From Candidatus Nomurabacteria bacterium (GTDB lineage: Bacteria; Patescibacteriota; Minisyncoccia; Phycocordibacterales; CALRBL01), in NCBI GenBank assembly GCA_963834935.1, contig CAWIDS010000001.1, positions 301,500 through 365,499 of the forward strand: a DNA stretch of 64,000 nt. The letters run 5' to 3'. Below the pieces are notes generated by a model that was not told where the DNA came from, ran no database searches, and saw only the letters and a list, made by a program, of their open reading frames with translations. The stretch's first letter is position 1. Each line of letters begins with the position of its first letter. Positions 1 through 64,000 of this stretch are shown in pieces. The translations under genes were made by a program, and so were the position numbers.

Positions 1-125
1 GCGCACCAAGCTCAAATGCAGGAAGAAAGGATGCGGCGGCACTATTATCCGCAAGGTGATCGGCGGCAGGAGCGCCCACTTCTGCAATGCCCACCAGATC
101 CTTTTCAAGTAGAGCGAGATCGCGC
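1..125 (-). CDS. Possible 5' end of a minus-strand gene running off the window edge (frame translating ...VGIAEVGAPAADHLADNSAAASFLPAFELGA); no ATG, possible GTG start
   Basis: Open frame on minus strand from ~nt 90 to position 1 with protein-like composition; no recognisable family. Confidence 0.2.
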
Positions 126-611
126 CTAAGCGATGCCAAAAAGCGCCACCGCTCCGGCTACTGACACATTGAGTGATTCCTTCTTTCCTTTCATCGATAT
201 CTCAATTATCACGTCGCACTGTTTGAGGATTTTCTTCGGCACACCATCGACTTCGTTTCCAAGAATGAGCGCTACTTTATCTTTCCTTCTGTATTTCTTG
301 TAATCAACGGCTTGCTGATCCAATTCCAGTGCCACGATCTGGTACTTTTCCTTCTTCAGTTTTTTGAGAAGCGGCGTGATATCAGCGACATATTCATATA
401 GCATCGTCTTTTCCGCTCCGAGGGAAATCTTTGCGAAATCAGCACGGATTCGCTTGAACCGATCCACCGGCGGCGGAGTCGTACCCACCAGATATATCTT
501 CGAAACTCCCGCGCAGTCGGCAGTACGGAAAAGCGATGCCGTATTCTGCACGCTTCTTATATCAAGCAGGATAAGCTCCATTGTGGATTCAAGTTTTACT
601 TTTTTGGCCAT
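126..611 (-). CDS. SpoU/TrmH-family RNA 2'-O-methyltransferase
   Basis: 161 aa; C-terminal LILGNEVDGVP...IEISMKGKKESLNVSVAGAVALF is the characteristic SpoU methylase motif arrangement. Confidence 0.75.
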   Translation of the reverse strand: MAKKVKLESTMELILLDIRSVQNTASLFRTADCAGVSKIYLVGTTPPPVDRFKRIRADFAKISLGAEKTMLYEYVADITPLLKKLKKEKYQIVALELDQQAVDYKKYRRKDKVALILGNEVDGVPKKILKQCDVIIEISMKGKKESLNVSVAGAVALFGIA

Positions 612-628
612 TCAGGTATACTAGCACT

Positions 629-1045
629 ATGTTTCATGTTGTCACCCCATTCCCTATATTACTTGATTATTCGCTCTACGCACCAGTATTGCTCCGCCTT
701 ACGCTCGGCTTCTTCATCCTTGCTATCGGCTTTTCCTCAAGGCAGAAGCCAAAGGCTGATGTTGTAGTAGTAGTCGACACAGAAACCACCAGCAATCAAG
801 AGTTCGGCTTCGGCGAAATCGCCTACCGCCTGCTCTTCGTCCTTGCCGGATTCTCGCTCATCGTCGGCTTCTATACGCAGATCAGCTCGATTGTCGTCGC
901 AATCCTTCTCCTCATCTCGATCCTCGACAAGAAAGCCCGTCTCACTGATGAAATCGGAAAAGTGGAGCTTGTCCTTCTTTTGGTGATCGCCATTTCTCTC
1001 ATTGTCCTTGGCGCCGGCCTTTATGCCATCGACCTTCCTTTGTAG
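629..1045 (+). CDS. Small multi-pass membrane protein, DoxX-like (hypothetical)
   Basis: ATG at 629 (MFHVV...) avoids overlap with upstream gene; 4 hydrophobic helices, LLRLTLGFFILAIG motif resembles DoxX family. Confidence 0.45.
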   Translation: MFHVVTPFPILLDYSLYAPVLLRLTLGFFILAIGFSSRQKPKADVVVVVDTETTSNQEFGFGEIAYRLLFVLAGFSLIVGFYTQISSIVVAILLLISILDKKARLTDEIGKVELVLLLVIAISLIVLGAGLYAIDLPL

Positions 1046-1182
1046 TCGATAATTGAAAAATCAAAAAGGTGTGGTACTATCGTAAACACTCCTTCATGGA
1101 GTGTTTTTAAATGTCTCACCGGAGAAATATCCTCTCGCAGCTGTTTTGGCAGATATACAGCTTGATGGGTAAAATCAAATAT

Positions 1183-1255
1183 CCTCTCGTAGCTCAGTCG
1201 GTAGAGCAGCTCCCTTTTAAGGAGATGGTCGCAGGTTCGATTCCTGCCGAGAGGA
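1183..1255 (+). tRNA. tRNA-Lys (anticodon UUU)
   Basis: Cloverleaf: acceptor CCTCTCG/CGAGAGG, D-arm GCTC-AGTCGGTA-GAGC, anticodon loop CTTTTAA, T-arm GCAGG-TTCGATT-CCTGC, discriminator A; near-identical in arms to E. coli tRNA-Lys; CCA not encoded. Confidence 0.85.
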
Positions 1256-1444
1256 CAAAAATAGCGCAGCTAGTTTTGTCCCAAGAGAAAGCGCAAGTGT
1301 GCTTTCGTGCAGGAATCGAAGCCGGATTGAGCAGATTTTATGATTCGAGCTTGGCGAGAAGAAATAAAATATCCAATCGGGGTACTGTTCGTGTAACGAA
1401 AGATATCCTGCCGAGAGGACAACTAAAAAATTAAGAGACTGTCA

Positions 1445-1837
1445 GTGGGGAAAATGAATTTATATTACTGGAGTGTGTTTTTTTCTTTTGTTATCTCCTT
1501 TGGATTATTAGGTTTAATAACGACAACAGCTCTTTCAAAGCCCACTGATGGGTATTATATTTCCAGTATAATGTTATTCTCTTTTTTTGTAGGATTACCT
1601 TTATTGTTCGTATCTGGCGTATGTAGAGCCAAATCAAAAATGAAGCCGGCGTTAGTTTGGGATTATTTGAGCATTATAGTGGTACTAATGGTCTTTTCCA
1701 TCTTCATTAGCTTCTTCGAACTTCAAGTACCTCATGCTGTTAATTACAATACAATTATTCTCTTCATTATTCCGATATTAGTAGGAATATTTCAGTATGG
1801 ATATTTTGAAAAGAAATATATTAAATTAAATTTTTAA
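1445..1837 (+). CDS. Hypothetical small integral membrane protein (AT-rich gene)
   Basis: 130 aa, 4 predicted TM helices, locally lower GC than neighbours; no family recognised. Confidence 0.45.
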   Translation: MGKMNLYYWSVFFSFVISFGLLGLITTTALSKPTDGYYISSIMLFSFFVGLPLLFVSGVCRAKSKMKPALVWDYLSIIVVLMVFSIFISFFELQVPHAVNYNTIILFIIPILVGIFQYGYFEKKYIKLNF

Positions 1838-1910
1838 TAATCAATTATTTTGATGTTTCCTTATAGATTCGTTTCTAACCTCCTTCATCAAGGGGGAAAC
1901 TTAGGTTAGA

Positions 1911-4250
1911 TCAGACCCTTATCAATCTCTGATGTTTCATCAATTCGCTTATCTGCATCCAGAAGAATGACCATACCCACACAATAATGATGAGTGAAAG
2001 TGATATTGGAGTTGTAAGAAAGCCAGTTAAGGCAAAAAGCGTAGCAAGAAGCTGGGTTGCTAGCGTCGCAACAATGACCTGCTTGCTTGGAAGATACTTA
2101 AACCAGTTTTCCTTGGTATGAGCCACATACACAAGCATATGACCTGACACTGTAAGCTTCAGGAAGAAGACGGTCTGAATAATCGTCCATGGCAAATGCA
2201 GATAATTAGTCATTATAAAAAGAAGTATCAGGCTGTTTGCCACCCCTGTAAGACCGAAAAGGGTGCTTAGGGTGAATCGTTTCTTTGCATCGACATGCGC
2301 CGGCTTTTCGGTCAGTTTTACCCGATCAAAAGCAAGAGAGACAATCGGAATATCATTAAGAAATGCGAGCACTATAAGCTGCACAGGGGTAAGAGGATAT
2401 GTTTTATATATCAAGCCTATGACCGCGATGGTAATAATCACCCTGAAGCTTTCCGAAATCCGATAAAGCGAATAATTATAAAGGCGGGTAAAGATCTTTC
2501 GCGCTTCTATGATGGCGTCTTTTATGACTGAAATCCCGCTTTTTAAAAGGATAATGTCAGCGCCGCCTTTAAGCGCATCAACCGCATTGCTGACAGCGAA
2601 TCCTACATCGGCATTTTTCACTGCAGGCAAATCGTTCACTCCGTCCCCTGTCATAGCAACAACATGATTATTCCGTGCGAGCGTGACTATCTCATATTTG
2701 TCCTTAGGAAGCACCTCAGCAAAACCACCTATCGAATCAAATTGCTTTTCCAAAAGCGCTTTATCTTCATCTAATATGCTCCTTTGATAAATCTCCCCTT
2801 TTATCCCAAGCTCTCGGGCAATTCTTCTGCTTATTTCAAGACTATCTCCCGTAATCATTTTGACTTCGATGCTGTTTTGACCCATGAAATCAATTGTTGA
2901 TTTTGCATCAGCATGGAGGCTGTCCGCAAGAAGGATAATGCCGATCAATTGCATATCTCTTTCTTCCATGCCTTCCTTGTTGACTGCGACAGCTAATGCC
3001 CGGTAACCATCATCTGCCCCCATTCTGACTGTCCTATCAAATGATTCTTTGTCTGCCACATTCAATGCGCACAGCGAGGAAATGATCTGAGGGGCTCCCA
3101 GAGATATGACAGACCTTTTACCATCGATTTCAACGATTGCCGTACTGCGCTTTCTTTCAGAATCTCCAGGAGTATAGTCAACCTGCTCATATGGAACTAG
3201 TGAAAGTTGTTTTGCCTTTTTATAAATAGCTGAATCTATGAGATCTTCAGGAGACCTCGAAATAGCGCTTGAGGCAAGCGCTATTACTTCACTTTCTGTG
3301 AAATGTCCGGATGTAATGACGCGTTCTATCTTGATGATATTTTGAGTGAGGGTGCCCGTCTTGTCTGAAAGAAGCAAATCGACATTAGCCAGATCCTCCA
3401 ACGAAGCCAGCCTCCTTACCACCACCTGTTTTTTTGAGAGACTCAACACTCCGATGCTTATGATAAGGCTCATCACTGTGGGTAATGCGACAGGTATTCC
3501 GGCAATCAAAAGACTGAGATCAAGAGTGACCACGCTAATGACAGGAGAATGTGTCATGACGAGCGTAATGGTCAATACGATGACAACAATAATGCTTATT
3601 ATCGATATGAATCGAGAAACGGAAAGAATATCCTTCTCAAGGGAACTTTGGCGAAGCTTGGTATCCACCGAAGCGATAGTCTTCCCAAAAAATGTCTTCT
3701 CGCCAGTTGCTGTCACTTTTCCAATACCCTTACCAGTCGTTATGTACGATCCGGAATATGATATATCATTTATATTTTTTTCTTTTGGTAATGACTCCCC
3801 TGTAAGAACTGATTCATTTATAGAAAGGTTTTTTGATTCAATAATAAGGATGTCCGCCGGTATCAGCATGCCAATCTTCAAATCGATAATGTCCTCTTCA
3901 ACAAGATCGACTGAATTTATATAAACCCATTCATTGTCTCTAAGAGTCTTCACTTTGATCTGAAGATTTTTCTGAAGCTCTTTGATTGATTTGTCGGCTT
4001 TTCTCTCATGCCACATGCTGATAGCGAAATTTGAAAAGAAAAGAAAAAGTATTATCCAGAAATCAACATCATTGCCTGCATACAATGAGAGAAAAGCAGC
4101 CGCAAGAAGCATGAGCGAAACGGGTGAAAAAAATCCTTTGAAAAACAAAATGAGATAGTTTTTCTTTTTTTCAGGAAGACTGTTAGGACCGTTCTGTTTA
4201 AGTAATATATTAGCCTGCTCTGTGGTTAAGCCTCTATTTATTTCTGCCAT
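1911..4250 (-). CDS. P-type cation-transporting ATPase (P2/P3-type; Mg2+/Ca2+/H+ class)
   Basis: 779 aa; phosphorylation motif LLSDKTGTLTQN, hinge motif MTGDGVNDLPAVKNADVGFAV, N-terminal cation_ATPase_N-like segment, 8+ TM helices. Confidence 0.9.
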   Translation of the reverse strand: MAEINRGLTTEQANILLKQNGPNSLPEKKKNYLILFFKGFFSPVSLMLLAAAFLSLYAGNDVDFWIILFLFFSNFAISMWHERKADKSIKELQKNLQIKVKTLRDNEWVYINSVDLVEEDIIDLKIGMLIPADILIIESKNLSINESVLTGESLPKEKNINDISYSGSYITTGKGIGKVTATGEKTFFGKTIASVDTKLRQSSLEKDILSVSRFISIISIIVVIVLTITLVMTHSPVISVVTLDLSLLIAGIPVALPTVMSLIISIGVLSLSKKQVVVRRLASLEDLANVDLLLSDKTGTLTQNIIKIERVITSGHFTESEVIALASSAISRSPEDLIDSAIYKKAKQLSLVPYEQVDYTPGDSERKRSTAIVEIDGKRSVISLGAPQIISSLCALNVADKESFDRTVRMGADDGYRALAVAVNKEGMEERDMQLIGIILLADSLHADAKSTIDFMGQNSIEVKMITGDSLEISRRIARELGIKGEIYQRSILDEDKALLEKQFDSIGGFAEVLPKDKYEIVTLARNNHVVAMTGDGVNDLPAVKNADVGFAVSNAVDALKGGADIILLKSGISVIKDAIIEARKIFTRLYNYSLYRISESFRVIITIAVIGLIYKTYPLTPVQLIVLAFLNDIPIVSLAFDRVKLTEKPAHVDAKKRFTLSTLFGLTGVANSLILLFIMTNYLHLPWTIIQTVFFLKLTVSGHMLVYVAHTKENWFKYLPSKQVIVATLATQLLATLFALTGFLTTPISLSLIIIVWVWSFFWMQISELMKHQRLIRV

Positions 4251-4436
4251 GCCTTTAATTGTATATTATTTGCAAAAAAATTAGCAGCGAAAGGACGACT
4301 CTTTTTTATCCCCTTTCTGTCGCGGGAGTCGCAATAGATTGATTGAAAAAGGAATGACGGGCTTTGTTTTGTTTGCTGAACGGCCAGACTGTTCTTTGGA
4401 ATATGCAAATAGCCTGATAGAGGTTAAAATAGCGGA

Positions 4437-5609
4437 ATGAAAAAAAAGCTGTCGATCTCGCTTCTTTCACTACTGGCATTCCTTTCCTTCTCGGGAAGCG
4501 CTTTTGCGCAGCAAGATGCCGTGGCGACGCCAGACAAAGTGACCACTGTAAAAGCTCAAGTGCTTGATATTCTCAGCCAAGATACGGAAGTGCTGCCAGG
4601 AACAGATTCCGAACACAGCGAGCAATCGCTCGATGTCAAAATACTGGAAGGCGAGGAAAAAGGAAAAGAATTGACAGTGGAAAATGACTCCTTGAACCTA
4701 AAGATCGGAGAAGTATTTTATTTGAAACACACTATATCTTCCCTCGACGGCTCTGATTCGTATTCCGTCGGAGAACCATACCGACTACCCCAGATCCTTC
4801 TCCTTGTCGGGCTTTTCATATTAGTGGTGCTTGTCTTCGGCGGAATTCAAGGCATCAGAGGAATCGTCAGCCTCGTCGGCAGCTTCCTGCTCATCCTTTA
4901 TGTCCTCTTGCCAGGAATACTTCATGGCTATTCTCCCCTGCTTATGACCATCAGCGTCTCATCCCTTATCATCATCGTCGGGTCCTACATCACCCACGGC
5001 TTCAACAAGACCACTTCAGCCGCAGTCCTCGGAATGATCCTTACTGTTTCTCTGACGGGATTTCTTGCTTATTGGTCGGTGGGCTTTGCGAGTCTTAGCG
5101 GCTTCAATACCGAAGAAGTAGCATATCTGAACCTGAACACTCCCGGAGGCATCGACGTAGTCGGCCTTCTGCTCGGAGGAATAATGATCGGCCTTCTCGG
5201 AGTGCTGTATGACATTGCGATCGGCCAGGCGATATCAGTCGAGGAGCTTATCCGCATCGCGCCGCATGTGCCGAAGAAAAGGATATACCAGCGAGCCATC
5301 AGGATCGGCCGCGAGCATATAGGCGCGTTAGTGAACACGCTTGCCATCGCCTATGTCGGCGCTTCGCTGCCGCTCCTGCTTCTTTTCAGCCAAGGATCGG
5401 GCGACAGCGTCTGGGTCACTCTCAATCGCGAGATATTCTCCACGGAAATTGTCCGTACCATAATCGGCAGCATCGGCCTCATACTGGCAGTGCCTATCAC
5501 CACCATCGTTTCGGTCGGGCTTCTTACAGGAAAAAGAAAAAGGCAGGCAGAGAAATCCTTGATCGAAGAGGAGGAACATTCCTTGGAACATGCCCCCCAC
5601 AAGCATTAG
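4437..5609 (+). CDS. YibE/F-family-like membrane protein with N-terminal signal peptide and extracytoplasmic domain
   Basis: 390 aa; signal peptide, ~100-aa soluble domain then multiple Gly-rich TM helices typical of YibE/F proteins. Confidence 0.5.
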   Translation: MKKKLSISLLSLLAFLSFSGSAFAQQDAVATPDKVTTVKAQVLDILSQDTEVLPGTDSEHSEQSLDVKILEGEEKGKELTVENDSLNLKIGEVFYLKHTISSLDGSDSYSVGEPYRLPQILLLVGLFILVVLVFGGIQGIRGIVSLVGSFLLILYVLLPGILHGYSPLLMTISVSSLIIIVGSYITHGFNKTTSAAVLGMILTVSLTGFLAYWSVGFASLSGFNTEEVAYLNLNTPGGIDVVGLLLGGIMIGLLGVLYDIAIGQAISVEELIRIAPHVPKKRIYQRAIRIGREHIGALVNTLAIAYVGASLPLLLLFSQGSGDSVWVTLNREIFSTEIVRTIIGSIGLILAVPITTIVSVGLLTGKRKRQAEKSLIEEEEHSLEHAPHKH

Positions 5610-5615
5610 GACGAT

Positions 5616-6461
5616 CTAGATATTTTCCTTCTCTTCTTTCATCGCATCGACATCGCCGCTTACTTCCTTGAAATGAGTGTCAAGCATCCCTGAAACGAGA
5701 ATGGCGGTGTCGTACATCCTGCTCATCGGCTCCTTTTTAGACATTGTTCCGTGCTGGAAAATATACAGACGGTGATCGGATAATTCAAAATTGATTCCGC
5801 GGCTTTTTTGAACAAAATCATTCATGACATCTGGAGTCAGTATTTCCAAGGCTTCCATTTCAAAATTCTTCTCGACTGAAACAGTGAAATATTTATTGAA
5901 ATCTCCTTCGAGCTTCAAGAAAGTTCCTTGTGGCAGGGTTGGATCGCCTCCTCCAATGCCACCGAACAGCCCTTCATGGGCCAGCATCAAGAAAGGAGGA
6001 AGGTCATAAGGATAGGTAATCTCAAAGACAGTATATGGAAAAGTCTGCTCGTTCTTTCCGTAACCGATTTTCGTTTGGAAATCATATATCCTTAGAGGAA
6101 AGCCTCCATGAGTCCCTTGCATTGCATTAGAAATGCTTTGGCTATGGCCGACCTTGAACAGATTAGCGCTGACCGAAGAAACAGCAGTGCTGCCGATATA
6201 TTGATAACCAAGCGCTGAGGCAATCTGCTCCATGAATTCAGCCCGCGCTTTATTTCCAACCAGACCCAGTCCTAGCAGCACAAAGACGAATCCTGCTATG
6301 GCAAATTGATAATTGTTGACATACCAAGCGAACCAGCAGCATCCAACAGCTATGAGGATGGCTAGTATCGCAAGGAACCAATGTTTCTCGATAATAAGCA
6401 ACTGGTCCTTGCCTACGCTATTGATATCTGCGGATTCCAAAGGATTTTGGCTTTGCTCCAT
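5616..6461 (-). CDS. Hypothetical membrane-anchored protein (two N-terminal TM helices)
   Basis: 281 aa intact ORF, no family recognised. Confidence 0.55.
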   Translation of the reverse strand: MEQSQNPLESADINSVGKDQLLIIEKHWFLAILAILIAVGCCWFAWYVNNYQFAIAGFVFVLLGLGLVGNKARAEFMEQIASALGYQYIGSTAVSSVSANLFKVGHSQSISNAMQGTHGGFPLRIYDFQTKIGYGKNEQTFPYTVFEITYPYDLPPFLMLAHEGLFGGIGGGDPTLPQGTFLKLEGDFNKYFTVSVEKNFEMEALEILTPDVMNDFVQKSRGINFELSDHRLYIFQHGTMSKKEPMSRMYDTAILVSGMLDTHFKEVSGDVDAMKEEKENI

Positions 6462-6486
6462 GGTTTTATTTTATGCTATTAATTCA

Positions 6487-7203
6487 TCATATCTCCAACA
6501 CCCATCTTTCCATCTCATTCCAAAAGTCGATGATTCCCCGATGCGCATCATGGTACATCGAAGCCAGCCGGAAAAGCATTCCTTTGATCTCACTCTCGGA
6601 GTAGCTCTTCAAAGCAGACTTCGTCTTGGTGAAGACGAAAGGAGAGATGCCTGCCTCGGCGGCATCTCTCGCTTGAGCCACCAGCGCCATGCTTTTGACC
6701 TGCCACCACAGCATTCCGTGGACTTCCTCTGCGACTGAGCCCCTGCCCTTTGCCTCGATCAAAAGCATCCAAAGCCTTTTCTTGTCGCGCGCTACGAATG
6801 CATCCGAAAGGGCGAATGGATTGTATTCGCTCTTTTTCTTTTCTTTCAGCTGTTCTATAAGTTGGACTTTCTGCGCGTGCTTCTCCACCACATCGAGAGT
6901 CTTCTTGTCGAGTTCCTTTTCTAGGAATATGAAGACGTTTTCCGAGCCTGCGATGTCTTTGAGGTTCCTGATGACCTCTTCCTTTATTTCCTTGGCCTCG
7001 AATAGGTTATCGAAAAAGACTACGTATTTCGATTCGAAAAGTCCTTGGCCTGCTACGAGATCGGCAAGTGAATGTTCGGCGTAGTCGAGCGAGCTGATGC
7101 GGAAAAAGACCGCGTCCGGCCTTTTCTTCTGAAGGCTTTCGGTTAGTTCGCGCGCTTTCAGCCTCGCCTTCTCGTATTCGTTTCCGTAAATGAAATAGAT
7201 CAT
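6487..7203 (-). CDS. holA: DNA polymerase III delta subunit-like (HolA-like)
   Basis: Internal start MIYFIYGNEYEKARLKA... at 7203 abuts polA stop (7205); N-terminal I-Y-x-x-Y-G-x-E motif and size (238 aa) fit short delta subunits; operon position immediately after polA. Confidence 0.5.
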   Translation of the reverse strand: MIYFIYGNEYEKARLKARELTESLQKKRPDAVFFRISSLDYAEHSLADLVAGQGLFESKYVVFFDNLFEAKEIKEEVIRNLKDIAGSENVFIFLEKELDKKTLDVVEKHAQKVQLIEQLKEKKKSEYNPFALSDAFVARDKKRLWMLLIEAKGRGSVAEEVHGMLWWQVKSMALVAQARDAAEAGISPFVFTKTKSALKSYSESEIKGMLFRLASMYHDAHRGIIDFWNEMERWVLEI

Positions 7204-7204
7204 C

Positions 7205-9562
7205 TTAGTTAAGGGCTTCGAGCTCTGCCCAGTTATTTCCCATGTGTGCATTCGCTATAATCAGCACGCCTTCGGACTGCTCTTTGGTGAACACCGACTC
7301 CATTATTTTCTTGATCTCTTTTGAAATTTCGCCTACTTCGCTTTCTTTAATCTCATACACCAATTCATCATGCACCTGGAGCAAGAGATGCGCTACGCCG
7401 TCCTTTTTTTCCTTCCTGAGATATTCGTCGATGCGCGACATTGATATCTTGATAATGTCGGCTTGGGTTCCTTGGATTGGCGCGTTGATGGCCATGCGCT
7501 CGGCGCTAGCGCGAAGGAATGGTAGATGCGAATTGATGTCGGGAAAATAGCGGCGCCTTCCGAACATGGTGGTGGTGAATCCTTTCTGTCTGACTTCCTC
7601 TTTCACCTTTTCCAGATAGGAAGTGAGAGTAGTGAAAGTGGCGAAGTAATTCTGATAGAATTCTTTGGCTTCTGCCGTCGTTCCGCCGATATTAGCTCTG
7701 AGGGCATTCACCCCCATGCCATACAAGATTCCGAAATTAATGGTCTTAGCTTTTTTCCTCATCTCGATAGTTACCTCATCAGCTGGCACTTTGAAGACTT
7801 GTGCGGCTACCGCGGCATGGACATCCTGCCCTTCCTTGAAGATAGAGATGAATTTCTCATCCTTCGAAAGCAGGGCGGCGATGCGAAGATCGATCTGGGA
7901 ATAATCCACCGACACAAGCTTGTAGCCTTTATCGGCCACGAATGCATTGCGAATGGCGCGACCGAGCTCTGTCTTGATCGGGATATTCTGCAGGTTTGGA
8001 TTCTCGGAAGACATTCGGCCGGTCGTGCTTCCTGTGAGCAAAAAATGGCTATGTAAGCGCTGGTCCTTGTCCACGAGCTGCGGGATGGTGTCTATGTATG
8101 TGGAAAGTAGTTTCTGGAGCTCGCGATGCTGAAGGATGTGATTGATGATCGGATGAAGGTCGCGAAGCTTCAAGAGCTCCGATTCCTTGGTCGAGCGGGC
8201 GCCGCCTGCAGTCTTCTTCATGCCCTTGCCTTCGAGCTTCAGTTTGTCGAAAAGGATCTCGCCGAGCTGTTTGGGAGAATTGATGTTGAATTCCTCACCT
8301 GCCGCGTCAAAAATCTCTTTCTCGATGCTGGAAAGCGTTTTATGGTATTTTTCGGAAAGCTTTTTCAAATAAGCCACATCTATCCTTATTCCTCGCTCTT
8401 CCATCTTCTGAACCACCGGGATAAGAGGCAGCTCGATTTTCTCGTACACATATGACAGATCATTTTTCTTGATTAGTTCATATGCTTTCTTCTCGGCTTT
8501 GTCGAAATCATCCTCATTAGTGATCCTAAAAAGATCGTCTTCGGTCGGCTTAGGAATATTCGAGTCCAGCACGTAAAGTGCGAGTGCGAGTCTGACATCA
8601 AGCGGCTTTGCTTCAGCTGCCGCTTCTTCATTTTCCTGTTCTCCGCCTTTCTGCTCAAGCGATAGAGCCTCGCGAAGCTTCGGACCAAGCGTCCTGAATT
8701 CATATTTTTTGAAAAGAGCCTCGGCTTTGTCAACATCGATACTTTCCTTTATGTTTTTCTCGGGCAATTCGAACTTGATCGGCGCATCCTTGCGGATAGT
8801 GGCAAGCATCTTGCTGAATAACGCCTCTTCTTTGCCTTCTTTCAACAAGCCGATGATGCGCGGCGAAATTCCCGCTTTCTCGAATTTCTTGTCGCTTTTT
8901 TCAAGCTCTTTATACATTTCTTCGAGCGTGCCGAATGAAGTGATCAACGTCGTCGCTGTCTTTTCTCCGATGCCGGCAATGCCGATAATGTTATCCGACG
9001 GATCGCCGCGAAGGCCTTTGTAATCCGGGATTAGCTTCGGTAGGAAACCAAAACGCTCAAGGACCGCCTTCTCGTCGTACATTATGGTGTCCTTTATACC
9101 CTTCTTCAGCGTGTATACCTGCACTTTCTTTCCTTCAATGAGCTGAAGTGTGTCCATGTCGCCTGAAGCGATAATTATATCCGTTCCCTTATCGTCCTTC
9201 AGTTGCTCAGCGATCGTGCCGAGCATGTCATCCGCCTCGAAGCCTGCCTTGTCATACATGGGAATATTAAGTGCTTCGAAAATCTCACGAGAGGTATTAA
9301 GCTGCTTGATGAGCGCGTCATCTATTTTTTTTCTGGTGCCTTTGTAGTCGCTATATACTTCATGCCGATGAGTCTTGCCCTTGAGATCATAACAAGCGAC
9401 GATGTAATCAGGCGAGAATTCCGAAATTATTTTCAAGATCATGATCGAAAGCCCGTATAATGCTCCGGTCGGCTCGCCTGAAGAAGTAGAAAAATCAGGC
9501 AACGCATGATACGCGCGATGAATGAGTGCGTGACTGTCGAGTAGAACTAATGTCTTTTGCAT
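7205..9562 (-). CDS. polA: DNA polymerase I (5'-3' exonuclease + polymerase domains)
   Basis: 785 aa; N-terminal 5'-nuclease region (LVLLDSHALIHRAYHAL), C-terminal family A polymerase motifs (RRxAKxxNFGxxYG, QVHDELV). Confidence 0.95.
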   Translation of the reverse strand: MQKTLVLLDSHALIHRAYHALPDFSTSSGEPTGALYGLSIMILKIISEFSPDYIVACYDLKGKTHRHEVYSDYKGTRKKIDDALIKQLNTSREIFEALNIPMYDKAGFEADDMLGTIAEQLKDDKGTDIIIASGDMDTLQLIEGKKVQVYTLKKGIKDTIMYDEKAVLERFGFLPKLIPDYKGLRGDPSDNIIGIAGIGEKTATTLITSFGTLEEMYKELEKSDKKFEKAGISPRIIGLLKEGKEEALFSKMLATIRKDAPIKFELPEKNIKESIDVDKAEALFKKYEFRTLGPKLREALSLEQKGGEQENEEAAAEAKPLDVRLALALYVLDSNIPKPTEDDLFRITNEDDFDKAEKKAYELIKKNDLSYVYEKIELPLIPVVQKMEERGIRIDVAYLKKLSEKYHKTLSSIEKEIFDAAGEEFNINSPKQLGEILFDKLKLEGKGMKKTAGGARSTKESELLKLRDLHPIINHILQHRELQKLLSTYIDTIPQLVDKDQRLHSHFLLTGSTTGRMSSENPNLQNIPIKTELGRAIRNAFVADKGYKLVSVDYSQIDLRIAALLSKDEKFISIFKEGQDVHAAVAAQVFKVPADEVTIEMRKKAKTINFGILYGMGVNALRANIGGTTAEAKEFYQNYFATFTTLTSYLEKVKEEVRQKGFTTTMFGRRRYFPDINSHLPFLRASAERMAINAPIQGTQADIIKISMSRIDEYLRKEKKDGVAHLLLQVHDELVYEIKESEVGEISKEIKKIMESVFTKEQSEGVLIIANAHMGNNWAELEALN

Positions 9563-9563
9563 A

Positions 9564-9998
9564 TTAAAAATTCATAGTCTCTATTATGCGGGTATTCTCA
9601 TCCGCATGCTCGAACCGTATCGTCGGCAATGTCTCTGGAAGGATGTCGCCTCCCCTTTCCGGCCATTCGACGAATACGAGAGATTCTGGAGCGGAAATAG
9701 CCTCCTTGAAACGCAACGCTTTCAGCTCTTCAGGATTCTCGATGCGGTACAGGTCGATATGTATGAAGTTTTTCCAAAAGGAATGGGTGGTGACGTACGA
9801 TTTCTGTATGACGAACGTCGGGCTGTTTATCGTCTCAGTTACGCCTAATATATCGCCGACAGCTTTTGAAAAAGTGGTCTTTCCCGATCCCAGATCCCCG
9901 ACCAGCCTTACCAAGGTGATTTCCTTGTCCTCAAGCTCTTCGACAACAAGGCGGGCTATGATGCCGGTTTCTTCCAAGGACGGAGAGGTGTAAATCAT
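9564..9998 (-). CDS. tsaE: tRNA threonylcarbamoyladenosine biosynthesis protein TsaE (YjeE-type P-loop ATPase)
   Basis: 144 aa from ATG at 9998 (MIYTSPSLEE...); Walker A GDLGSGKTTF; the longer 284-aa ORF-track version is an artefactual N-terminal extension into the GC-rich antisense of the neighbouring gene. Confidence 0.8.
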   Translation of the reverse strand: MIYTSPSLEETGIIARLVVEELEDKEITLVRLVGDLGSGKTTFSKAVGDILGVTETINSPTFVIQKSYVTTHSFWKNFIHIDLYRIENPEELKALRFKEAISAPESLVFVEWPERGGDILPETLPTIRFEHADENTRIIETMNF

Positions 9999-10010
9999 GT
10001 GGCAATGATA

Positions 10011-10052
10011 ACAAAAAAGGAGCCCTATACGAAATGAATCGTAAGGGCTCCT
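10011..10052 (-). terminator. Rho-independent terminator for gene 10076..11335
   Basis: Perfect 9-bp stem AGGAGCCCT/AGGGCTCCT (17-nt loop) followed on the minus strand by T7 run. Confidence 0.5.
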
Positions 10053-10075
10053 GGTTGAGGTTTGTTTGTTATCGT

Positions 10076-11335
10076 TTAGCGTTTTCCGCGACCGCCGCCA
10101 CCCGAACGCATTTGCATGCGAGGAGCGGAGGAAGTTGCGAAACGCTGTTGCTGGATCCGCGGCGCCTGTTGCGCTTGCGAACGGAACTGCTGGACCGGAC
10201 GCGACACTTGCTGCGTCGGACGGGACAGAGCCGAACGGGCGGTTGAGGTTTGGGAACCTGACGCCCTCGTCTGGCCTGAAACGCGATTCGACGATGCCGA
10301 CTGCGTGCGGGACAAGCGCTGGACCGGATGCGGAGCAGAGCTCTGCGTGGTCTTTGCCAGAGCTGACGTCGGCTGGACAGAAGGAAGTGTGGAAGCCGAA
10401 GCTGCCACTGATTTCCAACTAGTCAGCTTGGGCGTTGTTGCAGTCGCAAGCTGGCCGTTGGCATTGTATGCCGGGGCGGAACGTGCGACGTGACTCGACT
10501 TCTTGGCGATGGCTGTTGATGCCGTCACTGCCGATGCTGCAGGCGTTGCTGCTGCCGTCGAATTGCCTGACTCGACTACATTGCCGTTCGCATCATACAC
10601 CGGTTGTCCGGACGCATGGCTGATCGTGTTGGGATCAGGCGGCGGGCAGGGTGTAGGATTCGGGCACGGAGTCGGGTTGCATACGGGAGGCGGGGAATAA
10701 TGCGGCGGGCACGGAGCCTGCTGTACTACTCTCACCGTGGTCGTGACATTATTGACATTGACGATCCGCTCACTTTGCTGGCATTGACGCTGGCGCTCAG
10801 GTTGATAGTAAGGCTGATAGTAGCCAGAATCATAGTTTGAGTTCTGGCAACTTGCAACATCCTGCAAAATGTCGCCAGCCCATCCGATAACCACCCCGAA
10901 GTCATGACCCCAATCGATGCTCCTGTTTTGGACGCATGTATCGGTAGTCGCTACAGCCGTCTGCTCCTGGCCTTCATCGGCGGCGACGAGGCGATTGCCA
11001 CAATCGTAGCGATAACAGATGTTTCCCTGCGAGTCGGTGTAATAATACCCCGGCACCAGGTTAAAGCTGCTGACGGCGGCGCGCGGCGTGTTGCCGTACT
11101 CCTCCATCAGGTAACGCTTGCCGCAACGGGAATCGCTCTCGCTGACGTAAATCTTCACGTAGCCGAGCTCTTCGATGTGACGGCGGAGCTGACTGAGAGT
11201 GCGAAGGTGGCTATCGCCCGTGTTTTTTACGCACGGGATGCCGCCAAACGTATCTTGCTGTTCCGCCGACGAAGTCGAGATGAACCCGACGAGAACTGAA
11301 ACGAAAACAAACAAACTGACAATGTGCTTTTTCAT
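10076..11335 (-). CDS. Secreted Cys-rich/Pro-rich low-complexity protein, compositionally atypical (GC-rich)
   Basis: 419 aa; signal peptide MKKHIVSLFVFVSVLVGFISTSSA; Cys-rich N-domain, PCPPHYSPPPVCNPTPCPNPTPCPPPDP stretch, Ala/Ser/Thr/Gln-rich tail ending RSGGGGRGKR; markedly higher GC than flanks. Confidence 0.7.
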   Translation of the reverse strand: MKKHIVSLFVFVSVLVGFISTSSAEQQDTFGGIPCVKNTGDSHLRTLSQLRRHIEELGYVKIYVSESDSRCGKRYLMEEYGNTPRAAVSSFNLVPGYYYTDSQGNICYRYDCGNRLVAADEGQEQTAVATTDTCVQNRSIDWGHDFGVVIGWAGDILQDVASCQNSNYDSGYYQPYYQPERQRQCQQSERIVNVNNVTTTVRVVQQAPCPPHYSPPPVCNPTPCPNPTPCPPPDPNTISHASGQPVYDANGNVVESGNSTAAATPAASAVTASTAIAKKSSHVARSAPAYNANGQLATATTPKLTSWKSVAASASTLPSVQPTSALAKTTQSSAPHPVQRLSRTQSASSNRVSGQTRASGSQTSTARSALSRPTQQVSRPVQQFRSQAQQAPRIQQQRFATSSAPRMQMRSGGGGRGKR

Positions 11336-11479
11336 GCTGACAATCCTTTCTTGGGACTTTGAGGTTCTACAGAATTTTTGTCCTTTTTGGCTGCCCTTTC
11401 CGCGTCTTGCGGGAGGGTGGCCTAATCTGGATATGCCTATATAATATCACCTTTTGTGAAAAAAGTCAATGCCCTATAA

Positions 11480-13192
11480 ATGGCTCATCTTGGCTATTTG
11501 GAGTACAATAGCGGCATGGTTCATTTCGACGAAGACGAGCAGAATAGGCACCTCCGCGACCTCAGATTGCAGGAAGAGGAGGAGCTTGCCGAAATACTCT
11601 CAAAGAAATACGGCGTGGGGTATATAAACCTCGCCCGTTCCCCTATCAGCACCGACGCTCTCGGCCTCATACATGAAGAAGAGGCTAAGATGCATGGCGT
11701 TGCGGCTTTCGCTCTTGTCGGCAAGAAAGTAAGCGTCGGAACTCTCGCTCCTGAAGATGAAACGACGAAAGACATTGTTGCTTCTCTTTCAGGCAAAGGA
11801 TACATTCCGACTCTCTATCTGGTTTCTCATGCCAGTCTCGAAAAAGCCTGGTCTCGTTACTCAGACATCACTGCTTCGAACAAAAGCAAGAAAGGTGCGC
11901 TTGATATTTCCACCGAAGAGATCGAGCAATTCCTGAAAGAGAACGAGAAGATGAGCGATGTCCGTGCCCGAATCAATGATGCGATCGTCCTTCAGACTTC
12001 GTACCGCATTTCCCGCATCCTTGTGGTCATCCTTGCCGGCGCGCTCTCATTGAAATCTTCCGACGTGCACATCGAGCCTGAAGAAAAGGAAGCGCGGGTG
12101 CGTTTTCGTCTCGACGGCGTGCTTACCGAAGTGGCTTCGTTCAACAACAGCACCTATTCCCTCCTGCTCTCGCGACTGAAGCTGCTTTCGAATCTCAAAT
12201 TGAATATAAAAGAAAACGCGCAAGACGGGCGTTTCAGCATCCATATCGAAGATGATGATATCGAGATCCGTACCTCTACCATTCCGGGCGCTTATGGCGA
12301 ATCAATCGTCATGCGTATCCTCAATCCGAAATCCTTGAATGTCTCGCTCGAGGAAATGGGAATTCCCGAACATCTTTATGAGACCTTGATGAAGGAAATC
12401 CAGAAGCCCAACGGAATGATCCTGACCACAGGACCAACAGGATCCGGAAAGACTACCACTTTGTATTCCTTCATGAAGAAAGTGATGAGCAGCGAAATAA
12501 AGATAATCACCATCGAAGATCCTATCGAATATCACCTTGCTGGAGTGACGCAGACCCAAGTGGAAGTAAAAAAAGGGTATACCTTCGCCAATGGGCTGCG
12601 TTCGGCCCTCCGTCAAGATCCTGATGTGATAATGGTTGGAGAGATCCGAGACAAGGAGACGGCAGAAATCGCCATCAACTCGGCACTTACCGGCCACTTA
12701 GTGTTTTCGACGCTCCACACCAACAATGCCGCCGGCGCTTATACCAGACTCGTCGACCTCGGCATGAATCCGAAGATTATTCCCTCAGCCTTGAATGTGG
12801 CCATCGCTCAGCGTCTCGTCAGGCGCCTCTGCAAGCAATGCGTAAAGAAAGTGCCTTTAGTTGGAGATGAGCTATCTCGGGTAAAACCCATCTTCGACAG
12901 GATAAAGGAAAGAGGCTTGCTCCAGGAAGATCTGGATATTTCCTCGCACTATCAAGCAGGGGGTTGTGAAAGTTGTCACATGACCGGATACAAAGGCCGG
13001 GTCGGCGTCTTCGAGGCAATATTCAAAAGCGAAGCGGTGGAGAATGTGGTGCGAGACAATCCAAGCGAGCGAGATATTCAGAAGGCAGCTCTCGGCCAAG
13101 GGTTCATGACTTTGGCGGAAGATGGCGTCGTAAAAATCCTTAAAGGAATAACTTCTATAGAAGAGTTGGAACGGGTAGTGGAACTGATTTAA
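11480..13192 (+). CDS. pilB: Type IV pilus assembly / type II secretion ATPase (PilB/GspE family)
   Basis: 570 aa; N-terminal T2SSE_N-like domain, Walker A GPTGSGKTTTLYS, Asp box, His box, C-terminal Cys cluster (CKQC...CESC). Confidence 0.9.
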   Translation: MAHLGYLEYNSGMVHFDEDEQNRHLRDLRLQEEEELAEILSKKYGVGYINLARSPISTDALGLIHEEEAKMHGVAAFALVGKKVSVGTLAPEDETTKDIVASLSGKGYIPTLYLVSHASLEKAWSRYSDITASNKSKKGALDISTEEIEQFLKENEKMSDVRARINDAIVLQTSYRISRILVVILAGALSLKSSDVHIEPEEKEARVRFRLDGVLTEVASFNNSTYSLLLSRLKLLSNLKLNIKENAQDGRFSIHIEDDDIEIRTSTIPGAYGESIVMRILNPKSLNVSLEEMGIPEHLYETLMKEIQKPNGMILTTGPTGSGKTTTLYSFMKKVMSSEIKIITIEDPIEYHLAGVTQTQVEVKKGYTFANGLRSALRQDPDVIMVGEIRDKETAEIAINSALTGHLVFSTLHTNNAAGAYTRLVDLGMNPKIIPSALNVAIAQRLVRRLCKQCVKKVPLVGDELSRVKPIFDRIKERGLLQEDLDISSHYQAGGCESCHMTGYKGRVGVFEAIFKSEAVENVVRDNPSERDIQKAALGQGFMTLAEDGVVKILKGITSIEELERVVELI

Positions 13193-13664
13193 GCCCACAT
13201 GCGAAGCCAGTAAGGGCGATAGCGATGGCGTCGAACTCATCATCATGCTTGATTTCCCTTTCTATCAGCACCAGTTTCCTCACCATGTCGGTCACTTGCC
13301 TCTTATCTCCCTTTCCATATCCAGAAACGGCGCTCTTCACTTGAAGAGGAGTGTATTCTCCTACCGACATTCCCTTTTTCATGGCTTCATAAAGAAGTAC
13401 TCCTCGCACCTCCGCCACCATCATGGCGGTTTTCTGGTTGTTGGTAAAAAAAAGAGTCTCAATCGAAAGGCATTCAGGAGAATAGATATTGATTATGCGT
13501 TCGACTTCCTTGCCAATCAGAAGCAATCTTTCAGGAAAAGGAATCTTAGCGGAAGTCTTGAAGCAATCTGAATAGACCACCTTCTCTTTCCTGTCTCCTT
13601 GTTTTTTTGAAAGCACGGCAATGCCAAGCCTTTCGTAGCCAGGGTCGATTCCTAAAATTATCAT
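13155..13664 (-). CDS. ruvC: Holliday junction resolvase RuvC
   Basis: 169 aa; MIILGIDPGYERLGIAVL start with catalytic Asp, conserved RuvC core. Confidence 0.9.
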   Translation of the reverse strand: MIILGIDPGYERLGIAVLSKKQGDRKEKVVYSDCFKTSAKIPFPERLLLIGKEVERIINIYSPECLSIETLFFTNNQKTAMMVAEVRGVLLYEAMKKGMSVGEYTPLQVKSAVSGYGKGDKRQVTDMVRKLVLIEREIKHDDEFDAIAIALTGFACGLKSVPLPVPTLL

Positions 13665-13680
13665 CTGCCTATTTTAGCAC

Positions 13681-14211
13681 TTAATCGGCGTTGGTATAGA
13701 CGTTCTGCACCTCGTCATTCTCTTCGAGCTCGTCCACAAGCGAGCCGAGTGTTTCGAGATCCGTGTCGGAGAGTTCAATAGTGGATTTCGGATGCCAAGC
13801 GCCTTCTTTTTTCTCGAAGGCCCAAAGCACGCTGCCAATTCCAGCAAGGGTAAAGCCGCTCTTTGAGAGAATATGTTTTATTTCAGCGGCGGCTTTGTTC
13901 CTGTTGCCCGTCATCGCTTCGATGATCACCGCTACTCCGCCTGGGCCATAGCTTTCATAGATGATGGTCTCCAATTCTTTTTCGTCAGATAAGCTTCCTT
14001 TCTTGATAGCGCGCTCGATATTGTCAGATGGCATATTCACCTCCCTTGCCTGCTTGATGGCGAATTGCAGATTGGCGGCATTCCTGTCTCCGCCAGCTTT
14101 TTTCGACTCGACGGAAATAAGCCGGGCAAGCTTGGTGAATATTTTGCTCTTCTTGGCGTCAGTGGCCTCCTTCTGCCTTTTTATCTTTGACCACTTATTG
14201 TGTCCGGACAT
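13681..14211 (-). CDS. yebC: YebC/PmpR-family transcriptional regulator (short form)
   Basis: [15 protein letters not shown]-terminus diagnostic of YebC family; classic ruvC-yebC-ruvB neighbourhood. Confidence 0.85.
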
Positions 14212-15190
14212 GATGTTTTCCTAGATGCTTATAACCCCTTTCAGTCACTTCGCGGCCACGAGGCGTACGTTCGAGAAATCCAATCTGGAGAAGATAAGGT
14301 TCATTGAATTCTTCTATTGTCGCAGATTCTTCGCCAAGCGAAGCGGCAATGGTATTTATTCCTACCGGGCCGCCATTGAATTTGTCGATGATAGTGAGAA
14401 GAATGGCCCGATCAGCGGCTGTCATACCCATATCGTCGATTTGAAGGAGTGTTAACGATTCGTCTACCACTTCCTTGCTTAGAGGAATCTTTTTCACTTG
14501 GGCAAAATCGCGCGACCGTTTGAGGAGATAGTTCGCGGTGCGGGGTGTGCGGCGGCTTCGTTTGGCGATTTCTTCAAGAGCAGTGTCTTCTATGTCGACA
14601 CCAAGGATGCGTGCCGACCTTTTGACGATCTCTTTTATTTCTTCTTCCGAATAGAATTCCAAGCGGAATACCCCTCCTGAAAAGCGGGAACGGAGTGGTG
14701 ATGAGATGAGGGCGATCCGCGTGGTGGCAGCAATCAAAGTGAAGGCTGGAAGCTCGAGTTGGATGCTCCTTGCAGACGGTCCTTTTCCTATGATAATATC
14801 GAGAACCCCTGATTCCATAGCTGGGTAAAGGACTTCTTCGATCGATTTGTTCAGGCGGTGGATCTCATCAATGAAGAGGATGTCTCCAGGAGACAGATTG
14901 GTAAGAAGAGAGGCAAGATCACCTACCCGTTCGATAGCAGGGCCTGAGGTGATCTTTATAGCTGCTCCAGTCTCTTTTGAAATTAGATGAGCGAGAGTGG
15001 TCTTTCCAAGTCCAGGCGGACCGTAGAAAAGGATATGCTCGGGTGGATGCGCCCTTTCCTTGGCTGCGGTCAGCAATATATGCAGATTTTGCTTAATATT
15101 TTTCTGTCCCACGTATTCTTCCCATTTCTCAGGACGGAGCGTGTGGTCAAGGTGTATTTCGTCTTTAAGAGGTGGTGTGTTGACAGACAT
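14195..15190 (-). CDS. ruvB: Holliday junction branch-migration ATPase RuvB
   Basis: 331 aa; [12 protein letters not shown]..., Walker [12 protein letters not shown], winged-helix C-terminus. Confidence 0.95.
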
Positions 15191-15250
15191 ACTCTTTTGT
15201 GCTAAGATAGTAGCGAAAGGGTGGTAACTTACATTCTACAAATTTCTCTC

Positions 15251-15420
15251 TCGACACGATAAATCTCTAAGCAATTATATTGCCTCGGCAATGTATTGGT
15301 GTTTTTTGAAGGACATTCTGGTTAATACCTTGTGTATTCTGCTGGGGTTATCCTGAAAACCGCATCTCACTTTTTAATCACATTAAAAGCATTGCTTAGA
15401 GATTTATATTGTCGATAGTA
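15251..15420. repeat. MITE-like / structured element bounded by 17-bp perfect inverted repeats (ATAAATCTCTAAGCAAT ... ATTGCTTAGAGATTTAT)
   Basis: Arms at 15259-15275 and 15391-15407, extended imperfectly to ~25 bp (TCGACA..); inner hairpin ATTGCC-TC-GGCAAT; lies in ruvB/PBP1A intergenic region. Confidence 0.5.
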
Positions 15421-15548
15421 GGTGCTCCTGACTGAAGCATATTCTTATAAAACCACCCCGTCAATTGACAGCGGGCTCTATTCCCTTGCACAAAAAATAT
15501 CTTATGATACAAATAATAAAAAATTAATTTTTATTATTCAAAAAACGT

Positions 15549-15758
15549 ATGATTGATGAATTCGATAAGGATGAAGACAAGGAAGCCGAGGAAGAATTTG
15601 ATCCTGCAAAGATAAAGGAAATACTGTCGGAAGACCCGCTTGACGAGCCTGACACTTTGGATGAATTTGAAAGCGATATGCCTGTTACCGATGAAGAGGA
15701 AGAAGGGGGTTATAGCTTATATTCCGGCGAGGAAGACATTAGTCAATTCTCATACTAA
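15549..15758 (+). CDS. Hypothetical small highly acidic protein (69 aa, ~45% D/E)
   Basis: ORF immediately upstream of PBP1A; composition-biased, no family. Confidence 0.3.
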   Translation: MIDEFDKDEDKEAEEEFDPAKIKEILSEDPLDEPDTLDEFESDMPVTDEEEEGGYSLYSGEEDISQFSY

Positions 15759-15784
15759 AGGCTCTCATTCTGTGGTAATATAAC

Positions 15785-17992
15785 GTGATGAACTTTCGGA
15801 AAGTGGTCAAACAAGAGCTTTCATACCTAGCTAAGCTTCCGCTTCGTTTCTATAATTATCTTTTAAGGGAAAAAGGTCTTATAAAGAACATGATTATCGT
15901 GTTGATGATCGTGTTCATTATCTGCGGTGGAATATTCATCTTGTGGGCAGCAAACTTGAAGACTCCGGATTTGAATTCGTTTGATTCGCGTCTAGCGGGA
16001 GTATCAACCAAGATTTACGATCGGACTGGAACCGTCCTCTTGTATGACGTCAACCAGCAAGTGAGGAGGACGGTCGTTCCCTTCGATGCTATCTCTCCTT
16101 ATCTTAAGGATGCTACCATTTCCATCGAGGATGAAGGTTTCTATAAGCATGACGGCATCCAAATAACTTCTATTATAAGAGCATTTTTCATTGACCTAGC
16201 CACTTTGCGCTTTGATCAAGGTGGATCGACCATCACTCAGCAGGTTATCAAGAACTCTCTTCTTACTTCCGACAAGACCATTTCGCGAAAACTGAAGGAG
16301 TGGGTGCTTGCTATAAAGCTTGAGCGCACCGCAAGTAAGGATTTCATCCTTAACCTTTATTTGAATCAGACTCCTTATGGAGGAAATATTTATGGAGTTG
16401 AGGAAGCAAGCAAAGCTTTCTTCGGAAAAAGCTCTGCTGACGTGGATATTGCCGAGGCAGCTTATATTGCCGCTGTCGCCCAGGCTCCAACCTACTATTC
16501 TCCATTCGGAAGCCATGTCGCTGATCTAGAACAAAGAAAGAATCTCGTGCTTAAAAAGATGTATTCGAATGGATATATAACAGAAGACCAGTATACGAGC
16601 GCAAAAAATGAAAAAGTTCAGTTCGAGCCTAAGGCTACCTCTTCGCTCAAGGCTCCCCACTTCGTGATGTTTATCTTGGACTATCTGGATAAGAAATATG
16701 GCGAGGATGCTGTCGATAGCGGAGGTTTGAAAGTAATAACTACTCTTGATTATAATATGGAATCGCAAGCTGAAGATATAGTTAAGAATTACGTGGAAAC
16801 GAATCAAAAGAAATTAGGGGCAGAAAATGGCGCTTTGGTAGCTATCGACCCCAAGAGCGGACAAATCCTTACTATGGTAGGTTCCCGCGACTATTTCGAT
16901 AATACGATTCAAGGAAACTTCAATGTGGCTACTGCGCACCGCCAGCCAGGATCTTCTTTCAAGATATTCACTTATGCCACCGCATTCAACGAAGGATATA
17001 CTCCTGATACCATCCTATTTGATACCAAAACGGAATTCAATACCTCTTGCAGCCCTGACGGAATTCCCCTTTCTTCAAACGTTACCTGTTATCACCCCAC
17101 CAACTACGAAGGGGGATATAAAGGCCCGATGACCATGCGCCAAGCATTAGCACAATCGCGAAACATCCCAGCAGTAAAAACCCTCTACCTAGCCGGAATA
17201 GAACAAACACTTGATACAGCAAAAGCTTTCGGTATACAGGGATTAGGTGAAGCTAATGATTATGGTTTGTCTCTTACCTTAGGAAGCGCGGAGGTGTCTT
17301 TACTCGATATGACAAGCGCTTATGGAACTTTTGGAAATAATGGATATCGAAACCCTTATACGGGAATCCTGAGCGTTCAAGACAAAAATGGAAATACCCT
17401 TGAACAATTTGCCACATCTACTCAGCAGGTCTACCCATTGCAGCCCGTGCTTGAAATCAATGATGTCCTTTCGGATGCTGTAGCTCGAAATGCCATATTT
17501 AAACTTAATTACATACAAGGAAGGAAAGTTGCATTGAAGACTGGTACAACAAACGACTCTCGCGATGCTTGGATAATCGGCTACACACCGAATATATCCG
17601 TCGGAGTATGGATGGGTAATAATGACAACCATCCTATGGCACAGATAGCCTCTGCGTTGATCGTAGGGCCTTTGTGGCAGCAATTCATGAACGATGTAGC
17701 TCTCAAGAACCTTCCTGTCGAGAACTTTACACCACCCCAACCTGTTGACCAGACCATAAAGCCGGTCTTGAGAGGAGTGCTGGATACGACAAACTTGCAC
17801 GATATCCTTTATTATGTGAATAGAGATGATCCTTTGGGCCCAGTTCCAACAAATCCGACAGATGATCCTGAATACGTCAATTGGGAATATGGCGTGCAGA
17901 ATTGGGCGGCCTCAAATGGATATAATATTACTCCTCCATACGTTCCCCCTTCTGCATCCGTTTCTACTACAACAAGCACGACGACTTATTAG
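15785..17992 (+). CDS. mrcA: Class A penicillin-binding protein 1A (bifunctional glycosyltransferase/transpeptidase)
   Basis: 735 aa; N-terminal TM, GT51 motifs (EDEGFYKHDGI, GGSTITQQVIKN), transpeptidase SxxK (PGSSFK), SxN, KTGTT. Confidence 0.9.
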   Translation: MMNFRKVVKQELSYLAKLPLRFYNYLLREKGLIKNMIIVLMIVFIICGGIFILWAANLKTPDLNSFDSRLAGVSTKIYDRTGTVLLYDVNQQVRRTVVPFDAISPYLKDATISIEDEGFYKHDGIQITSIIRAFFIDLATLRFDQGGSTITQQVIKNSLLTSDKTISRKLKEWVLAIKLERTASKDFILNLYLNQTPYGGNIYGVEEASKAFFGKSSADVDIAEAAYIAAVAQAPTYYSPFGSHVADLEQRKNLVLKKMYSNGYITEDQYTSAKNEKVQFEPKATSSLKAPHFVMFILDYLDKKYGEDAVDSGGLKVITTLDYNMESQAEDIVKNYVETNQKKLGAENGALVAIDPKSGQILTMVGSRDYFDNTIQGNFNVATAHRQPGSSFKIFTYATAFNEGYTPDTILFDTKTEFNTSCSPDGIPLSSNVTCYHPTNYEGGYKGPMTMRQALAQSRNIPAVKTLYLAGIEQTLDTAKAFGIQGLGEANDYGLSLTLGSAEVSLLDMTSAYGTFGNNGYRNPYTGILSVQDKNGNTLEQFATSTQQVYPLQPVLEINDVLSDAVARNAIFKLNYIQGRKVALKTGTTNDSRDAWIIGYTPNISVGVWMGNNDNHPMAQIASALIVGPLWQQFMNDVALKNLPVENFTPPQPVDQTIKPVLRGVLDTTNLHDILYYVNRDDPLGPVPTNPTDDPEYVNWEYGVQNWAASNGYNITPPYVPPSASVSTTTSTTTY

Positions 17993-18243
17993 GAGATATC
18001 TATCACTCGGCTTTCAGGAAGCTCTTTCTGTATCCTTTGTATAATAATCTCTTTTTTCATATATATGCTGTTTTTGATGATAGAGCTTACGGAAAAGATT
18101 ATCCTTCCTTTAGAAAAGGTGACATTTTCTTCAGACAAAGGAAATCCCAACTCTTCAGAAACTATTTTTTTTATTGAAAAAATAAGATCGTTAGGATTTT
18201 TTAAATCTTTGAATTTCTCAAGATAGATGGAGAGATTGAACAT
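17989..18243 (-). CDS. Hypothetical small protein downstream of dnaN (DUF721-like position)
   Basis: 84 aa ORF in conserved dnaA-dnaN downstream slot; weak. Confidence 0.35.
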   Translation of the reverse strand: MFNLSIYLEKFKDLKNPNDLIFSIKKIVSEELGFPLSEENVTFSKGRIIFSVSSIIKNSIYMKKEIIIQRIQKELPESRVIDIS

Positions 18244-18261
18244 CTTCTTATTTATTCCGAA

Positions 18262-19365
18262 CTACTTATTCATAGGCATGACAAGGTAAAAAAAGCTTTT
18301 ATTCCCGACTCCTTTTATGATAAGGGGTTTATTCAAGCCATCAAAAAGCAAGGAAACACTGTCGGAATCTATGGATTGGAAGCAATCAAAAATATTCTTG
18401 TAGTTGAAGCTTATTTGCAAATCTTCTCCCTCAAGAGATCCTGAAAGGAGGGTAACATTCTCACCAACATCGGTATTTTTGGTCTTTATTTCCATTTTCT
18501 TGTAAGTAGGGGAAACGGAAACCACCACCCTATTGAACGAATCTGAAAAAACATGAGCTAGTTTGAGTGCGTTGAGAAAATCTTGTTTCAATACCACTGC
18601 TTCAGTCTTTGATTCCTTGGGAATAATCTGCTTATATGAAGGGAAATTACCCTCAACTACCCTTGAAATGAGATAGAAATCATCAGAAGTGAAGGAAATC
18701 TGGTTTTTATCCAGACAAACCTTTATTTCCTCATCTTTTTCCTCAAGAATGCGGCAGATATCGGAAATATTCTTAGAAGGGATTAATATTTGATCAAAAT
18801 CAAGCTTTTCTTTAGTTTCTATCTTTTTTTCAGCAAGACGGAAGGAGTCAGTAGCTACAAAAACAAGGTTCTTGTCCTCGGGATAAATATAAACACTTGA
18901 AAGCTCGGGTTTGATTGTTGATATAGAGGCACAATAAGCGACAGAACGGAGCCCTTTGCAAAAGTCCTTGGAATTGATAGAAAACTCCTTACCGGCGTTT
19001 ATACGAGGTATGAGGGGAAACTCTTCAGAGGCTTGCAGCTTGATAGAAGATGATGATTTGTCGGACGAAACCATTAAAAGATCGTCTTTTCTTTCAAATT
19101 TAAGGCTCTTTTCCTTATCAAGGTTTGAAACGAAATTGCCTAAAGTCTGAGCAAGGACCACGGCCACACCCTCCTTTTCCAATTTTACAGGTATGGATAT
19201 CTCTATTCCTAGATCAAGGTTGGTTGATTTGATGATAAGTGAAGAATCCTTACCTTCCAAATAGACGCATTTCAGAATCTGATTAGATATAGAGCCCTTT
19301 CCTGCTATTTTTTCAGCTTTGGAAAAGGCTTGAGAGAAGCGATCTTTAACTGATTCGAATTTCAT
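18262..19365 (-). CDS. dnaN: DNA polymerase III beta subunit (sliding clamp)
   Basis: 367 aa, three-domain clamp architecture, directly downstream of dnaA. Confidence 0.9.
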   Translation of the reverse strand: MKFESVKDRFSQAFSKAEKIAGKGSISNQILKCVYLEGKDSSLIIKSTNLDLGIEISIPVKLEKEGVAVVLAQTLGNFVSNLDKEKSLKFERKDDLLMVSSDKSSSSIKLQASEEFPLIPRINAGKEFSINSKDFCKGLRSVAYCASISTIKPELSSVYIYPEDKNLVFVATDSFRLAEKKIETKEKLDFDQILIPSKNISDICRILEEKDEEIKVCLDKNQISFTSDDFYLISRVVEGNFPSYKQIIPKESKTEAVVLKQDFLNALKLAHVFSDSFNRVVVSVSPTYKKMEIKTKNTDVGENVTLLSGSLEGEDLQISFNYKNIFDCFQSIDSDSVSLLFDGLNKPLIIKGVGNKSFFYLVMPMNK

Positions 19366-19601
19366 AGACGGAGTATACTATTAATAATTTTTTTTTGCTA
19401 TATAAAAGAGATATTTAATACTTAGGAATGTGGATAGGTGGAAAATTCATTTTATGCTTAAGAAATAAAGATTAAATAAAGTTTTATTGAATTATTCCTA
19501 TGGAAAAAATGTGGAGTAAAAAGAATAACTTTCAAATAAGGTCTGATAAGTGAAAAGTTATTCACACAACTAACAATTCATCCACACCTTTTACACAGTT
19601 T
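19366..19601. other. Candidate oriC (AT-rich dnaA-dnaN spacer with DnaA-box-like 9-mers)
   Basis: TGTGGATAG (19429-19437), TTATTCACA (19558-19566), TCATCCACA (19578-19586), each 1 mismatch from TTATCCACA; flanking poly-T/AT-rich tracts. Confidence 0.55.
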
Positions 19602-20948
19602 TTACAAGAGGAGTTTCAACTCCTCTATTTCTTGAAGAAGGGTTCCGTCAACCTTCAGATCCTTTTTAATCTTGTCGCAAGAATGTATTACGGTGGTGTG
19701 ATCCCTTCCTCCTAATTTCTGTCCGATTGAAGGGTAAGATATGTTGAATATCTCTCTCAGAAGGTACATAAGCACTTGTCGTGGTTTAACCACTTCTTTT
19801 TTTCTTGATTTATCATAAATGCTTTCTTCCTCAATATTGTAAAAGCCAGAGACTATTTTAGTGACTTCTTTGATTGAGAGGTTCTTTACTGGCCTTTTAT
19901 TCACTTTTATAAGATTCTTTATCTCATTAAGCAACGGTTCTTTTCCTTTCGTCTCCATATAATGGACGATATTGTTGAAAGCCCCCTCAATTTCGCGGAT
20001 ATTACCTTCTATGTTGGCGGCAACAAACTCGATTATGGGGGTGCTAAGGGAAATGTTGTTCATCAAAGCCTTCTTTTTGACTATTTCAAGGCGTGATTCG
20101 TAATCAGGTTCAGGAATATCAACGATCATTCCAGCCACAAAGCGTGATTTAAGGCGATTTTCAAGGTTTGGTATGTAATTAGGATGAATATCCGAAGAAA
20201 AGATGATTTGTTTGTTGTTGTCATAGAGATAATTAAACAAATGGAAGAGTTCTTCTTGGGTTTTCTCCTTGCTGAAGAGGAATTGGATGTCATCCATAAT
20301 AAAGACATCGTATTTGCGGTATTTTTCCTTGAAAAAATGCATTTTATTCGCTTGGAGACAGTCGACCATCTCTTGGGAGAAGCGTTCTGAGGTAATATAG
20401 AATATTTTTTTTACCGATCCGGTGCTTTTTATGTGATTTCCGACTGCTTGCATGATGTGTGTCTTGCCCAAACCTGTCTTTCCATAGATGAAGAGAGGGT
20501 TGTAAGCTACTGGCTTGTTTATTATTGCTTGGCAAGCAGAGTAAGCGAGCTCGTTGAATGGCCCTACGACAAAAGTATCAAAAGTGTAACGTGGATTGAG
20601 ATTATCCTCCTTATTTACTGCTAATTTATCCAAAGGAAGCTCTCTTGTGTTTTTTGGTTGGGAGTTTTCTTTCTTTATTGAAGAGGCAAGCTCACTCTTT
20701 TGCTTGTCTGACACTGCATAAACAATAGAGCGCACGGATGGATCAAGATTTCGGAGAAGCTTCAGGAAAATATTGTTGTATTTATCCACAAGCCATGAAA
20801 TAACAAACGGATTAGGTACTCCAATGGTGATAACCCCCTCTTCCCTCTTTAGAATATGGGTATCTTTAAACCAAGTGTTGAATGAACCGAGAGATACAGA
20901 CAATTCTATTTCAACCAAAACGCTTTCCCATAGTTTTTTATCGTCCAT
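19602..20948 (-). CDS. dnaA: Chromosomal replication initiator protein DnaA
   Basis: 448 aa; AAA+ Walker [17 protein letters not shown]-terminal DNA-binding helix-turn-helix ([17 protein letters not shown]). Confidence 0.95.
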
Positions 20949-20966
20949 AATTCAAATAGTATATCG

Positions 20967-20975
20967 TTATCCACA
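20967..20975. promoter_or_regulatory. Perfect DnaA box TTATCCACA in dnaA/rpmH divergent promoter region
   Basis: Exact consensus 9-mer 19 nt upstream of dnaA start. Confidence 0.6.
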
Positions 20976-21026
20976 GGCTTGTCTAACTTGTGCATATCTT
21001 GCAAGTTATGTTATAGTCTTCTCACT

Positions 21027-21161
21027 ATGTCACGAACATACCAACCAAAGAAAAGAAAGCGAGCAAAGACCCATGGATTTCTTGTAAGGCAGAAGACAAA
21101 GACCGGAAAAAAGGTCGTAGCTCGACGCCGACAAAAAGGAAGAAAAAAGCTAGCTGTTTAG
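21027..21161 (+). CDS. rpmH: 50S ribosomal protein L34
   Basis: [30 protein letters not shown]... 44 aa from ATG at 21027. Confidence 0.9.
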
Positions 21162-21166
21162 ACTTT

Positions 21167-21478
21167 GTGTTCTCAAAAAACCAACGAATTAAAAAAGCCG
21201 ACTTCGAAGATATCTTAAAAAAGGGGAAAAATTCAAACAAACCCCTATTTTCGTTGGTTTTTTTGCCTGGAACAGGTTTGAGGTGTGCAGTTGTAGCCTC
21301 GAAAAAGGTCTCAAAAAAGGCTGTCATCAGGAATAGGAATAAGCGCCGGGTAAGGGATCTTCTTAAAAAAATCCTAAAAGAAAAAAATAAAGGCTCATAT
21401 ATTATCTTTATCAAGAAAGACCTTGCTGAAATTCCCCACCTTTCAATATCCAAAGAGTTGGAATCCATGCTAGACTAA
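21167..21478 (+). CDS. rnpA: RNase P protein component
   Basis: 103 aa, GTG start, basic protein directly after rpmH; conserved RNR-motif region (NRNKRRVRD). Confidence 0.8.
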   Translation: MFSKNQRIKKADFEDILKKGKNSNKPLFSLVFLPGTGLRCAVVASKKVSKKAVIRNRNKRRVRDLLKKILKEKNKGSYIIFIKKDLAEIPHLSISKELESMLD

Positions 21479-21488
21479 TCAACATCTT

Positions 21489-22217
21489 ATGTTCATAGCC
21501 ACCTTTTTCGGACTTTTTTTCTACAATCCACTTTACAACGGCCTTGTCTTGCTTCTTTCTTACCTCCCTTCTCCTGACATAGGCTGGGCGGTCATTATTT
21601 TTACCGCTTTCATCAAGCTTTTGCTTTTCCCTCTCTCAAGGCAGGCTGTCCGTACTCAGATGAAGCTTAAGGAGGTAGCTCCCGAGCTTGAAAGGATAAA
21701 AGAGCAATATAAGGATGAAAAAGAGAAGCAAGCCAAGGAAATGATGCTTGTCTACCAGAAAAATGACATAAATCCTTTCTCAGGATTCCTTCTCGCCTTG
21801 ATCCAGATCCCAATCATCCTCGCCCTCTACTTCATCTTCCTTAAGGGGGGACTTCCGGTCATAAATGCCAAGATACTCTACTCTTTCGTGAAGATTCCGG
21901 CCAACATAAACACTCATTTCCTTAATCTGATAGACGTAAGCAAGCCTCAGATAGTGCTTGGCATCCTCGCCGGCATCAGCCAATATGTACAGGTTCAGTT
22001 CTCAGTTCCGCCCATCAAGAAAGTCGATAACCCAGGCTTCAAGGACGACCTCGCACGCAGTATGAACATGCAGATGCGCTATATACTCCCCTTCTTCGTC
22101 TTCCTTATCTCATTCAAGGTCTCAGGAGCGGTCGCTCTCTACTGGATAACGGGAAATCTCTTCACTATCGGACAGGAATTATATATGCGAAAGCATCTAA
22201 AGAATAAGAAAGCTTAG
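21489..22217 (+). CDS. yidC: Membrane protein insertase YidC/Oxa1 (short form)
   Basis: 242 aa, 5 TM helices, conserved rpmH-rnpA-yidC order. Confidence 0.85.
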   Translation: MFIATFFGLFFYNPLYNGLVLLLSYLPSPDIGWAVIIFTAFIKLLLFPLSRQAVRTQMKLKEVAPELERIKEQYKDEKEKQAKEMMLVYQKNDINPFSGFLLALIQIPIILALYFIFLKGGLPVINAKILYSFVKIPANINTHFLNLIDVSKPQIVLGILAGISQYVQVQFSVPPIKKVDNPGFKDDLARSMNMQMRYILPFFVFLISFKVSGAVALYWITGNLFTIGQELYMRKHLKNKKA

Positions 22218-23410
22218 ATCTTGAGGTTCCAAAGGGTAAGGTCTCTCTTATTCATGAAAAGAAGGTAATCTTCGTCGGGAGAAAGTTTTGGATTGATCAC
22301 GTCGATTTGGACACCTCCCTCATTCTGGAGATTTGCTACATTGCTGGTGTTTCCAGTTAATGCGTCAATTGTCTCTATATTGTCGTTGAAGAAGACTTTT
22401 CCTTGATACCATACATCTGGATACACTCCGTTGGGAATGCTTGAGGTGACGGCACAGTAAGCCAAAGAAGGCATCTTTACAGACCATACGCATTTATCAG
22501 GTATCAAAGGACTTGAAAGAGGGTTTTCTACTCCTGTCCTTATATTCAATATGCCGGAAACCAAAATGTCATTCTTATTTTGCGAATAGATGGCGTATTT
22601 TGCATCAGGCGAGACCGATACCACAAGGCCGTTGCGGGCACTCAGAAGCTCTGTCATCGCTTTTGTCTTTATGTTATAGAGGTAGCTCAGGTTCTGAGTC
22701 TTTGCCGAAGGCGCAGTTGTCAGAAGAGCGATGCCGCTGCTTACCATCTGGACGTTCCATTTTTCAACAGCGCTTGAAAAGACAATGCTTTTCTTTGCTG
22801 GGAAGGAATAAAGTGATCCTTGCGCCCCATTCGGAGTGCTTTCGATGCCGAAATAGCTGTCTTTGGCTGGAGAAAGAGATAGTGAGCTTATTTCCGATGG
22901 AAGGAATATTCCAGTCGTCGAAGAATTGCTTATTGAGCCGATAAAAGTCTCTATTTTTTCAGTTGCATCGTCAAGCGTCCTGAAAATGACGTTATTGCCG
23001 CCCTTTCCTATGTATGCCTCATACACTTTGGGAATGGTAGTATTCGAAATCTTGCTTATAGCAAGGTTGTCCGGAGCAGTCTGGAAGATGTTTCCTGTAG
23101 CCCGATCGACGTATTCGATGCCAGTGAGTTTTGTGGTGAGCGTAATGAAGTCACCCCCCGCAACCGGCGTGGTAGTGATCTGTCGGAGTCTGGGAATAGA
23201 TGTTGAAGAGGTGCTTGTCGAGATTATTGCCAAAGTCGAAGAAGAAAGTATCGTGCCGGTAGTGTCTACAAGCTGTCCTGTGGCAGTTACTGAAGAAGGG
23301 GTGGGTTTTGATACTTTAGTATTAGTGAGATAGAAATATCCTCCGACAAGCGCCCCCAATACCAGTATGAATGCGATAAGGATTACGGCTGTAAGATACT
23401 TTCGTGACAT
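22214..23410 (-). CDS. Membrane-anchored Thr/Ser-rich protein with probable beta-propeller domain (hypothetical)
   Basis: 398 aa; N-terminal TM helix, long beta-rich ectodomain; first... last gene of the T4SS-like locus. Confidence 0.55.
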   Translation of the reverse strand: MSRKYLTAVILIAFILVLGALVGGYFYLTNTKVSKPTPSSVTATGQLVDTTGTILSSSTLAIISTSTSSTSIPRLRQITTTPVAGGDFITLTTKLTGIEYVDRATGNIFQTAPDNLAISKISNTTIPKVYEAYIGKGGNNVIFRTLDDATEKIETFIGSISNSSTTGIFLPSEISSLSLSPAKDSYFGIESTPNGAQGSLYSFPAKKSIVFSSAVEKWNVQMVSSGIALLTTAPSAKTQNLSYLYNIKTKAMTELLSARNGLVVSVSPDAKYAIYSQNKNDILVSGILNIRTGVENPLSSPLIPDKCVWSVKMPSLAYCAVTSSIPNGVYPDVWYQGKVFFNDNIETIDALTGNTSNVANLQNEGGVQIDVINPKLSPDEDYLLFMNKRDLTLWNLKI

Positions 23411-23442
23411 GTATATATTATATACTAAATAAAATTTTATTT

Positions 23443-24399
23443 TTATTCTCCTCTATAAAGTGGACCCCAATAATGATTCTTTTGTGTCCCAGTAATACTA
23501 CCTGTATCACTGATTTGATTTTTTAATATTATGATAGCTGCTTGAGTGTTATATTTAGGATCATCTATTATTTGTTGTGGAGTAACTCCGTATTTTGCTG
23601 CAAGGCCTTGCACTGCGTTATCTCCAACACTAAGAGAGTATAAACCTTCTGAAGAAAAGTTTGAACTGCCATCTTGAGAATGTGCCGTAGTATTATCACT
23701 TGGATTAAAGCCAGATTCGCTATTTGCAATATTTGCGAGCAAGCTCACATATCCCTGCGCTGTTACTGTCCCGTCTGGAAAATATTTTGCTGCATCTGAA
23801 GGGCTAAGGTTTAAAATTCCCGAATCTTGTATTTGTTGGAGCGTATAAGCATTCATATCTGTAGGAAGCCCATTTGCACCGTCTGTAGGAAAATCTGTGC
23901 CTGATTGGGTGCCGTCTGCTATGTCTCCGCTTCCGTCCCCAGGAGAAGTTCCATCCGAACCACTCGCCCCGACATTATAACCAACATTTGTTACTTGGAT
24001 CGGAATAGGTGTTACTAATACAGACGTTATATTTAAATTGCTTCCTATAAGCCTCGGATCGACGAATTTCAAGATGACATAAGAGCCTAATGCGACCAAT
24101 AAGCCGAGAAGGGCAGCATTGATACGGTCCTGGCCTTCGGTTTTTTTCCCCATCGCATCGCTCGACATGTATTCGATACCCCCAACGACGATCATGAGGA
24201 CCGCAAGCGCACTGCAAAGGGCGATGCCAAGGGCGTACATTGAATTCAGATATTGGCTGAGGGAATTGCTACTGCTTATATCTACAGGATTAGTAACATA
24301 ATTAGAAATAGGCGCTAAGGGCACGTAGCTTTGAGCAAGAGCGATGAAAGGAGAAATCATTATTAAAGCGAGGATTGCGAATAAAAGAGTTTTTTTCAT
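23443..24399 (-). CDS. TrbC/VirB2-like pilin fused to C-terminal SLT/VirB1-like lytic transglycosylase-like domain
   Basis: Signal peptide, then two hydrophobic helices separated by charged loop (YALGIALCSALAVLMIVVGG / INAALLGLLVALGSYVILKFV) as in conjugative pilins; C-terminal ESGFNPSD...EGLYSLSVGDNAVQGLAAKYG resembles SLT ES-x-FNP...GLMQ core. Confidence 0.45.
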   Translation of the reverse strand: MKKTLLFAILALIMISPFIALAQSYVPLAPISNYVTNPVDISSSNSLSQYLNSMYALGIALCSALAVLMIVVGGIEYMSSDAMGKKTEGQDRINAALLGLLVALGSYVILKFVDPRLIGSNLNITSVLVTPIPIQVTNVGYNVGASGSDGTSPGDGSGDIADGTQSGTDFPTDGANGLPTDMNAYTLQQIQDSGILNLSPSDAAKYFPDGTVTAQGYVSLLANIANSESGFNPSDNTTAHSQDGSSNFSSEGLYSLSVGDNAVQGLAAKYGVTPQQIIDDPKYNTQAAIIILKNQISDTGSITGTQKNHYWGPLYRGE

Positions 24400-24400
24400 A

Positions 24401-25429
24401 TTAGAAATTTATTTTTACCGATCCGGTGGCGCCTTGGAGGATTCTCGCTGAATTCTCGAGAATTGCCTCGATCACCGAGCTTCCCTTCTGGTTGGTTGAA
24501 TTCCTGAAAGTGGCATAGTTCTGATTTTCAGCCTGGGCAATAGGATTTCCGTTGATAGACCATGAATATTTAAGTGTCGGATCGCTTTTTAATACCGCGC
24601 TCGCATAGTATGGATAGGCGCCGACAGTGACTTCGGAATCAGTCATTTGGAAATCATTTGCTCCAAGCTCAGTATTGAAAAGGGTTCCGTACAAGGGATT
24701 TTTCTCATAGAACATCATCTCAGGCTCTTCCGGGGAAACTAACATCGAGCCTGTGCCGGTAATGCTTCCGTCCAAAGAAGATACGTCTACTTGCACCAAG
24801 ACGTCTTTTCCGAGGATGTCTTCAGTATAAGAAAGGGTGTTTTTACCGTAGCCAGAAAGGCTTCCCTGCACCGTGCCATCGATTGTCCATTTATAGATAA
24901 GGTTTTTAGGATTTACGCTTGCTCCGCTTGGCGTGAAGAGGTTAGGCATGGCTATGAAAGTGATATCCCCTTCCTTGGTAAAGATAGCCTTTCCTTTATA
25001 AAAAGGAGGAGTATAGCCTGAAGCTTCATAGATGATTGGAACTTCCTGCGAAGAAACGCTTGCCGTCTTTATGATGTCCGGGCTGCCGTCTGAAGGAGTG
25101 ATGTCGGCTGAGACGTTCTGAACGACTCCTTTATCCCCAGCTGTGACTGAAAAAGTGGTAAGGCCGGTATCTTGCTGGACAACTTTTCCGTTCACTGACC
25201 AAGAAATAGAGTCGGCGTTCAGGTCAGTTCCATAAGCAGCCAAGGTGAAGGTGACCGTATCGCCAGGATTAGGATTGGTCGGCGTCACGTCCAATGTCAC
25301 CTGCTGCTGGATGTCGCCTGATTGGATCGGATCATAACTTTGTGCTGAGCTTTTTTGTGCAAAGTAAGAGAAACATACGAAAGTAAAAACAATTAACAAA
25401 AAAACAAAGAGAATTGAACTTTTTTTCAT
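24401..25429 (-). CDS. Secreted beta-rich protein (hypothetical, Ig-like repeats)
   Basis: 342 aa, signal peptide, repetitive Thr/Ser/Gly-rich beta-sandwich-like segments. Confidence 0.55.
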   Translation of the reverse strand: MKKSSILFVFLLIVFTFVCFSYFAQKSSAQSYDPIQSGDIQQQVTLDVTPTNPNPGDTVTFTLAAYGTDLNADSISWSVNGKVVQQDTGLTTFSVTAGDKGVVQNVSADITPSDGSPDIIKTASVSSQEVPIIYEASGYTPPFYKGKAIFTKEGDITFIAMPNLFTPSGASVNPKNLIYKWTIDGTVQGSLSGYGKNTLSYTEDILGKDVLVQVDVSSLDGSITGTGSMLVSPEEPEMMFYEKNPLYGTLFNTELGANDFQMTDSEVTVGAYPYYASAVLKSDPTLKYSWSINGNPIAQAENQNYATFRNSTNQKGSSVIEAILENSARILQGATGSVKINF

Positions 25430-25469
25430 CGCCTTAATTATATACCTATTTTTTTACAAAATCTAACCC

Positions 25470-26324
25470 TCACAAAACATTTGCAAACTTATAACCTACA
25501 ATACCATTAAAAGGTCTTATACCCGCATTATGTTTATTCCAAGCAGCCATAAGCACCGGATCACTTTTATCATCGTTACTAATACTTCCATTTCTCATTA
25601 TATCTGCTGCTTTTGATAACTTTATATTATCCTCTCTTGTTCTATTCGATTTTTTATTTAATTGGTCTAAGGCATCATTGCTAGATTGCTGATATTCTCG
25701 CATTCTTTTATTTTCTGCTTCTGCTGCAAGGAATTCTCTTTCTGTGGTATTCCGGTCATTACGAATATTTAGTGTTTTAATCTCTTCTTTTTCCTCCTCA
25801 ACCTCTGATTGTTGGAGCTGTTTATCTTGTACTTGTTTAGACTGTTCCTGTTGCTGCCTATCTCGAACCATCTGTAACCGCGTCATTTTCTGCTGCTGAT
25901 CCTGCTGGACTTGTATCTGCTGCGCTTTTATCTGGACTTCATTCTGCTTTTCCCATTTCTTGTTGTTCTGAACGGCAAGCCACCAGTTGTAACAATGATC
26001 AAGGCTCCAGAATGGCAGTGCATCGAGGTCGGGGATTTCTTCCCCAAGAAAAGTAGCGACCATTCCTAGGACTTTCATGGTCATATCATCAGAACCACTT
26101 CCAACCTCTCCTCGTATCCATAGATAAAAAGAGTAGGATATCTCTACTCCAATATCTATAAAGCGGTTTATGATTACTCCCGATTCAAAAAAAAGGTCCA
26201 AAAGAAACTGAACAAGGTCAATTATTAGGAATGCTCCGAGAACCAAACCCCACTCCGTGTTGCTTATTTTGCTTTTGGTGATCTGGGCCATAGGTTTACA
26301 GCTTGCGAGCCATATCCTCTTCAA
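25470..26324 (-). CDS. Membrane protein with Gln-rich coiled-coil C-terminal half (hypothetical; start uncertain)
   Basis: 284 aa ORF, 2 TM helices then QQIQVQQDQQQ... coiled coil; immediately downstream of VirB4-like gene. Confidence 0.45.
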   Translation of the reverse strand: MKRIWLASCKPMAQITKSKISNTEWGLVLGAFLIIDLVQFLLDLFFESGVIINRFIDIGVEISYSFYLWIRGEVGSGSDDMTMKVLGMVATFLGEEIPDLDALPFWSLDHCYNWWLAVQNNKKWEKQNEVQIKAQQIQVQQDQQQKMTRLQMVRDRQQQEQSKQVQDKQLQQSEVEEEKEEIKTLNIRNDRNTTEREFLAAEAENKRMREYQQSSNDALDQLNKKSNRTREDNIKLSKAADIMRNGSISNDDKSDPVLMAAWNKHNAGIRPFNGIVGYKFANVL

Positions 26325-28117
26325 GCTCTGCTCGCGCTTTCTTCATTGCGAGGACTTGGGCAGGATCCGAGGTGATGATCTGGTCTTCTGTATACGAGGC
26401 GATAATCTTGATGGCAACATGCTTGAGGCCGGCGAAGAAGATTCCCTCCCCTACATCCGATTCAAGAAGAAGATATTTTTCCTCATCGGTTAGGTTGAAG
26501 GTTTTTTGCACTGCATCGATTGAAGAAGGTGATTGCTTGAGAAGAAGCTGGATCGAGGAGTTGGTGATGATCGGCAATCCGTAAGGTGATTTCAGGAAGT
26601 CCTCGACGTCCTGAGTAATGGTAGCAAGGCCGAGATAGTATTTTCGTCCTCGTTTTGCCAAGCCGAGAAGGAATGAGGCAGTGTCTTCTGATTTCATCAT
26701 CCACCATGCCTCGTCGATGACCAGAAGCCTTTTCTTGAGCTCTTTTCGGATGGCATTCCAGATGAAGTGGGTGACGATATACATTGCTACAGGCTTGAGT
26801 TCGTCTTCCATGTCTCGCACTGAGAAGACGACAAATTTCTTGTTAATGTCGACATTTGTCGGCTGATTGATGAAGCCTGCCCATGTTCCGCGAGTATATT
26901 TTGAGAGTTTTGTACCAGACATTCCGCTCCTTCCATTCCCGCAAGCACCATTTCGAAGTCGGACATCAAAGGCGGCTCGATATCAGTGAAATTCGAGTCG
27001 GGAGTAATATCTTTGAGTGCGTAAGTTTCGCTAATAGCTTTGTCGATGATGGCATCTTCTTCAGGGCTTAGTCCACCGAGCATGATGCGGAAAAGGCCGA
27101 CGAGGTTGACGATATTCGAGCGGAGGACGTCAGCATCTGATTCATCTGGCCGAGGATGAGGAAGGTCGAACGGATTGATGTGGTGCTCGGAGGTAGAGGA
27201 GATGTTGAAATAGCGGCCACCGGTAGCTTCAGCCATGTATTCATATTCCTTTTCAGGGTCGATGACGATGACATCGGCATCGAACATGAGTGTTCGGAGG
27301 ATTTCGAGCTTGGTAGCGTATGATTTTCCGGATCCGGCTTTGGCGAAAGTCACGGAATTGTAGTTTTCAAGCGAGAAGCGGTCGAAAAGGACAAGCGTTG
27401 AATTGTGGCGGTTGATGCCGTAAAGAATTCCTTTGTCAGAGGTAAGGTCGAAAGAAATGAATGGAAAGAGGCTTGAGAGAGCGGTGAAGAATTGAGCTTC
27501 GAGTGGATTTCCAGAAGGTCGTCTGCGATAGGTAGCGTGCTCTTGAAAGCCTTGTTCCTGCTGGAAAAGCGCGGGCTTGAGATAGACAAGCTTTGCTTCG
27601 AGGATTGATTTCATTTCCGATTCGATTTTATCGAGTTCAGCGCTCGAATCTCCATAAAGTGAGATATAAAGACCGACATCGAAGATCCTTTCTTGTGCCT
27701 GCTGCAGATCGTCGCGAAGCTTCTCAAGGTCTTGATAGGCAGTATCAAGCATCGGATCGCGGACCAAGCCCTTCTCTTCTCTGATGTGGATCTGGCTTTG
27801 CACTTCAGCGACTTTCTTTTGAAATTGGCGAAGCATTTTCGTGTTTCAATGGGATGGATGAAAATGGAAATATCAAAAACTTTGTCGAGGTTGATGATCG
27901 GCGAGAACCAGTTGTCGCTCAGATAGCGCGGATAAGAAATCACAAAGAAGCTCCTCACAATCTTGTTGCCGAGGTTTATTTCTTTCGAGCTAATTTTCAG
28001 CGCAGAAGGCGAGATGATATCTTTCAGGTCAAGCTCTTGGGACTGATAAAGCTCGCTTGGCAAGCTTGTCAGGTTCTCATTCTTTTGTTTTTTTGTAAAA
28101 ATATCGAGTAGTCCCAT
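26296..28117 (-). pseudogene. virB4: VirB4/TraC/CagE-family type IV secretion ATPase, interrupted by two frameshifts
   Basis: Three overlapping frames (27611..28117, 26787..27836, 26296..26922) that read through as one protein: Walker A AKAGSGKSY, Walker B LLVIDEAWWMM, GLATITQ; shift 1 at the T4 run 27837-27840, shift 2 near 26920-26945. Confidence 0.75.
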
Positions 28118-28118
28118 G

Positions 28119-28619
28119 TTATTTAGTATGAATCGGCTTCTCTATCTCTCCAGGGTTGAATGACTTGTAGAAAAGCTCGATCAGCTCCTCATTTTCAAGC
28201 TCAACCATCCTGATGCCGCAGCGCGTAAGTCCTTCTTCGACCACCGCCACCCTTTGCTCGAGCTGGCCGATGTTTTCTTTGAAAGTGACATTCTTGTCTT
28301 CGGCATTTCCTTTCTTCGGCCAAAAACTGGGGGCGTATAAGGAATCACTACAAAGAAATTCTTGGTCATGATATTGCTGCTTTCGGTAAGCGTCCTGACG
28401 AATTCGACATATTGCCTGACTTGGAGCTTCATCAGGTCGGTTGTCTGTTCCGTTTCCCTTTTTTCGAGTATGTCGAGATAAGGCTTGATGTTGGAGGCGG
28501 CGCGATTGGACGCATATTTGTACTGAAAAGTTCAGGGAATTGAGGAAATTTTGGAACTGGCCGATGATTGCCGCCTGCTCGTCAGATGATTTCAAAGCGA
28601 AGTTGAGTGATGAAGCCAT
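28119..28619 (-). pseudogene. Hypothetical ~170-aa protein upstream of VirB4, two frameshifts at homopolymer runs
   Basis: Protein-like translation switches frame twice (…NSLNF|QYKYASNRAASNIKPYLDILEK…VVIPYTPPVF|WPKKGNAEDKNV…ELENEELIELFYKSFNPG); junctions in TTTT and CCCCCAGTTTTT runs. Confidence 0.45.
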
Positions 28620-28746
28620 AACGATTGCCCTAAAGCGATCCGTATTCTAAGCACAACGAAATTATCTTTTATTTCCTCAATAGGGATGAATTCCTGAGTG
28701 GCTTTGGTTTGTGAGGCGAGTGACATATCGTGCTAAGTATACCCTA

Positions 28747-29196
28747 TTAGACTTTAATATTTAAGAGATCATTAAGGCTTTTTTCTTCTCCATCGTATTT
28801 TTTCGAAGCAAGGCTGCCTTTTATATCTTTTAAACTGCTTCTTCTTGTTGTAGGAATGGAGATGATAGCTGTCGGATCATATGACATGTCGATTTCCTTC
28901 GTGGGTACCGGCTTATTTTCTTTTTTCCAGATGTAAAGCTTGTTTTTGGTGAAAAAAAGCACGGCAGCTTGGACTTCGTCAAGGAATGGTCTGTTGTTAG
29001 GCTTGTAAAAAGTCAGGGCGACAAAGAAAGCAAGTACAGGCAAGGCAAGAGGGATGCCGATGAATGCGGGCGTCACGAAATGGTAGATGGTATAGGAAAT
29101 GCCGAGCCCTCCCGCAAGATAGATGAATTCCTTGAACGAAAGAGAAAAGAAAATCTTATCCTCGATCTCGATGAATTGTGGAACCTGGAACTTCAT
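28747..29196 (-). CDS. PrgI/VirB3-like small two-TM membrane protein
   Basis: 149 aa; MKFQVPQFIEIEDKIFFSLSFKEFIYLAGG... layout matches PrgI/VirB3-type proteins that precede VirB4 in Gram-positive-type T4SS. Confidence 0.45.
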   Translation of the reverse strand: MKFQVPQFIEIEDKIFFSLSFKEFIYLAGGLGISYTIYHFVTPAFIGIPLALPVLAFFVALTFYKPNNRPFLDEVQAAVLFFTKNKLYIWKKENKPVPTKEIDMSYDPTAIISIPTTRRSSLKDIKGSLASKKYDGEEKSLNDLLNIKV

Positions 29197-29212
29197 TTGG
29201 ACTAGTATAGCA

Positions 29213-30964
29213 TTATTCCGAAACTACCCGAAGGACTTCTTCGATAGTAGTCACACCCTGCACCGCCTTGAATACCCCGTCTTCTATCATGGTAAGCATT
29301 CCTTCTTTCTTTGCCTGCGCTTCTATTTCATCTGACGTCGTTCCTTTCATGACTAATGCCTTGATAGGTGCGCTAACCTTGAGAATTTCATGTATGCCGA
29401 TCCTTCCCGCATAGCCATCTTCCGATTCAGCGCTTTTAATAGGCTTGTAGAACGGGATTGTCTGCCACTCCGCTTTTTCATCGACTATCTTTCTTTCTTC
29501 AGGAACTCCAGAACCCGGGCAATGTCGACTTTCTTGGAAAGCATATCAAGCTCATCTTTGGTGAGAAGGTATTTTTCCTTGGTGACAGCCAGTTTCCTGA
29601 TAAGGCGCTGGCCTATGATACATTCAAGGTCGAGACAAGAGGAATGGCTCTATGTGCATGTCGATGAAGCGTGGAATGGCGCCGGCGGCTGAATTGGTGT
29701 GAAGGGTCGAGAGTACAAGGTGTCCAGTGAGCGAGGCGTTGATGGCGAGGGATGCCGTTTCATTGTCGCGGATTTCCCCCACCATGATGATATCCGGGTC
29801 CTGCCTGACAAGGGAGCGGAGTCCCGAGGCGAAAGTAAAACCGATTTCTGGCTTTACTTGGGTTTGATTGATCCTCTTCATCTGGTATTCGACAGGATCC
29901 TCAATCGTGGAGATATTCACATCGGCTGTATTCAGGATATCTAGAACGGTATAGAGGGTCGTCGTCTTTCCTGACCCTGTCGGACCAGTAGTAAGGATCA
30001 TTCCAGTCGAGAGTTTTGTCGCTTCATATATCCTTTCTAATCCTTCTCCATGGAAGCCGAGATGCTCGAGGGTAAAGCCGGAAACATTTTCCCTAAGCAA
30101 ACGCATTACTGTCTTTTCTCCGTAGTACACAGGCAGGATAGACACTCGAAAAGAGACATTTTCCCCATTCATTTCGATCTTGAAACGGCCGTCTTGGGGA
30201 AGCCTTTTTTCGTCGAGCTTGAGGCTCGAAAGGACTTTGATGCGGGCTGTGATGGAATCGCCTGCATTTTTTGGCAAGATCATGGCGTCGTGAAGTATTC
30301 CATCTATGCGGTAGCGTACTACCACTTCATTTTCTTGAGGTTCGATATGAATATCCGAAGCGTTCTGGATGATGGCATGTTTCAGGAGCGTATCTACGAC
30401 TCGGACTACCGGCAAGTCCTCGGCCATCTTCTGAAGGTCTTTGATGTTGAGTTTGCCGTCCTTGTTCTGATCCCCGACTGATTTTATGGAGACTGATTCC
30501 TTCTGGATGATATCACCGAAGTCAGCCTTGAGGCTTTTCTGGTATTGGAGGATTGCCGACTTCATCGAATTCACGTCAGTAAGGCGTGGAAGAATCTTCA
30601 AGCCCACTTTCTTCTTGACGAAATCGAGTGCGCTCAAGTCATCGGTGTCGAGCATTGCCACCTCAAGCGTCTTATCATCTTTCTTGAAGCCGATGATATT
30701 GTGCTTGCGGGCAATCGGCTCGGGAATGAGAGAGAGAACACTGAAATCTATCTTTTGATCTTTGAGATCCACGAATGGGATCCCAAGTATGTAGGCTTGA
30801 ATTTTTCGGAGATCTTCCTCGGTAATCAGGCTTTTTTGCAGCAGAATATCACCCATGTCTACCCCCTTTTTCTCTGATTCTTCGCGTGCAGTAGCAAGTT
30901 CTTTTTCGGAAACCAATCCCGAATCCATTATGAACTTTTCAAATTGAGCTTTGTTTATGAACAC
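29213..30964 (-). pseudogene. Second PilB/GspE-family secretion ATPase, C-terminal region disrupted by >=3 frameshifts
   Basis: 446-aa frame with Walker A GPTGSGKTTT, Asp/His boxes stops at LLSRP*; the C-terminus continues in two other frames (…IIGQRLIRKLAVTKEKY… then …YKPIKSAESEDGYAGRIGIHEILKVS…GVTTIEEVLRVVSE*) homologous to the PilB C-terminus. Confidence 0.75.
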
Positions 30965-30989
30965 GCTGACATTGTAACATATTCGTCAA

Positions 30990-32075
30990 CTAGTTGATTG
31001 GATTGATTGGAATTTCAAGTTGAATATTTGAGGTACTTCCTACACTGTCTGTAACCGTTACTGTTGCATTATATATAGCGAAAGGATCTGCCATTGAGGG
31101 TGTTCCTGATATCAATCCGCTGTTTGAAAGGCTTATGCTGTTATTTCCTAAAAATTGACCAGCAGTTACAACCCATGTATAGGGAGGAACGCCGCCTGTT
31201 GCGCTTAGTTGAAAACTATATGATTGATTAACCTTACCCGATGGTAACTCTCCAGCACTTCCTCCAAGCATAGTCATGCCCGCAGTACTAATAGCAAGAG
31301 GTCCTGTATATGATCCTGAACCTTTTTGGCAATAAAGGAGAGATATGTAGGGGTTCATAATATCCATTGCTTGTTGGGGTCCTACTGCATTATCGCTTGT
31401 ATCGAATATGACATCACGGGTAAGCGCGCTGTATGCGTCCTGGTTTGCCTGATCATCTATAAGAACATATGGAGTTCCTTTTTGGGAACTGTCATCTCCG
31501 CGCTCAAACCCATTTATCTGAAGTTTGAATGGAGCTATCTCTGCAGGAACCTGCAGGTGTGTTTCTGCACCGCCTGTGTTTCCAAGAGCCCTTTGGCTCA
31601 ATGAGACTCCATTCTCGTCTGTATTTCCACTTCCCGTTCCGATGATCGTCCGTCCTGAAGCAGGCGCAAATTGGCTCCAGCCGGTAGGGCATGAAGTAAG
31701 ATTGAAAGCCATGACTGCTCCGGTAGGGACTGAAGCAGAAGCCTGCCATGTTCCATTTCCTTGGCTGTCTGAAGTAAGAACATTTCCTGAAGCAGCATTA
31801 AGAGGAATCTGAATACCATTTCCGAAATACCCACTACCAGCAGTAATAAAATTATTTGATGTTAATGTTCCTGCAATATTTAATAGGCTTCCATCTATCA
31901 CAGAGCCATTTTTTGCTTGAGGAATAGCACCAGTGTTGAGAGGAGCATCAACGTTATTGGTCGGAGGGTTGACTGGTGCTGCTGTCCATGTTCCTGCTTG
32001 GACACCGATAACCCCCAATACAAGAATAGAGACAATAACAAGGTTTTTTATGATCTGAATTATTTTTTGTTGCAT
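30990..32075 (-). CDS. Secreted protein with phage tail-collar domain and Ig-like domain
   Basis: 361 aa; signal/TM anchor; GAVMAFNLTSCPTGWSQFAPASGRTIIGTGSG...LGNTGGAETH fits tail-collar (tail fiber) domain consensus; PSGKVNQSYSFQLSATGGVPPYTWVV fits putative Ig domain. Confidence 0.55.
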   Translation of the reverse strand: MQQKIIQIIKNLVIVSILVLGVIGVQAGTWTAAPVNPPTNNVDAPLNTGAIPQAKNGSVIDGSLLNIAGTLTSNNFITAGSGYFGNGIQIPLNAASGNVLTSDSQGNGTWQASASVPTGAVMAFNLTSCPTGWSQFAPASGRTIIGTGSGNTDENGVSLSQRALGNTGGAETHLQVPAEIAPFKLQINGFERGDDSSQKGTPYVLIDDQANQDAYSALTRDVIFDTSDNAVGPQQAMDIMNPYISLLYCQKGSGSYTGPLAISTAGMTMLGGSAGELPSGKVNQSYSFQLSATGGVPPYTWVVTAGQFLGNNSISLSNSGLISGTPSMADPFAIYNATVTVTDSVGSTSNIQLEIPINPIN

Positions 32076-32079
32076 ATAA

Positions 32080-32430
32080 TTATTGATTATTTAATAAGCT
32101 TATAATATCCGCTTTCTGTCTCTCCGATAACGTCTCATTTTTTTGAGCTGTTAATTGTTTTATGATCTGATTTTTTTTAATAGTGGTAAGACTGCTGCTT
32201 GCTGAACCCTGGCTATTCAATTCTGCAATTATTTGGCTTTTTTGTTCTTCTGTGAGGATATTCTTATTGGTTTTGGTGGGGGCATCTTTTATTCTATGAT
32301 CATTTATGCTTGTAACACCTAAAATGATAAAGGAAGTTAATAATGATAATATCGAAAGCCATGCAAGGCGTTTCATTTCATGCTTACCTTTTAGCTTACC
32401 AGTCGCGTTTTGGTTTAATTTGTAAGACAT
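32080..32430 (-). CDS. Small secreted/anchored protein with internal Q-rich repeats (hypothetical; alt start MKRLAWL at 32376)
   Basis: 116 aa; repeated QKSQIIAELNSQ / KKNQIIKQLTAQ / RQKADIISLLNNQ units. Confidence 0.4.
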   Translation of the reverse strand: MSYKLNQNATGKLKGKHEMKRLAWLSILSLLTSFIILGVTSINDHRIKDAPTKTNKNILTEEQKSQIIAELNSQGSASSSLTTIKKNQIIKQLTAQKNETLSERQKADIISLLNNQ

Positions 32431-32437
32431 TTTTTAA

Positions 32438-33712
32438 TTAAAATTCTTTTGCCTGGCCCGAAACATTGCATGTCGCAGTGTTTGAAACTGCGTTTTGTCC
32501 TGCCGCATTCGTAACGCTCAGTTTATAATGCGTAGTATACATGATATTATTCCTTGTTGTTGATCCTGAATTCAATGGACCATATTCGTTCTGCAATATG
32601 TTTCCATCAGACACCCCGCCATCCTTTATGAGGGTGCTCGTTCCTGTTGTCGGGTCAAAATTGGTTATAGACGACCATGATAGCGTGCATTGTCCACCAG
32701 AGGCGATGGTCGCCGGACTTGCAACAAGAGGTCCGATTACCGGACCTGTTCCAGTTCCCGGAGGAGGACATGAGGCTGGAACCGTTATTGATTCAGTATT
32801 TGAATAAGGAGAACATTCTGCAACAACACAAGCGGCGACTGAATAGGTATAAGTAGAGCCTGGCTGGCCCAAGGAATCTGTGAAAGAAGTGACTCCTATG
32901 TTGCTGAAGTTGCTGATTGAACTGTCAGGATTCTCTTTTTGTATATTATAGCTTGTTGCCCCGGAGATGTTTGTCCAGGAGAGGCTGATGCTGCAATTAT
33001 TGCCGCCGCTAAGCGATGGTGGAGAAAGCGTAGGTGCACCAAGACCGTTCGGACAGACGCCATTCGCTGGGGCGCTTCCGTCTGGACAAGGAGCTACACA
33101 GCTGCCGGTCGTCGTATCATTCACTTGTCCTGCCGGGCAAGTATTATTGGTAAGAGAGGCTCCAGACATGTCTATCCACCCTATGTTTGTAGCGCCCCAC
33201 GCATAGCCAATCAAGGGAGTAGATGTAACTCCAGGTGTACTCAAGCTTACTCCGTAACCTGTTCCTCCGAGACTGATCCATCCGTCCCATCCATCTGTCC
33301 TGTCAGCGCTATTGCAATCCTTGTTTACTGTCCCTGAGCATGCTCGGGCCCAACCGGTAAAGGTGTTTCCGCTTAAGATGGCATTTACGCCTAAGGTACC
33401 TCCTCCAGTTGGGAATCCCGAAAGTCCTCCGAATTTTATCCAGCCGATATTAGGCGACCATCCATAACCGCTGACTAATCCTGTCGAACTGACTGTTACT
33501 TGGCTCATATCTATCCAGCCAATCGTGCTTGACCAGGCATATCCGGAAAAGGAACGAGTCGTGTCTGCTTGGGAGATCTTTACTTTATTTGTTTGGCTGA
33601 AAAGATTCAGGCTGAGGAGAGTTATGACTATTACTAAAAGAAAAATCCAAAAAGAGACACTTTTTTTCATATATACATAATTATATGTCTTGTATACGAA
33701 TGTGTACAGCAA
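32438..33712 (-). CDS. Secreted repeat protein (GYxWS..IGWI repeats + FN3-like domain; hypothetical adhesin)
   Basis: 424 aa (probable start MKKSV at 33670); three GY(A/G)W(S/G)xxIGWI(D/K) repeats, Cys-rich segment, FN3-like SISLSWTNISGATSYNIQKE...STYTYSVAAC. Confidence 0.55.
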   Translation of the reverse strand: MLYTFVYKTYNYVYMKKSVSFWIFLLVIVITLLSLNLFSQTNKVKISQADTTRSFSGYAWSSTIGWIDMSQVTVSSTGLVSGYGWSPNIGWIKFGGLSGFPTGGGTLGVNAILSGNTFTGWARACSGTVNKDCNSADRTDGWDGWISLGGTGYGVSLSTPGVTSTPLIGYAWGATNIGWIDMSGASLTNNTCPAGQVNDTTTGSCVAPCPDGSAPANGVCPNGLGAPTLSPPSLSGGNNCSISLSWTNISGATSYNIQKENPDSSISNFSNIGVTSFTDSLGQPGSTYTYSVAACVVAECSPYSNTESITVPASCPPPGTGTGPVIGPLVASPATIASGGQCTLSWSSITNFDPTTGTSTLIKDGGVSDGNILQNEYGPLNSGSTTRNNIMYTTHYKLSVTNAAGQNAVSNTATCNVSGQAKEF

Positions 33713-33787
33713 AGGCTTCCATCAATGTGGATAACTTTAAGCCAACTTGATTTTTTTGCTCTTTTAAGATACATTAGTGTCGTTCAC

Positions 33788-33814
33788 GTTCGCCGAAAGC
33801 GAACTTGTTTTTTT
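33788..33814 (+). terminator. Hairpin + U-run in nusA 5' leader (candidate attenuator/intrinsic terminator)
   Basis: GTTCGC-CGAAA-GCGAAC stem-loop followed by TTGTTTTTTT, ~25 nt upstream of nusA ATG; no plus-strand gene upstream to terminate. Confidence 0.4.
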
Positions 33815-33837
33815 AATAGAAACTAAGAATTTAAACA

Positions 33838-34998
33838 ATGTTTGATTTAAAAGTAATTCACTCCGTCTTGGACCAGATGGAACAAGAGCGAGGAATTCCA
33901 AAAGAAAAGATAATAGAAGCTATCGAATTGGCTTTGGCTACGGCATACAAGAAGGAATTTGGCAAAAGAGGCCAATATATGAGGGCTCGTTTTGATATTG
34001 ACTCCGGAAAAGTGGAGTTTGAGCAGGTCAAGGTCGTTGTAGACGAGTCAAGCGTCGTTTTTGGCGAAGAAGGCGATGAAATCAAGGATAAAGAGGAAGA
34101 AATCACAGAAGACGGCGTCCTAAAGCTCCGTTTTAACCCAGAGCATCATATTTTGCTTGCTGATGCCCGAAAAATCAAAAAAGACGTCGTTTTAGGCGAT
34201 GAAATGGTATTTCCCCTTGAAAATAAGGCTGATTTTGGCAGAATAGCCGCTCAAACCGCTAAGCAAGTGATCATTCAGAAGATTCGTGAAGCTGAAAAAG
34301 TCTCAGTTTTAGGCGAATTTGGCCAGAGAGAAGGCGAAATTGTCACTGGAAGCGTCCAACGTGTGGAAAGAGGCAATATTTTCATGGATATGGGGCGCGC
34401 TTCAGGAATTCTTCCTTTTGAGGAACAGATTCCTGGCGAGCATTATCGCCAAGGCGAGAAGGTCAGAATGTACCTTTCCCGGGTAGAAGAGACTCCGCGA
34501 GGTATATTCCTGCGTCTTTCAAGGGCTCATCCAAAGTTTTTGACCAAGCTTTTCGAGGCGGAAGTGCCGGAAATCACCTCAGGTGCCGTTGAAGTCAAAG
34601 CGGTAGCCCGCGAAGCAGGATCACGTTCCAAGATAGCTGTTTTTTCCAATGATCCTCATGTTGATCCTGTCGGATCGATGGTCGGGCAGCGCGGGGTTCG
34701 CGTCTCTACCGTCATGAGCGAGCTCGGAGGAGAAAAGATAGATATTATTGAGTGGTCTCCTGAGATTGAAAAATTTATCGAAGACTCTATCTCCCCTGCT
34801 AAAGTGATATCTGTCAAGGTAAATAAAGAAGAAGCTTCGGCTGTTGTAGAGGTCTCGGAAGACCAGCAATCGCTCGCTATCGGAAAAGGAGGACAAAATG
34901 TCCGACTTGCTGCCAAGCTTACAGGATTCAGGATCGATATTCGCTCTGGCAAAGGAGAAGTTGTTGCAGATGCCGCCTCTGAAGAAATTAATAACTAA
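33838..34998 (+). CDS. nusA: Transcription termination/antitermination factor NusA
   Basis: 386 aa; N-terminal RNAP-binding domain, S1 and two KH domains (GxxG motifs). Confidence 0.9.
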   Translation: MFDLKVIHSVLDQMEQERGIPKEKIIEAIELALATAYKKEFGKRGQYMRARFDIDSGKVEFEQVKVVVDESSVVFGEEGDEIKDKEEEITEDGVLKLRFNPEHHILLADARKIKKDVVLGDEMVFPLENKADFGRIAAQTAKQVIIQKIREAEKVSVLGEFGQREGEIVTGSVQRVERGNIFMDMGRASGILPFEEQIPGEHYRQGEKVRMYLSRVEETPRGIFLRLSRAHPKFLTKLFEAEVPEITSGAVEVKAVAREAGSRSKIAVFSNDPHVDPVGSMVGQRGVRVSTVMSELGGEKIDIIEWSPEIEKFIEDSISPAKVISVKVNKEEASAVVEVSEDQQSLAIGKGGQNVRLAAKLTGFRIDIRSGKGEVVADAASEEINN

Positions 34999-35015
34999 TA
35001 CATCATATATATAGT

Positions 35016-35549
35016 ATGTCTATAAATCTATGGAAAGATATTGATCCCGGAACGAAGGATAAGATGACAGTGATCATTGAGATAAACAAAGGCTCGAAGA
35101 ATAAATATGAAATCGACAAAAAGCTCGGTCTAATTGCTTTAGATCGGGTGATGCACACTGCCCAAGATTATCCTTTCGATTATGGTTTCGTACCTCAGAC
35201 ATTGTGGGAAGACGGAGATCCTCTCGATGTTGTTGTTCTTACCACCTATCCTCTTTTTCCTGGGGTATTGGTGACTGTCCGTCCTGTCGCGATCGTTAAT
35301 ATGATCGATTCAGGCGAAAGCGATGCGAAGATAATCGCCGTACCTTGCGAAGATCCGCGATTCGATGATGTACAAGATATCGGAAGCGTGAACAAGCACA
35401 CTCTCAAGGAGATCAAGCACTTCTTCCTCACTTACAAGAAGCTCCAGAACAAGGAAGTCACCATCAGCGGAATCGAAGGGAAAGAAAAAGCCGTCGAAGC
35501 TTTTGAGAAATCTCTCAAGCTTTACAACGAGAAGTTTGCAAGCAAATAG
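35016..35549 (+). CDS. ppa: Inorganic pyrophosphatase (family I)
   Basis: 177 aa; conserved DGDPLDVVVL and Asp-rich active-site pattern. Confidence 0.9.
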   Translation: MSINLWKDIDPGTKDKMTVIIEINKGSKNKYEIDKKLGLIALDRVMHTAQDYPFDYGFVPQTLWEDGDPLDVVVLTTYPLFPGVLVTVRPVAIVNMIDSGESDAKIIAVPCEDPRFDDVQDIGSVNKHTLKEIKHFFLTYKKLQNKEVTISGIEGKEKAVEAFEKSLKLYNEKFASK

Positions 35550-35558
35550 CAAAAAATT

Positions 35559-36632
35559 ATGCCGTCATTCAAAATAACAAAAAACGAGAAGCTTCCCAAA
35601 TCGGAAGCGGTCATCGAAGGAGAGCTTTCATTGGAAGCGGTAAGTGCTGAAAGGAAGAATGCCTTGAATAAATTCCAAGCCGAGGTCAATCTCGACGGCT
35701 TCAGGAAAGGTCATGTTCCTGAAAAGAAACTTGTTGAAGTCATCGGGGAGCTGGCTATTTTTGAAGAAAGCGCCTCTATCGCTTTGGAAAAGAACTATTT
35801 CGATATCATAAAGGAAGCAAAAGTCTTTCCACTCGGCGCTCCGCGCGTATCGATGATGAAGATCGCTTTAGGCAATCCCGTTGGCTTCAAGATCGAAATA
35901 TCGCTCATTCCTGAGTTCACTCTTCCTGAATTCAAGTCATCAATAAAGGAAGTGAAAGAAAAAGCAGAGCAAGTTGTATTAGAAGATAAAGACGTCGAAG
36001 ACGCGCTTTTAGAGATGCGCCGTTCTTTGGCTCATTATGAAAAACATCATTCGAAAGAAGGCCAAGATCAAGAGCATCATGACCATACAGGAAAAGACAT
36101 TCCCGATGAGGAGCTTCCAGCGCTTGATGATGAATTTGCAAAGAAGGTCGGTAACTTCCCCACTCTGAACGTCCTTCGCGAGAAAGTAAGGGAAAACATG
36201 CTTAATGAAAAGGAAGTGAGAGCTCGGGAAAAGACCCGTCTCCATATGATCGAAAAGATTCTCGAAAAAGTTGAGATTGAAGTTCCTGATGTTTTGGTTC
36301 AGAGCGAGCTCAATAAGATGACGAATGAATTCAAGATGAGCATCGAAAGGATGGGGATAAAATATGAAGAATACCTCGGTCATCTCAAAAAGACACAAGA
36401 CGACCTAAGGGACGAATGGAAAGACGAAGCGCTTAAAAGGTCAAAGATAGAGCTTGTCCTTAATAAGATTTCAGAAGACGAGAAAATAAAGGCAGATGAA
36501 GAAGAAGTAAAGAAAGAATCAAAGAATATCCTTGATCAATACAAGGATGCCGATCCGCTTCGCGTAGAGATTTATGTCGAGACGATGCTGACGAATGAGA
36601 AGGTGTGGCAGTTCTTGGAGAATTTAAACTAA
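35559..36632 (+). CDS. tig: Trigger factor (lacking PPIase domain)
   Basis: 357 aa; N-terminal ribosome-binding signature GFRKGHVPEKKL (GFRxGxxP), C-terminal chaperone arm; too short for FKBP domain; tig-clpP neighbourhood. Confidence 0.7.
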   Translation: MPSFKITKNEKLPKSEAVIEGELSLEAVSAERKNALNKFQAEVNLDGFRKGHVPEKKLVEVIGELAIFEESASIALEKNYFDIIKEAKVFPLGAPRVSMMKIALGNPVGFKIEISLIPEFTLPEFKSSIKEVKEKAEQVVLEDKDVEDALLEMRRSLAHYEKHHSKEGQDQEHHDHTGKDIPDEELPALDDEFAKKVGNFPTLNVLREKVRENMLNEKEVRAREKTRLHMIEKILEKVEIEVPDVLVQSELNKMTNEFKMSIERMGIKYEEYLGHLKKTQDDLRDEWKDEALKRSKIELVLNKISEDEKIKADEEEVKKESKNILDQYKDADPLRVEIYVETMLTNEKVWQFLENLN

Positions 36633-36633
36633 T

Positions 36634-37350
36634 CTAAAGCATAAGGAATGCGCTTGCTACTATCGCCGCAGTTTCTGCGCGAAGGGTAGCTTTCCCCAAA
36701 GAATATATTTCAGTTTCATAGGACTTGAATAGGGATAATTCATCCTCGCTCCATCCTCCCTCGGGGCCGATGAATATCCCTATTTTTGTTTCATGGCTGA
36801 TAGTAGGGACATAATCGCCGTGAAATGGCTTCCCTTCAAGGTGAAAAGCAAATTTTTTTCCTTCATACCCTCCTAGCGCGTCTTCCAATGAGATGATCTT
36901 GCTGAGAAGCGGGGGAACATCCCTTCCCGATTGCTCAGCCGCCTCGATGGCTATCTTTTGAAGACGTTCGATTTTGAGGTCTTTCTTTTCGCTCCTGTTT
37001 GATATGAAGGGAATGATTTTTGAAATGCCAAGCTCAACAACTTTCTCTGTAACGAGTTCGAAATTACCTTTTTTGATGATTGAAAGGAAAAGAGTCACTT
37101 CCTTTTCGCTTGAAATTTCATTCTTTATCTTTTCTGTGATATTGAAGCTGATTTTTTTTCCAGCGATGCTGATCCGTGAAACGTAATCAAAACCTGAACC
37201 ATCGAAGAGAATGATTTCATCCCCGGTCCGGAAACGGAATACCTTAAGAAGCTGGTGGGCAAGGTCTGGGTCGGGGAGGTCAAAAGAAGAGCCGTTCGAG
37301 CATTGCTCTTCCAGCCTTTTTTCCTTTACATAAAACCGATGACGTCTCAT
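36634..37350 (-). CDS. rsmE: 16S rRNA (uracil1498-N3)-methyltransferase RsmE
   Basis: 238 aa; MRRHRFYV start, PUA-like N-domain, GPEGGWSEDE SPOUT motif. Confidence 0.85.
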   Translation of the reverse strand: MRRHRFYVKEKRLEEQCSNGSSFDLPDPDLAHQLLKVFRFRTGDEIILFDGSGFDYVSRISIAGKKISFNITEKIKNEISSEKEVTLFLSIIKKGNFELVTEKVVELGISKIIPFISNRSEKKDLKIERLQKIAIEAAEQSGRDVPPLLSKIISLEDALGGYEGKKFAFHLEGKPFHGDYVPTISHETKIGIFIGPEGGWSEDELSLFKSYETEIYSLGKATLRAETAAIVASAFLML

Positions 37351-37429
37351 TTACCTACCTTACCGTGAAACTTGCTCTTATTCAAATTTTAGCTATCCTT
37401 TAGATACCTAACAAATAATTTCAAAAAAC

Positions 37430-37999
37430 ATGTTAATACCAACTGTCATCGAAAAGTCACAATTCGGAGAACGCGCATACGATATCTTTTCCCGTCTGCT
37501 TCGCGAAAGGATCATTTTCTTGGGAGGTCCGATCGACGACAATGTCGCCAATCTGATTATCGCCCAACTCCTTTTCCTTCAATCTGAAGATTCGAAAAAG
37601 GATATCACTTTATACATCAACTCGCCAGGAGGAAGCGTCACAGCCGGCCTTGCAATTATCGACACAATGAATCATATCAAGCCAGATGTCTCTACCCTTT
37701 GCGTCGGCCTTGCTGCCTCGATGGGCGCAGTCATCTTGTCTGCTGGAAAGAAAGGAAAGCGTTTCTCTCTCAAGAATTCAGAAATAATGATTCATCAGCC
37801 GATGGGAGGAGTCGAAGGACAAGCTTCAGATATCGAGATCAGCGCAAAAAGGATTCTCAAGAACCGAGATCTCTTGAACAAGATTCTTGCTTCCAATACC
37901 GGCCAGCCACTTTCGAAGATTGAGAAGGATGTAGACCGGGATTTCTTCATGTCTCCCGAGGAATCGAAGAAGTATGGCATCTTGGACAAAGTTCTCTAA
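37430..37999 (+). CDS. clpP: ATP-dependent Clp protease proteolytic subunit
   Basis: 189 aa; catalytic Ser (GLAASMGA), His (MIHQP), highly conserved ClpP core. Confidence 0.95.
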
Positions 38000-38073
38000 T
38001 TGTTGTATTGTTGAATTGTTATTAAATTAATTTATCCCTTAGGCCGATTGACGGCGGAGGGTGTTGAAAAATC

Positions 38074-39603
38074 ATGGGTTTAAAAATAGTATTCCTACTC
38101 TCGCTCATGGCGGGACTTGTGGGGGTGCTTTTAGGGTATGTGCTTCGTGTGTTGGTGGGTCTTTCAAAAAAAGGATCGATCGAACAAGACCTCAAAGAAA
38201 TGACTTTGAGGGCAGACGAAGAGGCTAAAAGCATTCTCCTTGCCGCCGAAGAAAAGGCGGCCGAGATCCTCAAGACGACCAGAGAGGACATTAAAGAAAA
38301 AGAAGATAACAGCAAGAAGACGGAAGAGCGCTTGATCAAGAAAGAAGAGATGCTCGACAAGAGACAGGTGGATATAGATAAGGAAGTCGAAGAGATAAAG
38401 AAAAGGATAGAAGAAGTGAGGGCAATTAAGGAAAAGACTCTGGCCCTTGAGACTTCACGCCAAAAGGAGCTCGAGCGGATCGCGCGGCTCACTATTGAAG
38501 AAGCGGAAAAAGAACTTTTCACACGCATAGAAAAGCAGAAAGAAGAGGATCTCGTTTCTCGGATGAGAAAGCTTGAGCTTTCCGCTGAGGATGCGCTTGA
38601 AGATAAAGCAAAGAATATTCTTGCTACTACCATCCAACGCCTGGCGAGCTCGGTTTCGGCTGATATGTTCACTACTCATCTCATAATCCCTTCTGATGAG
38701 ATAAAAGGAAAGATCATTGGAAAAGAAGGACGCAATATCAAAGCCTTTGAGCGTGAGACAGGAGTTGAAATCATAGTCGATGATAGTCCTGGAGCGATCA
38801 CTATTTCCTCATTCGACCCTGTTCGCCGCCAGATAGCGAAGATCGCCCTTGAAAATCTCATTGCGGACGGGCGGATCCAGCCTGCGAAGATAGAAAAGGA
38901 AGTCGAAAAGGCCAAAGAAGAGATAAATAAGGTCATAAAACAGAAAGGTGAAGAGGCGGCATACGAATGCGGAGTGCTTAATATGAATCCGCGTATCATT
39001 TCCATCCTCGGAAGACTTCATTATCGCACTAGTTATGGCCAGAACGTGCTCGCCCATTCAGTCGAATGTGCCCATATTGCCGGAATGCTTGCTGAAGAGC
39101 TCGGTGCAAACGTCAGTGTAGCTAAAGCAGGGGCTCTTTTTCACGATATCGGCAAAGCCGTTGACCATGAAGTGCAGGGAACTCATGTGGAAATCGGCAT
39201 ACGTATTCTTGAAAAGTTCGGCGCAAGCGAAGATATCATCAAAGCAATGCGTGCTCATCATGAAGAATACCCTTATGAGACCATCGAATCAGTCATTGTA
39301 CAGACAGCAGATGCCATTTCTGGAGGCCGTCCGGGGGCCCGCAAAGATAATGTCGAGAATTACATCAAGCGTTTGCAGGACCTAGAGGCTATATCCACCT
39401 CATTTAAGGGTGTCGAGAAGTCCTATGCCCTCGCAGCAGGCCGAGAAATAAGGGTTTTTGTCTATCCTCAGCAGATTTCCGACCTTGAATCGGTGAATCT
39501 TGCCCGTGACATTGCGGTGAAAGTCGAGCAAGAGCTGAAGTATCCTGGAGAGATAAAAGTGATGGTCATTCGCGAGACGCGATCCGTTGAATTCGCAAGA
39601 TAA
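38074..39603 (+). CDS. rny: Ribonuclease Y
   Basis: 509 aa; N-terminal TM, coiled coil, KH domain (IIGKEGRNIK), HD domain (HSVECAHIAGMLA...FHDIGK). Confidence 0.9.
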   Translation: MGLKIVFLLSLMAGLVGVLLGYVLRVLVGLSKKGSIEQDLKEMTLRADEEAKSILLAAEEKAAEILKTTREDIKEKEDNSKKTEERLIKKEEMLDKRQVDIDKEVEEIKKRIEEVRAIKEKTLALETSRQKELERIARLTIEEAEKELFTRIEKQKEEDLVSRMRKLELSAEDALEDKAKNILATTIQRLASSVSADMFTTHLIIPSDEIKGKIIGKEGRNIKAFERETGVEIIVDDSPGAITISSFDPVRRQIAKIALENLIADGRIQPAKIEKEVEKAKEEINKVIKQKGEEAAYECGVLNMNPRIISILGRLHYRTSYGQNVLAHSVECAHIAGMLAEELGANVSVAKAGALFHDIGKAVDHEVQGTHVEIGIRILEKFGASEDIIKAMRAHHEEYPYETIESVIVQTADAISGGRPGARKDNVENYIKRLQDLEAISTSFKGVEKSYALAAGREIRVFVYPQQISDLESVNLARDIAVKVEQELKYPGEIKVMVIRETRSVEFAR

Positions 39604-39622
39604 AATCGAAGTTGACAAGCTA

Positions 39623-39651
39623 TTTGCATATAAAATGGCTTACTATATAAT
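39623..39651 (+). promoter_or_regulatory. Candidate sigma70-type promoter for hup (-35 TTTGCA, 17-nt spacer, -10 TATAAT)
   Basis: Hexamers at 39623-39628 and 39646-39651, ~58 nt upstream of hup ATG. Confidence 0.25.
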
Positions 39652-39708
39652 AATTTGAGACATCACATAACGCTGGTCGAATTATTATCAATCAAATTTT
39701 GTCATAAC

Positions 39709-39981
39709 ATGAATAAAGCAGATCTCGTAGACGCAATTCAGAATCAGCTTCAAGGAACAAAAGTTCAGGCAGAACAAGTTGTTGATCTCATCATCAGCTC
39801 CATTACCGGAACTTTGAAGAAAGGAAAAGAAGTCTCAATCGCAGGTCTTGGCATTTTCCAGGCAAAGGAACGGGCAGCTCGAACAGCTCGAAATCCTCGA
39901 ACAGGAGAATCAATCAAGGTTGCAGCAATGCGCGTTCCTAAATTCCGAGCAGCAAAGGCTCTGAAAGACGCCGTTAAATAA
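39709..39981 (+). CDS. hup: DNA-binding protein HU
   Basis: 90 aa from ATG 39709 (MNKADLVDAIQ...); conserved HU arm (GFGxF..R.AR.GRNP.TGE). Confidence 0.9.
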   Translation: MNKADLVDAIQNQLQGTKVQAEQVVDLIISSITGTLKKGKEVSIAGLGIFQAKERAARTARNPRTGESIKVAAMRVPKFRAAKALKDAVK

Positions 39982-40003
39982 TAATTTGTTTCCACTTACA
40001 AAA

Positions 40004-40040
40004 AGGCCACCCAAGAGAATATCGCGGAGTGGCCTTTTTG
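40004..40040 (+). terminator. Rho-independent terminator after hup
   Basis: AGGCCAC(18-nt loop)GTGGCCT followed by TTTTTG; A-run upstream makes it potentially bidirectional. Confidence 0.5.
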
Positions 40041-40068
40041 TTGGTAATTTGCTAGGATATCTCGTACT

Positions 40069-40139
40069 GCAGGTATGGTTTAGTGGTAGAACACGTCCTT
40101 GCCAAGGACGAGACGAGAGTTCGATTCTCTCTACCTGCA
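40069..40139 (+). tRNA. tRNA-Gly (anticodon GCC)
   Basis: Acceptor GCAGGTA/TACCTGC, anticodon stem CGTCC/GGACG with loop TTGCCAA, T-arm GAGAG-TTCGATT-CTCTC; no CCA encoded. Confidence 0.85.
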
Positions 40140-40149
40140 CAAAAAATAA

Positions 40150-40443
40150 CTATTTGCACAATTCGACCAGTGCTTCTCTGCTATCTTCCTTCTCTACTTT
40201 GTTTGATCTCTCGAAGCCACACTTCTGGCACTGAAGAAGTATCTTTTCCTTGTCTCCCATTTTCTGATATCCGATCGGTTTCATCATTCCCTGGCATTCC
40301 TCAAGCCTATCACCCGGATTTATATCCACATGTTTGCTCCAGAGGCATTTTGGGCAATGGTTGGTGTAACCAGTCCCCTGCACTTCCACGCCGCAATGCT
40401 GACAGATGAAATTCTCAATTGTGCGGGTGAATTTTTTTGCCAT
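40150..40443 (-). CDS. Small zinc-ribbon protein, RNHCP-domain-like
   Basis: 97 aa with CxxC...NHCPKC...C..CQKC Cys pattern incl. N-H-C-P motif. Confidence 0.5.
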   Translation of the reverse strand: MAKKFTRTIENFICQHCGVEVQGTGYTNHCPKCLWSKHVDINPGDRLEECQGMMKPIGYQKMGDKEKILLQCQKCGFERSNKVEKEDSREALVELCK

Positions 40444-40469
40444 AGTTATTTTGCTTAGATTAGCCTATG

Positions 40470-41741
40470 TTAGCTCATATTGAAAATCGAGCAACAAAAA
40501 ACCTCCGACACGTTCCCACTTGCGTGGTACTTGTGCCGGAGGTAGGTGCGTTTACGCTTCCGGGAATACTTCCGGGAATAACTGAGCCTCCAGCTCCTGT
40601 AGGTTGCTGGGAATGACCTCTTCCAAGGGTTCAGGAAGAGAAGGTACCGACTTTTCGCCGCCTCGTTTCGCCGCCTCGTTTCGATGCTGCTGATGACGAA
40701 CGCTACGGCAGCGAGCCATTCCGAGCCCGTACCACGGGCACGGGTTGGCTCGCGTCGAACTGCAGATGTTATTCTCGCAGTCGGTTTGACGGCTGCGTTC
40801 GAAACCTCCGCTGATGCAGATACGCACGATTTCGACAATCCTTTCGTAAGGGATCTTCGATTTTGGACGGGCATGCGTCTTCGTTCCATTAGCAACAATG
40901 GTTACCTCCCCATCGGCACGAGTAACCCCATACCAGCAGTCTTTGTTGCTGATCTGCCCCCCAATAGCGAGGTCTTTCCAGGCAATGTTTCCCAAGTTCC
41001 CTTCCTCACTCCGAAGCGCACAGATGATGTCAAGCGCTGCTTTACGGAGTTTCTTACGAGGATCGAAGTAGATTTGGGTCCCTTCTTCCCCGAACTTGAT
41101 TAAGACATTGATCCTCCCTCCGTGGTCGGACCGGGCGTAGGCCACCGTTTCCATAGAATCCGATTCGATGTACCCGAACAGCAAAGGCTGATCGCTGACA
41201 CCTTTCACCCCCTCCACCTGAATCTTCAGGTCGTATTCGTCTTTGACGACCACATCGATGAAGCGCTTTTGTTGCGTGTAGTACTCTCCCAGCAACATCA
41301 GCGTAACGTCGATCGACTTCTGAGGGTCGTTAGGGTAGTTGTTGTTATACAACTTCACGATTGCCTCCAAATCCATGAAGCCCAGGTTCGGTTGCGTGTC
41401 AGCGTTCAATGAATAGGAGAGGAGTTTTCTAAAAACTTCCTGATCCGCAAGTCCCATGGCCTCAGCCATGAGAATGGCGGTCGATTTCCCTTCTTTTCTC
41501 CCCCCTTCTGCAGCTTGTCATCGAAACGGCCGTGGCCGATTCCGAGTAACAAGTATCCGGCCTTTTCGAACTGCGTCTCAGACATGTTGCCTTGCAACTT
41601 GTTCCAAAACAGCAGTTCCGCCGTTGTTATGCCTGGGAAAACCTTTTCCCCCCCGATGATGCGCGCAAACCAATACGCCAAAATCTCATCGAGATGCGGG
41701 CCCGTGTGGAACACCACATGTTTAACTACTGTCGTTTTCAT
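40470..41741 (-). pseudogene. GC-rich decayed gene of unknown function (three overlapping frames)
   Basis: Frames 41406..41741, 40552..41469, 40470..40898 overlap and read through; composition much GC-richer than flanks; contains 13-bp tandem duplication. Confidence 0.5.
40653..40678. repeat. 13-bp perfect tandem duplication (TTTCGCCGCCTCG x2, partial third)
   Basis: Direct read of sequence; non-multiple of 3 so frame-shifting inside the decayed ORF. Confidence 0.8.
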
Positions 41742-41890
41742 CCGATTACCAATCTAAGGGGCAAATAACCCCAGTTGTTTTTATTAAAGAGCAACCACGA
41801 AGTTCCAATATAGAACCACCGCTTCTTTAAACTGGCCTTATTATAGCATGTATATATGCAAAAGTCAATTAACTTTTATTTAGATTTTAT

Positions 41891-41966
41891 TGGTCGGAGT
41901 GCAGGGATTCGAACCCTGAGTCGCTTGATCCCAAATCAAGAATGTTAGCCGTTACACCACACTCCG
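41891..41966 (-). tRNA. tRNA-Pro (anticodon UGG), CCA encoded
   Basis: Minus-strand cloverleaf: acceptor CGGAGTG/CACTCCG, anticodon stem CTTGA/TCAAG loop TTTGGGA, T-arm CAGGG-TTCGAAT-CCCTG, 3' ACCA. Confidence 0.85.
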
Positions 41967-41993
41967 AAGAACCACAGCTTAGCACACATTCTA

Positions 41994-42386
41994 TTAAATG
42001 ATAAGGTTTTCAAGGTGCTCTATCCTATAAAGCTCGTGAGTACCTCTTTTTATGACTACCGTGATAACAGAAAATTCCCATTCGACTTCATCAGAGACTT
42101 CCCTTTCAGCTAAATATGTCTGAATTGTCCTTTTGAGCCTTCGAATTTTCCATTTATGGACATTATCCTCAGGCCTATACCAGTTTGTCCCATTAAAAAA
42201 GAAGTTCGACGTAATAGTTTTAACCTCTATAAAGTACATAATCCCCTTTTTTGATGCAATAATATCCAACTCACCCCATTTCTTAAGGTAATTTCGCTCA
42301 ATTATCGTATAGCCTGATTTTTCTAGAAAGTTACATGTGTAACTTTCACCAATGTCTCCTACTTCTCTTTTTAAGGTTTTAGCCAT
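41994..42386 (-). CDS. yraN: YraN-family (UPF0102) predicted endonuclease
   Basis: 130 aa; GESYTCNFLEKSGYTIIERNY...GELDIIA...MYFIEVKT pattern characteristic of YraN. Confidence 0.8.
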   Translation of the reverse strand: MAKTLKREVGDIGESYTCNFLEKSGYTIIERNYLKKWGELDIIASKKGIMYFIEVKTITSNFFFNGTNWYRPEDNVHKWKIRRLKRTIQTYLAEREVSDEVEWEFSVITVVIKRGTHELYRIEHLENLII

Positions 42387-42481
42387 GATTACCTCTGATG
42401 TTACATGTGTAACATTAGTTTTGTATAAAAAATAAGTAAAGTAAATCTAAAATATCTAGATAACATGGTTACATGTGTAAC
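42330..42481. promoter_or_regulatory. Three copies of palindromic motif GTTACA-TG-TGTAAC spaced 70 and 68 bp apart (operator-like)
   Basis: Copies at 42330-42343 (inside yraN 5' coding), 42400-42413 and 42468-42481 (upstream); copy 1 extends to perfect 20-bp palindrome AAAGTTACATGTGTAACTTT. Confidence 0.5.
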
Positions 42482-42644
42482 AAATTAAGTATATTTCACG
42501 TGAAACATTAGAATGGCTTAAAATATAGATAAAAGCCATGTTCTTAAGCCAAAAAGTCTGTCTTTTATACACATATCCCCCGACTTATCCCCAGAAAGGT
42601 TGATAAATATAAGGACTAAAGGAAAAAGTCAAAGACAATTTTTG

Positions 42645-42715
42645 TGCGGGTAGAGAGAATCGAACTCTCGTCTACTGCTTGGAAGGCAGTCATTCTACCA
42701 CTAAACCATACCCGC
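42645..42715 (-). tRNA. tRNA-Gly (anticodon UCC)
   Basis: Minus-strand; nearly identical to the Gly-GCC tRNA in D/T/acceptor arms (GCGGGTA acceptor), anticodon loop CTTCCAA; no CCA. Confidence 0.85.
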
Positions 42716-42770
42716 ATTGATCTGACAGGGAACATTATATCAGGACTCGTTCCTTACGGGAAAGGTCTAG

Positions 42771-42819
42771 AGTCCTGGCGGGAGCACAATCGCTTTGCTC
42801 TTGTGCTCCCGCCAGGACT
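42771..42819. repeat. 17-bp perfect inverted repeat (AGTCCTGGCGGGAGCAC / GTGCTCCCGCCAGGACT) with 15-nt loop; one arm is the 3' end of tRNA-Arg
   Basis: Direct read; arm 2 = T-arm 3' half + acceptor 3' strand + discriminator of tRNA-Arg. Confidence 0.7.
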
Positions 42820-42875
42820 CGAACCTGGAACAACAGTTCCGAAGACTGTTGTGATATCCATTTCACCACGGGAGC
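42804..42875 (-). tRNA. tRNA-Arg (anticodon UCG)
   Basis: Minus-strand: acceptor GCTCCCG/CGGGAGC, D-arm GTGA-AATGGATA-TCAC, anticodon stem ACAGT/ACTGT loop CTTCGGA, T-arm CCAGG-TTCGAGT-CCTGG; no CCA. Confidence 0.8.
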
Positions 42876-42925
42876 GTCGTTGCATCATACAATGATTAGC
42901 TTAAAATTAAAAGGTATAATAGTAT

Positions 42926-44401
42926 TTGTTGACAATGATCAAAAATATATCCAAAAATATTCCTGAAACTGTTTCACATGTAACTCAAACCCTGAAAAAG
43001 GCGGGTTTTGAGGCATATATTGTGGGTGGCTGCGTAAGGGACCTCATTTTAGGTCTTAAGCCAAAGGATTGGGATGTGACGACAAACGCTACTCCGGAAC
43101 AGATAATACCCTTATTTACCAACACTTTCTATGAGAATGACTTTGGAACGGTCGGGATGGTGAACCAGGACGTTTCTGATGAAACGTTGAGGGTGATAGA
43201 AGTCACTCCATACAGGGTAGAAAGTGGTTACAGTGACATGAGGCACCCTGATGAGGTTAAATTCAGCCAGAGCCTAGATGAAGACCTTAAACGAAGGGAT
43301 TTCACCATGAACGCCATTGCTTGCGATACTGAGCTTGTAGATCCTCATAAAGGACAAGAAGATATCAGTGAGAGAATAGTGAGGACGGTAGGGGATCCGG
43401 ATAAACGCTTTCAGGAAGATGCCTTGAGAATGTTAAGGGCAATTAGATTTACTGCCGTATTAGGCTTCCAGATAGAATCGAAAACAAAGGAAAGTATACT
43501 TAAAAATAAAGGGCTGTTGGAATTTGTATCAAAAGAAAGGATCCGCGACGAGTTCATAAGGATAATCCTCTCAAAGAACCCTCAAAAAGGTCTTGAAGCC
43601 TGTATTGAAGCGGGAATAATGTCCTATATAATTCCGGAGCTTGAGGAAGGTATTGATATAGGACAAAATAAAGCCCACAAATATAACGTTATTGAGCATC
43701 TATTAAGGACATTGCAATGCGCAGCCGACAAAGACTATTCTCTGGAGCTTCGATTGGCGAGCCTTCTTCACGATATAGGGAAGCCCCGATCGAGGCGTTG
43801 GGCTGATGATAAAAAAGAATGGACATTCTACGGACATGATGTCATTGGAGCAAAAATGGCAGAGAAGATTCTTGATCGTCTGAAATTTCCGCGAAAGACA
43901 ATTGATCTCGTAAAAAAATTCGTGCGATGGCATATGTTCTTTTCTGATACGGAACATATTACTCTTTCTGCTGTCAGGAGAATCGTTGTAAATATAGGAA
44001 GGGATAATGTATGGGACCTGATGAATCTCCGTGTGTGCGACAGAGTAGGGACCGGTCGACCGAAAGAGAATCCGTACAGGCTTCGAAAATACAAATCGAT
44101 GGTTGAAGAAGCGCTGCGTGACCCTATATCAGTTGGGATGCTCAAGCTCGATGGCAAGGATATCATAGCTGTCACAAAATCAAATCCTAGCCCTAAAATA
44201 GGCCATATTTTGCACGCGTTGCTGGAAGAAGTATTGGAAGATCCTTTATTGAATACCGAAGAATATCTCAACAAAAGAGCAGTTGAACTAAATGAATTGC
44301 CTGCAGACGAACTTGAAAAGATAGGCAAGAGCGGAAAGGAAAAAAAGGCTGAGGAAGAAGAAAAAGAAATTGAAGAGCTTCGCAAAAAATATTTCCTATA
44401 A
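42926..44401 (+). CDS. cca: CCA-adding tRNA nucleotidyltransferase with HD domain and Lys/Glu-rich C-terminal tail
   Basis: 491 aa; PolB-type NTase head GGCVRDLILGLKPKDWDVTTNATPEQI, RRDFTMNA, HD motif LHDIGK. Confidence 0.85.
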   Translation: MLTMIKNISKNIPETVSHVTQTLKKAGFEAYIVGGCVRDLILGLKPKDWDVTTNATPEQIIPLFTNTFYENDFGTVGMVNQDVSDETLRVIEVTPYRVESGYSDMRHPDEVKFSQSLDEDLKRRDFTMNAIACDTELVDPHKGQEDISERIVRTVGDPDKRFQEDALRMLRAIRFTAVLGFQIESKTKESILKNKGLLEFVSKERIRDEFIRIILSKNPQKGLEACIEAGIMSYIIPELEEGIDIGQNKAHKYNVIEHLLRTLQCAADKDYSLELRLASLLHDIGKPRSRRWADDKKEWTFYGHDVIGAKMAEKILDRLKFPRKTIDLVKKFVRWHMFFSDTEHITLSAVRRIVVNIGRDNVWDLMNLRVCDRVGTGRPKENPYRLRKYKSMVEEALRDPISVGMLKLDGKDIIAVTKSNPSPKIGHILHALLEEVLEDPLLNTEEYLNKRAVELNELPADELEKIGKSGKEKKAEEEEKEIEELRKKYFL

Positions 44402-44748
44402 AAACGAAAACACGCCCCGAAATAAATAAATGGGTACGTGGTTTCTAAAGAAGCACCGAGCCGTCGTTCGCGAAATTTATCTCAAAAAATAAACTAAAAG
44501 TGAAAATAATATTTCGACTGCGCGGCAAAGCACCCTTTGGAAAGAACTATCTTCTGATCATCACCGATTAGTGACATCAACAAACACTTTTTAAAATTAT
44601 CCTTGATCAGTAAGTCCTGAGTAAATTGTATCAGTAATAAAAGACATGTAAAGGACAACAAGTGTAAACTGGGGATAACTTCACACATCTCCCTTAACGA
44701 CATAATTCAGTATTTGAAAAAATGAAGTCGGAGGAGTAGAATGTATGA

Positions 44749-44934
44749 ATGATAAGCAAAAAAGATTCAGAAAATGACCATAGGTACATTCGGGGCCTTA
44801 AATTTATGGCGGGTGCCAAGCTGTATGATATTTTGCATAAAAATAAGAAAGATAAAGAAGTAGAAAGTGAGCTACAAAAGCAGGTAACTGAACTTCAGGA
44901 AAGACTTAAGAAGTTAGAAGAGGGTCAAAAGTAA
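44749..44934 (+). CDS. Hypothetical small coiled-coil protein
   Basis: 61-aa ORF, weak. Confidence 0.25.
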   Translation: MISKKDSENDHRYIRGLKFMAGAKLYDILHKNKKDKEVESELQKQVTELQERLKKLEEGQK

Positions 44935-45065
44935 AATTTGACTTTATCCACTTTCCCGATTAGTATCTGAAACCTGCCTCAAGGTATAATAAAATCCGCC
45001 TTCCAGTTGGAAAGCGGATTTATCGCAAGATTTATATTACTTTTCAACCTAAGGCCCGATTAACT

Positions 45066-45281
45066 TTAAGGTTGAAAAGGAGACGGAACAGGCATTTTCA
45101 TTACGACATCAGCCATCTTTCCTAACTGAACTTCAGTTTCGGAAGTTAGCTCTTCGCGGGTGAAGATGCCTTTTCTTATTAACAACTCCGCAATAGAAGC
45201 CATTGTGGCAGTGTTAATATTTTGAAACACGCTTGGGCCAATTCTGGGAAGCATCGTTTCAATGAATTTTTCGTTTTTCAT
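45066..45281 (-). CDS. Hypothetical small protein
   Basis: 71-aa ORF adjacent to IS element, weak. Confidence 0.3.
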   Translation of the reverse strand: MKNEKFIETMLPRIGPSVFQNINTATMASIAELLIRKGIFTREELTSETEVQLGKMADVVMKMPVPSPFQP

Positions 45282-45599
45282 TGGTCTTTGGTATTTACAC
45301 TATCTTTCTCTCAACCTAAAAGAGTGGGGCGTTTGTGTCGACCTCACCTATTAAAACCGCCCACTTATTATCTGAACATTTATTCTGATACTAAATGTGT
45401 GATTCTAACTCGGCGCAATCATGGGTGGAAACTGGTTAGAAAACAAAAAAGAGACAAATAAAAAAACCCGTTTCAACGACTCTAGCGAAGGGCGAGCAAC
45501 AAGACTTTCGTTTTTGTTGTTTTGCCTTTTCAGGCGTTGGACTTTTAATCCTTCGCCAGATGCGTTGTAACAGGTTCTACCTGCTTGTTGCTCTACTTA

Positions 45600-46625
45600 T
45601 TGAGGGAGTCCAAACCCTACTCTTTATTAAGTAACTTTGGAGAGTATGATACACTAATACGATATAAAAGTCAAACATGACCAAAAACCAATTTCTCTCT
45701 ATCTTGAAGCGTGCAATAAAGCACCGAGCAAAACCCCAAAGCGTTCCCTGTCGTTGCCTCGATTGTTGTAATGAAAGACAAAAGCGTCAAGGTAAGCCTG
45801 TAGGTGTTGCTTCGAAATGACCTTGTAAGTGCCTTTGATGCTTCTCTTTAGGTGAGCCACGAAAGTCTCAATGGTGTTGATATGAATATCACCTCTCACG
45901 TATTCTCCTTTGCTGTGGTCAACCGAGTGTCGGTCGTAAGTCTTATCAGATCTTTTGTATACCTTGCTACTGTCGGTGATGATGCTTGTAGCCTTAGTCT
46001 CGATATTCCTTTCAATGAAGTCCTGCATTGTCCTCGCAGAGCTGTCTTCCATGACTTCCGCTCTCATCTTTCCATATCGCTCTACCGCCATGGTGATGAT
46101 TGATTTTCTAGCCATTACTTGTCCTAGCTTTTCATTATTCTTTCCTGCGTTCCCTTTGCCTCCGAAGTAAGCAGTATCTATCTCCACGTCTCCTTTGAGC
46201 TTTAACTTGTCCTGTGGCAAAGCCTTGCGTATCAGGCTCAATATCCTCCAAGCGCACTTGTAGGTAACTCCAAGCTGTCGTTCCAGTTCCTTAGCCGAGA
46301 TACCGCTCTTGGCGTTTGAGAAGATAAAGATTGCATGAAACCACAAGGATAGTGGAGTATCTGACTTGTGGAAGATTGTAGTCGAAGCAGGGGCAATCTG
46401 AAAACGACACTTCGAGCATTGATACTGCTTGCGACCCTTTATCTGTCGGTACGTTCCGCCACATGAGCAAGAACGGCTGTGCAAGGTATCGAATATCAAG
46501 TCTAAGCATGTCTCGTCTGTGGGGAAGTCCCTCCTTAAATCTGCTATTGAGTATTTTGTTTCTTTTGCCATGTACCTATCCTATACCCTAGTGATTATGT
46601 TGTCAAGGGATAAGTGTGGATAACT
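45600..46625 (-). mobile_element. IS1595-family insertion sequence (boundaries approximate)
   Basis: Contains single transposase ORF; terminal inverted repeats not confidently resolved. Confidence 0.4.
45699..46571 (-). CDS. IS1595-family (ISXO2-like) DDE transposase with N-terminal zinc-ribbon
   Basis: 290 aa; N-terminal CxxC...CSKC zinc ribbon (transposase zinc-ribbon domain), DDE core, typical length. Confidence 0.85.
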   Translation of the reverse strand: MAKETKYSIADLRRDFPTDETCLDLIFDTLHSRSCSCGGTYRQIKGRKQYQCSKCRFQIAPASTTIFHKSDTPLSLWFHAIFIFSNAKSGISAKELERQLGVTYKCAWRILSLIRKALPQDKLKLKGDVEIDTAYFGGKGNAGKNNEKLGQVMARKSIITMAVERYGKMRAEVMEDSSARTMQDFIERNIETKATSIITDSSKVYKRSDKTYDRHSVDHSKGEYVRGDIHINTIETFVAHLKRSIKGTYKVISKQHLQAYLDAFVFHYNNRGNDRERFGVLLGALLHASR

Positions 46626-47393
46626 TTATTTCAGCTCAAGCAAAAGAGGGCAGTGATCTGAACCAGTTATATCTTCATATATGCTTGCCTTCTTGATCTT
46701 GTCCTTTAAGTCTTCGCTCACGAAGAAATAGTCTATTCTCCAGCCAACATTCCTTTCCCTCGCGAAGGTCTTCATATCCCAGTAGGTATATTTATCCTTG
46801 ATGTCTCCGTTCTTGAAACGGAAAGTATCTATGTAGCCGTGGGAAATGACTTTGTCGATCCATTTCCTTTCCTGGGGAAGGAATCCAGTGTTCATTGCAT
46901 TTTCCTTTGGTCGCGCAAGATCTATTTCCGTGTGGGCAGTATTCACATCACCACAGAAAATCACGGATACCCCTTTCTTTTTTAATTTGTCGACATATTC
47001 CAGAAAGGCATCGTAATATTTCATCTTGAAGTCCAAGCGGATAGGGCCACCTCCGCCATTAGGGAAGTAGATATTTATAAGAGTGAATTCCTCGAAATGG
47101 AGGGCGATAAATCGTCCTTCCTGATCGAGTTCTTCGACTCCAAGGCCATAATCAATGTTCAGAGGAGCTATTTTCGTATATATAGCCACTCCACTATAAC
47201 CCTTTCTCCCTTTTGAATGGTCAAAATAAGCTATATAACCCTTTATTTCTTTGAGTTCTAGCGGAAGCTGGTCAGGATGAGCTTTCGTTTCCTGAAAGCA
47301 GAACATATCCGGCTTTTCTTTGATGATCCAATTAAGCTTTCCTTTCTTATGCCAAGCCCGTATACCGTTTACATTCCATGAGATTATTTTCAT
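46626..47393 (-). CDS. xth: Exodeoxyribonuclease III (AP endonuclease, Xth family)
   Basis: 255 aa from MKIISWNVNGIRA; EEP-family motifs (QETK, GDVNTAH, SDHCP). Confidence 0.9.
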   Translation of the reverse strand: MKIISWNVNGIRAWHKKGKLNWIIKEKPDMFCFQETKAHPDQLPLELKEIKGYIAYFDHSKGRKGYSGVAIYTKIAPLNIDYGLGVEELDQEGRFIALHFEEFTLINIYFPNGGGGPIRLDFKMKYYDAFLEYVDKLKKKGVSVIFCGDVNTAHTEIDLARPKENAMNTGFLPQERKWIDKVISHGYIDTFRFKNGDIKDKYTYWDMKTFARERNVGWRIDYFFVSEDLKDKIKKASIYEDITGSDHCPLLLELK

Positions 47394-47397
47394 ATAT

Positions 47398-48324
47398 TTA
47401 TTTCTTATTATGGAAATTCTTATACACATCGCGAAGATGCTTGTCAGTGACATGGGTATAGATCTGAGTGGTGTTTATATTAGCGTGACCGAGAAGCATC
47501 TGGACAGCACGAAGGTCAGCGCCGTTCGAAAGCAGATCCGTAGCGAAGACATGCCGGATGACATGCGGGGTCACTTTTTTCGATATACCCGCTTTGATAG
47601 CATAATATTTTACGATCCGTTCAATCGAGCGGCGTGTCAGCCCCATTTCGCCTTTGTCTGATTTCCTTTCGTTTGATATCTTCACGAAGAGCGGGTCATC
47701 GAGATCTTTTCTCAGTGAAAGATATCGTTTTACTGCTTCTTTTGCCTCTTGAGAAAGGAAAACCACCCTTATCTTTCCGCCTTTTCCACGGATAGACAGC
47801 TCGTCCACTTTCAGGTCGATATCTCGAGAAAGGGAACAAAGCTCGGACACACGCAAGCCGGTAGAAAAAAGAAGTTCCAAGATCGCTTCGCCCCGCGCTT
47901 TTTTCAGAGGTTCTTTTTCGCTCTTTGGTGCGTCGAGAAGCCTCTTCAATTCTTCTTGTGTAATCAGATCGAGAGATCGTTCTGACACTTTTGCCAGCTC
48001 GATCTGGTCCGCTGCAAGGGAAGAAGCTCCACGCTTTGCAAGGTATTTGAGAAAGGAGCGCAAGGCGATGAGATAGTAGTTCTGTGTCTTTTTCTTCATC
48101 GTGTCGCCAGTCGAACGGTTATTTCCTTGTGATTGGCGGTTGAGCCAGAGCCTGAACTCCCGAATGACGTCTTCGGTGATGTCTTTCGGATCCTTCGCCT
48201 TGGTATGTTCGAGAAAAACCGACAAATAGTGGTCATAATTCCTCACTGTATTCAAAGCGCGGCCCTTTTCTATCTCGATATACTCAAGGAATTGCTTCTT
48301 AAACTCCGAAAGATTGTGCGACAT
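47398..48324 (-). CDS. xerC: Tyrosine site-specific recombinase XerC/XerD family
   Basis: ~309 aa from MSHNLSEFKK; C-terminal catalytic region R..HxxR..LLGHANINTTQIYTHV with Tyr nucleophile. Confidence 0.85.
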   Translation of the reverse strand: MSHNLSEFKKQFLEYIEIEKGRALNTVRNYDHYLSVFLEHTKAKDPKDITEDVIREFRLWLNRQSQGNNRSTGDTMKKKTQNYYLIALRSFLKYLAKRGASSLAADQIELAKVSERSLDLITQEELKRLLDAPKSEKEPLKKARGEAILELLFSTGLRVSELCSLSRDIDLKVDELSIRGKGGKIRVVFLSQEAKEAVKRYLSLRKDLDDPLFVKISNERKSDKGEMGLTRRSIERIVKYYAIKAGISKKVTPHVIRHVFATDLLSNGADLRAVQMLLGHANINTTQIYTHVTDKHLRDVYKNFHNKK

Positions 48325-48379
48325 AAACAAATTATAACATATTGCAAAAAGGATGCGTTTATGGTAATGTTTCGTGACA

Positions 48380-48652
48380 ATGTTAACAAAAGCAAAAAAG
48401 CAGAAAATCATCAAAGAAGTCAAAATTCACGATACTGACACCGGTTCCTCCGAAGTGCAGATTTCCCTTATAAGCAAAAGGATCGATGAATTGGCAAAAC
48501 ACTTGAAGAAAAATCAGAAAGATAACCACTCCCGAAGGGGCCTCCTTCAGCTTGTGGCCGACCGCCAGTCACATTTGAAATACCTCCAGAAAAAGAGCCC
48601 AAAGCGCTACCAGTCGATTACCAAAAAACTCGAACTTAAGAAGAAAGCCTAA
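48380..48652 (+). CDS. rpsO: 30S ribosomal protein S15
   Basis: MLTKAKKQKIIKE...HLKKNQKDNHSRRGLL...highly conserved S15 signature (HxxDxxSRRGL). Confidence 0.9.
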   Translation: MLTKAKKQKIIKEVKIHDTDTGSSEVQISLISKRIDELAKHLKKNQKDNHSRRGLLQLVADRQSHLKYLQKKSPKRYQSITKKLELKKKA

Positions 48653-49245
48653 TGTCAGTAATAAAGCACAAGGAGCAGAGAGTGGGAATCTTCATTGATA
48701 CTCAGAATCTCTATCACAGCGCCAAGAATCTTTATCATGCGCGGGTGAATTTCGGCGCAATCATGAAAGAAGCCCTCGGCAACCGTTCCCTTATTAGGGC
48801 TGTTGCTTATGTCATCACTACCGAAGCAGGCGATGAAAAGAGCTTTTTCGAAGCTCTTGAAAAGATCGGCATTGAGACTAAGACTAAGAATCTTCAGATT
48901 TTCATGGGCGGAGCGAAGAAGGCAGACTGGGATGTGGGATTAGCGGTAGATGCCATTAAGCTTGCTCCCAAGCTCGATGCTGTAGTGATCGCTTCAGGAG
49001 ACGGCGACTTCATTCCACTTGTAGAATATCTTCAAACTAATGAAGGATGCCAAGTAGAAGTCATCTCATTCGGCAAATCATCATCCGGAAAATTAAAGGA
49101 AGTGGCTGACGATTTTATCGACATGTGCGAAAATCCCAAGAAATACCTCCTTAATTATTTTCCTTCGAACGCCGCTTCTTCAAACGTCAACAAGAGACGA
49201 AGGCCAAACTCATCCAAGAATCCTCCGGAAAATACGGTAGAATAG
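48652..49245 (+). CDS. NYN-domain (LabA-like PIN-related) protein
   Basis: 197 aa; VGIFIDTQNLYHS ... VIASGDGDFIPLV Asp-containing NYN motifs. Confidence 0.8.
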   Translation: MSVIKHKEQRVGIFIDTQNLYHSAKNLYHARVNFGAIMKEALGNRSLIRAVAYVITTEAGDEKSFFEALEKIGIETKTKNLQIFMGGAKKADWDVGLAVDAIKLAPKLDAVVIASGDGDFIPLVEYLQTNEGCQVEVISFGKSSSGKLKEVADDFIDMCENPKKYLLNYFPSNAASSNVNKRRRPNSSKNPPENTVE

Positions 49246-49249
49246 GAAA

Positions 49250-49996
49250 ATGAAGGAGACACCAGGCATACATACTTTCCAAACTGATCTCGCAGATGCG
49301 GTCAGCGACGAGTCTATCTCAAAGATAGACATATTACTCGAGAAGAATAAGAAAAATGAGACATCGGGTCTTGCCGAGGAGAGAAAAAACATTCTGCCGG
49401 TCATCATCGTCATATTAGGGTCTGTCGTAATATCTTTGATATTGATTTTTATTTACATACAATATAGGAGTAACAAAGCTCCAACTGTTCAAGCTCCAGT
49501 TATTGCTCCTCAAGAATTGATATATTTTGATTCTTTGAAAGAGGTTTCACCATCAACTTACGAATATAAAGCAAAGCCGGATGCGATAGGAGTAACTTTC
49601 TACCAGACAGATGCCTCCGCTGGGAATTTCTTAAGCATCCTCTCGCCATCCATCCCTCCGTCATTTCTTCGTTCCATAAGCGACAAATGGTTTTTCGGCG
49701 GAGTTCCTGCAGGGAACTTCATTATCCTGAAGACTGATTCTTTTCAGAGGGCATACCCTGGCATGCTGGAATGGGAACCGTCAATGAAGAAGGATTTGCT
49801 CGGCCTCTTTGATTCAAGTTCGACCGTCTCCGTCGGAAATTTCAATGATCAAGAAATAGGCAATTTGGCTGTGAGGGTGCTGCATGACCAGCAGGGCAAT
49901 ACACTATTCATGTATGGCTTCACGGATAATAATACTATTTTGATGGCTAAGAATAACGATACTTTTAACGCCATTTCCGGCTTATTGTTAAAGTAA
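49250..49996 (+). CDS. Hypothetical single-pass membrane protein
   Basis: 248 aa, one TM helix near residue 50, no family. Confidence 0.5.
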   Translation: MKETPGIHTFQTDLADAVSDESISKIDILLEKNKKNETSGLAEERKNILPVIIVILGSVVISLILIFIYIQYRSNKAPTVQAPVIAPQELIYFDSLKEVSPSTYEYKAKPDAIGVTFYQTDASAGNFLSILSPSIPPSFLRSISDKWFFGGVPAGNFIILKTDSFQRAYPGMLEWEPSMKKDLLGLFDSSSTVSVGNFNDQEIGNLAVRVLHDQQGNTLFMYGFTDNNTILMAKNNDTFNAISGLLLK

Positions 49997-50005
49997 GATT
50001 ATGGT

Positions 50006-50398
50006 ATGATTAGCGATAATAAAAGAAAGATGACACTCGACATTAACTACTTCAAGGAAAAATTATTGGCTGAGAAAAAACATCTGGAGACGGAGCTTTC
50101 AAGCGTTGCCCAGCAAGGCCACAAGGATAAGAACGATTGGCAGGCAAGGGGGACATTAAACGATGACAGTGTCGACGCCGATCCTAATGAAGTAGCCGAC
50201 AAGATCGAGGAATATGAGACGAATTATGGAATCGTCGATAATCTCAAATCGAATCTCGCTGAGGTAATAAATGCTCTCACGAAGATAGATGCCGGCACAT
50301 ATGGCATCTGTGAAGTGTCCGGAGATCCGATCGAAGAAGATCGCTTGATGGCCAATCCCGCAGCTCGCACATGCAAGCTCCATATCAATGCGAAATAG
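50006..50398 (+). CDS. DksA/TraR-family C4-type zinc-finger protein
   Basis: 130 aa; coiled-coil N-half, C-terminal CEVSGDPIEEDRLMANPAARTCKLH zinc-finger segment. Confidence 0.7.
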   Translation: MISDNKRKMTLDINYFKEKLLAEKKHLETELSSVAQQGHKDKNDWQARGTLNDDSVDADPNEVADKIEEYETNYGIVDNLKSNLAEVINALTKIDAGTYGICEVSGDPIEEDRLMANPAARTCKLHINAK

Positions 50399-50447
50399 TT
50401 GATCCTTTTTTCGGTTTTTCTTTATCTCATTCCCTGATAATCTGGAG

Positions 50448-51971
50448 ATGGGTTTCTATAAGACGACAAGTGCTCAAGTACATCTTCTTTCCTCATATCT
50501 GATAGACGTCGAAGCAGACATATCCAAAGGGCTTAATTCATTTTCAATCGTAGGGCTTCCTGACAAGGCAGTTGAAGAATCAAAAGACAGGGTCTCCGCT
50601 GCAATCAAGAACAGTGGCTTCAAGTCGCCTAAAAGCGTCAATCATAAGATCACTATCTCTCTTGCTCCAGCCGACCTTCGCAAAGAAGGCCCGAATTTTG
50701 ACGTGGCAATAGCCCTCGCTTATCTTAATTCCGTCGGTGACATAAGATTTGATCCGCGAGGCAGGCTATTCTTGGGCGAGCTCTCACTAGATGGAAGCCT
50801 GCGCCAGATAAAAGGAATATTGCCTTTAGTCCTTGAGGCAAAAAAACAAGGAATGAAAGAAGTATATATTCCTTTCGGAAATGCCGATGAAGCATCTTTC
50901 ATTTCTGACATAAGCATTTTCGCAATCAAGGATTTGAAGAGCCTCATCGGCCATCTTAATGAAAAAGAAGAAAAGAAAATAATTTTTCCTCTTGAGCATA
51001 TTCCTCTTTCACGAGCTAAACGCGATATTACGATTGATTTCAAGGATATAAAATGCCAAGGAGGAGCGAAAAGAGCTTTGGAAATAGCTGCTGCCGGAGG
51101 ACATAACATCATGCTGCATGGGCCGCCGGGCACGGGCAAGACCATGCTTGCCAGAGCTTTTTCATATCTCCCTCCTGAGCTTTCTTTCGACGAAGCGTTG
51201 ATTGTTAGTTCTATCCATTCCTCATCAGGATCGTCTTCGGAATTGCTCAGATATCCTCCGTTCAGGTCTCCTCACCATACATCTTCCTCTCAATCGATTG
51301 TAGGAGGAGGATCGATTCCTCATCCTGGTGAAGCAACCTTAGCCCATAATGGAATATTGTTCCTTGATGAATTTCCTGAATTCAACAGCAAAGTAATAGA
51401 AGCGCTGAGGCAGCCGCTGGAAGACAGGAGGCTCAGTATCTCTCGGGCGAGAAACTCGACAGTGTTTCCTTGCGACTTCATCTTGGTCGCCACCATGAAT
51501 CCGTGTCCTTGCGGCTATTCCGGTTCGACAAATAGGGTTTGCGTTTGCAGCGACAAGATCGTACAAAGATATCAAAGGAAAATCTCCGGACCGATTGCCG
51601 ATAGGATCGATCTGTGGATCGAGGTAGGAACTTTTGATCACAAAAAATTGACGAAAGAAAAAGAAAGCGAGTCGACGGAAGATGTGCGAAAAAGGGTGGC
51701 AAAAGCTCGTGACAGGCAATATGAGAGATCGGGATGTCTTAATTGCAGGATGGATTCAAAAGATATCGCCGATACGTGCCTTATCAAGAAATCTTCGCTC
51801 AAACTTCTTGATTCTTCGGCTGAGAGCTTGTCTTTGTCGGCAAGGATGTATCACCGGATTATGAAAATAGCCAGGACTATAGCTGATTTGGAAGGGGCAG
51901 AATATATTGAAGCTGAGCATATTCTGGAAGCGCTCCAATATCGCCCGAAATTAAGGATATTTCAGAATTAG
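50448..51971 (+). CDS. comM: YifB/ComM-family Mg-chelatase-like AAA+ ATPase
   Basis: 507 aa; Lon-protease-like N-domain, Walker A GPPGTGKTMLA, C-terminal ChlI-like domain. Confidence 0.9.
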   Translation: MGFYKTTSAQVHLLSSYLIDVEADISKGLNSFSIVGLPDKAVEESKDRVSAAIKNSGFKSPKSVNHKITISLAPADLRKEGPNFDVAIALAYLNSVGDIRFDPRGRLFLGELSLDGSLRQIKGILPLVLEAKKQGMKEVYIPFGNADEASFISDISIFAIKDLKSLIGHLNEKEEKKIIFPLEHIPLSRAKRDITIDFKDIKCQGGAKRALEIAAAGGHNIMLHGPPGTGKTMLARAFSYLPPELSFDEALIVSSIHSSSGSSSELLRYPPFRSPHHTSSSQSIVGGGSIPHPGEATLAHNGILFLDEFPEFNSKVIEALRQPLEDRRLSISRARNSTVFPCDFILVATMNPCPCGYSGSTNRVCVCSDKIVQRYQRKISGPIADRIDLWIEVGTFDHKKLTKEKESESTEDVRKRVAKARDRQYERSGCLNCRMDSKDIADTCLIKKSSLKLLDSSAESLSLSARMYHRIMKIARTIADLEGAEYIEAEHILEALQYRPKLRIFQN

Positions 51972-51977
51972 GTTCCG

Positions 51978-53192
51978 CTAGAAAGGATTGATTCCTCCAC
52001 GGACTTCGAAATGCACATGGACACCTGTTGAATCTCCAGTGCTTCCCATTCGCCCGATGACATCTCCTTGGCTTACTTTCTCTCCTTGCGTGACAGAGAT
52101 GGAGTTCATGTGCGCATAAAGAGTCTCCATTCCGTTAGGATGCTTGATGACCACGTAGTTTCCATAGCCTCCATTCCAGCTGTTTCCGCCGCGAACGACG
52201 ATGACTGTTCCGTCCGCCGCTGCCATGATAGGAGTATTGAGGGAGCTTGCAAGGTCGACCGCATTATGTCCGTGGAGGCCTTGGGTCTTGACGCCGCCAT
52301 GAATCGGCCTGATGAAATATCCGCCATCACTCTTGATAGGAACTTTCTGGCCATTTACGAGAGGGGTGATTGCAGCTAATCGAGGCACTGATTGCGGAGG
52401 AACGGGGGTGCCAGCAGAGGCAGAGGCACTGACCGAAGCGCTTATTGAGCCCGATGTCGTGCTTGGAGCATCACTTGCTTCGCCGTCAGGAATGATAATC
52501 TGGTCTCCAACAGAGAGATCTGTCTCGCTTGAAAGGCCGTTATACGAGAGTATTTCAGCAGAGTCTCCTTTGAAAGAAGAAGCAATACTCTTCAGAGTAT
52601 CGCCTTTTTTGACCGTGTATTTGATTCCGGAAACGGGAAGGATGACCAGCTCCTGGCCTTTTTTAAGCGTTGATTTGCTGTTCAGGTCATTGGCCCATCT
52701 GATGGTATTTTCTGTCACGTCGAACATGGCAGCTACGCTTTGAACAGTATCCCCGTCCTGGACGATGTAGGTGCTTATCTGATCTGATGATGCCGAGGCG
52801 TCTGTCGATGTTCCGGGAGTAGGTTTCCCATTATCCATAAGAGCTTGACCCGCAACTAAATAAGTGGTTGAACTGTCATCAACCGCCTGAGGGTCGATAT
52901 TCGTATTTGCCTGAAGAAGCGGCACGGTTTGGATATTAGCGGATGAGCTCGATGAATCAGTGTCTAATGCATAAGCCACGCTTGTTCCTGTACCTGCAAG
53001 ACCTAACAGCCCCGATGAGGCGAGGGTCAATAAGAGGGCTATGTTGAGAGGTGAAGCGTTCGATATCGCGCGCTTGATGCTCTTATGTTTGTTTCTTAAA
53101 ATAAGTTTTCTTGAGTTTAAATCTATGACCTTCGCACATTCCATTTCATTCTGTATCCTTGCATGATGTCTGTCGGAGAAGTGCTCATTCAA
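51978..53192 (-). CDS. M23-family peptidoglycan endopeptidase with two LysM domains
   Basis: 404 aa; LysM (YIVQDGDTVQSVA..., YTVKKGDTLKSIA...), M23 motifs HxxxD (HNAVD) and HxH (VHVHFE). Confidence 0.85.
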   Translation of the reverse strand: MNEHFSDRHHARIQNEMECAKVIDLNSRKLILRNKHKSIKRAISNASPLNIALLLTLASSGLLGLAGTGTSVAYALDTDSSSSSANIQTVPLLQANTNIDPQAVDDSSTTYLVAGQALMDNGKPTPGTSTDASASSDQISTYIVQDGDTVQSVAAMFDVTENTIRWANDLNSKSTLKKGQELVILPVSGIKYTVKKGDTLKSIASSFKGDSAEILSYNGLSSETDLSVGDQIIIPDGEASDAPSTTSGSISASVSASASAGTPVPPQSVPRLAAITPLVNGQKVPIKSDGGYFIRPIHGGVKTQGLHGHNAVDLASSLNTPIMAAADGTVIVVRGGNSWNGGYGNYVVIKHPNGMETLYAHMNSISVTQGEKVSQGDVIGRMGSTGDSTGVHVHFEVRGGINPF

Positions 53193-53287
53193 TGATATCG
53201 AGCGCTAGACCGTTGTCAACAACGGCTCGATAACAAGTCTTTATACAATATATATGATAAAATTCATGCATATAAATAGGACTTATT

Positions 53288-56200
53288 ATGCCTGAAGTAC
53301 CAAAAAACCCAGAAGCAAGAAATAATAGAGAAGGGAATCCGCTTCCCGAGCTCACTCTTGAGAGAGTAAATATTTTGCTTCAGAAGGTAGAATCTTGCCT
53401 GAATAAGCTTTCCTTGCCTATACAGCAGGAAAATATAGAAGAATACAGCATGCTCAACTCCTCGGATTTTTTTCTGAGGATGTTCAGGGATTATATTGGA
53501 AACGTGACGGCTTATCCGCCTCCGGATGGCAGGGCTCTCGAAATTCTCACACAGCTTTCTTCGGAGCAAGGTCCTTATTGGGATGTCTTGAATGGGAATT
53601 ATGAAAAAAGAGAGCAAATGCAGGAACCAGAAACCCTGGCAAGTCCTGAAAGTGATTTAGCGGAAGAAATAGCAGGAATACAAGACGTCTATGAATTGTT
53701 TGAAATTTTTAACAGGGATGAACAGGATCAGAAAATCGCACGTATGCTGGGGGACGTGATAAAAACCGTAGATAGCATTGAAAAGTTCGGGTCTTGGGAA
53801 AAACCGCATCAGTATCTTGATGCTATCATCCGAGCTCTTCCGGAAGAAAATGGATTGAGAGCAAAAGTAATCGAATTGGTGAATCAGAGATTCGCTGACG
53901 AGATATTAAAAATGAAAGGAGATGAACAACCTTCCGAACTCCCTTCGGAACTAGAACCAGATATCGAGAACAAGACAGATGCCGTAAATCCGGAAATCAC
54001 CCGAGGACTTTCAGCTCTCGGCATGACTAAGGAACAGCTTGAAGAAGTTCCCGGTTTTGCTGACATCAAGGATTCTGAAGGTCAGACGATATTCCTTTTG
54101 AGGAATCTTGCTCAGATAAAGCGCCGTGTTATCGCCGCAGAGGCGCGCGAGCAGACTGAAAGCGAGATACGCCAGACCAAAAATGGCATAGCGCGGGCAT
54201 TGAAGAGAACCTTTTCAAACGGAAAGGTAAACAAGAAAGAGCAGGCTCTTTCGCGGGAAGCCTTTGATTTTGAAAAGTACAAGGATGAAGTCGCTAATGT
54301 CATCGAGATAGTGAAAAGTGTCGGAGACATCGCATCATATGAAGGAGATGAAGGAAAGATGCGCTTGTATATAAGGTATACCGAAGATGTTTCTTTCAAT
54401 ACGGCCGCCAGCGAATACACCGAAGTTCCGCCAGAATACAAATGGAAAGACTATTCATCAAAAGAGAAAAAGATATTCCAAGAAAGAAAAAAAACATATC
54501 TGAGAGAAAGGGAAAATCTTCTGAACGCTTCCGGATCATCTGCAAAGGAAGCAATGCTCCAGCTGAATGATGTTGATTTAAAGATAAAGATAAATCAATC
54601 GCTTCTTGAGAATCCGAATGCGGAACTTGAGCTCCGAAGGCTTGCCGAAGTAAAAGGATGGGATATGAGGAACGAAGCCGCAAAAGCTCAGCTCGGCATA
54701 GAAGGGAGGTCATCATTGATTGGAGGAGTCATCCAAGGCGCCGGACAATTGGGACTGAGGATGGGCGCAAGAGCCGGAGCAAAATCACTCTTGGCGGGAT
54801 GCATAGGCATCGTCTCAGCACCCCTTTCTGCGGCCATAGTCGGAGCAGGCTTCGGTGCGTTCAGAGGCGGCAAGAAAGCGCATGAGCGCCTCGGAAAGGA
54901 AGAGGAACTGATCAGGATGGGTTCGGAAGAGAAGACTACAACAAATAAGAAGCTCAAGAGATTGATCGAAGAAAAGGCCCGCTACGTGAAGCGAGAGGTG
55001 GAAATTTCCCGCGACTGGCATCCTATCAATGAGGTTGATCAGGCTGAGAAAGAAGGCGAGCTTGCCAGAATCAAAGGAAGAATAGAAGAAATCCAATCAG
55101 AGATAAACAGCGTCAGAGAAAAAAGCACTGATCAGAATTTCGTCAAAGCCGACGACTTGTCGGAAAAGATCGGCCGCTTGAACAGGCTTGCTGAGATGAG
55201 TTACATTTCTTGGTGCAATGAGCCAGGAAACGCCAACCGTTCCCTGGACGAATACCATAAGAAGCACAAGGAATGTGTCGAGGCCCTTGAAGTGCGGCTT
55301 GAGTATGCGCAAAGGAAGCTCACCGAAGGCAGGATTTCGTTCGGCGCTGAGAAGGAGGCGATCGGCAATAAATTCAATTTCATAAAGGTACTTTCCAAGG
55401 CAACGGCTTGTTTGGCGACCGATACCTATTTTTATGATGAGGATTCGCAGCAGGAAATAGTCGGCAAGAAGGGATCGACACGACGAGGAAGGCTCGCAGG
55501 TATCATCGGCCTTGCAGAAGAAAGGATAAAAAATAATCAGCGCTGGTATGTAGGGAAGCAGGCCGCTTTAGGTGCGGTTACCGGAGGACTGGTCTCAGGG
55601 TTGGTGTCCGGCGCGATTCAAGAATATTCAGGACTTTTCAGTTCCCATATGGCTGGAGACATTCATGATCATGCGCGTGAAGTCGCGAGCAAGTCAGGAT
55701 ATGTCGCAGGAAAAGATTTCGAGAATACTGTAACCGAAGGGGTAAAGAATCAGGTCGCTCATAATCATGCGGAACATCTGATCAATAGCTCTTCTCAAGC
55801 AGCAGCATCACCGACGCCTGATTCATCACCTATACAGGCGCCTGGCGTTCATCACTCTGATTTTCATATCGATAATTCGCCGCTTCGACGATTGCTAGTA
55901 ACGGATCATCCAGCGTCTGCTGCCGTTCCACAGCATGCCGCTTCGGTAAAGCCGCCGGCGGGACTGAAAGTCGAAATTCCTGCAGCTGCCGCTCCGAAGC
56001 CGGAAGTTCCGGTCGCAGTCATTGAAAAGCCATTCACTTTCGTATTGAAAAACGAACATCAGAGCCGAGAGTATGCGCTCGTCCAGTATTTCAAGAGCAA
56101 AGGATTGAGCTCGCATGAAGCCGGCATCAAGGCGCACCGGACGCTCAAGGAACTGTTCGGTCCGAAAGGGGAAAGGACGCTCACTCCCGTGCACGCTCAT

Positions 56201-57172
56201 GACAATGTGCTCATTTCTGAAAAAGACGGAAAGATAAGTATCTCATTAGTTCCCAAGGCTCACGTCGTGGATACACCGCCCCAAACTGAAGTAGTCGAGA
56301 CCATCCTGATAAAGGATCATCAGATCGATCAGCTCACCCATCACGAGATACATACGGATTCGGCGGAACGGGCGGTCACTCGGACGCTCCACGAGAATGC
56401 AGACAAATACGGATACAACGGAGACATGCAGGATGCGCACGCCCTCCATGACTGGACAAGCGGCATGACCAGGGAAGTGCTCAAGCAGAATCCCGACATC
56501 GCGCACGCGATCACTCATGACGGCAACGCGCTACAGCTTCATCGCACTCCGACTGGCGGCTGGTTCGCAGAAGTAAAGAAAAGCATGGCTGATGTCCATC
56601 AGAACGCGCAGACGACGACTGCTCCTGTTGCCGCAGCTGCGCCTGCATCAGCCGACCATGTCGCATCTACAGCTGATGTTGCTCAGAACACGGCAACGAC
56701 TGTCGCTCATGAGATGCAGACTCCTCCCGAAGTGACGCAACTCCTTTCATCGTATGAAGTGAAAGCTCCTACTAACCTTCCTACCATCCTTGAGAAAATA
56801 CTCGAAAAAGATCCGCGATTCATGTCATTGAGCGCTGATGCCAAGGATCGGGCATTATATGATCTCTTTATAAATGAGTATGTAAAGGAGGGAGCAAGCT
56901 CTTACAAGGATATTGGCATTACTTCAGGTAATCCATTCGATATAGCTTCCGGAACTCTTTCCCTCGACAGTAATTTCTTGGAGAATAGCGATGTCGTTTC
57001 AAGTATCATAAAAGAAGCTACTGATCCGGCACACGTAGATTCTTTGAAAGATGGATTGGGACTCAGGGAACATTTGAGCGACTTAGCGAATGCTTTGAAA
57101 GGATTGAACGCGAAAGATGTCGATGCGAAGGCTATCGCAGAGAAGCTGAAAGAATTGAGAGAAGCGAAATAA
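53288..57172 (+). CDS. Giant hypothetical protein (1294 aa) with coiled coils and two glycine-zipper hydrophobic segments
   Basis: Intact ORF; no signal peptide; GxxxG-rich segments SLIGGVIQGAGQLGLRMGARAGAKSLLAGCIGIVSAPLSAAIVGAGFGAF and AALGAVTGGLVSGLVSGAI; His-rich and Ala/Pro/Thr-rich C-terminal third. Confidence 0.7.
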   Translation: MPEVPKNPEARNNREGNPLPELTLERVNILLQKVESCLNKLSLPIQQENIEEYSMLNSSDFFLRMFRDYIGNVTAYPPPDGRALEILTQLSSEQGPYWDVLNGNYEKREQMQEPETLASPESDLAEEIAGIQDVYELFEIFNRDEQDQKIARMLGDVIKTVDSIEKFGSWEKPHQYLDAIIRALPEENGLRAKVIELVNQRFADEILKMKGDEQPSELPSELEPDIENKTDAVNPEITRGLSALGMTKEQLEEVPGFADIKDSEGQTIFLLRNLAQIKRRVIAAEAREQTESEIRQTKNGIARALKRTFSNGKVNKKEQALSREAFDFEKYKDEVANVIEIVKSVGDIASYEGDEGKMRLYIRYTEDVSFNTAASEYTEVPPEYKWKDYSSKEKKIFQERKKTYLRERENLLNASGSSAKEAMLQLNDVDLKIKINQSLLENPNAELELRRLAEVKGWDMRNEAAKAQLGIEGRSSLIGGVIQGAGQLGLRMGARAGAKSLLAGCIGIVSAPLSAAIVGAGFGAFRGGKKAHERLGKEEELIRMGSEEKTTTNKKLKRLIEEKARYVKREVEISRDWHPINEVDQAEKEGELARIKGRIEEIQSEINSVREKSTDQNFVKADDLSEKIGRLNRLAEMSYISWCNEPGNANRSLDEYHKKHKECVEALEVRLEYAQRKLTEGRISFGAEKEAIGNKFNFIKVLSKATACLATDTYFYDEDSQQEIVGKKGSTRRGRLAGIIGLAEERIKNNQRWYVGKQAALGAVTGGLVSGLVSGAIQEYSGLFSSHMAGDIHDHAREVASKSGYVAGKDFENTVTEGVKNQVAHNHAEHLINSSSQAAASPTPDSSPIQAPGVHHSDFHIDNSPLRRLLVTDHPASAAVPQHAASVKPPAGLKVEIPAAAAPKPEVPVAVIEKPFTFVLKNEHQSREYALVQYFKSKGLSSHEAGIKAHRTLKELFGPKGERTLTPVHAHDNVLISEKDGKISISLVPKAHVVDTPPQTEVVETILIKDHQIDQLTHHEIHTDSAERAVTRTLHENADKYGYNGDMQDAHALHDWTSGMTREVLKQNPDIAHAITHDGNALQLHRTPTGGWFAEVKKSMADVHQNAQTTTAPVAAAAPASADHVASTADVAQNTATTVAHEMQTPPEVTQLLSSYEVKAPTNLPTILEKILEKDPRFMSLSADAKDRALYDLFINEYVKEGASSYKDIGITSGNPFDIASGTLSLDSNFLENSDVVSSIIKEATDPAHVDSLKDGLGLREHLSDLANALKGLNAKDVDAKAIAEKLKELREAK

Positions 57173-57202
57173 AAAACGATTGAGCTGTGATATATTGGAT
57201 GG

Positions 57203-59116
57203 ATGGAAACTCTCAATGAGCAGCAGAAAGAAGCGGTCCTTCAGACAGAAGGGCCGGTTCTTGTCTTGGCCGGAGCTGGCGCGGGAAAGACCAAGACGCT
57301 GGTGCATCGCATGCTTCATCTGATAGAGAAGGGCGTGCCGCCGCAGGCAATACTTGCCATCACTTTCACCAACAAAGCGGGAAAGGAAATGCGCGAGCGC
57401 GTTCACCAGCTGCTTTCTTCTTCTCATCCGCATATGGGCACCCCGTTCATCTCGACATTTCATTCCCTCGGCGTGCATATCATCAAAGACAATGCCGAGC
57501 TTCTCGGCTTGCCTCGGCATTTTTCCATCTTCGACAGAAGTGACAGCAAGAGGGCGATCAAGGATAGCTTGGTGAAAGCTGGCTTTGATCCGAAGCAATA
57601 CGATCCCTCGAATGTCTTGTCGGCTATCAGTAGGGAAAAAGGAGATGCCGTTTCGCTCCGAGAATTTGAGAATAATGTCGGCAATGATTATCTTAAAAAA
57701 GTGTCACTCGCTGTCTGGAGGGAATACGAAGCGATCTTGAAAAAGGAAAAAGCTCTCGATTTCGACGATTTGCTTTTGAAAACTCTTCTTCTGCTAAAGC
57801 AGAATGAGAATGTCTTGGCGAAATATCAGGACATTTGGAAATATATACACATAGATGAGTATCAGGATACGAACAAAGTGCAGTATCAAATTTCCAAATT
57901 GCTTGCAGCGAAGAGTAAGAATATCTGCGCGGTAGGGGACATAGATCAGAACATATACAGCTGGCGCGGAGCTGACATCCGCAACATCCTCAATTTCGAA
58001 AAGGATTATCCTGATTCAAAGATCATCTTGCTTGAGGAAAATTACCGCTCGACAAACAATATCCTCGAGGCGGCCAATGAAGTGATCAAGAAGAATGTCC
58101 ACCGCCGCGAGAAGAATCTTTTTACCCGCAAGGAGGGAGGGGAGAAGATTTCACTATACGGAGCCTATGATGAAAGCGACGAGGCAGACTACATCGCCCG
58201 CACTTCAGGCAATCTTATCGAGAAGGGGGTTTCTCCTGATGAGATAGCGGTACTCTATAGGGCCAATTTCCAGTCGCGGGTCATCGAGGAAGCTTTTCTT
58301 TCTCGCAGCTTGCCTTATCAGGTGCTCGGCGTGCGCTTCTTCGAGCGAAAGGAAATCAAGGATGCCCTTTCGTACTTGCGCCTTGCTCTCAATCCTGATT
58401 CCGAATCCGATTTTAAACGCATCATAAATGTACCGACGCGAGGAATCGGCAAAGTGACTATCGACAAGATCATCCAAGGGAAAAAGGAAACTTTGCCGGC
58501 GGCTGTTGCGGCGAAGTACGGGTATTTCCTCGGCTTGCTGGTGAAAATAAAGGCAGAGGCTCTTTCCGGAAGGGTTTCAGATACCATAACCTATATATTG
58601 AACGAAGCGGGACTTTTCAAAATGTACAAGGAAGGCAAGGATGAAGACGAAGACAAAGTGGAAAACCTCAAAGAGCTTGTGACTTTGGCTAAGCGATACG
58701 ACCATCTTCCGGCAGAAGATGGCATCGGCGCATTTCTCGAAGACGTATCGCTCGCTTCCGACCAGGATGAGATGAATGAGAACAGGAAGACTGTGAAGAT
58801 GCTGACGGTTCACTCGGCAAAAGGTTTAGAGTTCGATTATGTCTTTATCGCCGGCCTCGAAGAGGATCTTTTTCCCCACAAGAAGATGAATGAATCGAAG
58901 ATCTCAAGTGAGCAGGCTGAAGAAGAACGGCGCCTTTTTTACGTGGCATTGACCCGCGCGCGCAAGAAGCTTTACCTTTCCCATGCGCTCGTGCGCACTA
59001 TTTTCGGCATGAAGAAGTACAACATCCAATCGGAATTCGTCTCGGATATCCCGACTAGTCTTGTTGAAAATGTCGAAAACAATGTCGGCATAAAGTCGAT
59101 CTTCATCGACTATTAG
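57203..59116 (+). CDS. pcrA: ATP-dependent DNA helicase UvrD/PcrA family
   Basis: 637 aa; SF1 motifs: Walker A AGAGAGKT, DEYQDTN, C-terminal VALTRA. Confidence 0.9.
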   Translation: METLNEQQKEAVLQTEGPVLVLAGAGAGKTKTLVHRMLHLIEKGVPPQAILAITFTNKAGKEMRERVHQLLSSSHPHMGTPFISTFHSLGVHIIKDNAELLGLPRHFSIFDRSDSKRAIKDSLVKAGFDPKQYDPSNVLSAISREKGDAVSLREFENNVGNDYLKKVSLAVWREYEAILKKEKALDFDDLLLKTLLLLKQNENVLAKYQDIWKYIHIDEYQDTNKVQYQISKLLAAKSKNICAVGDIDQNIYSWRGADIRNILNFEKDYPDSKIILLEENYRSTNNILEAANEVIKKNVHRREKNLFTRKEGGEKISLYGAYDESDEADYIARTSGNLIEKGVSPDEIAVLYRANFQSRVIEEAFLSRSLPYQVLGVRFFERKEIKDALSYLRLALNPDSESDFKRIINVPTRGIGKVTIDKIIQGKKETLPAAVAAKYGYFLGLLVKIKAEALSGRVSDTITYILNEAGLFKMYKEGKDEDEDKVENLKELVTLAKRYDHLPAEDGIGAFLEDVSLASDQDEMNENRKTVKMLTVHSAKGLEFDYVFIAGLEEDLFPHKKMNESKISSEQAEEERRLFYVALTRARKKLYLSHALVRTIFGMKKYNIQSEFVSDIPTSLVENVENNVGIKSIFIDY

Positions 59117-59139
59117 CCTCTTTGATGTATATTTGAGAA

Positions 59140-59925
59140 ATGATTCCGCATAAAGCCAAAAAATCGCTTGGACAGAATTTCCTGAACTCACCGAAAGCCC
59201 TTTCAGATATCTTGTTCGCGGCCGGAATAGCCAAGAATGACTGCGTGCTGGAAATAGGTCCGGGTAAAGGCGTCCTGACAAAGGCTCTTCTTGAGGCAGG
59301 CGCGAAAGTGATTGCTGTCGAGAAAGACGAATCGCTGGCGGAGATGTTAGGAGATCTTTTTTTGAAGGAGATCAAATCAGGACAGCTTGCTCTCGTCGCC
59401 GGCGATATCCTTGAATTCGACCTGCAAAGGCTTCCGCTCGAGGAGTATAAGCTGATTGCCAATATTCCCTATTATATTACAGGCCAGATTTTCCGGATGT
59501 TTCTTGAGAGCGAGCGTCAGCCTGTATCGATGACCATGCTCGTGCAAAAAGAAGTGGCGGAAAGGGTGGTCGCGCGCGACGGAAAGGAAAGCATCCTCTC
59601 GCTTTCGGTGAAGGCGTATGGCAATCCGAAGTATGTTTCGACTGTAAAGCGCGGATCATTCAGTCCTGCGCCGAACGTTGACTCGGCAATTCTCCATATC
59701 ACCGATGTATCAAAAGTTTATTTCAAAAAAAATAAGATCAGCGAGAGGGCATTCTTCGAAGTGCTCAAAGCGAGTTTCGCTCACAAAAGAAAAATGATAG
59801 CCGGAAATCTGAAGGTAATTTTTCAGGATTCCGCGAAAGTCTGTGAAGAATGTGGCATAAAGCAAAATGCCCGCGCTGAGGATCTCGAGCTTGGGCATTT
59901 TGCTTGCCTTGCGAAGAGTATCTGA
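59140..59925 (+). CDS. rsmA: 16S rRNA (adenine1518/1519-N6)-dimethyltransferase RsmA/KsgA
   Basis: 261 aa; GQNFL start, SAM-binding VLEIGPGKGVLT, NIPY motif. Confidence 0.9.
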   Translation: MIPHKAKKSLGQNFLNSPKALSDILFAAGIAKNDCVLEIGPGKGVLTKALLEAGAKVIAVEKDESLAEMLGDLFLKEIKSGQLALVAGDILEFDLQRLPLEEYKLIANIPYYITGQIFRMFLESERQPVSMTMLVQKEVAERVVARDGKESILSLSVKAYGNPKYVSTVKRGSFSPAPNVDSAILHITDVSKVYFKKNKISERAFFEVLKASFAHKRKMIAGNLKVIFQDSAKVCEECGIKQNARAEDLELGHFACLAKSI

Positions 59926-60333
59926 TTATTTGCTGGTATAAAGCGTCGTTCCCAACTGCTGGATCGAGTACTGGACGCTCTCTGTACTTTCGCATTCCGA
60001 ATCGACGGTGATGCAGGTCCCTCCGCTTATGGCATCGCCGAGCACTACTGATTGAGGCGCTACGTCCCACCATGAATAAAGTCCCCAACCGATGAAGGGA
60101 ATTGGTATCATGTTCTGCCACATGAAGATCATCGAGCCGCTGATCGGCGATGTATATTGGCCTTTGTCGATCTGAAGCTTCAGGCCGTTGCAGCAGACAT
60201 CGACGCTCGATATCGTGCCCTCAAGATTTTGACGGACTGCACTGGCAATCTCCGCATGCGCGGCAAACGGCGCGATAACAAAAGAAAAACTCAAAATGAT
60301 TGAAAGGGCTGCGATGTAATATTTCTTATTCAT
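59926..60333 (-). CDS. Small secreted Cys-containing protein (hypothetical)
   Basis: 135 aa with signal peptide. Confidence 0.45.
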   Translation of the reverse strand: MNKKYYIAALSIILSFSFVIAPFAAHAEIASAVRQNLEGTISSVDVCCNGLKLQIDKGQYTSPISGSMIFMWQNMIPIPFIGWGLYSWWDVAPQSVVLGDAISGGTCITVDSECESTESVQYSIQQLGTTLYTSK

Positions 60334-61043
60334 TGTATCTTGAGATAAATCTGATAAGCATTGCTGACTCCTTTTGAATTCTCAACCGTCACGAACATCG
60401 GTATTGGCTGGATTCTCTGAATGGTGGTGTTCCGCTGGTCGCTGTCCATGTTCTTCATCTTGGCATCGAACAGGCTTTGGAGGCTTGAATCTACTTTTAC
60501 TTCGAGCTGGCCATTGATGACAGGAACATTGCTGTAGACATCATATGTCGCCATGACTGTCGAAGTAGCTCCGAAATTGCTTCCCGATATATATATAGTA
60601 TCGCCATTCTTCACTGTCTGAGGCGAAATGCCGGTTATTACCGGACTGCTGTAGTTGGCATTCTGGAGATAGAGGCTATTGAGGAATGCCGGATTGGATG
60701 AGGTGGCGAGGGTGTTCAGAACCACACGGGTATTAGCTTCGACATATCCGTATGGCGTGAAGTACGGACCCGCCCAGGTGCCTAAATTGTAATCAGTCTG
60801 GAAGATGTCGAGAGCTTTGAGCGTCTTGATGCCGAAATAAAAGCTTTCTTTTCCGGGAGAGCCTGCTCCGGAAGGCGACACCTGTGTGGTCGACGAGGCA
60901 TTGAGTACCATCTGAAGGTATTTTACCTGCGGATCAGTCATCCCTTTCCTCAGGTCTTTGGTGAAAAGGTCAGCCGCTTGGGCAGCGTGTGCCGAGGCGA
61001 GCAGAGTGAGAAGAAAAAGTGCTGATAGAAGGATTTTTTTCAC
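60330..61043 (-). CDS. Secreted protein with peptidoglycan-binding-like and IPT/TIG-like domains (hypothetical)
   Basis: 237 aa; signal peptide; LRKGMTDPQVKYLQMVLN (PG_binding_1-like); PVITGISPQTVKNGDTIYISGSNFG (IPT-like). Confidence 0.5.
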   Translation of the reverse strand: MKKILLSALFLLTLLASAHAAQAADLFTKDLRKGMTDPQVKYLQMVLNASSTTQVSPSGAGSPGKESFYFGIKTLKALDIFQTDYNLGTWAGPYFTPYGYVEANTRVVLNTLATSSNPAFLNSLYLQNANYSSPVITGISPQTVKNGDTIYISGSNFGATSTVMATYDVYSNVPVINGQLEVKVDSSLQSLFDAKMKNMDSDQRNTTIQRIQPIPMFVTVENSKGVSNAYQIYLKIQ

Positions 61044-61098
61044 CTTTTGATTATATCATCAGTAGTTTTTTTGTGTATAACTAAGGTATAATGTCGTC

Positions 61099-62058
61099 AT
61101 GGTTGCTCCAAGCAAAAGAATACAGGCATTGATAATAATAGTCGTCGCTTTTTTTGCCGCTTTCTTCCTCTATCACTCGAACGTCAAATCTGCAGTCCTT
61201 TCTCTTTTTTCGAAAAACAAGCCGAGCAGCAGTTCGCTTGTGCTTGATCAAGCTACCAGCACCGATCAATCAAATATCGATTCCGACGGCGACGGCCTCA
61301 AGGATTGGCAGGAAACATTGTGGGGAACTGATTCTCATAACCCTGACACTGACGGCGACGGCACTCCTGACGGGGTTGAGGTGGCGGAAGGAAGAGATCC
61401 TTTGGTGAAAGGTCCTAATGACAGCCTTGAGCTGACCCGCGGAGTGGCAAGCACTTCTCTCGATGCTTTTGCAGGTAGCGCATCGGAAGACCAGGGAAAT
61501 ATCTCGACACAGCTTTCGCAGACTCTCTTCTCGCAGTTCATGTCGGTTCAGACGAATGGCACGCTCGATGCTGATTCTGAAGCGCAGATCATTTCGAACA
61601 CGCTCGCTTCGGTAAATCCTGGCACCATTCCTCCGAAGTACACCATTTCAGATATCAAAGTCGTTCCGGAAAACAAGACTACCCTCCGGGCCTACGGAAA
61701 TGCTTTTGCCCAGATACTTTCCGACAACAATGACCTCATATCCGGCGAACAATCCAACGAAGCAGCCATCCAATCATATGAAATCATGATCAACGCCCTT
61801 TCGAAGCTTTCTGTTCCTGACGGCCTGGTGCTTAACCACCTGAAAATCCTTAACGATTTCAATGTTTCTGATCAGTCGCTCCAGATAATGGTTAATGATC
61901 AGACTACCGACCCCGTCAAAGCTCTCCTTGCGGTGAAGACATTGCAGACCAACCAGGCAGACATGAAGCAACTGTTTACAAATATCCAGGTTGAAATGCA
62001 GAACAATGGTATAATATTCGCAAAAAGCGAAATAGGAGCAATATGGAACAATTCTTAA
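61099..62058 (+). CDS. Membrane-anchored protein with thrombospondin-type-3-like Ca-binding repeats (hypothetical)
   Basis: 319 aa; N-terminal TM; DSDGDGLKDWQE and DTDGDGTPDGVE Asp-rich repeats. Confidence 0.5.
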   Translation: MVAPSKRIQALIIIVVAFFAAFFLYHSNVKSAVLSLFSKNKPSSSSLVLDQATSTDQSNIDSDGDGLKDWQETLWGTDSHNPDTDGDGTPDGVEVAEGRDPLVKGPNDSLELTRGVASTSLDAFAGSASEDQGNISTQLSQTLFSQFMSVQTNGTLDADSEAQIISNTLASVNPGTIPPKYTISDIKVVPENKTTLRAYGNAFAQILSDNNDLISGEQSNEAAIQSYEIMINALSKLSVPDGLVLNHLKILNDFNVSDQSLQIMVNDQTTDPVKALLAVKTLQTNQADMKQLFTNIQVEMQNNGIIFAKSEIGAIWNNS

Positions 62059-63119
62059 AAACAATCACCCTCGTCATCATTGCTATCCTCGCTTTCGGCG
62101 GCGCTGTGGCCAATGCTGGTACGACTCTCCAGCCTGCGGCAAATACCCAAGGAGCTAATTACGTAAAAGGCCAGTATAATACTAATTCCGGCGCTGCCAC
62201 TTCACAGGCTGCTATCTCAGGAGTAGGCGATGCAGCAAGCTGCATCGGTTCAGGCTATGTCTCAAGCCTTATTTCCTCGGCTATCACCACTATTATTCCT
62301 TCTTCATTTACCAAAGTGGGAACGATCTCTGGAAACGATAAGGCTAGCAGTGGAGGTTTGGAGGTCGGCGATCCGCCCAGCCTCGACTCCATCGCTTATT
62401 GCGCCATCAATGCCATCCTGACCTATATCACCCAAGCGACCGTCAACTGGATCAATTCCGGCTTCAATGGCAATCCTGCTTTCGTCCAGGATCCTGAGAA
62501 ATTCTTCAGCGACATTGCCGACAATACCGCAGCCAATTTCCTTCAGGAAGTGGCCGGCCAGGTCACTGGTGTGAATATTTGTCAGCCATTCCGGGTAGGT
62601 ATTGTGACAGGGCTTGGCAGCGGACAAGCGAATCCTTCTTCGATACAAGGCTGTTCCTTGAGCCAGATCGGGAACAATATCCAGAATTTCCAGGTGTATA
62701 CTAGTCCTGGAGGAACAGGGTCAGGCGGTTGGGGTAGCTGGCTCGCCGTCACTCAGAATCCCCAGAACAATCCCATGGGAGCATATATGCAGGCTCAGCA
62801 GGAATTGCAGAGAAGGGTATCGATACAAGGCAATAGCGCCCAGATTGATCTTAGTACGGGAAGAGGATTCCTTTCGTTTAAGAAATGCAATCCTGATTCC
62901 ACTACCACCGATAGCAGCGGCAATCCTGTGACAGTCAAAGGAGCCTGCGAAATCACCACGCCGGGAAGCGTGATTGAGAACACCTTGAATAATCGCTTGA
63001 ATGCTGGAACGGACCGACTAAAAGTAGCGGATAAATTTGATGAGGTTGTGAGTGCATTGGTGAACCAGCTCATTAAGGTTGCGTTAAGTGATGTTCTCAA
63101 TAACAACAGTACTCAATAA
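62043..63119 (+). CDS. Secreted Gly/Ser/Thr-rich protein (hypothetical)
   Basis: 358 aa with signal peptide, no family. Confidence 0.5.
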   Translation: MEQFLKTITLVIIAILAFGGAVANAGTTLQPAANTQGANYVKGQYNTNSGAATSQAAISGVGDAASCIGSGYVSSLISSAITTIIPSSFTKVGTISGNDKASSGGLEVGDPPSLDSIAYCAINAILTYITQATVNWINSGFNGNPAFVQDPEKFFSDIADNTAANFLQEVAGQVTGVNICQPFRVGIVTGLGSGQANPSSIQGCSLSQIGNNIQNFQVYTSPGGTGSGGWGSWLAVTQNPQNNPMGAYMQAQQELQRRVSIQGNSAQIDLSTGRGFLSFKKCNPDSTTTDSSGNPVTVKGACEITTPGSVIENTLNNRLNAGTDRLKVADKFDEVVSALVNQLIKVALSDVLNNNSTQ

Positions 63120-63120
63120 A

Positions 63121-64000
63121 TGAAAAAAGCCTTACTTTCAATACTCATCATAACTGCAATATTCCCGATCTTTTTTGGCTTTTTTACTCCTGTCCATGCT
63201 CAAACAAATCCAATGGATTCTGATGCTTCATATATGCTTGGAGCTAAGGATATTAGTGGTTATGTTCCTCCAGCCCCGACTGCTTCTACTTTTCAAGCGA
63301 CATGTTTTGATGAAAGCCAATCAGGATTGGGCTATCTGACCAGCTTCAGTATCACGGGCTGTATGGCCTCGGCGAGCAATCTTCTGCTTTGGGTAACGGC
63401 TCGCTTCTTGTGGGTTGCAGGGGTATTTTTCGATAAGACTCTCGATATAGGCTTAAATTTTGCTGCGTTGCTTACGCATATTCCTGTAGTTGATGTGGGA
63501 TGGAAGATTTTTCGCGACATTGCAAACATCTGCTTCATCTTCATCCTGCTTGCTATCGCTATCGGGACCATTCTTCGCATCGATAGCTATAATGTGAAGA
63601 AGCTCTTGGTGCAAGTGATAATTACCGCCCTTATTCTTAATTTCAGCCTTTTCTTCACTAAAGTAGTGATTGATGCCTCAAACATCCTCGCATTGCAATT
63701 TTACAATAAGATAAGCTTGCAAGGAGGAGGACAAGGAGCAAGCGCAGATCCCTTCGGAGGAGTTTCAGATGGTGGCATTTCTCAGGCATTTCTCAAAGGT
63801 CTTAGCCTAACGAGCATATATAATTCTGGAGCGACTCTTCAAGGTTCACCTGATCCTACTCAGACCCCCGGAGGTCTGAATCTCGGTGAGAATATCATCG
63901 CGATCGGCCTCGGAGGATCCATACTCATACTTATTGCTGCCTTTGCTTTCATTGCGGGCGGAATAATGTTCATTGTCCGGACTGTCGTCCTTATGTTCGT
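63121..64000 (+). CDS. Partial (3'-truncated by window) polytopic membrane protein with signal peptide; possibly VirB6/TrbL-like
   Basis: Open frame from ATG 63121 to window end; signal peptide then >=5 TM helices with Gly-rich loops; not in ORF track because no stop in window. Confidence 0.4.

Follow-up and report, generated by a model that had tools for sequence, protein, structure and literature searches.

The minus-strand region between tRNA-Pro(UGG) and the gene of an RNHCP-domain protein is occupied by one complete transcription unit, made up of a promoter, a leader of about 100 nt, an ORF of 396 codons and an intrinsic terminator. This unit lies in a 64,000-nucleotide stretch of DNA from Candidatus Nomurabacteria bacterium, the whole of which is referred to here as the window. 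Overall, the observations are probably best explained by a complete accessory gene for a DHH-like protein that carries one, most likely real and very recent, frameshift. It represents a fresh pseudogene of a fairly ordinary kind, or else a slip of sequencing, and not the wreckage of an integrated element. For annotation purposes, one gene with a defined fold and a single lesion replaces two or three fragmentary 'hypothetical' ORFs.

Gene structure, expression signals and the frame break

The features of the unit, with their window coordinates, are the following.

41840-41868, minus strand: sigma-70-type promoter (TTGACT, 17 nt, TATAAT, with TG upstream)
41742-41784, minus strand: 3' portion of the 5' leader, containing a small hairpin (GGGGU-UAUUU-GCCCC), covariance model R1
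40552-41741, minus strand: whole DHH-like gene, 396 codons after restoring one G at 41500-41505
41406-41741, minus strand: N-terminal ORF of 111 aa from the ORF list (open frame 41409-41753 in the HMM search)
41500-41505, minus strand: G6 homopolymer, the frameshift site, from three-frame translation and codon view
40552-41469, minus strand: body ORF of 305 aa from its first ATG, from the ORF list (frame open to 41517)
40470-40898, minus strand: overlapping ORF of 142 aa, spurious, with no family HMM match
40653-40683, no strand: perfect 13-bp tandem repeat, 2.4 copies (TRF score 62, 100% match; also found by the repeat search)
40557-40580, no strand: perfect 12-bp tandem duplication (two copies), in frame, from TRF and translation
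40495-40543, minus strand: intrinsic terminator (11-bp GC-rich stem, inner 4-bp stem, then U6)

The first-pass annotation had described a coding remnant split over three overlapping frames. When the ORFs of the window were searched with the family HMM, the coding sequence proved to be confined to two of them. The N-terminal ORF scored 94 bits over profile positions 10-97 and the body ORF (searched as 40555-41517) 266 bits over positions 90-377, so that the coverage is contiguous across the two. The N-terminal ORF consists of 81 native residues, which include the H-x3-H-x-D-E and G-x-G-x-G-x-F-D motifs, followed by 30 out-of-frame residues, and the body ORF, found in public records as the 301/305-aa proteins P0001/P0007, encodes residues ~92 to 396. 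Insertion of one G into the G6 run at 41500-41505 (C6 on the plus strand) gave a single 396-codon ORF with no internal stops. This run is the only frame break in the gene, and it lies upstream of the interval ~41406-41469 in which the frame had been thought to need correction. The in-frame version of the tract would read AAG GGG GGG AGA AAA GAA GGG (KGGRKEGK), and the window is one G short of it. Homologues have NGARKEGK or EGGRKEKK at this site, and the relatives have no G-run there (GGG GCA, GGT TCA).

The lesion would have arisen by strand slippage that turned a G7 tract into G6 at 41500-41505, single-G loss in a homopolymer being a classic product of this process. It parts the first 81 residues, with all the putative metal ligands, from the other 315, and no functional protein would be expected from the gene as sequenced. 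The gene would then be either a fresh pseudogene or the 'off' state of a slippage-prone tract.

Apart from this indel the gene is well preserved. The frame-restored product aligned over its full length with P0002-P0006 at 32-52% identity, and the intact homologues that aligned with it end to end have 362-406 aa. Its identity to the members of its own subfamily, 45-52%, is within the range found among these members themselves. At columns that are at least 90% conserved, the window protein showed 8 deviations versus 6-9 in five intact subfamily members, and further counts of this kind gave 18 versus 17-21 and 35 versus 36-39. Neither comparison, of identity or of conserved columns, gave a sign that the window lineage evolves faster or under relaxed constraint. 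The marks of long decay, namely multiple disabling lesions and lost conserved residues, are absent; the gene has one 1-nt indel, no stops, and its conserved residues and expression signals in place, and the earlier description of a decayed remnant does not hold.

The promoter, leader and terminator of the gene are intact. The promoter has 11 of 12 consensus matches, and TTGACTTT is present at the equivalent place in the related loci L003, L088, L092 and L123. The leader hairpin of the window matched covariance model R1 with 28.1 bits (E=2e-4). All 21 matches to R1 with E<0.1 in 887 kb were located directly upstream of family genes, and covariation was found in 3 of the 5 hairpin pairs, a level reached in none of 500 shuffles. 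At gathering as well as permissive thresholds, Rfam offered no family that fits either the leader or the gene; the only sub-threshold match, to an S15 leader (E=1.2), was treated as chance. The terminator stem arms are 40533-40543 and 40501-40511 (inverted repeat I3), and its RNA folds with -28.6 kcal/mol (z = -3.7), none of 200 shuffles being as stable. An equivalent hairpin with a T-run follows the genes of L003 and L088.

The perfect 13-bp tandem duplication, which had been taken to shift the frame by itself, is real and spans 2.4 copies, and we estimate its chance expectation in 64 kb at ~1e-5 (4^-18 per site). It does not shift the frame. The repeat is translated in frame as R-N-E-A-A-K-R-G-G-E-K, residues that align gap-free with RREEATRQGEQR in P0002, and the present ORF passes through it to the TAA at 40552-40554, 9 nt before the terminator hairpin. 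The 12-bp duplication adds four C-terminal residues (LFPE-VFPE-A*); the C-termini of P0002 and P0003 are ...LEELLFPK and ...LEEQLFQK. Only three perfect tandem repeats were found in the whole window, two of them in the tail of the DHH-like gene. The C-terminal tail that contains the 13-bp and 12-bp repeats is variable and disordered, and neither repeat harms the present frame.

Removal of one repeat copy had been proposed as the way to rebuild the ancestral ORF. This reconstruction was rejected: it gave a tail (…AAKSRYLLFLNPWKRSF…NMS*) that runs through the terminator and is unlike the tails of homologues, with shuffle p values of 0.16-0.92 after copy removal versus 0.02-0.05 for the present frame. 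The tail of ORF 40470-40898 likewise extends through the terminator hairpin and did not resemble the tails of homologues (shuffle p 0.16-0.92), and this ORF is not coding. As a separate observation, to preserve the frame a perfect 13-bp duplication must have been joined by a second event that is unexplained, or have originated by a conversion-like process, which counts against the preferred explanation.

Protein family and predicted fold

The protein encoded by the restored gene belongs to a large, Patescibacteria-wide family whose members are annotated as 'hypothetical' only. The family comprises 2,158 representative clusters (50%-identity clusters, E<=1e-3), and 79 family loci were found in GTDB species genomes, mostly titled Patescibacteria or CPR lineages. 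Nearly all of these 79 loci are intact ORFs of 345-370 aa. Neither Pfam nor NCBIfam has a curated family for it, and searches of Pfam, NCBIfam and PDB sequences with the protein and with profiles returned no family beyond weak matches to ChrB_C.

The conserved positions of the family are H12, H16, D18, E19, G67, G69, G71, F73, D74, D115, R244, N285 and a C-terminal Cys cluster. Every invariant residue is present in the two ORFs of the window, the homology extending over ~350 aa (alignments A2/A3). The N-terminal domain carries the motifs H-x3-H-x-D-E and G-x-G-x-G-x-F-D-(E/D)-(H/K), and the C-terminal four-Cys tail has the pattern C-x4-C-x7-C-x9-C. Most family members have G-G-G-x-F-D-E-H at the second motif. 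The protein of L092, which occupies the same slot as the window gene, has F-D-H-H, the DHH signature, and the subfamily of the window protein has F-D-D-K, in which the motif His is replaced by Lys.

The AF2 model of the restored protein had a pLDDT of 92.2 and a pTM of 0.84, and its best fold matches were DHH-superfamily proteins at 8-14% sequence identity. We are confident that the family has a DHH/DHHA1-like two-domain fold, the predicted structure showing the DHH plus DHHA1 alpha/beta arrangement. The protein is putatively a metal-dependent phosphoesterase or a nuclease whose substrates would be nucleotides or short RNA; given that Lys replaces the DHH-motif His in this subfamily, it may instead derive from such an enzyme.

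Chromosomal slot, composition and tRNA association

The neighbourhood of the gene includes four further features.

40069-40140, plus strand: tRNA-Gly(GCC) (ARAGORN; Rfam tRNA, 73 bits), right-hand boundary of the conserved neighbourhood
40150-40443, minus strand: gene of an RNHCP-domain zinc-ribbon protein, 97 aa (Pfam PF12647, E=1e-27)
41891-41966, minus strand: tRNA-Pro(UGG) (ARAGORN, Rfam), left-hand boundary of the slot
41994-42386, minus strand: UPF0102 (YraN-like) gene, a conserved neighbour (Pfam PF02021, E=8.6e-19; synteny)

The two flanking tRNA genes, which had been recognized at the outset, were both confirmed by ARAGORN and Rfam, and tRNA-Pro(UGG) lies 149 nt upstream of the DHH-like gene on the same strand. 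Gene order was compared on 39 RNHCP-anchored metagenome loci, across which RNHCP is 49-79% identical. The conserved order is CCA enzyme, tRNA-Gly(UCC)/tRNA-Arg(UCG), UPF0102, tRNA-Pro(UGG), RNHCP, tRNA-Gly, HU and RNase Y. The order and strand of the tRNA-Gly(UCC)/tRNA-Arg(UCG) pair vary among the 39 loci, and the tRNA-Gly after RNHCP is of the GCC type in nearer relatives (L003 and L084-L092 included) and of the UCC type in more distant ones. The tRNA-Pro(UGG) gene is kept in L003 and L084-L117.

The comparison with related genomes lacking the insert, as had been proposed, showed that the slot is polymorphic for the presence of the gene: in the sister clades L084-L087, in L101, L103 and in other outgroups it is empty, RNHCP starting 0-7 nt past tRNA-Pro. 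According to the RNase Y tree, it is occupied by a family member only in the clade of the window, that is in the window itself, L003/L088/L089 and L090/L092. In the closest relative, L003, the DHH-like gene, the slot and the two tRNAs are all as in the window, and the neighbour genes are 68-89% identical to those of the window. Because L003 shares the gene, the slot and both tRNAs, the arrangement is taken to be inherited within the clade. In the more distant loci L015, L052, L025 and L029, a family member is found near HU/RNase Y or the CCA enzyme. As the slot is empty in sister lineages, the gene would be an accessory one that the small clade of the window has kept from its common ancestor onwards; in view of the distant loci, an ancient presence with repeated precise loss from the slot is also possible.

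The slot (40444-41890) contains the DHH-like gene alone, without integrase or recombinase. The nearest tyrosine recombinase (47398-48423) and an IS1595 transposase (45699-46571) lie beyond the conserved block of CCA enzyme and tRNAs. The repeat search detected no tRNA-3'-derived att repeat flanking the slot, and no relatives of the gene were found in the IMG/VR viral contigs. In L003 and the window, the cassette has an AT-rich direct repeat of 7-8 nt (AAAATCTA / AATCTAA) on its two sides, possibly due to chance. The proposal of an integrated element or its cargo stood in part: the slot is variable and the gene accessory-like and GC3-rich, but no integrase, att repeat or larger element accompanies it.

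The region was rightly described as GC-rich, with 52.1% GC versus 44.7% in the rest of the window, a value that is elevated and not extreme: 2.6% of same-sized windows are equally GC-rich. The GC3 of the gene, 0.64, is about 1.9 sd above the mean of 0.495 (sd 0.076, 46 ORFs) and is matched by two other ORFs among the 46. A GC3 excess over host or neighbours, of up to +0.38, is seen across the family. High GC characterizes the whole family and is no mark of recent arrival here. Family genes also lie close to tRNA genes: a distance of 400 nt or less is about six times as frequent as expected. The tRNAs concerned are of many different kinds, and the family gene usually follows the tRNA gene directly, in the same orientation. 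The conserved leader hairpin of the family has the form GGAGC-loop-GCUCC and is located shortly before the ribosome-binding site.

These features tentatively suggest that the family is a self-contained cassette (TTGACTTT promoter, leader hairpin, ORF and terminator). It could be a one-gene cassette without integrase that has inserted repeatedly into tRNA 3' flanks, or a putative phosphoesterase directed at tRNA or RNA ends, coupled to tRNA loci and autoregulated through its leader hairpin. Both readings fit the combination of tRNA proximity, host-independent GC3 and a slot that is precisely empty in sister lineages, but we consider them unlikely as they stand.

Origin of the frameshift and relation to known systems

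A 1-nt difference in a homopolymer is also the commonest sequencing and polishing error, and the gene may be intact in the organism, the missing G being an error of homopolymer base-calling, polishing or assembly. The lesion is indeed exactly one base, in a homopolymer, and the expression signals and conserved residues of a stop-free gene are pristine. Moreover, the organism is carried by one sequencing run only: exact look-ups of the 305-aa ORF and RNHCP returned one Logan contig plus the source genome. An exact look-up of P0001 gave no record, and the JGI metagenomes yielded no close relatives with G7 or single-copy alleles. The Logan contig, L004 (run ERR10755936), which could have been assembled from the very reads behind the deposited genome, is identical to window positions 40121-41527 over 1,407 bp, including the G6 run and both tandem repeats. 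A real recent frameshift is likelier than an assembly artefact because this independent k-mer assembly reproduces the G6 run and the repeats. The start of L004 at 41527 was also considered as a G6/G7 bubble, and this idea was dropped because the position of the tract is at odds with the arithmetic for k=31. Three frameshifts were noticed in the window, in two accessory genes, namely the DHH-like gene and a VirB4/TraG-like ATPase gene. The two in the latter, near 27,780 and 26,900, could mean an indel-prone assembly, but they lie outside long homopolymers (A4 contexts), and the ORF map showed no splits in the long, housekeeping-size ORFs (about 50 kb), a distribution unlike that of random error. 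An artefact is for these reasons rather unlikely, and a real, very recent frameshift remains the preferred reading.

It is improbable that the gene is the multi-frame, decayed cargo remnant of a foreign element integrated at a tRNA gene, with the 13-bp duplication as one of several inactivating lesions. The empty slot in sister and outgroup lineages, the GC3 above that of the neighbours, the position directly downstream of a tRNA 3' end, the AT-rich repeat around the cassette and a tRNA adjacency of the family far above expectation would all agree with such an origin. Against it, there is a single lesion, the third ORF is spurious, and the 13-bp repeat region is gap-free versus homologues in a frame that ends at the terminator. 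The slot holds no integrase, tRNA-derived att repeat or other cargo, the nearest mobile-element genes lie beyond the conserved block, viral relatives were not found in IMG/VR, and the shared arrangement in L003 shows that the gene is not a recent arrival. The 'decayed remnant' part of this account is largely refuted. A functional frameshift, in which the G-tract acts as an on/off switch (contingency locus) or a -1 slip of the ribosome or RNA polymerase on G GGG GGA yields the full-length protein, appears highly improbable. The heptamer formally fits X XXY YYZ in the upstream frame, the needed shift is -1, phase variation typically acts on homopolymer tracts, and the expression signals are all intact. 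Yet a tract of 6-7 nt is short for efficient phase variation, the relatives have no G-run, and ~55 full-length family genes examined were all single ORFs. We read the nearest downstream hairpin (CATGGC-TGAG-GCCATG), ~28 nt past the heptamer, as too far for a classical stimulator. A programmed -1 frameshift was considered unlikely, as the slippery site is not conserved and no stimulator is well placed.

The frameshift as such is an ordinary one, and the eye-catching 13-bp repeat turns out to be harmless. What wider value there is, a modest one, comes from the family, which may be the interesting object rather than the frameshift. Its more than 2,000 clusters, DHH-like fold, leader hairpin absent from Rfam, association with tRNA genes and host-independent GC3 excess are leads that can be tested for RNA or nucleotide metabolism in Patescibacteria. 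Many of the canonical RNases are not known from Patescibacteria.

The loss of one base from a G7 tract in an otherwise intact ORF resembles homopolymer-slippage pseudogenes and contingency loci; unlike in these, the tract is short and absent from relatives. The location just downstream of a tRNA 3' end, the variable presence and the deviant codon GC recall tRNA-associated islets and integrative elements. In contrast to these, the slot holds one gene of 1.4 kb, equipped with a promoter and a terminator of its own and inherited within a clade, and has no integrase, tRNA-fragment direct repeat, phage or plasmid genes.

At the protein level, relatives P0015, P0025 and P0031 matched PF09828 (ChrB_C, the C-terminal domain of the chromate-resistance protein ChrB) at residues 6-140 with 26.6-28 bits (values of 28.0, 27.6 and 26.6 bits, just above the gathering cut-off of 25), and 32 of the 89 family members matched it at E<=1; the window protein and its subfamily did not. 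The family N-terminal domain is probably related to ChrB_C. Unlike ChrB, the family lacks the ChrB N-terminal domain and extends for a further 220 residues, and no chromate-resistance genes are nearby. MYG1/UPF0160 proteins, metal-dependent hydrolases that form a family of DHH-related 3'-5' RNA exonucleases, start with H-x-G-x-F-H-x-D-E followed by D-V-G-G...D-H-H. These motifs resemble H-x3-H-x-D-E and G-V-G-G-G-R-F-D-E-H of the family. Membership in MYG1/UPF0160 is not supported: the 89 members gave no Pfam match to UPF0160 at E<=1, and no MYG1 structure was among the fold matches.

The closest likeness in fold is to the DHH/DHHA1 superfamily (NrnA nanoRNases, pAp phosphatases, TM1595/GdpP/PggH phosphodiesterases, RecJ, Cdc45 and yeast PPX1), whose two-domain architecture is shared by the model of the window protein. 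The family differs from it in that the window protein and 89 members matched neither Pfam DHH (PF01368) nor DHHA1 (PF02272) at E<=1, and in that the superfamily series DxD, D, DHH, D is not followed, motif I being H-x3-H-x-D-E and not D-x-D. It also has the extra C-terminal four-Cys tail, and the subfamily of the window protein carries FDDK. Only the divergent copy of L092, with its literal F-D-H-H, matches the superfamily motif, most family members having F-D-E-H.

Reading frame of the DHH-like gene

The tRNA flanks described in the first-pass annotation were confirmed by ARAGORN and Rfam. Between the two tRNA genes, the minus strand carries an RNHCP-domain gene and three overlapping ORFs:

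40069-40140, +, tRNA-Gly(GCC) (ARAGORN, Rfam)
40150-40443, -, RNHCP-domain gene, 97 aa (Pfam E=1e-27)
40470-40898, -, ORF of 142 aa (ORF list)
40552-41469, -, body ORF of 305 aa (ORF list)
40557-40580, perfect 12-bp x2 tandem repeat (TRF)
40653-40683, perfect 13-bp tandem repeat, 2.4 copies (TRF)
41406-41741, -, N-terminal ORF of 111 aa (ORF list)
41742-41784, -, leader hairpin (covariance model)
41868-41840, -, promoter (TTGACT, 17 nt, TATAAT, with upstream TG; 11/12 consensus)
41891-41966, -, tRNA-Pro(UGG) (ARAGORN, Rfam)

The split was mapped by three-frame translation and alignment to five intact homologues (362-406 aa). Residues 1-81 come from the N-terminal ORF and the remainder from the frame of the 305-aa ORF, with the junction within K-G-G-R-K-E-G-K. 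There the minus-strand DNA (41500-41505) reads AAG GGG GGa gaa aag, and one added G (AAG GGG GGG AGA AAA GAA GGG) gives a single 396-codon ORF with zero internal stops. Across the window, the family HMM has no hits beyond exactly two ORFs, one covering profile positions 10-97 and the other 90-377, so that 40470-40898, the frame entered upon deletion of one 13-bp copy, is judged non-coding. The decay over three frames that had been proposed is thus reduced to two frames and a single lesion, one missing G. Since this frameshift lies inside the N-terminal domain and cuts all putative metal ligands from the remainder of the protein, no function is expected of the gene in its sequenced form.

The perfect 13-bp tandem repeat is present as described, and its role as a frame-shifting lesion is contradicted by the homologues. 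Its translation, R-N-E-A-A-K-R-G-G-E-K, aligns gap-free with R-R-E-E-A-T-R-Q-G-E-Q-R in P0002, and likewise with the equivalent residues of P0003, both intact homologues. The present frame ends in ...LQELEAQLFPE(VFPE)A*, against ...LEELLFPK* in P0002 and ...LEEQLFQK* in P0003. In shuffle tests of the tail, the present frame gave p ~0.02-0.05 and the one-copy-removed frame p 0.16-0.92; this similarity lends moderate support to the present frame. Moreover, 9 nt separate the present stop (40552-40554) from a strong hairpin with a U6 run after it (-28.6 kcal/mol, z = -3.7). Removal of one copy, the suggested route to an ancestral ORF, therefore produces a tail that is unlike those of the homologues and would run through this terminator. 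As for the 12-bp repeat, it keeps the frame and adds four residues; the repeat-bearing tail is disordered in the AlphaFold2 model (pLDDT 51-72). That a perfect 13-bp repeat arose in this low-complexity tail without net frame change could be due to a compensating indel, or to an event resembling conversion. Two of the three perfect tandem repeats in the whole window lie at this locus; the third (63774-63795, 11 bp x2) is GGCATTTCTCA.

Origin and age of the lesion

Most likely, the feature is a real and recent one-base frameshift in an otherwise intact, uncharacterised DHH-like gene. The lesion falls in a G6 run, and a systematic homopolymer error would be an unlikely, though not negligible, explanation for it. 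It is not a one-off of a single assembly: Logan contig L004 (run ERR10755936, 1,407 bp) is identical to window 40121-41527, including the G6 run and both repeats. Besides this run, no other sample carrying the source organism was found, and JGI metagenomes contained no close alleles. A second broken gene was observed in the window, a VirB4/TraG-like P-loop ATPase (26296-28117, minus strand) in which two frameshifts, one near 27,780 and one near 26,900, leave the coding sequence in three frames. Neither frameshift is within a long homopolymer. The neighbours of this ATPase gene are a PrgI-family gene (28747-29196) and a T2SSE/PilB-like ATPase (29624-30964). Going by the window ORF map, the long ORFs of housekeeping size are unsplit. 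This pattern of broken accessory genes beside unsplit long ORFs favours real mutations in dispensable genes, which we consider probable.

The restored protein bears no mark of long-term decay. Its identity to the five closest homologues is 45-52%, and these share 44-55% among themselves (P0002/P0003, 73%). At family columns conserved to >=90, 80 and 70% in 83 other family sequences, it deviates at 8, 18 and 35 positions, compared with 6-9, 17-21 and 36-39 in intact subfamily members. Both promoter and terminator are intact. With a single lesion and its conserved residues kept, the gene does not fit the decayed remnant of an integrated element that had been suggested.

The tRNA-bounded slot in relatives

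The closest relative found, L003 (ENA contig k141_959239), has the order UPF0102, tRNA-Pro(UGG), P0003 (intact), RNHCP, tRNA-Gly(GCC), HU and RNase Y. Its neighbouring genes are 68-89% identical to those of the window, and its homologue only about 50-52%. An RNHCP-anchored search yielded 39 metagenome loci. As the earlier proposal of a comparison with genomes lacking the insert anticipated, the slot is empty in L084-L087, the more distant L101 and L103, and others, where RNHCP starts 0-7 nt past tRNA-Pro; in L086, a TTG start directly follows the ...ACCA of the tRNA. Such spacing would imply co-transcription of tRNA-Pro and RNHCP, with processing at the junction. Elsewhere the slot is occupied by a homologue of 45-50% identity (L088/L089), by a highly divergent DHH-like family member with an uncharacterised 450-aa ORF (L090/L092; 2603-3952), or by unrelated, uncharacterised ORFs of 396 and 192 aa (L098/L099; 3025-4905). 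In L099, L103 and L109, an inserted trypsin-like secreted-protein gene (368-408 aa) separates RNHCP from tRNA-Gly(UCC).

A neighbour-joining tree of RNase Y groups the window with L092/L091 and L003/L088/L089 in a single clade, with the empty-slot lineages as sister group and outgroups. The simplest reading of this distribution is that the gene was gained once, in the ancestor of the window's clade. Ancient presence followed by losses is also possible, because the more distant L015, L052, L025 and L029 also have a family member close to HU/RNase Y or to the CCA enzyme. Neither an integrase nor a repeat derived from a tRNA was found in the slot; an AT-rich direct repeat of 7-8 nt is all that marks the cassette borders, and is weak evidence. 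Of the integrated-element proposal there remains the accessory nature of the gene and the variability of its tRNA-bounded slot.

A gene cluster (45699-48423, minus strand) lies 4-6.5 kb from the DHH-like gene, past a conserved CCA-enzyme/tRNA block; the adjoining 44401-45699 (1.3 kb) holds short ORFs only:

45699-46571, -, IS1595/ISXO2-like transposase (Pfam E=1.5e-32)
46626-47453, -, Exo_endo_phos nuclease
47398-48423, -, XerC/D-like tyrosine recombinase

Family-wide features and predicted function

The GC excess noted in the first-pass annotation was found (52.1% in the region vs 44.7% in the rest of the window); the composition read there as foreign is a trait of the family, since GC3 is higher in the family gene than in the flanking ORFs at 87% of 46 loci, L043, L050, L045, L003, L088 and L123 being examples (mean +0.10, max +0.38; Wilcoxon p=4e-7). 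The body ORF has a GC3 of 0.64 (window mean 0.495, sd 0.076), high yet equalled by two other ORFs. The excess is strongest in AT-rich hosts. GC3 of the gene vs its neighbours is 0.52 vs 0.21-0.33 in L003 and L088 and 0.62 vs 0.29-0.41 in L123. Frequent transfer could account for the excess, as could selection acting on the codons or the mRNA. Around 10 kb the window is at its GC-richest (57.9%). The stretch is a 419-aa ORF (10076-11335, minus strand) without Pfam match; its GC2 is unusually high at 0.54, an imperfect tandem repeat of 21 bp lies within it (10188-10227), and it overlaps a TsaE ORF (9564-10418) in the upstream extension of the latter.

Among 55 full-length loci (L005-L083, L088, L123), 18 carry a tRNA gene within 400 nt of the family gene, 21 tRNA genes in all, where the flanks of these loci predict 3.3 (Poisson p=6e-11). 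Many tRNA identities are represented; 18 of the 21 are upstream, 12 of these on the same strand at 110-310 nt. A leader hairpin (consensus CCGGAGC-N4-5-GCUCC), followed by an A-rich stretch and the SD, stands directly 5' of the ribosome-binding site, for instance at L003:738-780, L088:3715-3757, L012:3589-3631, L010:2343-2385 and L123 about 2345-2385. With a covariance model of the hairpin based on 18 seeds, a search of 887 kb returned 21 matches at E<0.1, each immediately 5' of a family gene; most are seeds, and L048 and L011 are clearly independent. Three of five pairs covary (0/500 shuffles as high), in an alignment fitted to the model, and no Rfam family matches. As its 3' arm is anti-SD-like, the hairpin may control translation or serve as a protein-binding operator. 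These three features leave the verdict on the gene unchanged, yet are the most worth following up.

A pattern scan of GTDB species genomes retrieved 79 family loci, nearly all intact ORFs of 345-370 aa, with record titles mostly from Patescibacteria/CPR and some from WOR-3 or Gammaproteobacteria; a full HMMER scan gave 2,158 representative clusters at E<=1e-3. All available source names are 'hypothetical protein'. The AlphaFold2 model, from an 89-sequence alignment, reached pLDDT 92.2 and pTM 0.84. Conserved residues are H12, H16, D18, E19, G67, G69, G71, F73, D74, (H76), D115, R204, R244, N285 and four C-terminal cysteines; one divergent member has a literal GGGPFDHH, and the window's subfamily has FDDK at the same site. 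We infer a metal-dependent phosphoesterase or nuclease with nucleotides or short RNA as its substrate, perhaps altered in the window's subfamily. The window protein matched nothing in Pfam or NCBIfam, and a profile search of PDB sequences none; in several relatives, the N-terminal ~135 residues score just over the cut-off of Pfam ChrB_C.

Follow-up and report, generated by a model that had tools for sequence, protein, structure and literature searches.

We find that the 1294-aa protein encoded at 53288-57172 (+) of the window (the whole 64,000-nucleotide stretch of DNA that was analysed) is a member of an undescribed, fast-evolving CPR family of large helical proteins, most likely a membrane-anchored scaffold, a reading to which we give a probability of roughly 45%. 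The coding sequence is one unbroken reading frame of 1294 aa plus stop, its ATG is the first start 3' of an upstream stop, and stops are abundant on the opposite strand, so the single intact ORF of 3.9 kb described in an earlier note on this DNA stands. The promoter-like site listed in Table 1 sits inside the 95-bp intergenic region between the divergent genes 51978-53192 (-) and 53288-57172 (+).

Table 1. Features of the 1294-aa gene, its product and its immediate neighbours (positions in the window).
Feature	Positions	Strand	Basis
2xLysM + M23 peptidase, conserved left neighbour	51978-53192	-	domains, divergent transcription
Promoter-like site ATAACA-17-TATGAT	53230-53258	+	consensus match only
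AGGA	53278-53281	+	6 nt 5' of ATG
Residues 1-215, acidic hydrophilic N-terminal region	53288-53932	+	composition, alignment
Residues 233-470, helical domain, conserved, including a single small beta-hairpin	53984-54697	+	pLDDT 75-92, alignment
Residues 474-528, Gly/Ala-rich hydrophobic hairpin	54707-54871	+	hydropathy, AF2, alignment
Residues 529-757, conserved helical stalk	54872-55558	+	alignment, AF2, charge
Residues 758-778, second Gly-zipper hydrophobic helix, putative membrane span	55559-55621	+	hydropathy, AF2, alignment
Residues 786-839, pair of His-rich helices immediately following the putative span	55643-55804	+	pLDDT about 80
Residues 840-913, disordered Ser/Pro/Ala/His-rich linker	55805-56026	+	pLDDT <50, composition
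Residues 914-989, domain D1, beta-alpha-alpha-beta-beta	56027-56254	+	pLDDT >90
Residues 1001-1099, domain D2, alpha/beta	56288-56584	+	pLDDT about 85-96
Residues 1100-1143, disordered Thr/Ala/Pro/Val-rich linker	56585-56716	+	composition, AF2
Residues 1144-1294, domain D3, mainly helical	56717-57169	+	pLDDT >90
PcrA/UvrD-type helicase, conserved right neighbour	57203-59116	+	31 bp downstream

Family membership and genomic setting

An exhaustive HMMER search returned 154 homologues at E<=1e-3 (best 2.7e-142; 21 at E<=1e-30), which overturns the earlier description of the protein as an orphan; with these relatives, the ORF is a real gene under selection. A single profile gathers 144 of 150 family sequences together with the L016 protein (hhalign probability 100%). 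The family core, defined as P0001-P0150, is marked by R495, P512, GxxxGxxxG, EEELxRxG and LEVRLEY, and the 1294-aa protein has significant similarity to these sequences and shares their invariant columns. It belongs to an unnamed, undescribed and fast-diverging family from Paceibacteria-type CPR bacteria. The members of this family are large, predominantly helical proteins, probably associated with the membrane, and occur in Patescibacteria (CPR) with tiny genomes. Conserved across relatives are residues 233-470, the hairpin (474-528), EEELxRxG with the stalk (529-757) and the helix 758-778; free variation is seen in the N-terminal region and in the linkers. Identity to the L081 locus is 33% for this gene, 51% for the M23 gene, 58% for ComM and 77% for PcrA, which makes the 1294-aa gene the fastest-diverging of its block in this comparison. 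Rapid divergence is common for exposed proteins. A metagenome scan with a 10-sequence alignment found four loci only. Proteins occupying the same slot in L013, L014, L017, L020, L027, L029, L032, L034, L043 and L045 were considered as members and were not joined to the family by jackhmmer or hhalign; large same-slot proteins have weak blastp links to it only, plus a C-terminal domain in common with L016.

Library searches attached the family to nothing characterised. The best Pfam-A and NCBIfam hits of the 1294-aa protein (E = 0.1 and 0.14) lie far below curated cut-offs, and no Pfam model matched 27 family members at E<=1e-3. PHROGs and PADLOC gave no match for the protein and three relatives, and no relative was found in 2.9 million viral contigs. 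Profile searches of the PDB with both alignments returned nothing, and the confident AF2 domains had no significant structural match to PDB structures. The profile and structure searches of domains that the earlier note had proposed as a check thus matched no characterised family or known fold, and homology to a characterised housekeeping family, which it had named as the result that would speak against it, was not found. Neither similarity in fold or sequence to a known scaffold, wall-binding or division protein nor an M23 domain with HxxxD and HxH motifs was found in the 1294-aa protein itself.

The gene is indeed divergent from an M23/LysM peptidase, as first described; the translation of this neighbour has a hydrophobic N-terminal anchor and intact HxxxD and HxH motifs. 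On the other side, the 31-bp gap to the PcrA/UvrD-type helicase gene holds no terminator-like site, and the two genes are probably co-transcribed. The window shows the order M23/LysM(-), gene, pcrA, as do L081, L083, L087, L090, L092, L093 and L016; the L091 locus begins at a contig end and only gene, pcrA and ksgA are visible there. The distribution and synteny check suggested earlier yielded a conserved block of ComM, M23/LysM, pcrA and ksgA in at least nine loci, and the gene is inherited vertically within this housekeeping block. Such synteny across nine loci may be due to shared ancestry instead of a functional link. About 30 of about 50 related genomes have no gene in this slot, which means that the protein is not required universally; in genomes without the large gene, the M23 gene keeps its place. 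Among the 15 loci whose neighbours were seen, distant members adjoin FtsK (L086), ScpA (L096), FtsQ (L088) and ParC/GyrA (L095), and the window clade is located in a XerC-ComM-PcrA block. This neighbour argument draws on few loci, from genomes of very small size. A 570-aa gene upstream in L087 was considered as a detached N-terminus, and no similarity was found.

Domain anatomy and predicted membrane topology

The N-terminus is hydrophilic, and its Kyte-Doolittle profile reveals no signal peptide or hydrophobic leader, in agreement with the earlier reading. The acidic character claimed for this region holds as to charge (net -24 over residues 1-300), and residues 1-215 lack conservation even among the closest homologues. 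An N-terminal repeat module of ~95 aa (W-x-EY-x-GKG), present in 17 of 151 relatives, is undetectable in the 1294-aa protein. From residue 230 to 800 the AF2 model predicts a nearly all-helical structure. Within it, the domain 233-470 carries the motifs LGxTxExLxxIPxFxxIxxSEGK, FNxAAxxYxxxPPEYxW and NDxDFxxKxxQxLxxxPxAExEL, and we infer that it lies in the cytoplasm.

The earlier note had pointed to two GxxxG-rich hydrophobic segments, and both are real: Kyte-Doolittle values exceed 1.2 only at 496-526 (max 2.03) and 758-778 (max 1.65), and small-xxx-small spacings are dense in each. In an alignment of 10 sequences whose identity is only ~33%, R495, P512, G519, G523 and G527 are invariant; because P512 and the three glycines persist across such divergence, the glycine zipper goes beyond chance, and G519-x3-G523-x3-G527 gives the protein the conserved GxxxGxxxG in a hydrophobic helix that defines glycine-zipper helices. 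Such motifs mark oligomerising membrane helices and tight helix packing (PMC10434224). The stretch 500-525 is practically uncharged family-wide (K+R 0.1). AF2 places a helix at 485-507, a turn at P512 and a helix at 512-543, with confidence <50 for residues 446-511, the first hairpin arm included. The Gly/Ala-rich hairpin is ~50 residues long here, and its first lobe is down to about 10 residues in distant members.

The stalk contains the invariant motif E538-E-E-L-x-R-x-G-x-E547, the further motifs LEVRLEY...KLxEGxIxFG and TRR, as well as a variable insert (about 550-615). Basic residues are frequent at both of its ends (K+R about 5 per 15 residues), which points to a cytoplasmic location. 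In the AF2 model, the stalk helix 732-780 continues straight through the Gly-rich segment 758-778, in which G762 and G766 are conserved. Family-wide, K+R amounts to 5.0 following the hairpin; it stands at 4.9 ahead of helix 758-778 and drops to 0.6 past this helix. Under the positive-inside rule, by which basic flanks mark the cytoplasmic side of the membrane, this pattern would place the stalk in the cytoplasm and the C-terminus outside. Summed insertion energies on a Hessa-type scale are about +2.4 and +3.2 kcal/mol for the two segments in the 1294-aa protein and +2 to +6 kcal/mol in homologues; given this marginal hydrophobicity, stable membrane spanning is not assured.

The C-terminal part (residues 779-1294) is modelled as three small domains, folded with confidence, on flexible disordered linkers. 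Residues 801-1200 are enriched in His, Ala, Pro and Thr (per 100 residues, His 8, 6 and 10, Ala up to 18 and Pro up to 10), as expected from the earlier description of a His-rich, Ala/Pro/Thr-rich C-terminal third. D1 has the motifs QSREYAL and VHKGDxIxIxExDGK, and D2 has the same order of elements in the AF2 models; sequence similarity between the two, as for an internal duplication, was not significant. LysM-like domains were suspected in D1 and D2 from the succession beta-alpha-alpha-beta and from VHKGD, an idea rejected when hhalign gave no sequence-profile similarity to LysM. D3, with the motifs YEVxAPTNL, DPRF and GIxSGNPFDI, also occurs alone, as the stand-alone fragments P0024 and P0028.

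Proposed role and alternative readings

As a membrane-anchored scaffold, the protein would keep its N-terminal half and stalk in the cytoplasm. The hairpin 474-528 would dip into the membrane, or cross and then re-cross it, and its invariant GxxxGxxxG face could pack on the second helix or on other copies. Helix 758-778 would span the membrane and thereby put the His-rich helices and D1-D3 outside the cell on flexible linkers, where the three domains could touch the wall or another cell. The weakest step is the link to cell division or wall remodelling, which derives from the neighbours, namely the active-type LysM/M23 wall hydrolase next to this gene and, for distant relatives, FtsK, ScpA or FtsQ. 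The anatomy (a hydrophilic N-terminal half, conserved, marginally hydrophobic, basic-flanked Gly-zipper segments and C-terminal domains on Pro/Thr/Ala linkers) fits the envelope association proposed in the earlier note. Its other suggestion, a large effector, is not supported: inheritance is vertical within a housekeeping block, no secretion system lies adjacent, and phage and defence libraries gave no match.

A rather unlikely alternative is a peripheral scaffold on the cytoplasmic membrane face. Hairpin and second helix would then serve only as monotopic wedges or anchors, and the protein would remain inside in its entirety, D1-D3 included, and organise chromosome segregation or division machinery. 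The marginal hydrophobicity of both segments, the basic residues on both flanks of the hairpin and the segregation and division genes beside distant members, together with the XerC-ComM-PcrA block here, are consistent with it, as are the long helical repeat N-termini of relatives, which look like cytoskeletal linkers. However, K+R falls sharply past helix 758-778 (4.9 to 0.6) and composition shifts from a Glu/Lys-rich N-terminal half to an Ala/Thr/Pro/His-rich C-terminal part, both of which fit a change of compartment. Pro/Thr-rich linkers are also more typical of exposed proteins.

The membrane-anchored scaffold could be extended, with a low probability, to a CPR-specific trans-envelope device, composed of a cytoplasmic helical platform, an oligomeric Gly-zipper hairpin assembly and external domains, that serves as a host conduit or contact site or as a substitute for missing canonical divisome scaffolds. 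If true, it would be a new type of machine, unparalleled among cultivated bacteria, and in its divisome variant it would coordinate segregation proteins (FtsK, ScpA, XerC and PcrA neighbours) with the adjacent LysM/M23 hydrolase.

We regard as very unlikely an exported pore former or translocator directed at a host or competitor, whose Gly-zipper hairpin would be held in a soluble bundle and inserted into a target membrane. This reading corresponds to the effector of the earlier note, with glycine-zipper toxins, colicin-type hairpins and Inc/translocator proteins as its models. An invariant GxxxGxxxG within a marginally hydrophobic helical hairpin between long helices would suit it, as would the rapid divergence and the large surface proteins of CPR bacteria, which are often epibionts, and glycine zippers are essential in the membrane-damaging toxins TelE, CdzC/D and VacA (PMC10434224). 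Yet those toxins are far smaller and unrelated, the 1294-aa protein is without a signal peptide, no secretion system or immunity-like gene adjoins its gene, PADLOC and PHROGs models are unmatched, the gene is inherited vertically with housekeeping genes, and conservation is highest in the N-proximal helical domain and stalk rather than in a toxin-like C-terminus. A phage or mobile-element remnant, for example a tape-measure-like protein, has next to no probability: size, helical content, Gly-rich hydrophobic segments, the adjoining M23 peptidase and a variable genomic slot recall one, but neither PHROGs nor the viral contigs matched, phage genes are lacking around it, ComM, PcrA and KsgA flank it in nine loci, and the M23 gene stays put where the large gene is missing.

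Significance and comparison with known systems

More than half of the genes of CPR/Patescibacteria are without known function, and large lineage-specific envelope proteins are prime candidates for CPR division, envelope integrity and host contact. What seemed a singleton now belongs to a delimited family, with about 150 sequence clusters, a domain map and a conserved genomic address. R495, P512, G519/G523/G527 and E538-E540 are invariant and suited to mutagenesis, and D1-D3 provide three confidently modelled domains without a known fold match. At present this is one more uncharacterised CPR family, for which the orphan and effector claims should be dropped; a scaffold for division or host contact, if true, would supply a missing piece of CPR cell biology.

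Among known systems, EzrA and MapZ/LocZ serve as division scaffolds in Gram-positive bacteria; they combine a helical part in the cytoplasm with a membrane anchor and, in some cases, a wall-binding domain outside the cell. The 1294-aa protein resembles them in its long helical cytoplasmic region, membrane anchor and possible outside domain, all predicted here, and in its setting, with a wall hydrolase as neighbour here and division or segregation genes in relatives. Chlamydial Inc proteins and T3SS translocators combine a bilobed hydrophobic hairpin of 40-60 aa with coiled coils. Our protein is likewise predicted to have a hydrophobic hairpin, of ~50 residues, flanked by long helices; in contrast, the hairpin lies here at residue ~475 and not near the N-terminus, inheritance is vertical, within a housekeeping block, and the annotated ORFs of the window include no evident T3SS gene. 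Phage tape-measure proteins are long and helical with Gly-rich hydrophobic stretches, often beside an M23 lysin. The likeness extends to all of these features, the adjoining M23 peptidase included, whereas PHROGs and viral contigs gave no match, no tail genes lie nearby and the chromosomal synteny is conserved.

The protein resembles the glycine-zipper helices of VacA, TelE, CdzC/D and Mic10-type hairpins in that G519xxxG523xxxG527 lies in a Gly/Ala-rich helix without charge and a further helix has small-xxx-small spacing. These helices represent a motif, not a family, and no relationship in sequence or fold to the 1294-aa protein was detected; its zipper lies mid-protein in 1294 aa, between conserved helical and folded domains, whereas the toxins of PMC10434224 are small and secreted. 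In Patescibacteria, very large proteins tend towards surface targeting (PMC13059738). The proteins of that study have signal peptides, and adhesin domains can be recognised in them (FN3, integrin-like and others), whereas this family is without a recognisable domain and half of the protein is predicted to be cytoplasmic. The resemblance lies in the CPR host, a length of >1000 aa, the membrane segment(s), lineage restriction and fast divergence.

The large gene and its family

We found the large gene to be one uninterrupted reading frame of 1294 codons plus a stop, and the opposite strand carries many stops. Its ATG is the earliest start after the upstream in-frame stop, with an AGGA 6 nt 5' of it. 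The earlier note had described an intact protein lacking a signal peptide, with an acidic N-terminal region, two hydrophobic GxxxG-rich segments, a C-terminal third rich in His, Ala, Pro and Thr, and a divergent M23/LysM neighbour. The N-terminus is hydrophilic, without a hydrophobic leader, and residues 1-300 have a net charge of -24. Residues 496-526 and 758-778, both dense in small-xxx-small spacings, are the sole hydropathy peaks (Kyte-Doolittle maxima 2.03 and 1.65), and residues 801-1200 are enriched in the four amino acids named, with 8, 6 and 10 His per 100 residues. The gene to the left encodes two LysM domains and an M23 peptidase, and its translation shows the catalytic HxxxD and HxH motifs. 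Since the ORF, the composition and the neighbouring M23/LysM gene are all as described, this descriptive part is correct.

The claim that the protein is an orphan, however, did not hold. When residues 95-1294 were compared exhaustively by HMMER with 1.84 billion cluster representatives, 154 proteins matched at E<=1e-3. Of these, 47 reached E<=1e-10 and 21 reached E<=1e-30, and the top matches had E = 2.7e-142 with 31-38% identity across most of the length. Family proteins span 750-2600 aa, and an iterated core profile unites 144 of the 150 retrieved sequences. A word-indexed search with the same protein matched only itself, a singleton cluster; such searches apparently miss low-complexity Glu/Lys/Ala-rich queries, and orphan verdicts drawn from them alone are unsafe. 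No Pfam model matched any family member and no NCBIfam model the target protein, PADLOC matched neither the target nor three relatives, and the family profiles matched no PDB chain. A YibE/F-family membrane protein in the window gave a weak, chance-level match to the core profile (E = 1.5e-4), which probably stems from Gly/Ala-rich transmembrane helices, not homology.

The domain map (see table) derives from alignments and from two AlphaFold2 models built on those alignments. Much of the length variation in the family arises because a ~95-aa helical module with the signature W-x-EY-x-GKG-x-(Y/F)-E-L is repeated one to three times at the N-terminus of 17 of 151 members (among them P0005, P0010, P0013, P0015, P0018, P0021 and P0023); no copy of it can be detected in the target. 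Among ten sequences only ~33% identical, R495, P512, G519, G523 and G527 of the hairpin are invariant, as is the E538-E-E-L-x-R-x-G-x-E547 stretch after it. AlphaFold2 places helices at 485-507 and 512-543 around a turn at P512, with confidence below 50 for residues 446-511.

Features of the window, the target protein and the loci of distant members
Feature	Position	Strand	Remarks
YibE/F-family protein	4437-5609	+	
PilB/GspE-type ATPase	11480-13192	+	T2SSE + MshEN
Probable replication origin	18001-21000		
dnaN	18262-19365	-	
dnaA	19602-20948	-	
PilB/GspE-type ATPase	29624-30964	-	T2SSE + MshEN
IS1595-family transposase	45699-46571	-	ISXO2-like DDE; adjoins Exo_endo_phos gene and XerC-like recombinase
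248-aa protein	49250-49996	+	
M23/LysM peptidase	51978-53192	-	
M23/LysM-pcrA junction	53193-57202		
Promoter-like site	53230-53258		within 95-bp divergent intergenic region before large gene
Large gene	53288-57172	+	
Four-gene set	59926-63119		135 aa (-), 237-aa TIG-domain (-), 319-aa TSP3-repeat (+), 358 aa (+)
N-terminal region	residues 1-215		acidic, not conserved
Conserved domain	residues 233-470		almost all-helical, one small beta-hairpin; pLDDT 75-92
Hydrophobic hairpin	residues 474-528		Gly/Ala-rich
Helical stalk	residues 529-757		conserved LEVRLEY...KLxEGxIxFG and TRR; variable insert
Second Gly-rich helix	residues 758-778		G762, G766; predicted direct continuation of stalk helix 732-780
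Two helices	residues 786-839		His-rich
Linker	residues 840-913		Ser/Pro/Ala/His, disordered
D1	residues 914-989		beta-alpha-alpha-beta-beta; pLDDT >90
D2	residues 1001-1099		element order as in D1
Linker	residues 1100-1143		Thr/Ala/Pro, disordered
D3	residues 1144-1294		mainly helical; pLDDT >90; YEVxAPTNL, DPRF, GIxSGNPFDI
L086 neighbour feature	1920-4505		FtsK
L096 neighbour feature	1391-2080		ScpA
L088 neighbour features	4648-5571; 13999-16458		FtsQ-type POTRA protein; VirD4-like ATPase
L095 neighbour feature	9082-11634		ParC/GyrA

A variable slot in a conserved block

The window comes from an ordinary stretch of chromosome close to the replication origin, with dnaA, dnaN, polA, a class A PBP, two PilB-type ATPases, NusA, trigger factor and RNase Y among its genes. 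The GC minimum (0.35, at 18-20 kb) coincides with dnaA and dnaN, and the probable origin lies ~33 kb from the large gene. Type IV pilus machinery is often reported in CPR bacteria, and the two ATPases are consistent with that. The closest relatives of the PcrA neighbour (<=60% identity) are confined to Patescibacteria MAGs labelled Paceibacteria, Parcubacteria, Nomurabacteria and similar.

The large gene lies 31 bp upstream of the PcrA/UvrD helicase gene, which is followed by KsgA, within a block ordered (XerC-like)-S15-NYN-hyp-DksA zinc finger-ComM-M23/LysM(-)-[large gene]-PcrA-KsgA. Seven other loci (L081, L083, L087, L090, L092, L093 and L016) have this block and carry a family member at the equivalent place, the slot between the M23/LysM gene and pcrA; in L091, which begins at a contig end, only the large gene, pcrA and ksgA are visible. 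The large gene diverges fastest, with 33% identity to L081 (PcrA 77%, ComM 58%, M23 51%, no value for NYN) and 24% to L083 (NYN 82%, PcrA 62%, ComM 52%, M23 48%). The 248-aa protein between the NYN and DksA zinc-finger genes, conserved in position and without a Pfam match, is another fast-evolving syntenic gene, given its 29% identity to the L083 counterpart; PNPase lies between the NYN and DksA genes in L001 and L009 and is absent there in the window. Beyond the 3' end of ksgA is a conserved set of four genes for probable envelope proteins; L087 has the set with its gene order kept, and L016 has part of it. The IS1595 transposase is the sole mobile-element gene seen near the block.

Across Paceibacteria (L001-L045), the M23/LysM-pcrA junction is a variable slot. 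It is empty in ~30 of ~50 related genomes, the M23/LysM gene directly abutting pcrA, and holds one to three different, unrelated-looking large ORFs in at least eight other loci. Many relatives clearly do without the large gene or have something else in its place. These alternative ORFs also encode a long Gly/Ala-rich hydrophobic hairpin and a later short hydrophobic segment. We rejected them as family members, as profile methods join none; their links to the family are weak blastp matches and a C-terminal domain common to the L016 member. The L014 slot additionally holds a HerA/VirD4-like ATPase.

Distant members have other neighbours: FtsK two genes upstream (L086), ScpA directly upstream (L096), or an FtsQ-type POTRA protein two genes upstream and a VirD4-like ATPase (DUF8128/TrwB/TraG-D_C) three genes downstream (L088). 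ParC/GyrA lies five genes downstream in L095, L094 adjoins glycosyltransferases and Wzy with FtsW-MurG-MurC within eight genes, and a toxin-antitoxin pair is adjacent in L085. These neighbours may reflect a recurring division, segregation or DNA-translocation theme, in loci too few for statistics.

Proposed topology and role

Across the family, residues 500-525 are uncharged (K+R 0.1, mean hydropathy 1.44). Basic residues are abundant in the 15 positions that follow the hairpin and in the 15 that precede helix 758-778 (K+R 5.0 and 4.9), and scarce in the 15 that follow this helix (K+R 0.6, D+E 1.9). By the positive-inside rule, this distribution would place the stalk in the cytoplasm and residues beyond 778 outside. 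The missing signal peptide and the highly charged first 470 residues would put the N-terminal half in the cytoplasm as well. Insertion itself is plausible but not assured, because on a Hessa-type scale the most favourable 19-residue windows of the target reach +2.4 and +3.2 kcal/mol, and those of relatives +2 to +6. The hairpin could be a re-entrant wedge with P512 at its tip or a tight two-pass hairpin. Motifs of the GxxxGxxxG type characterise membrane helices that oligomerise and often form channels (PMC10434224). The invariant face with this motif suggests that the helix packs closely, against helix 758-778 or between copies.

The protein is best read as a membrane-anchored scaffold, in which a cytoplasmic helical platform would display D1-D3 outside the cell through flexible linkers. 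A role in division or wall remodelling is hinted at, from few loci, by the active-type LysM/M23 gene that is a constant neighbour in one clade, by the division and segregation genes near distant members and by a layout generally resembling EzrA/MapZ-type scaffolds. The main alternative is a wholly cytoplasmic, peripherally anchored scaffold, favoured by the marginal hydrophobicity of the segments and by the segregation-gene neighbours. The effector reading of the earlier note, here as a pore former or translocator that is secreted, has a small probability: an invariant glycine zipper within a marginally hydrophobic hairpin would suit it, but the protein lacks an export signal and a secretion or immunity partner, and both its vertical inheritance inside a housekeeping block and its conservation pattern argue otherwise. 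A phage tape-measure origin was rejected, as PHROGs matched neither the target nor three relatives, 2.9 million viral contigs held no relative, and the ComM/PcrA/KsgA block flanks the gene.

The family can now be described by clear limits, by invariant residues and by three domains that are modelled well and have no known relatives by fold. CPR genomes commonly contain uncharacterised families of this kind. The protein shares its motif with glycine-zipper membrane proteins, its layout with Gram-positive division scaffolds and its general category with large surface-targeted Patescibacteria proteins (PMC13059738), but it fails every membership test against named families. Given these likenesses and failures, it is not demonstrably a new kind of system but an undescribed family within the familiar class of large membrane-anchored helical envelope proteins.
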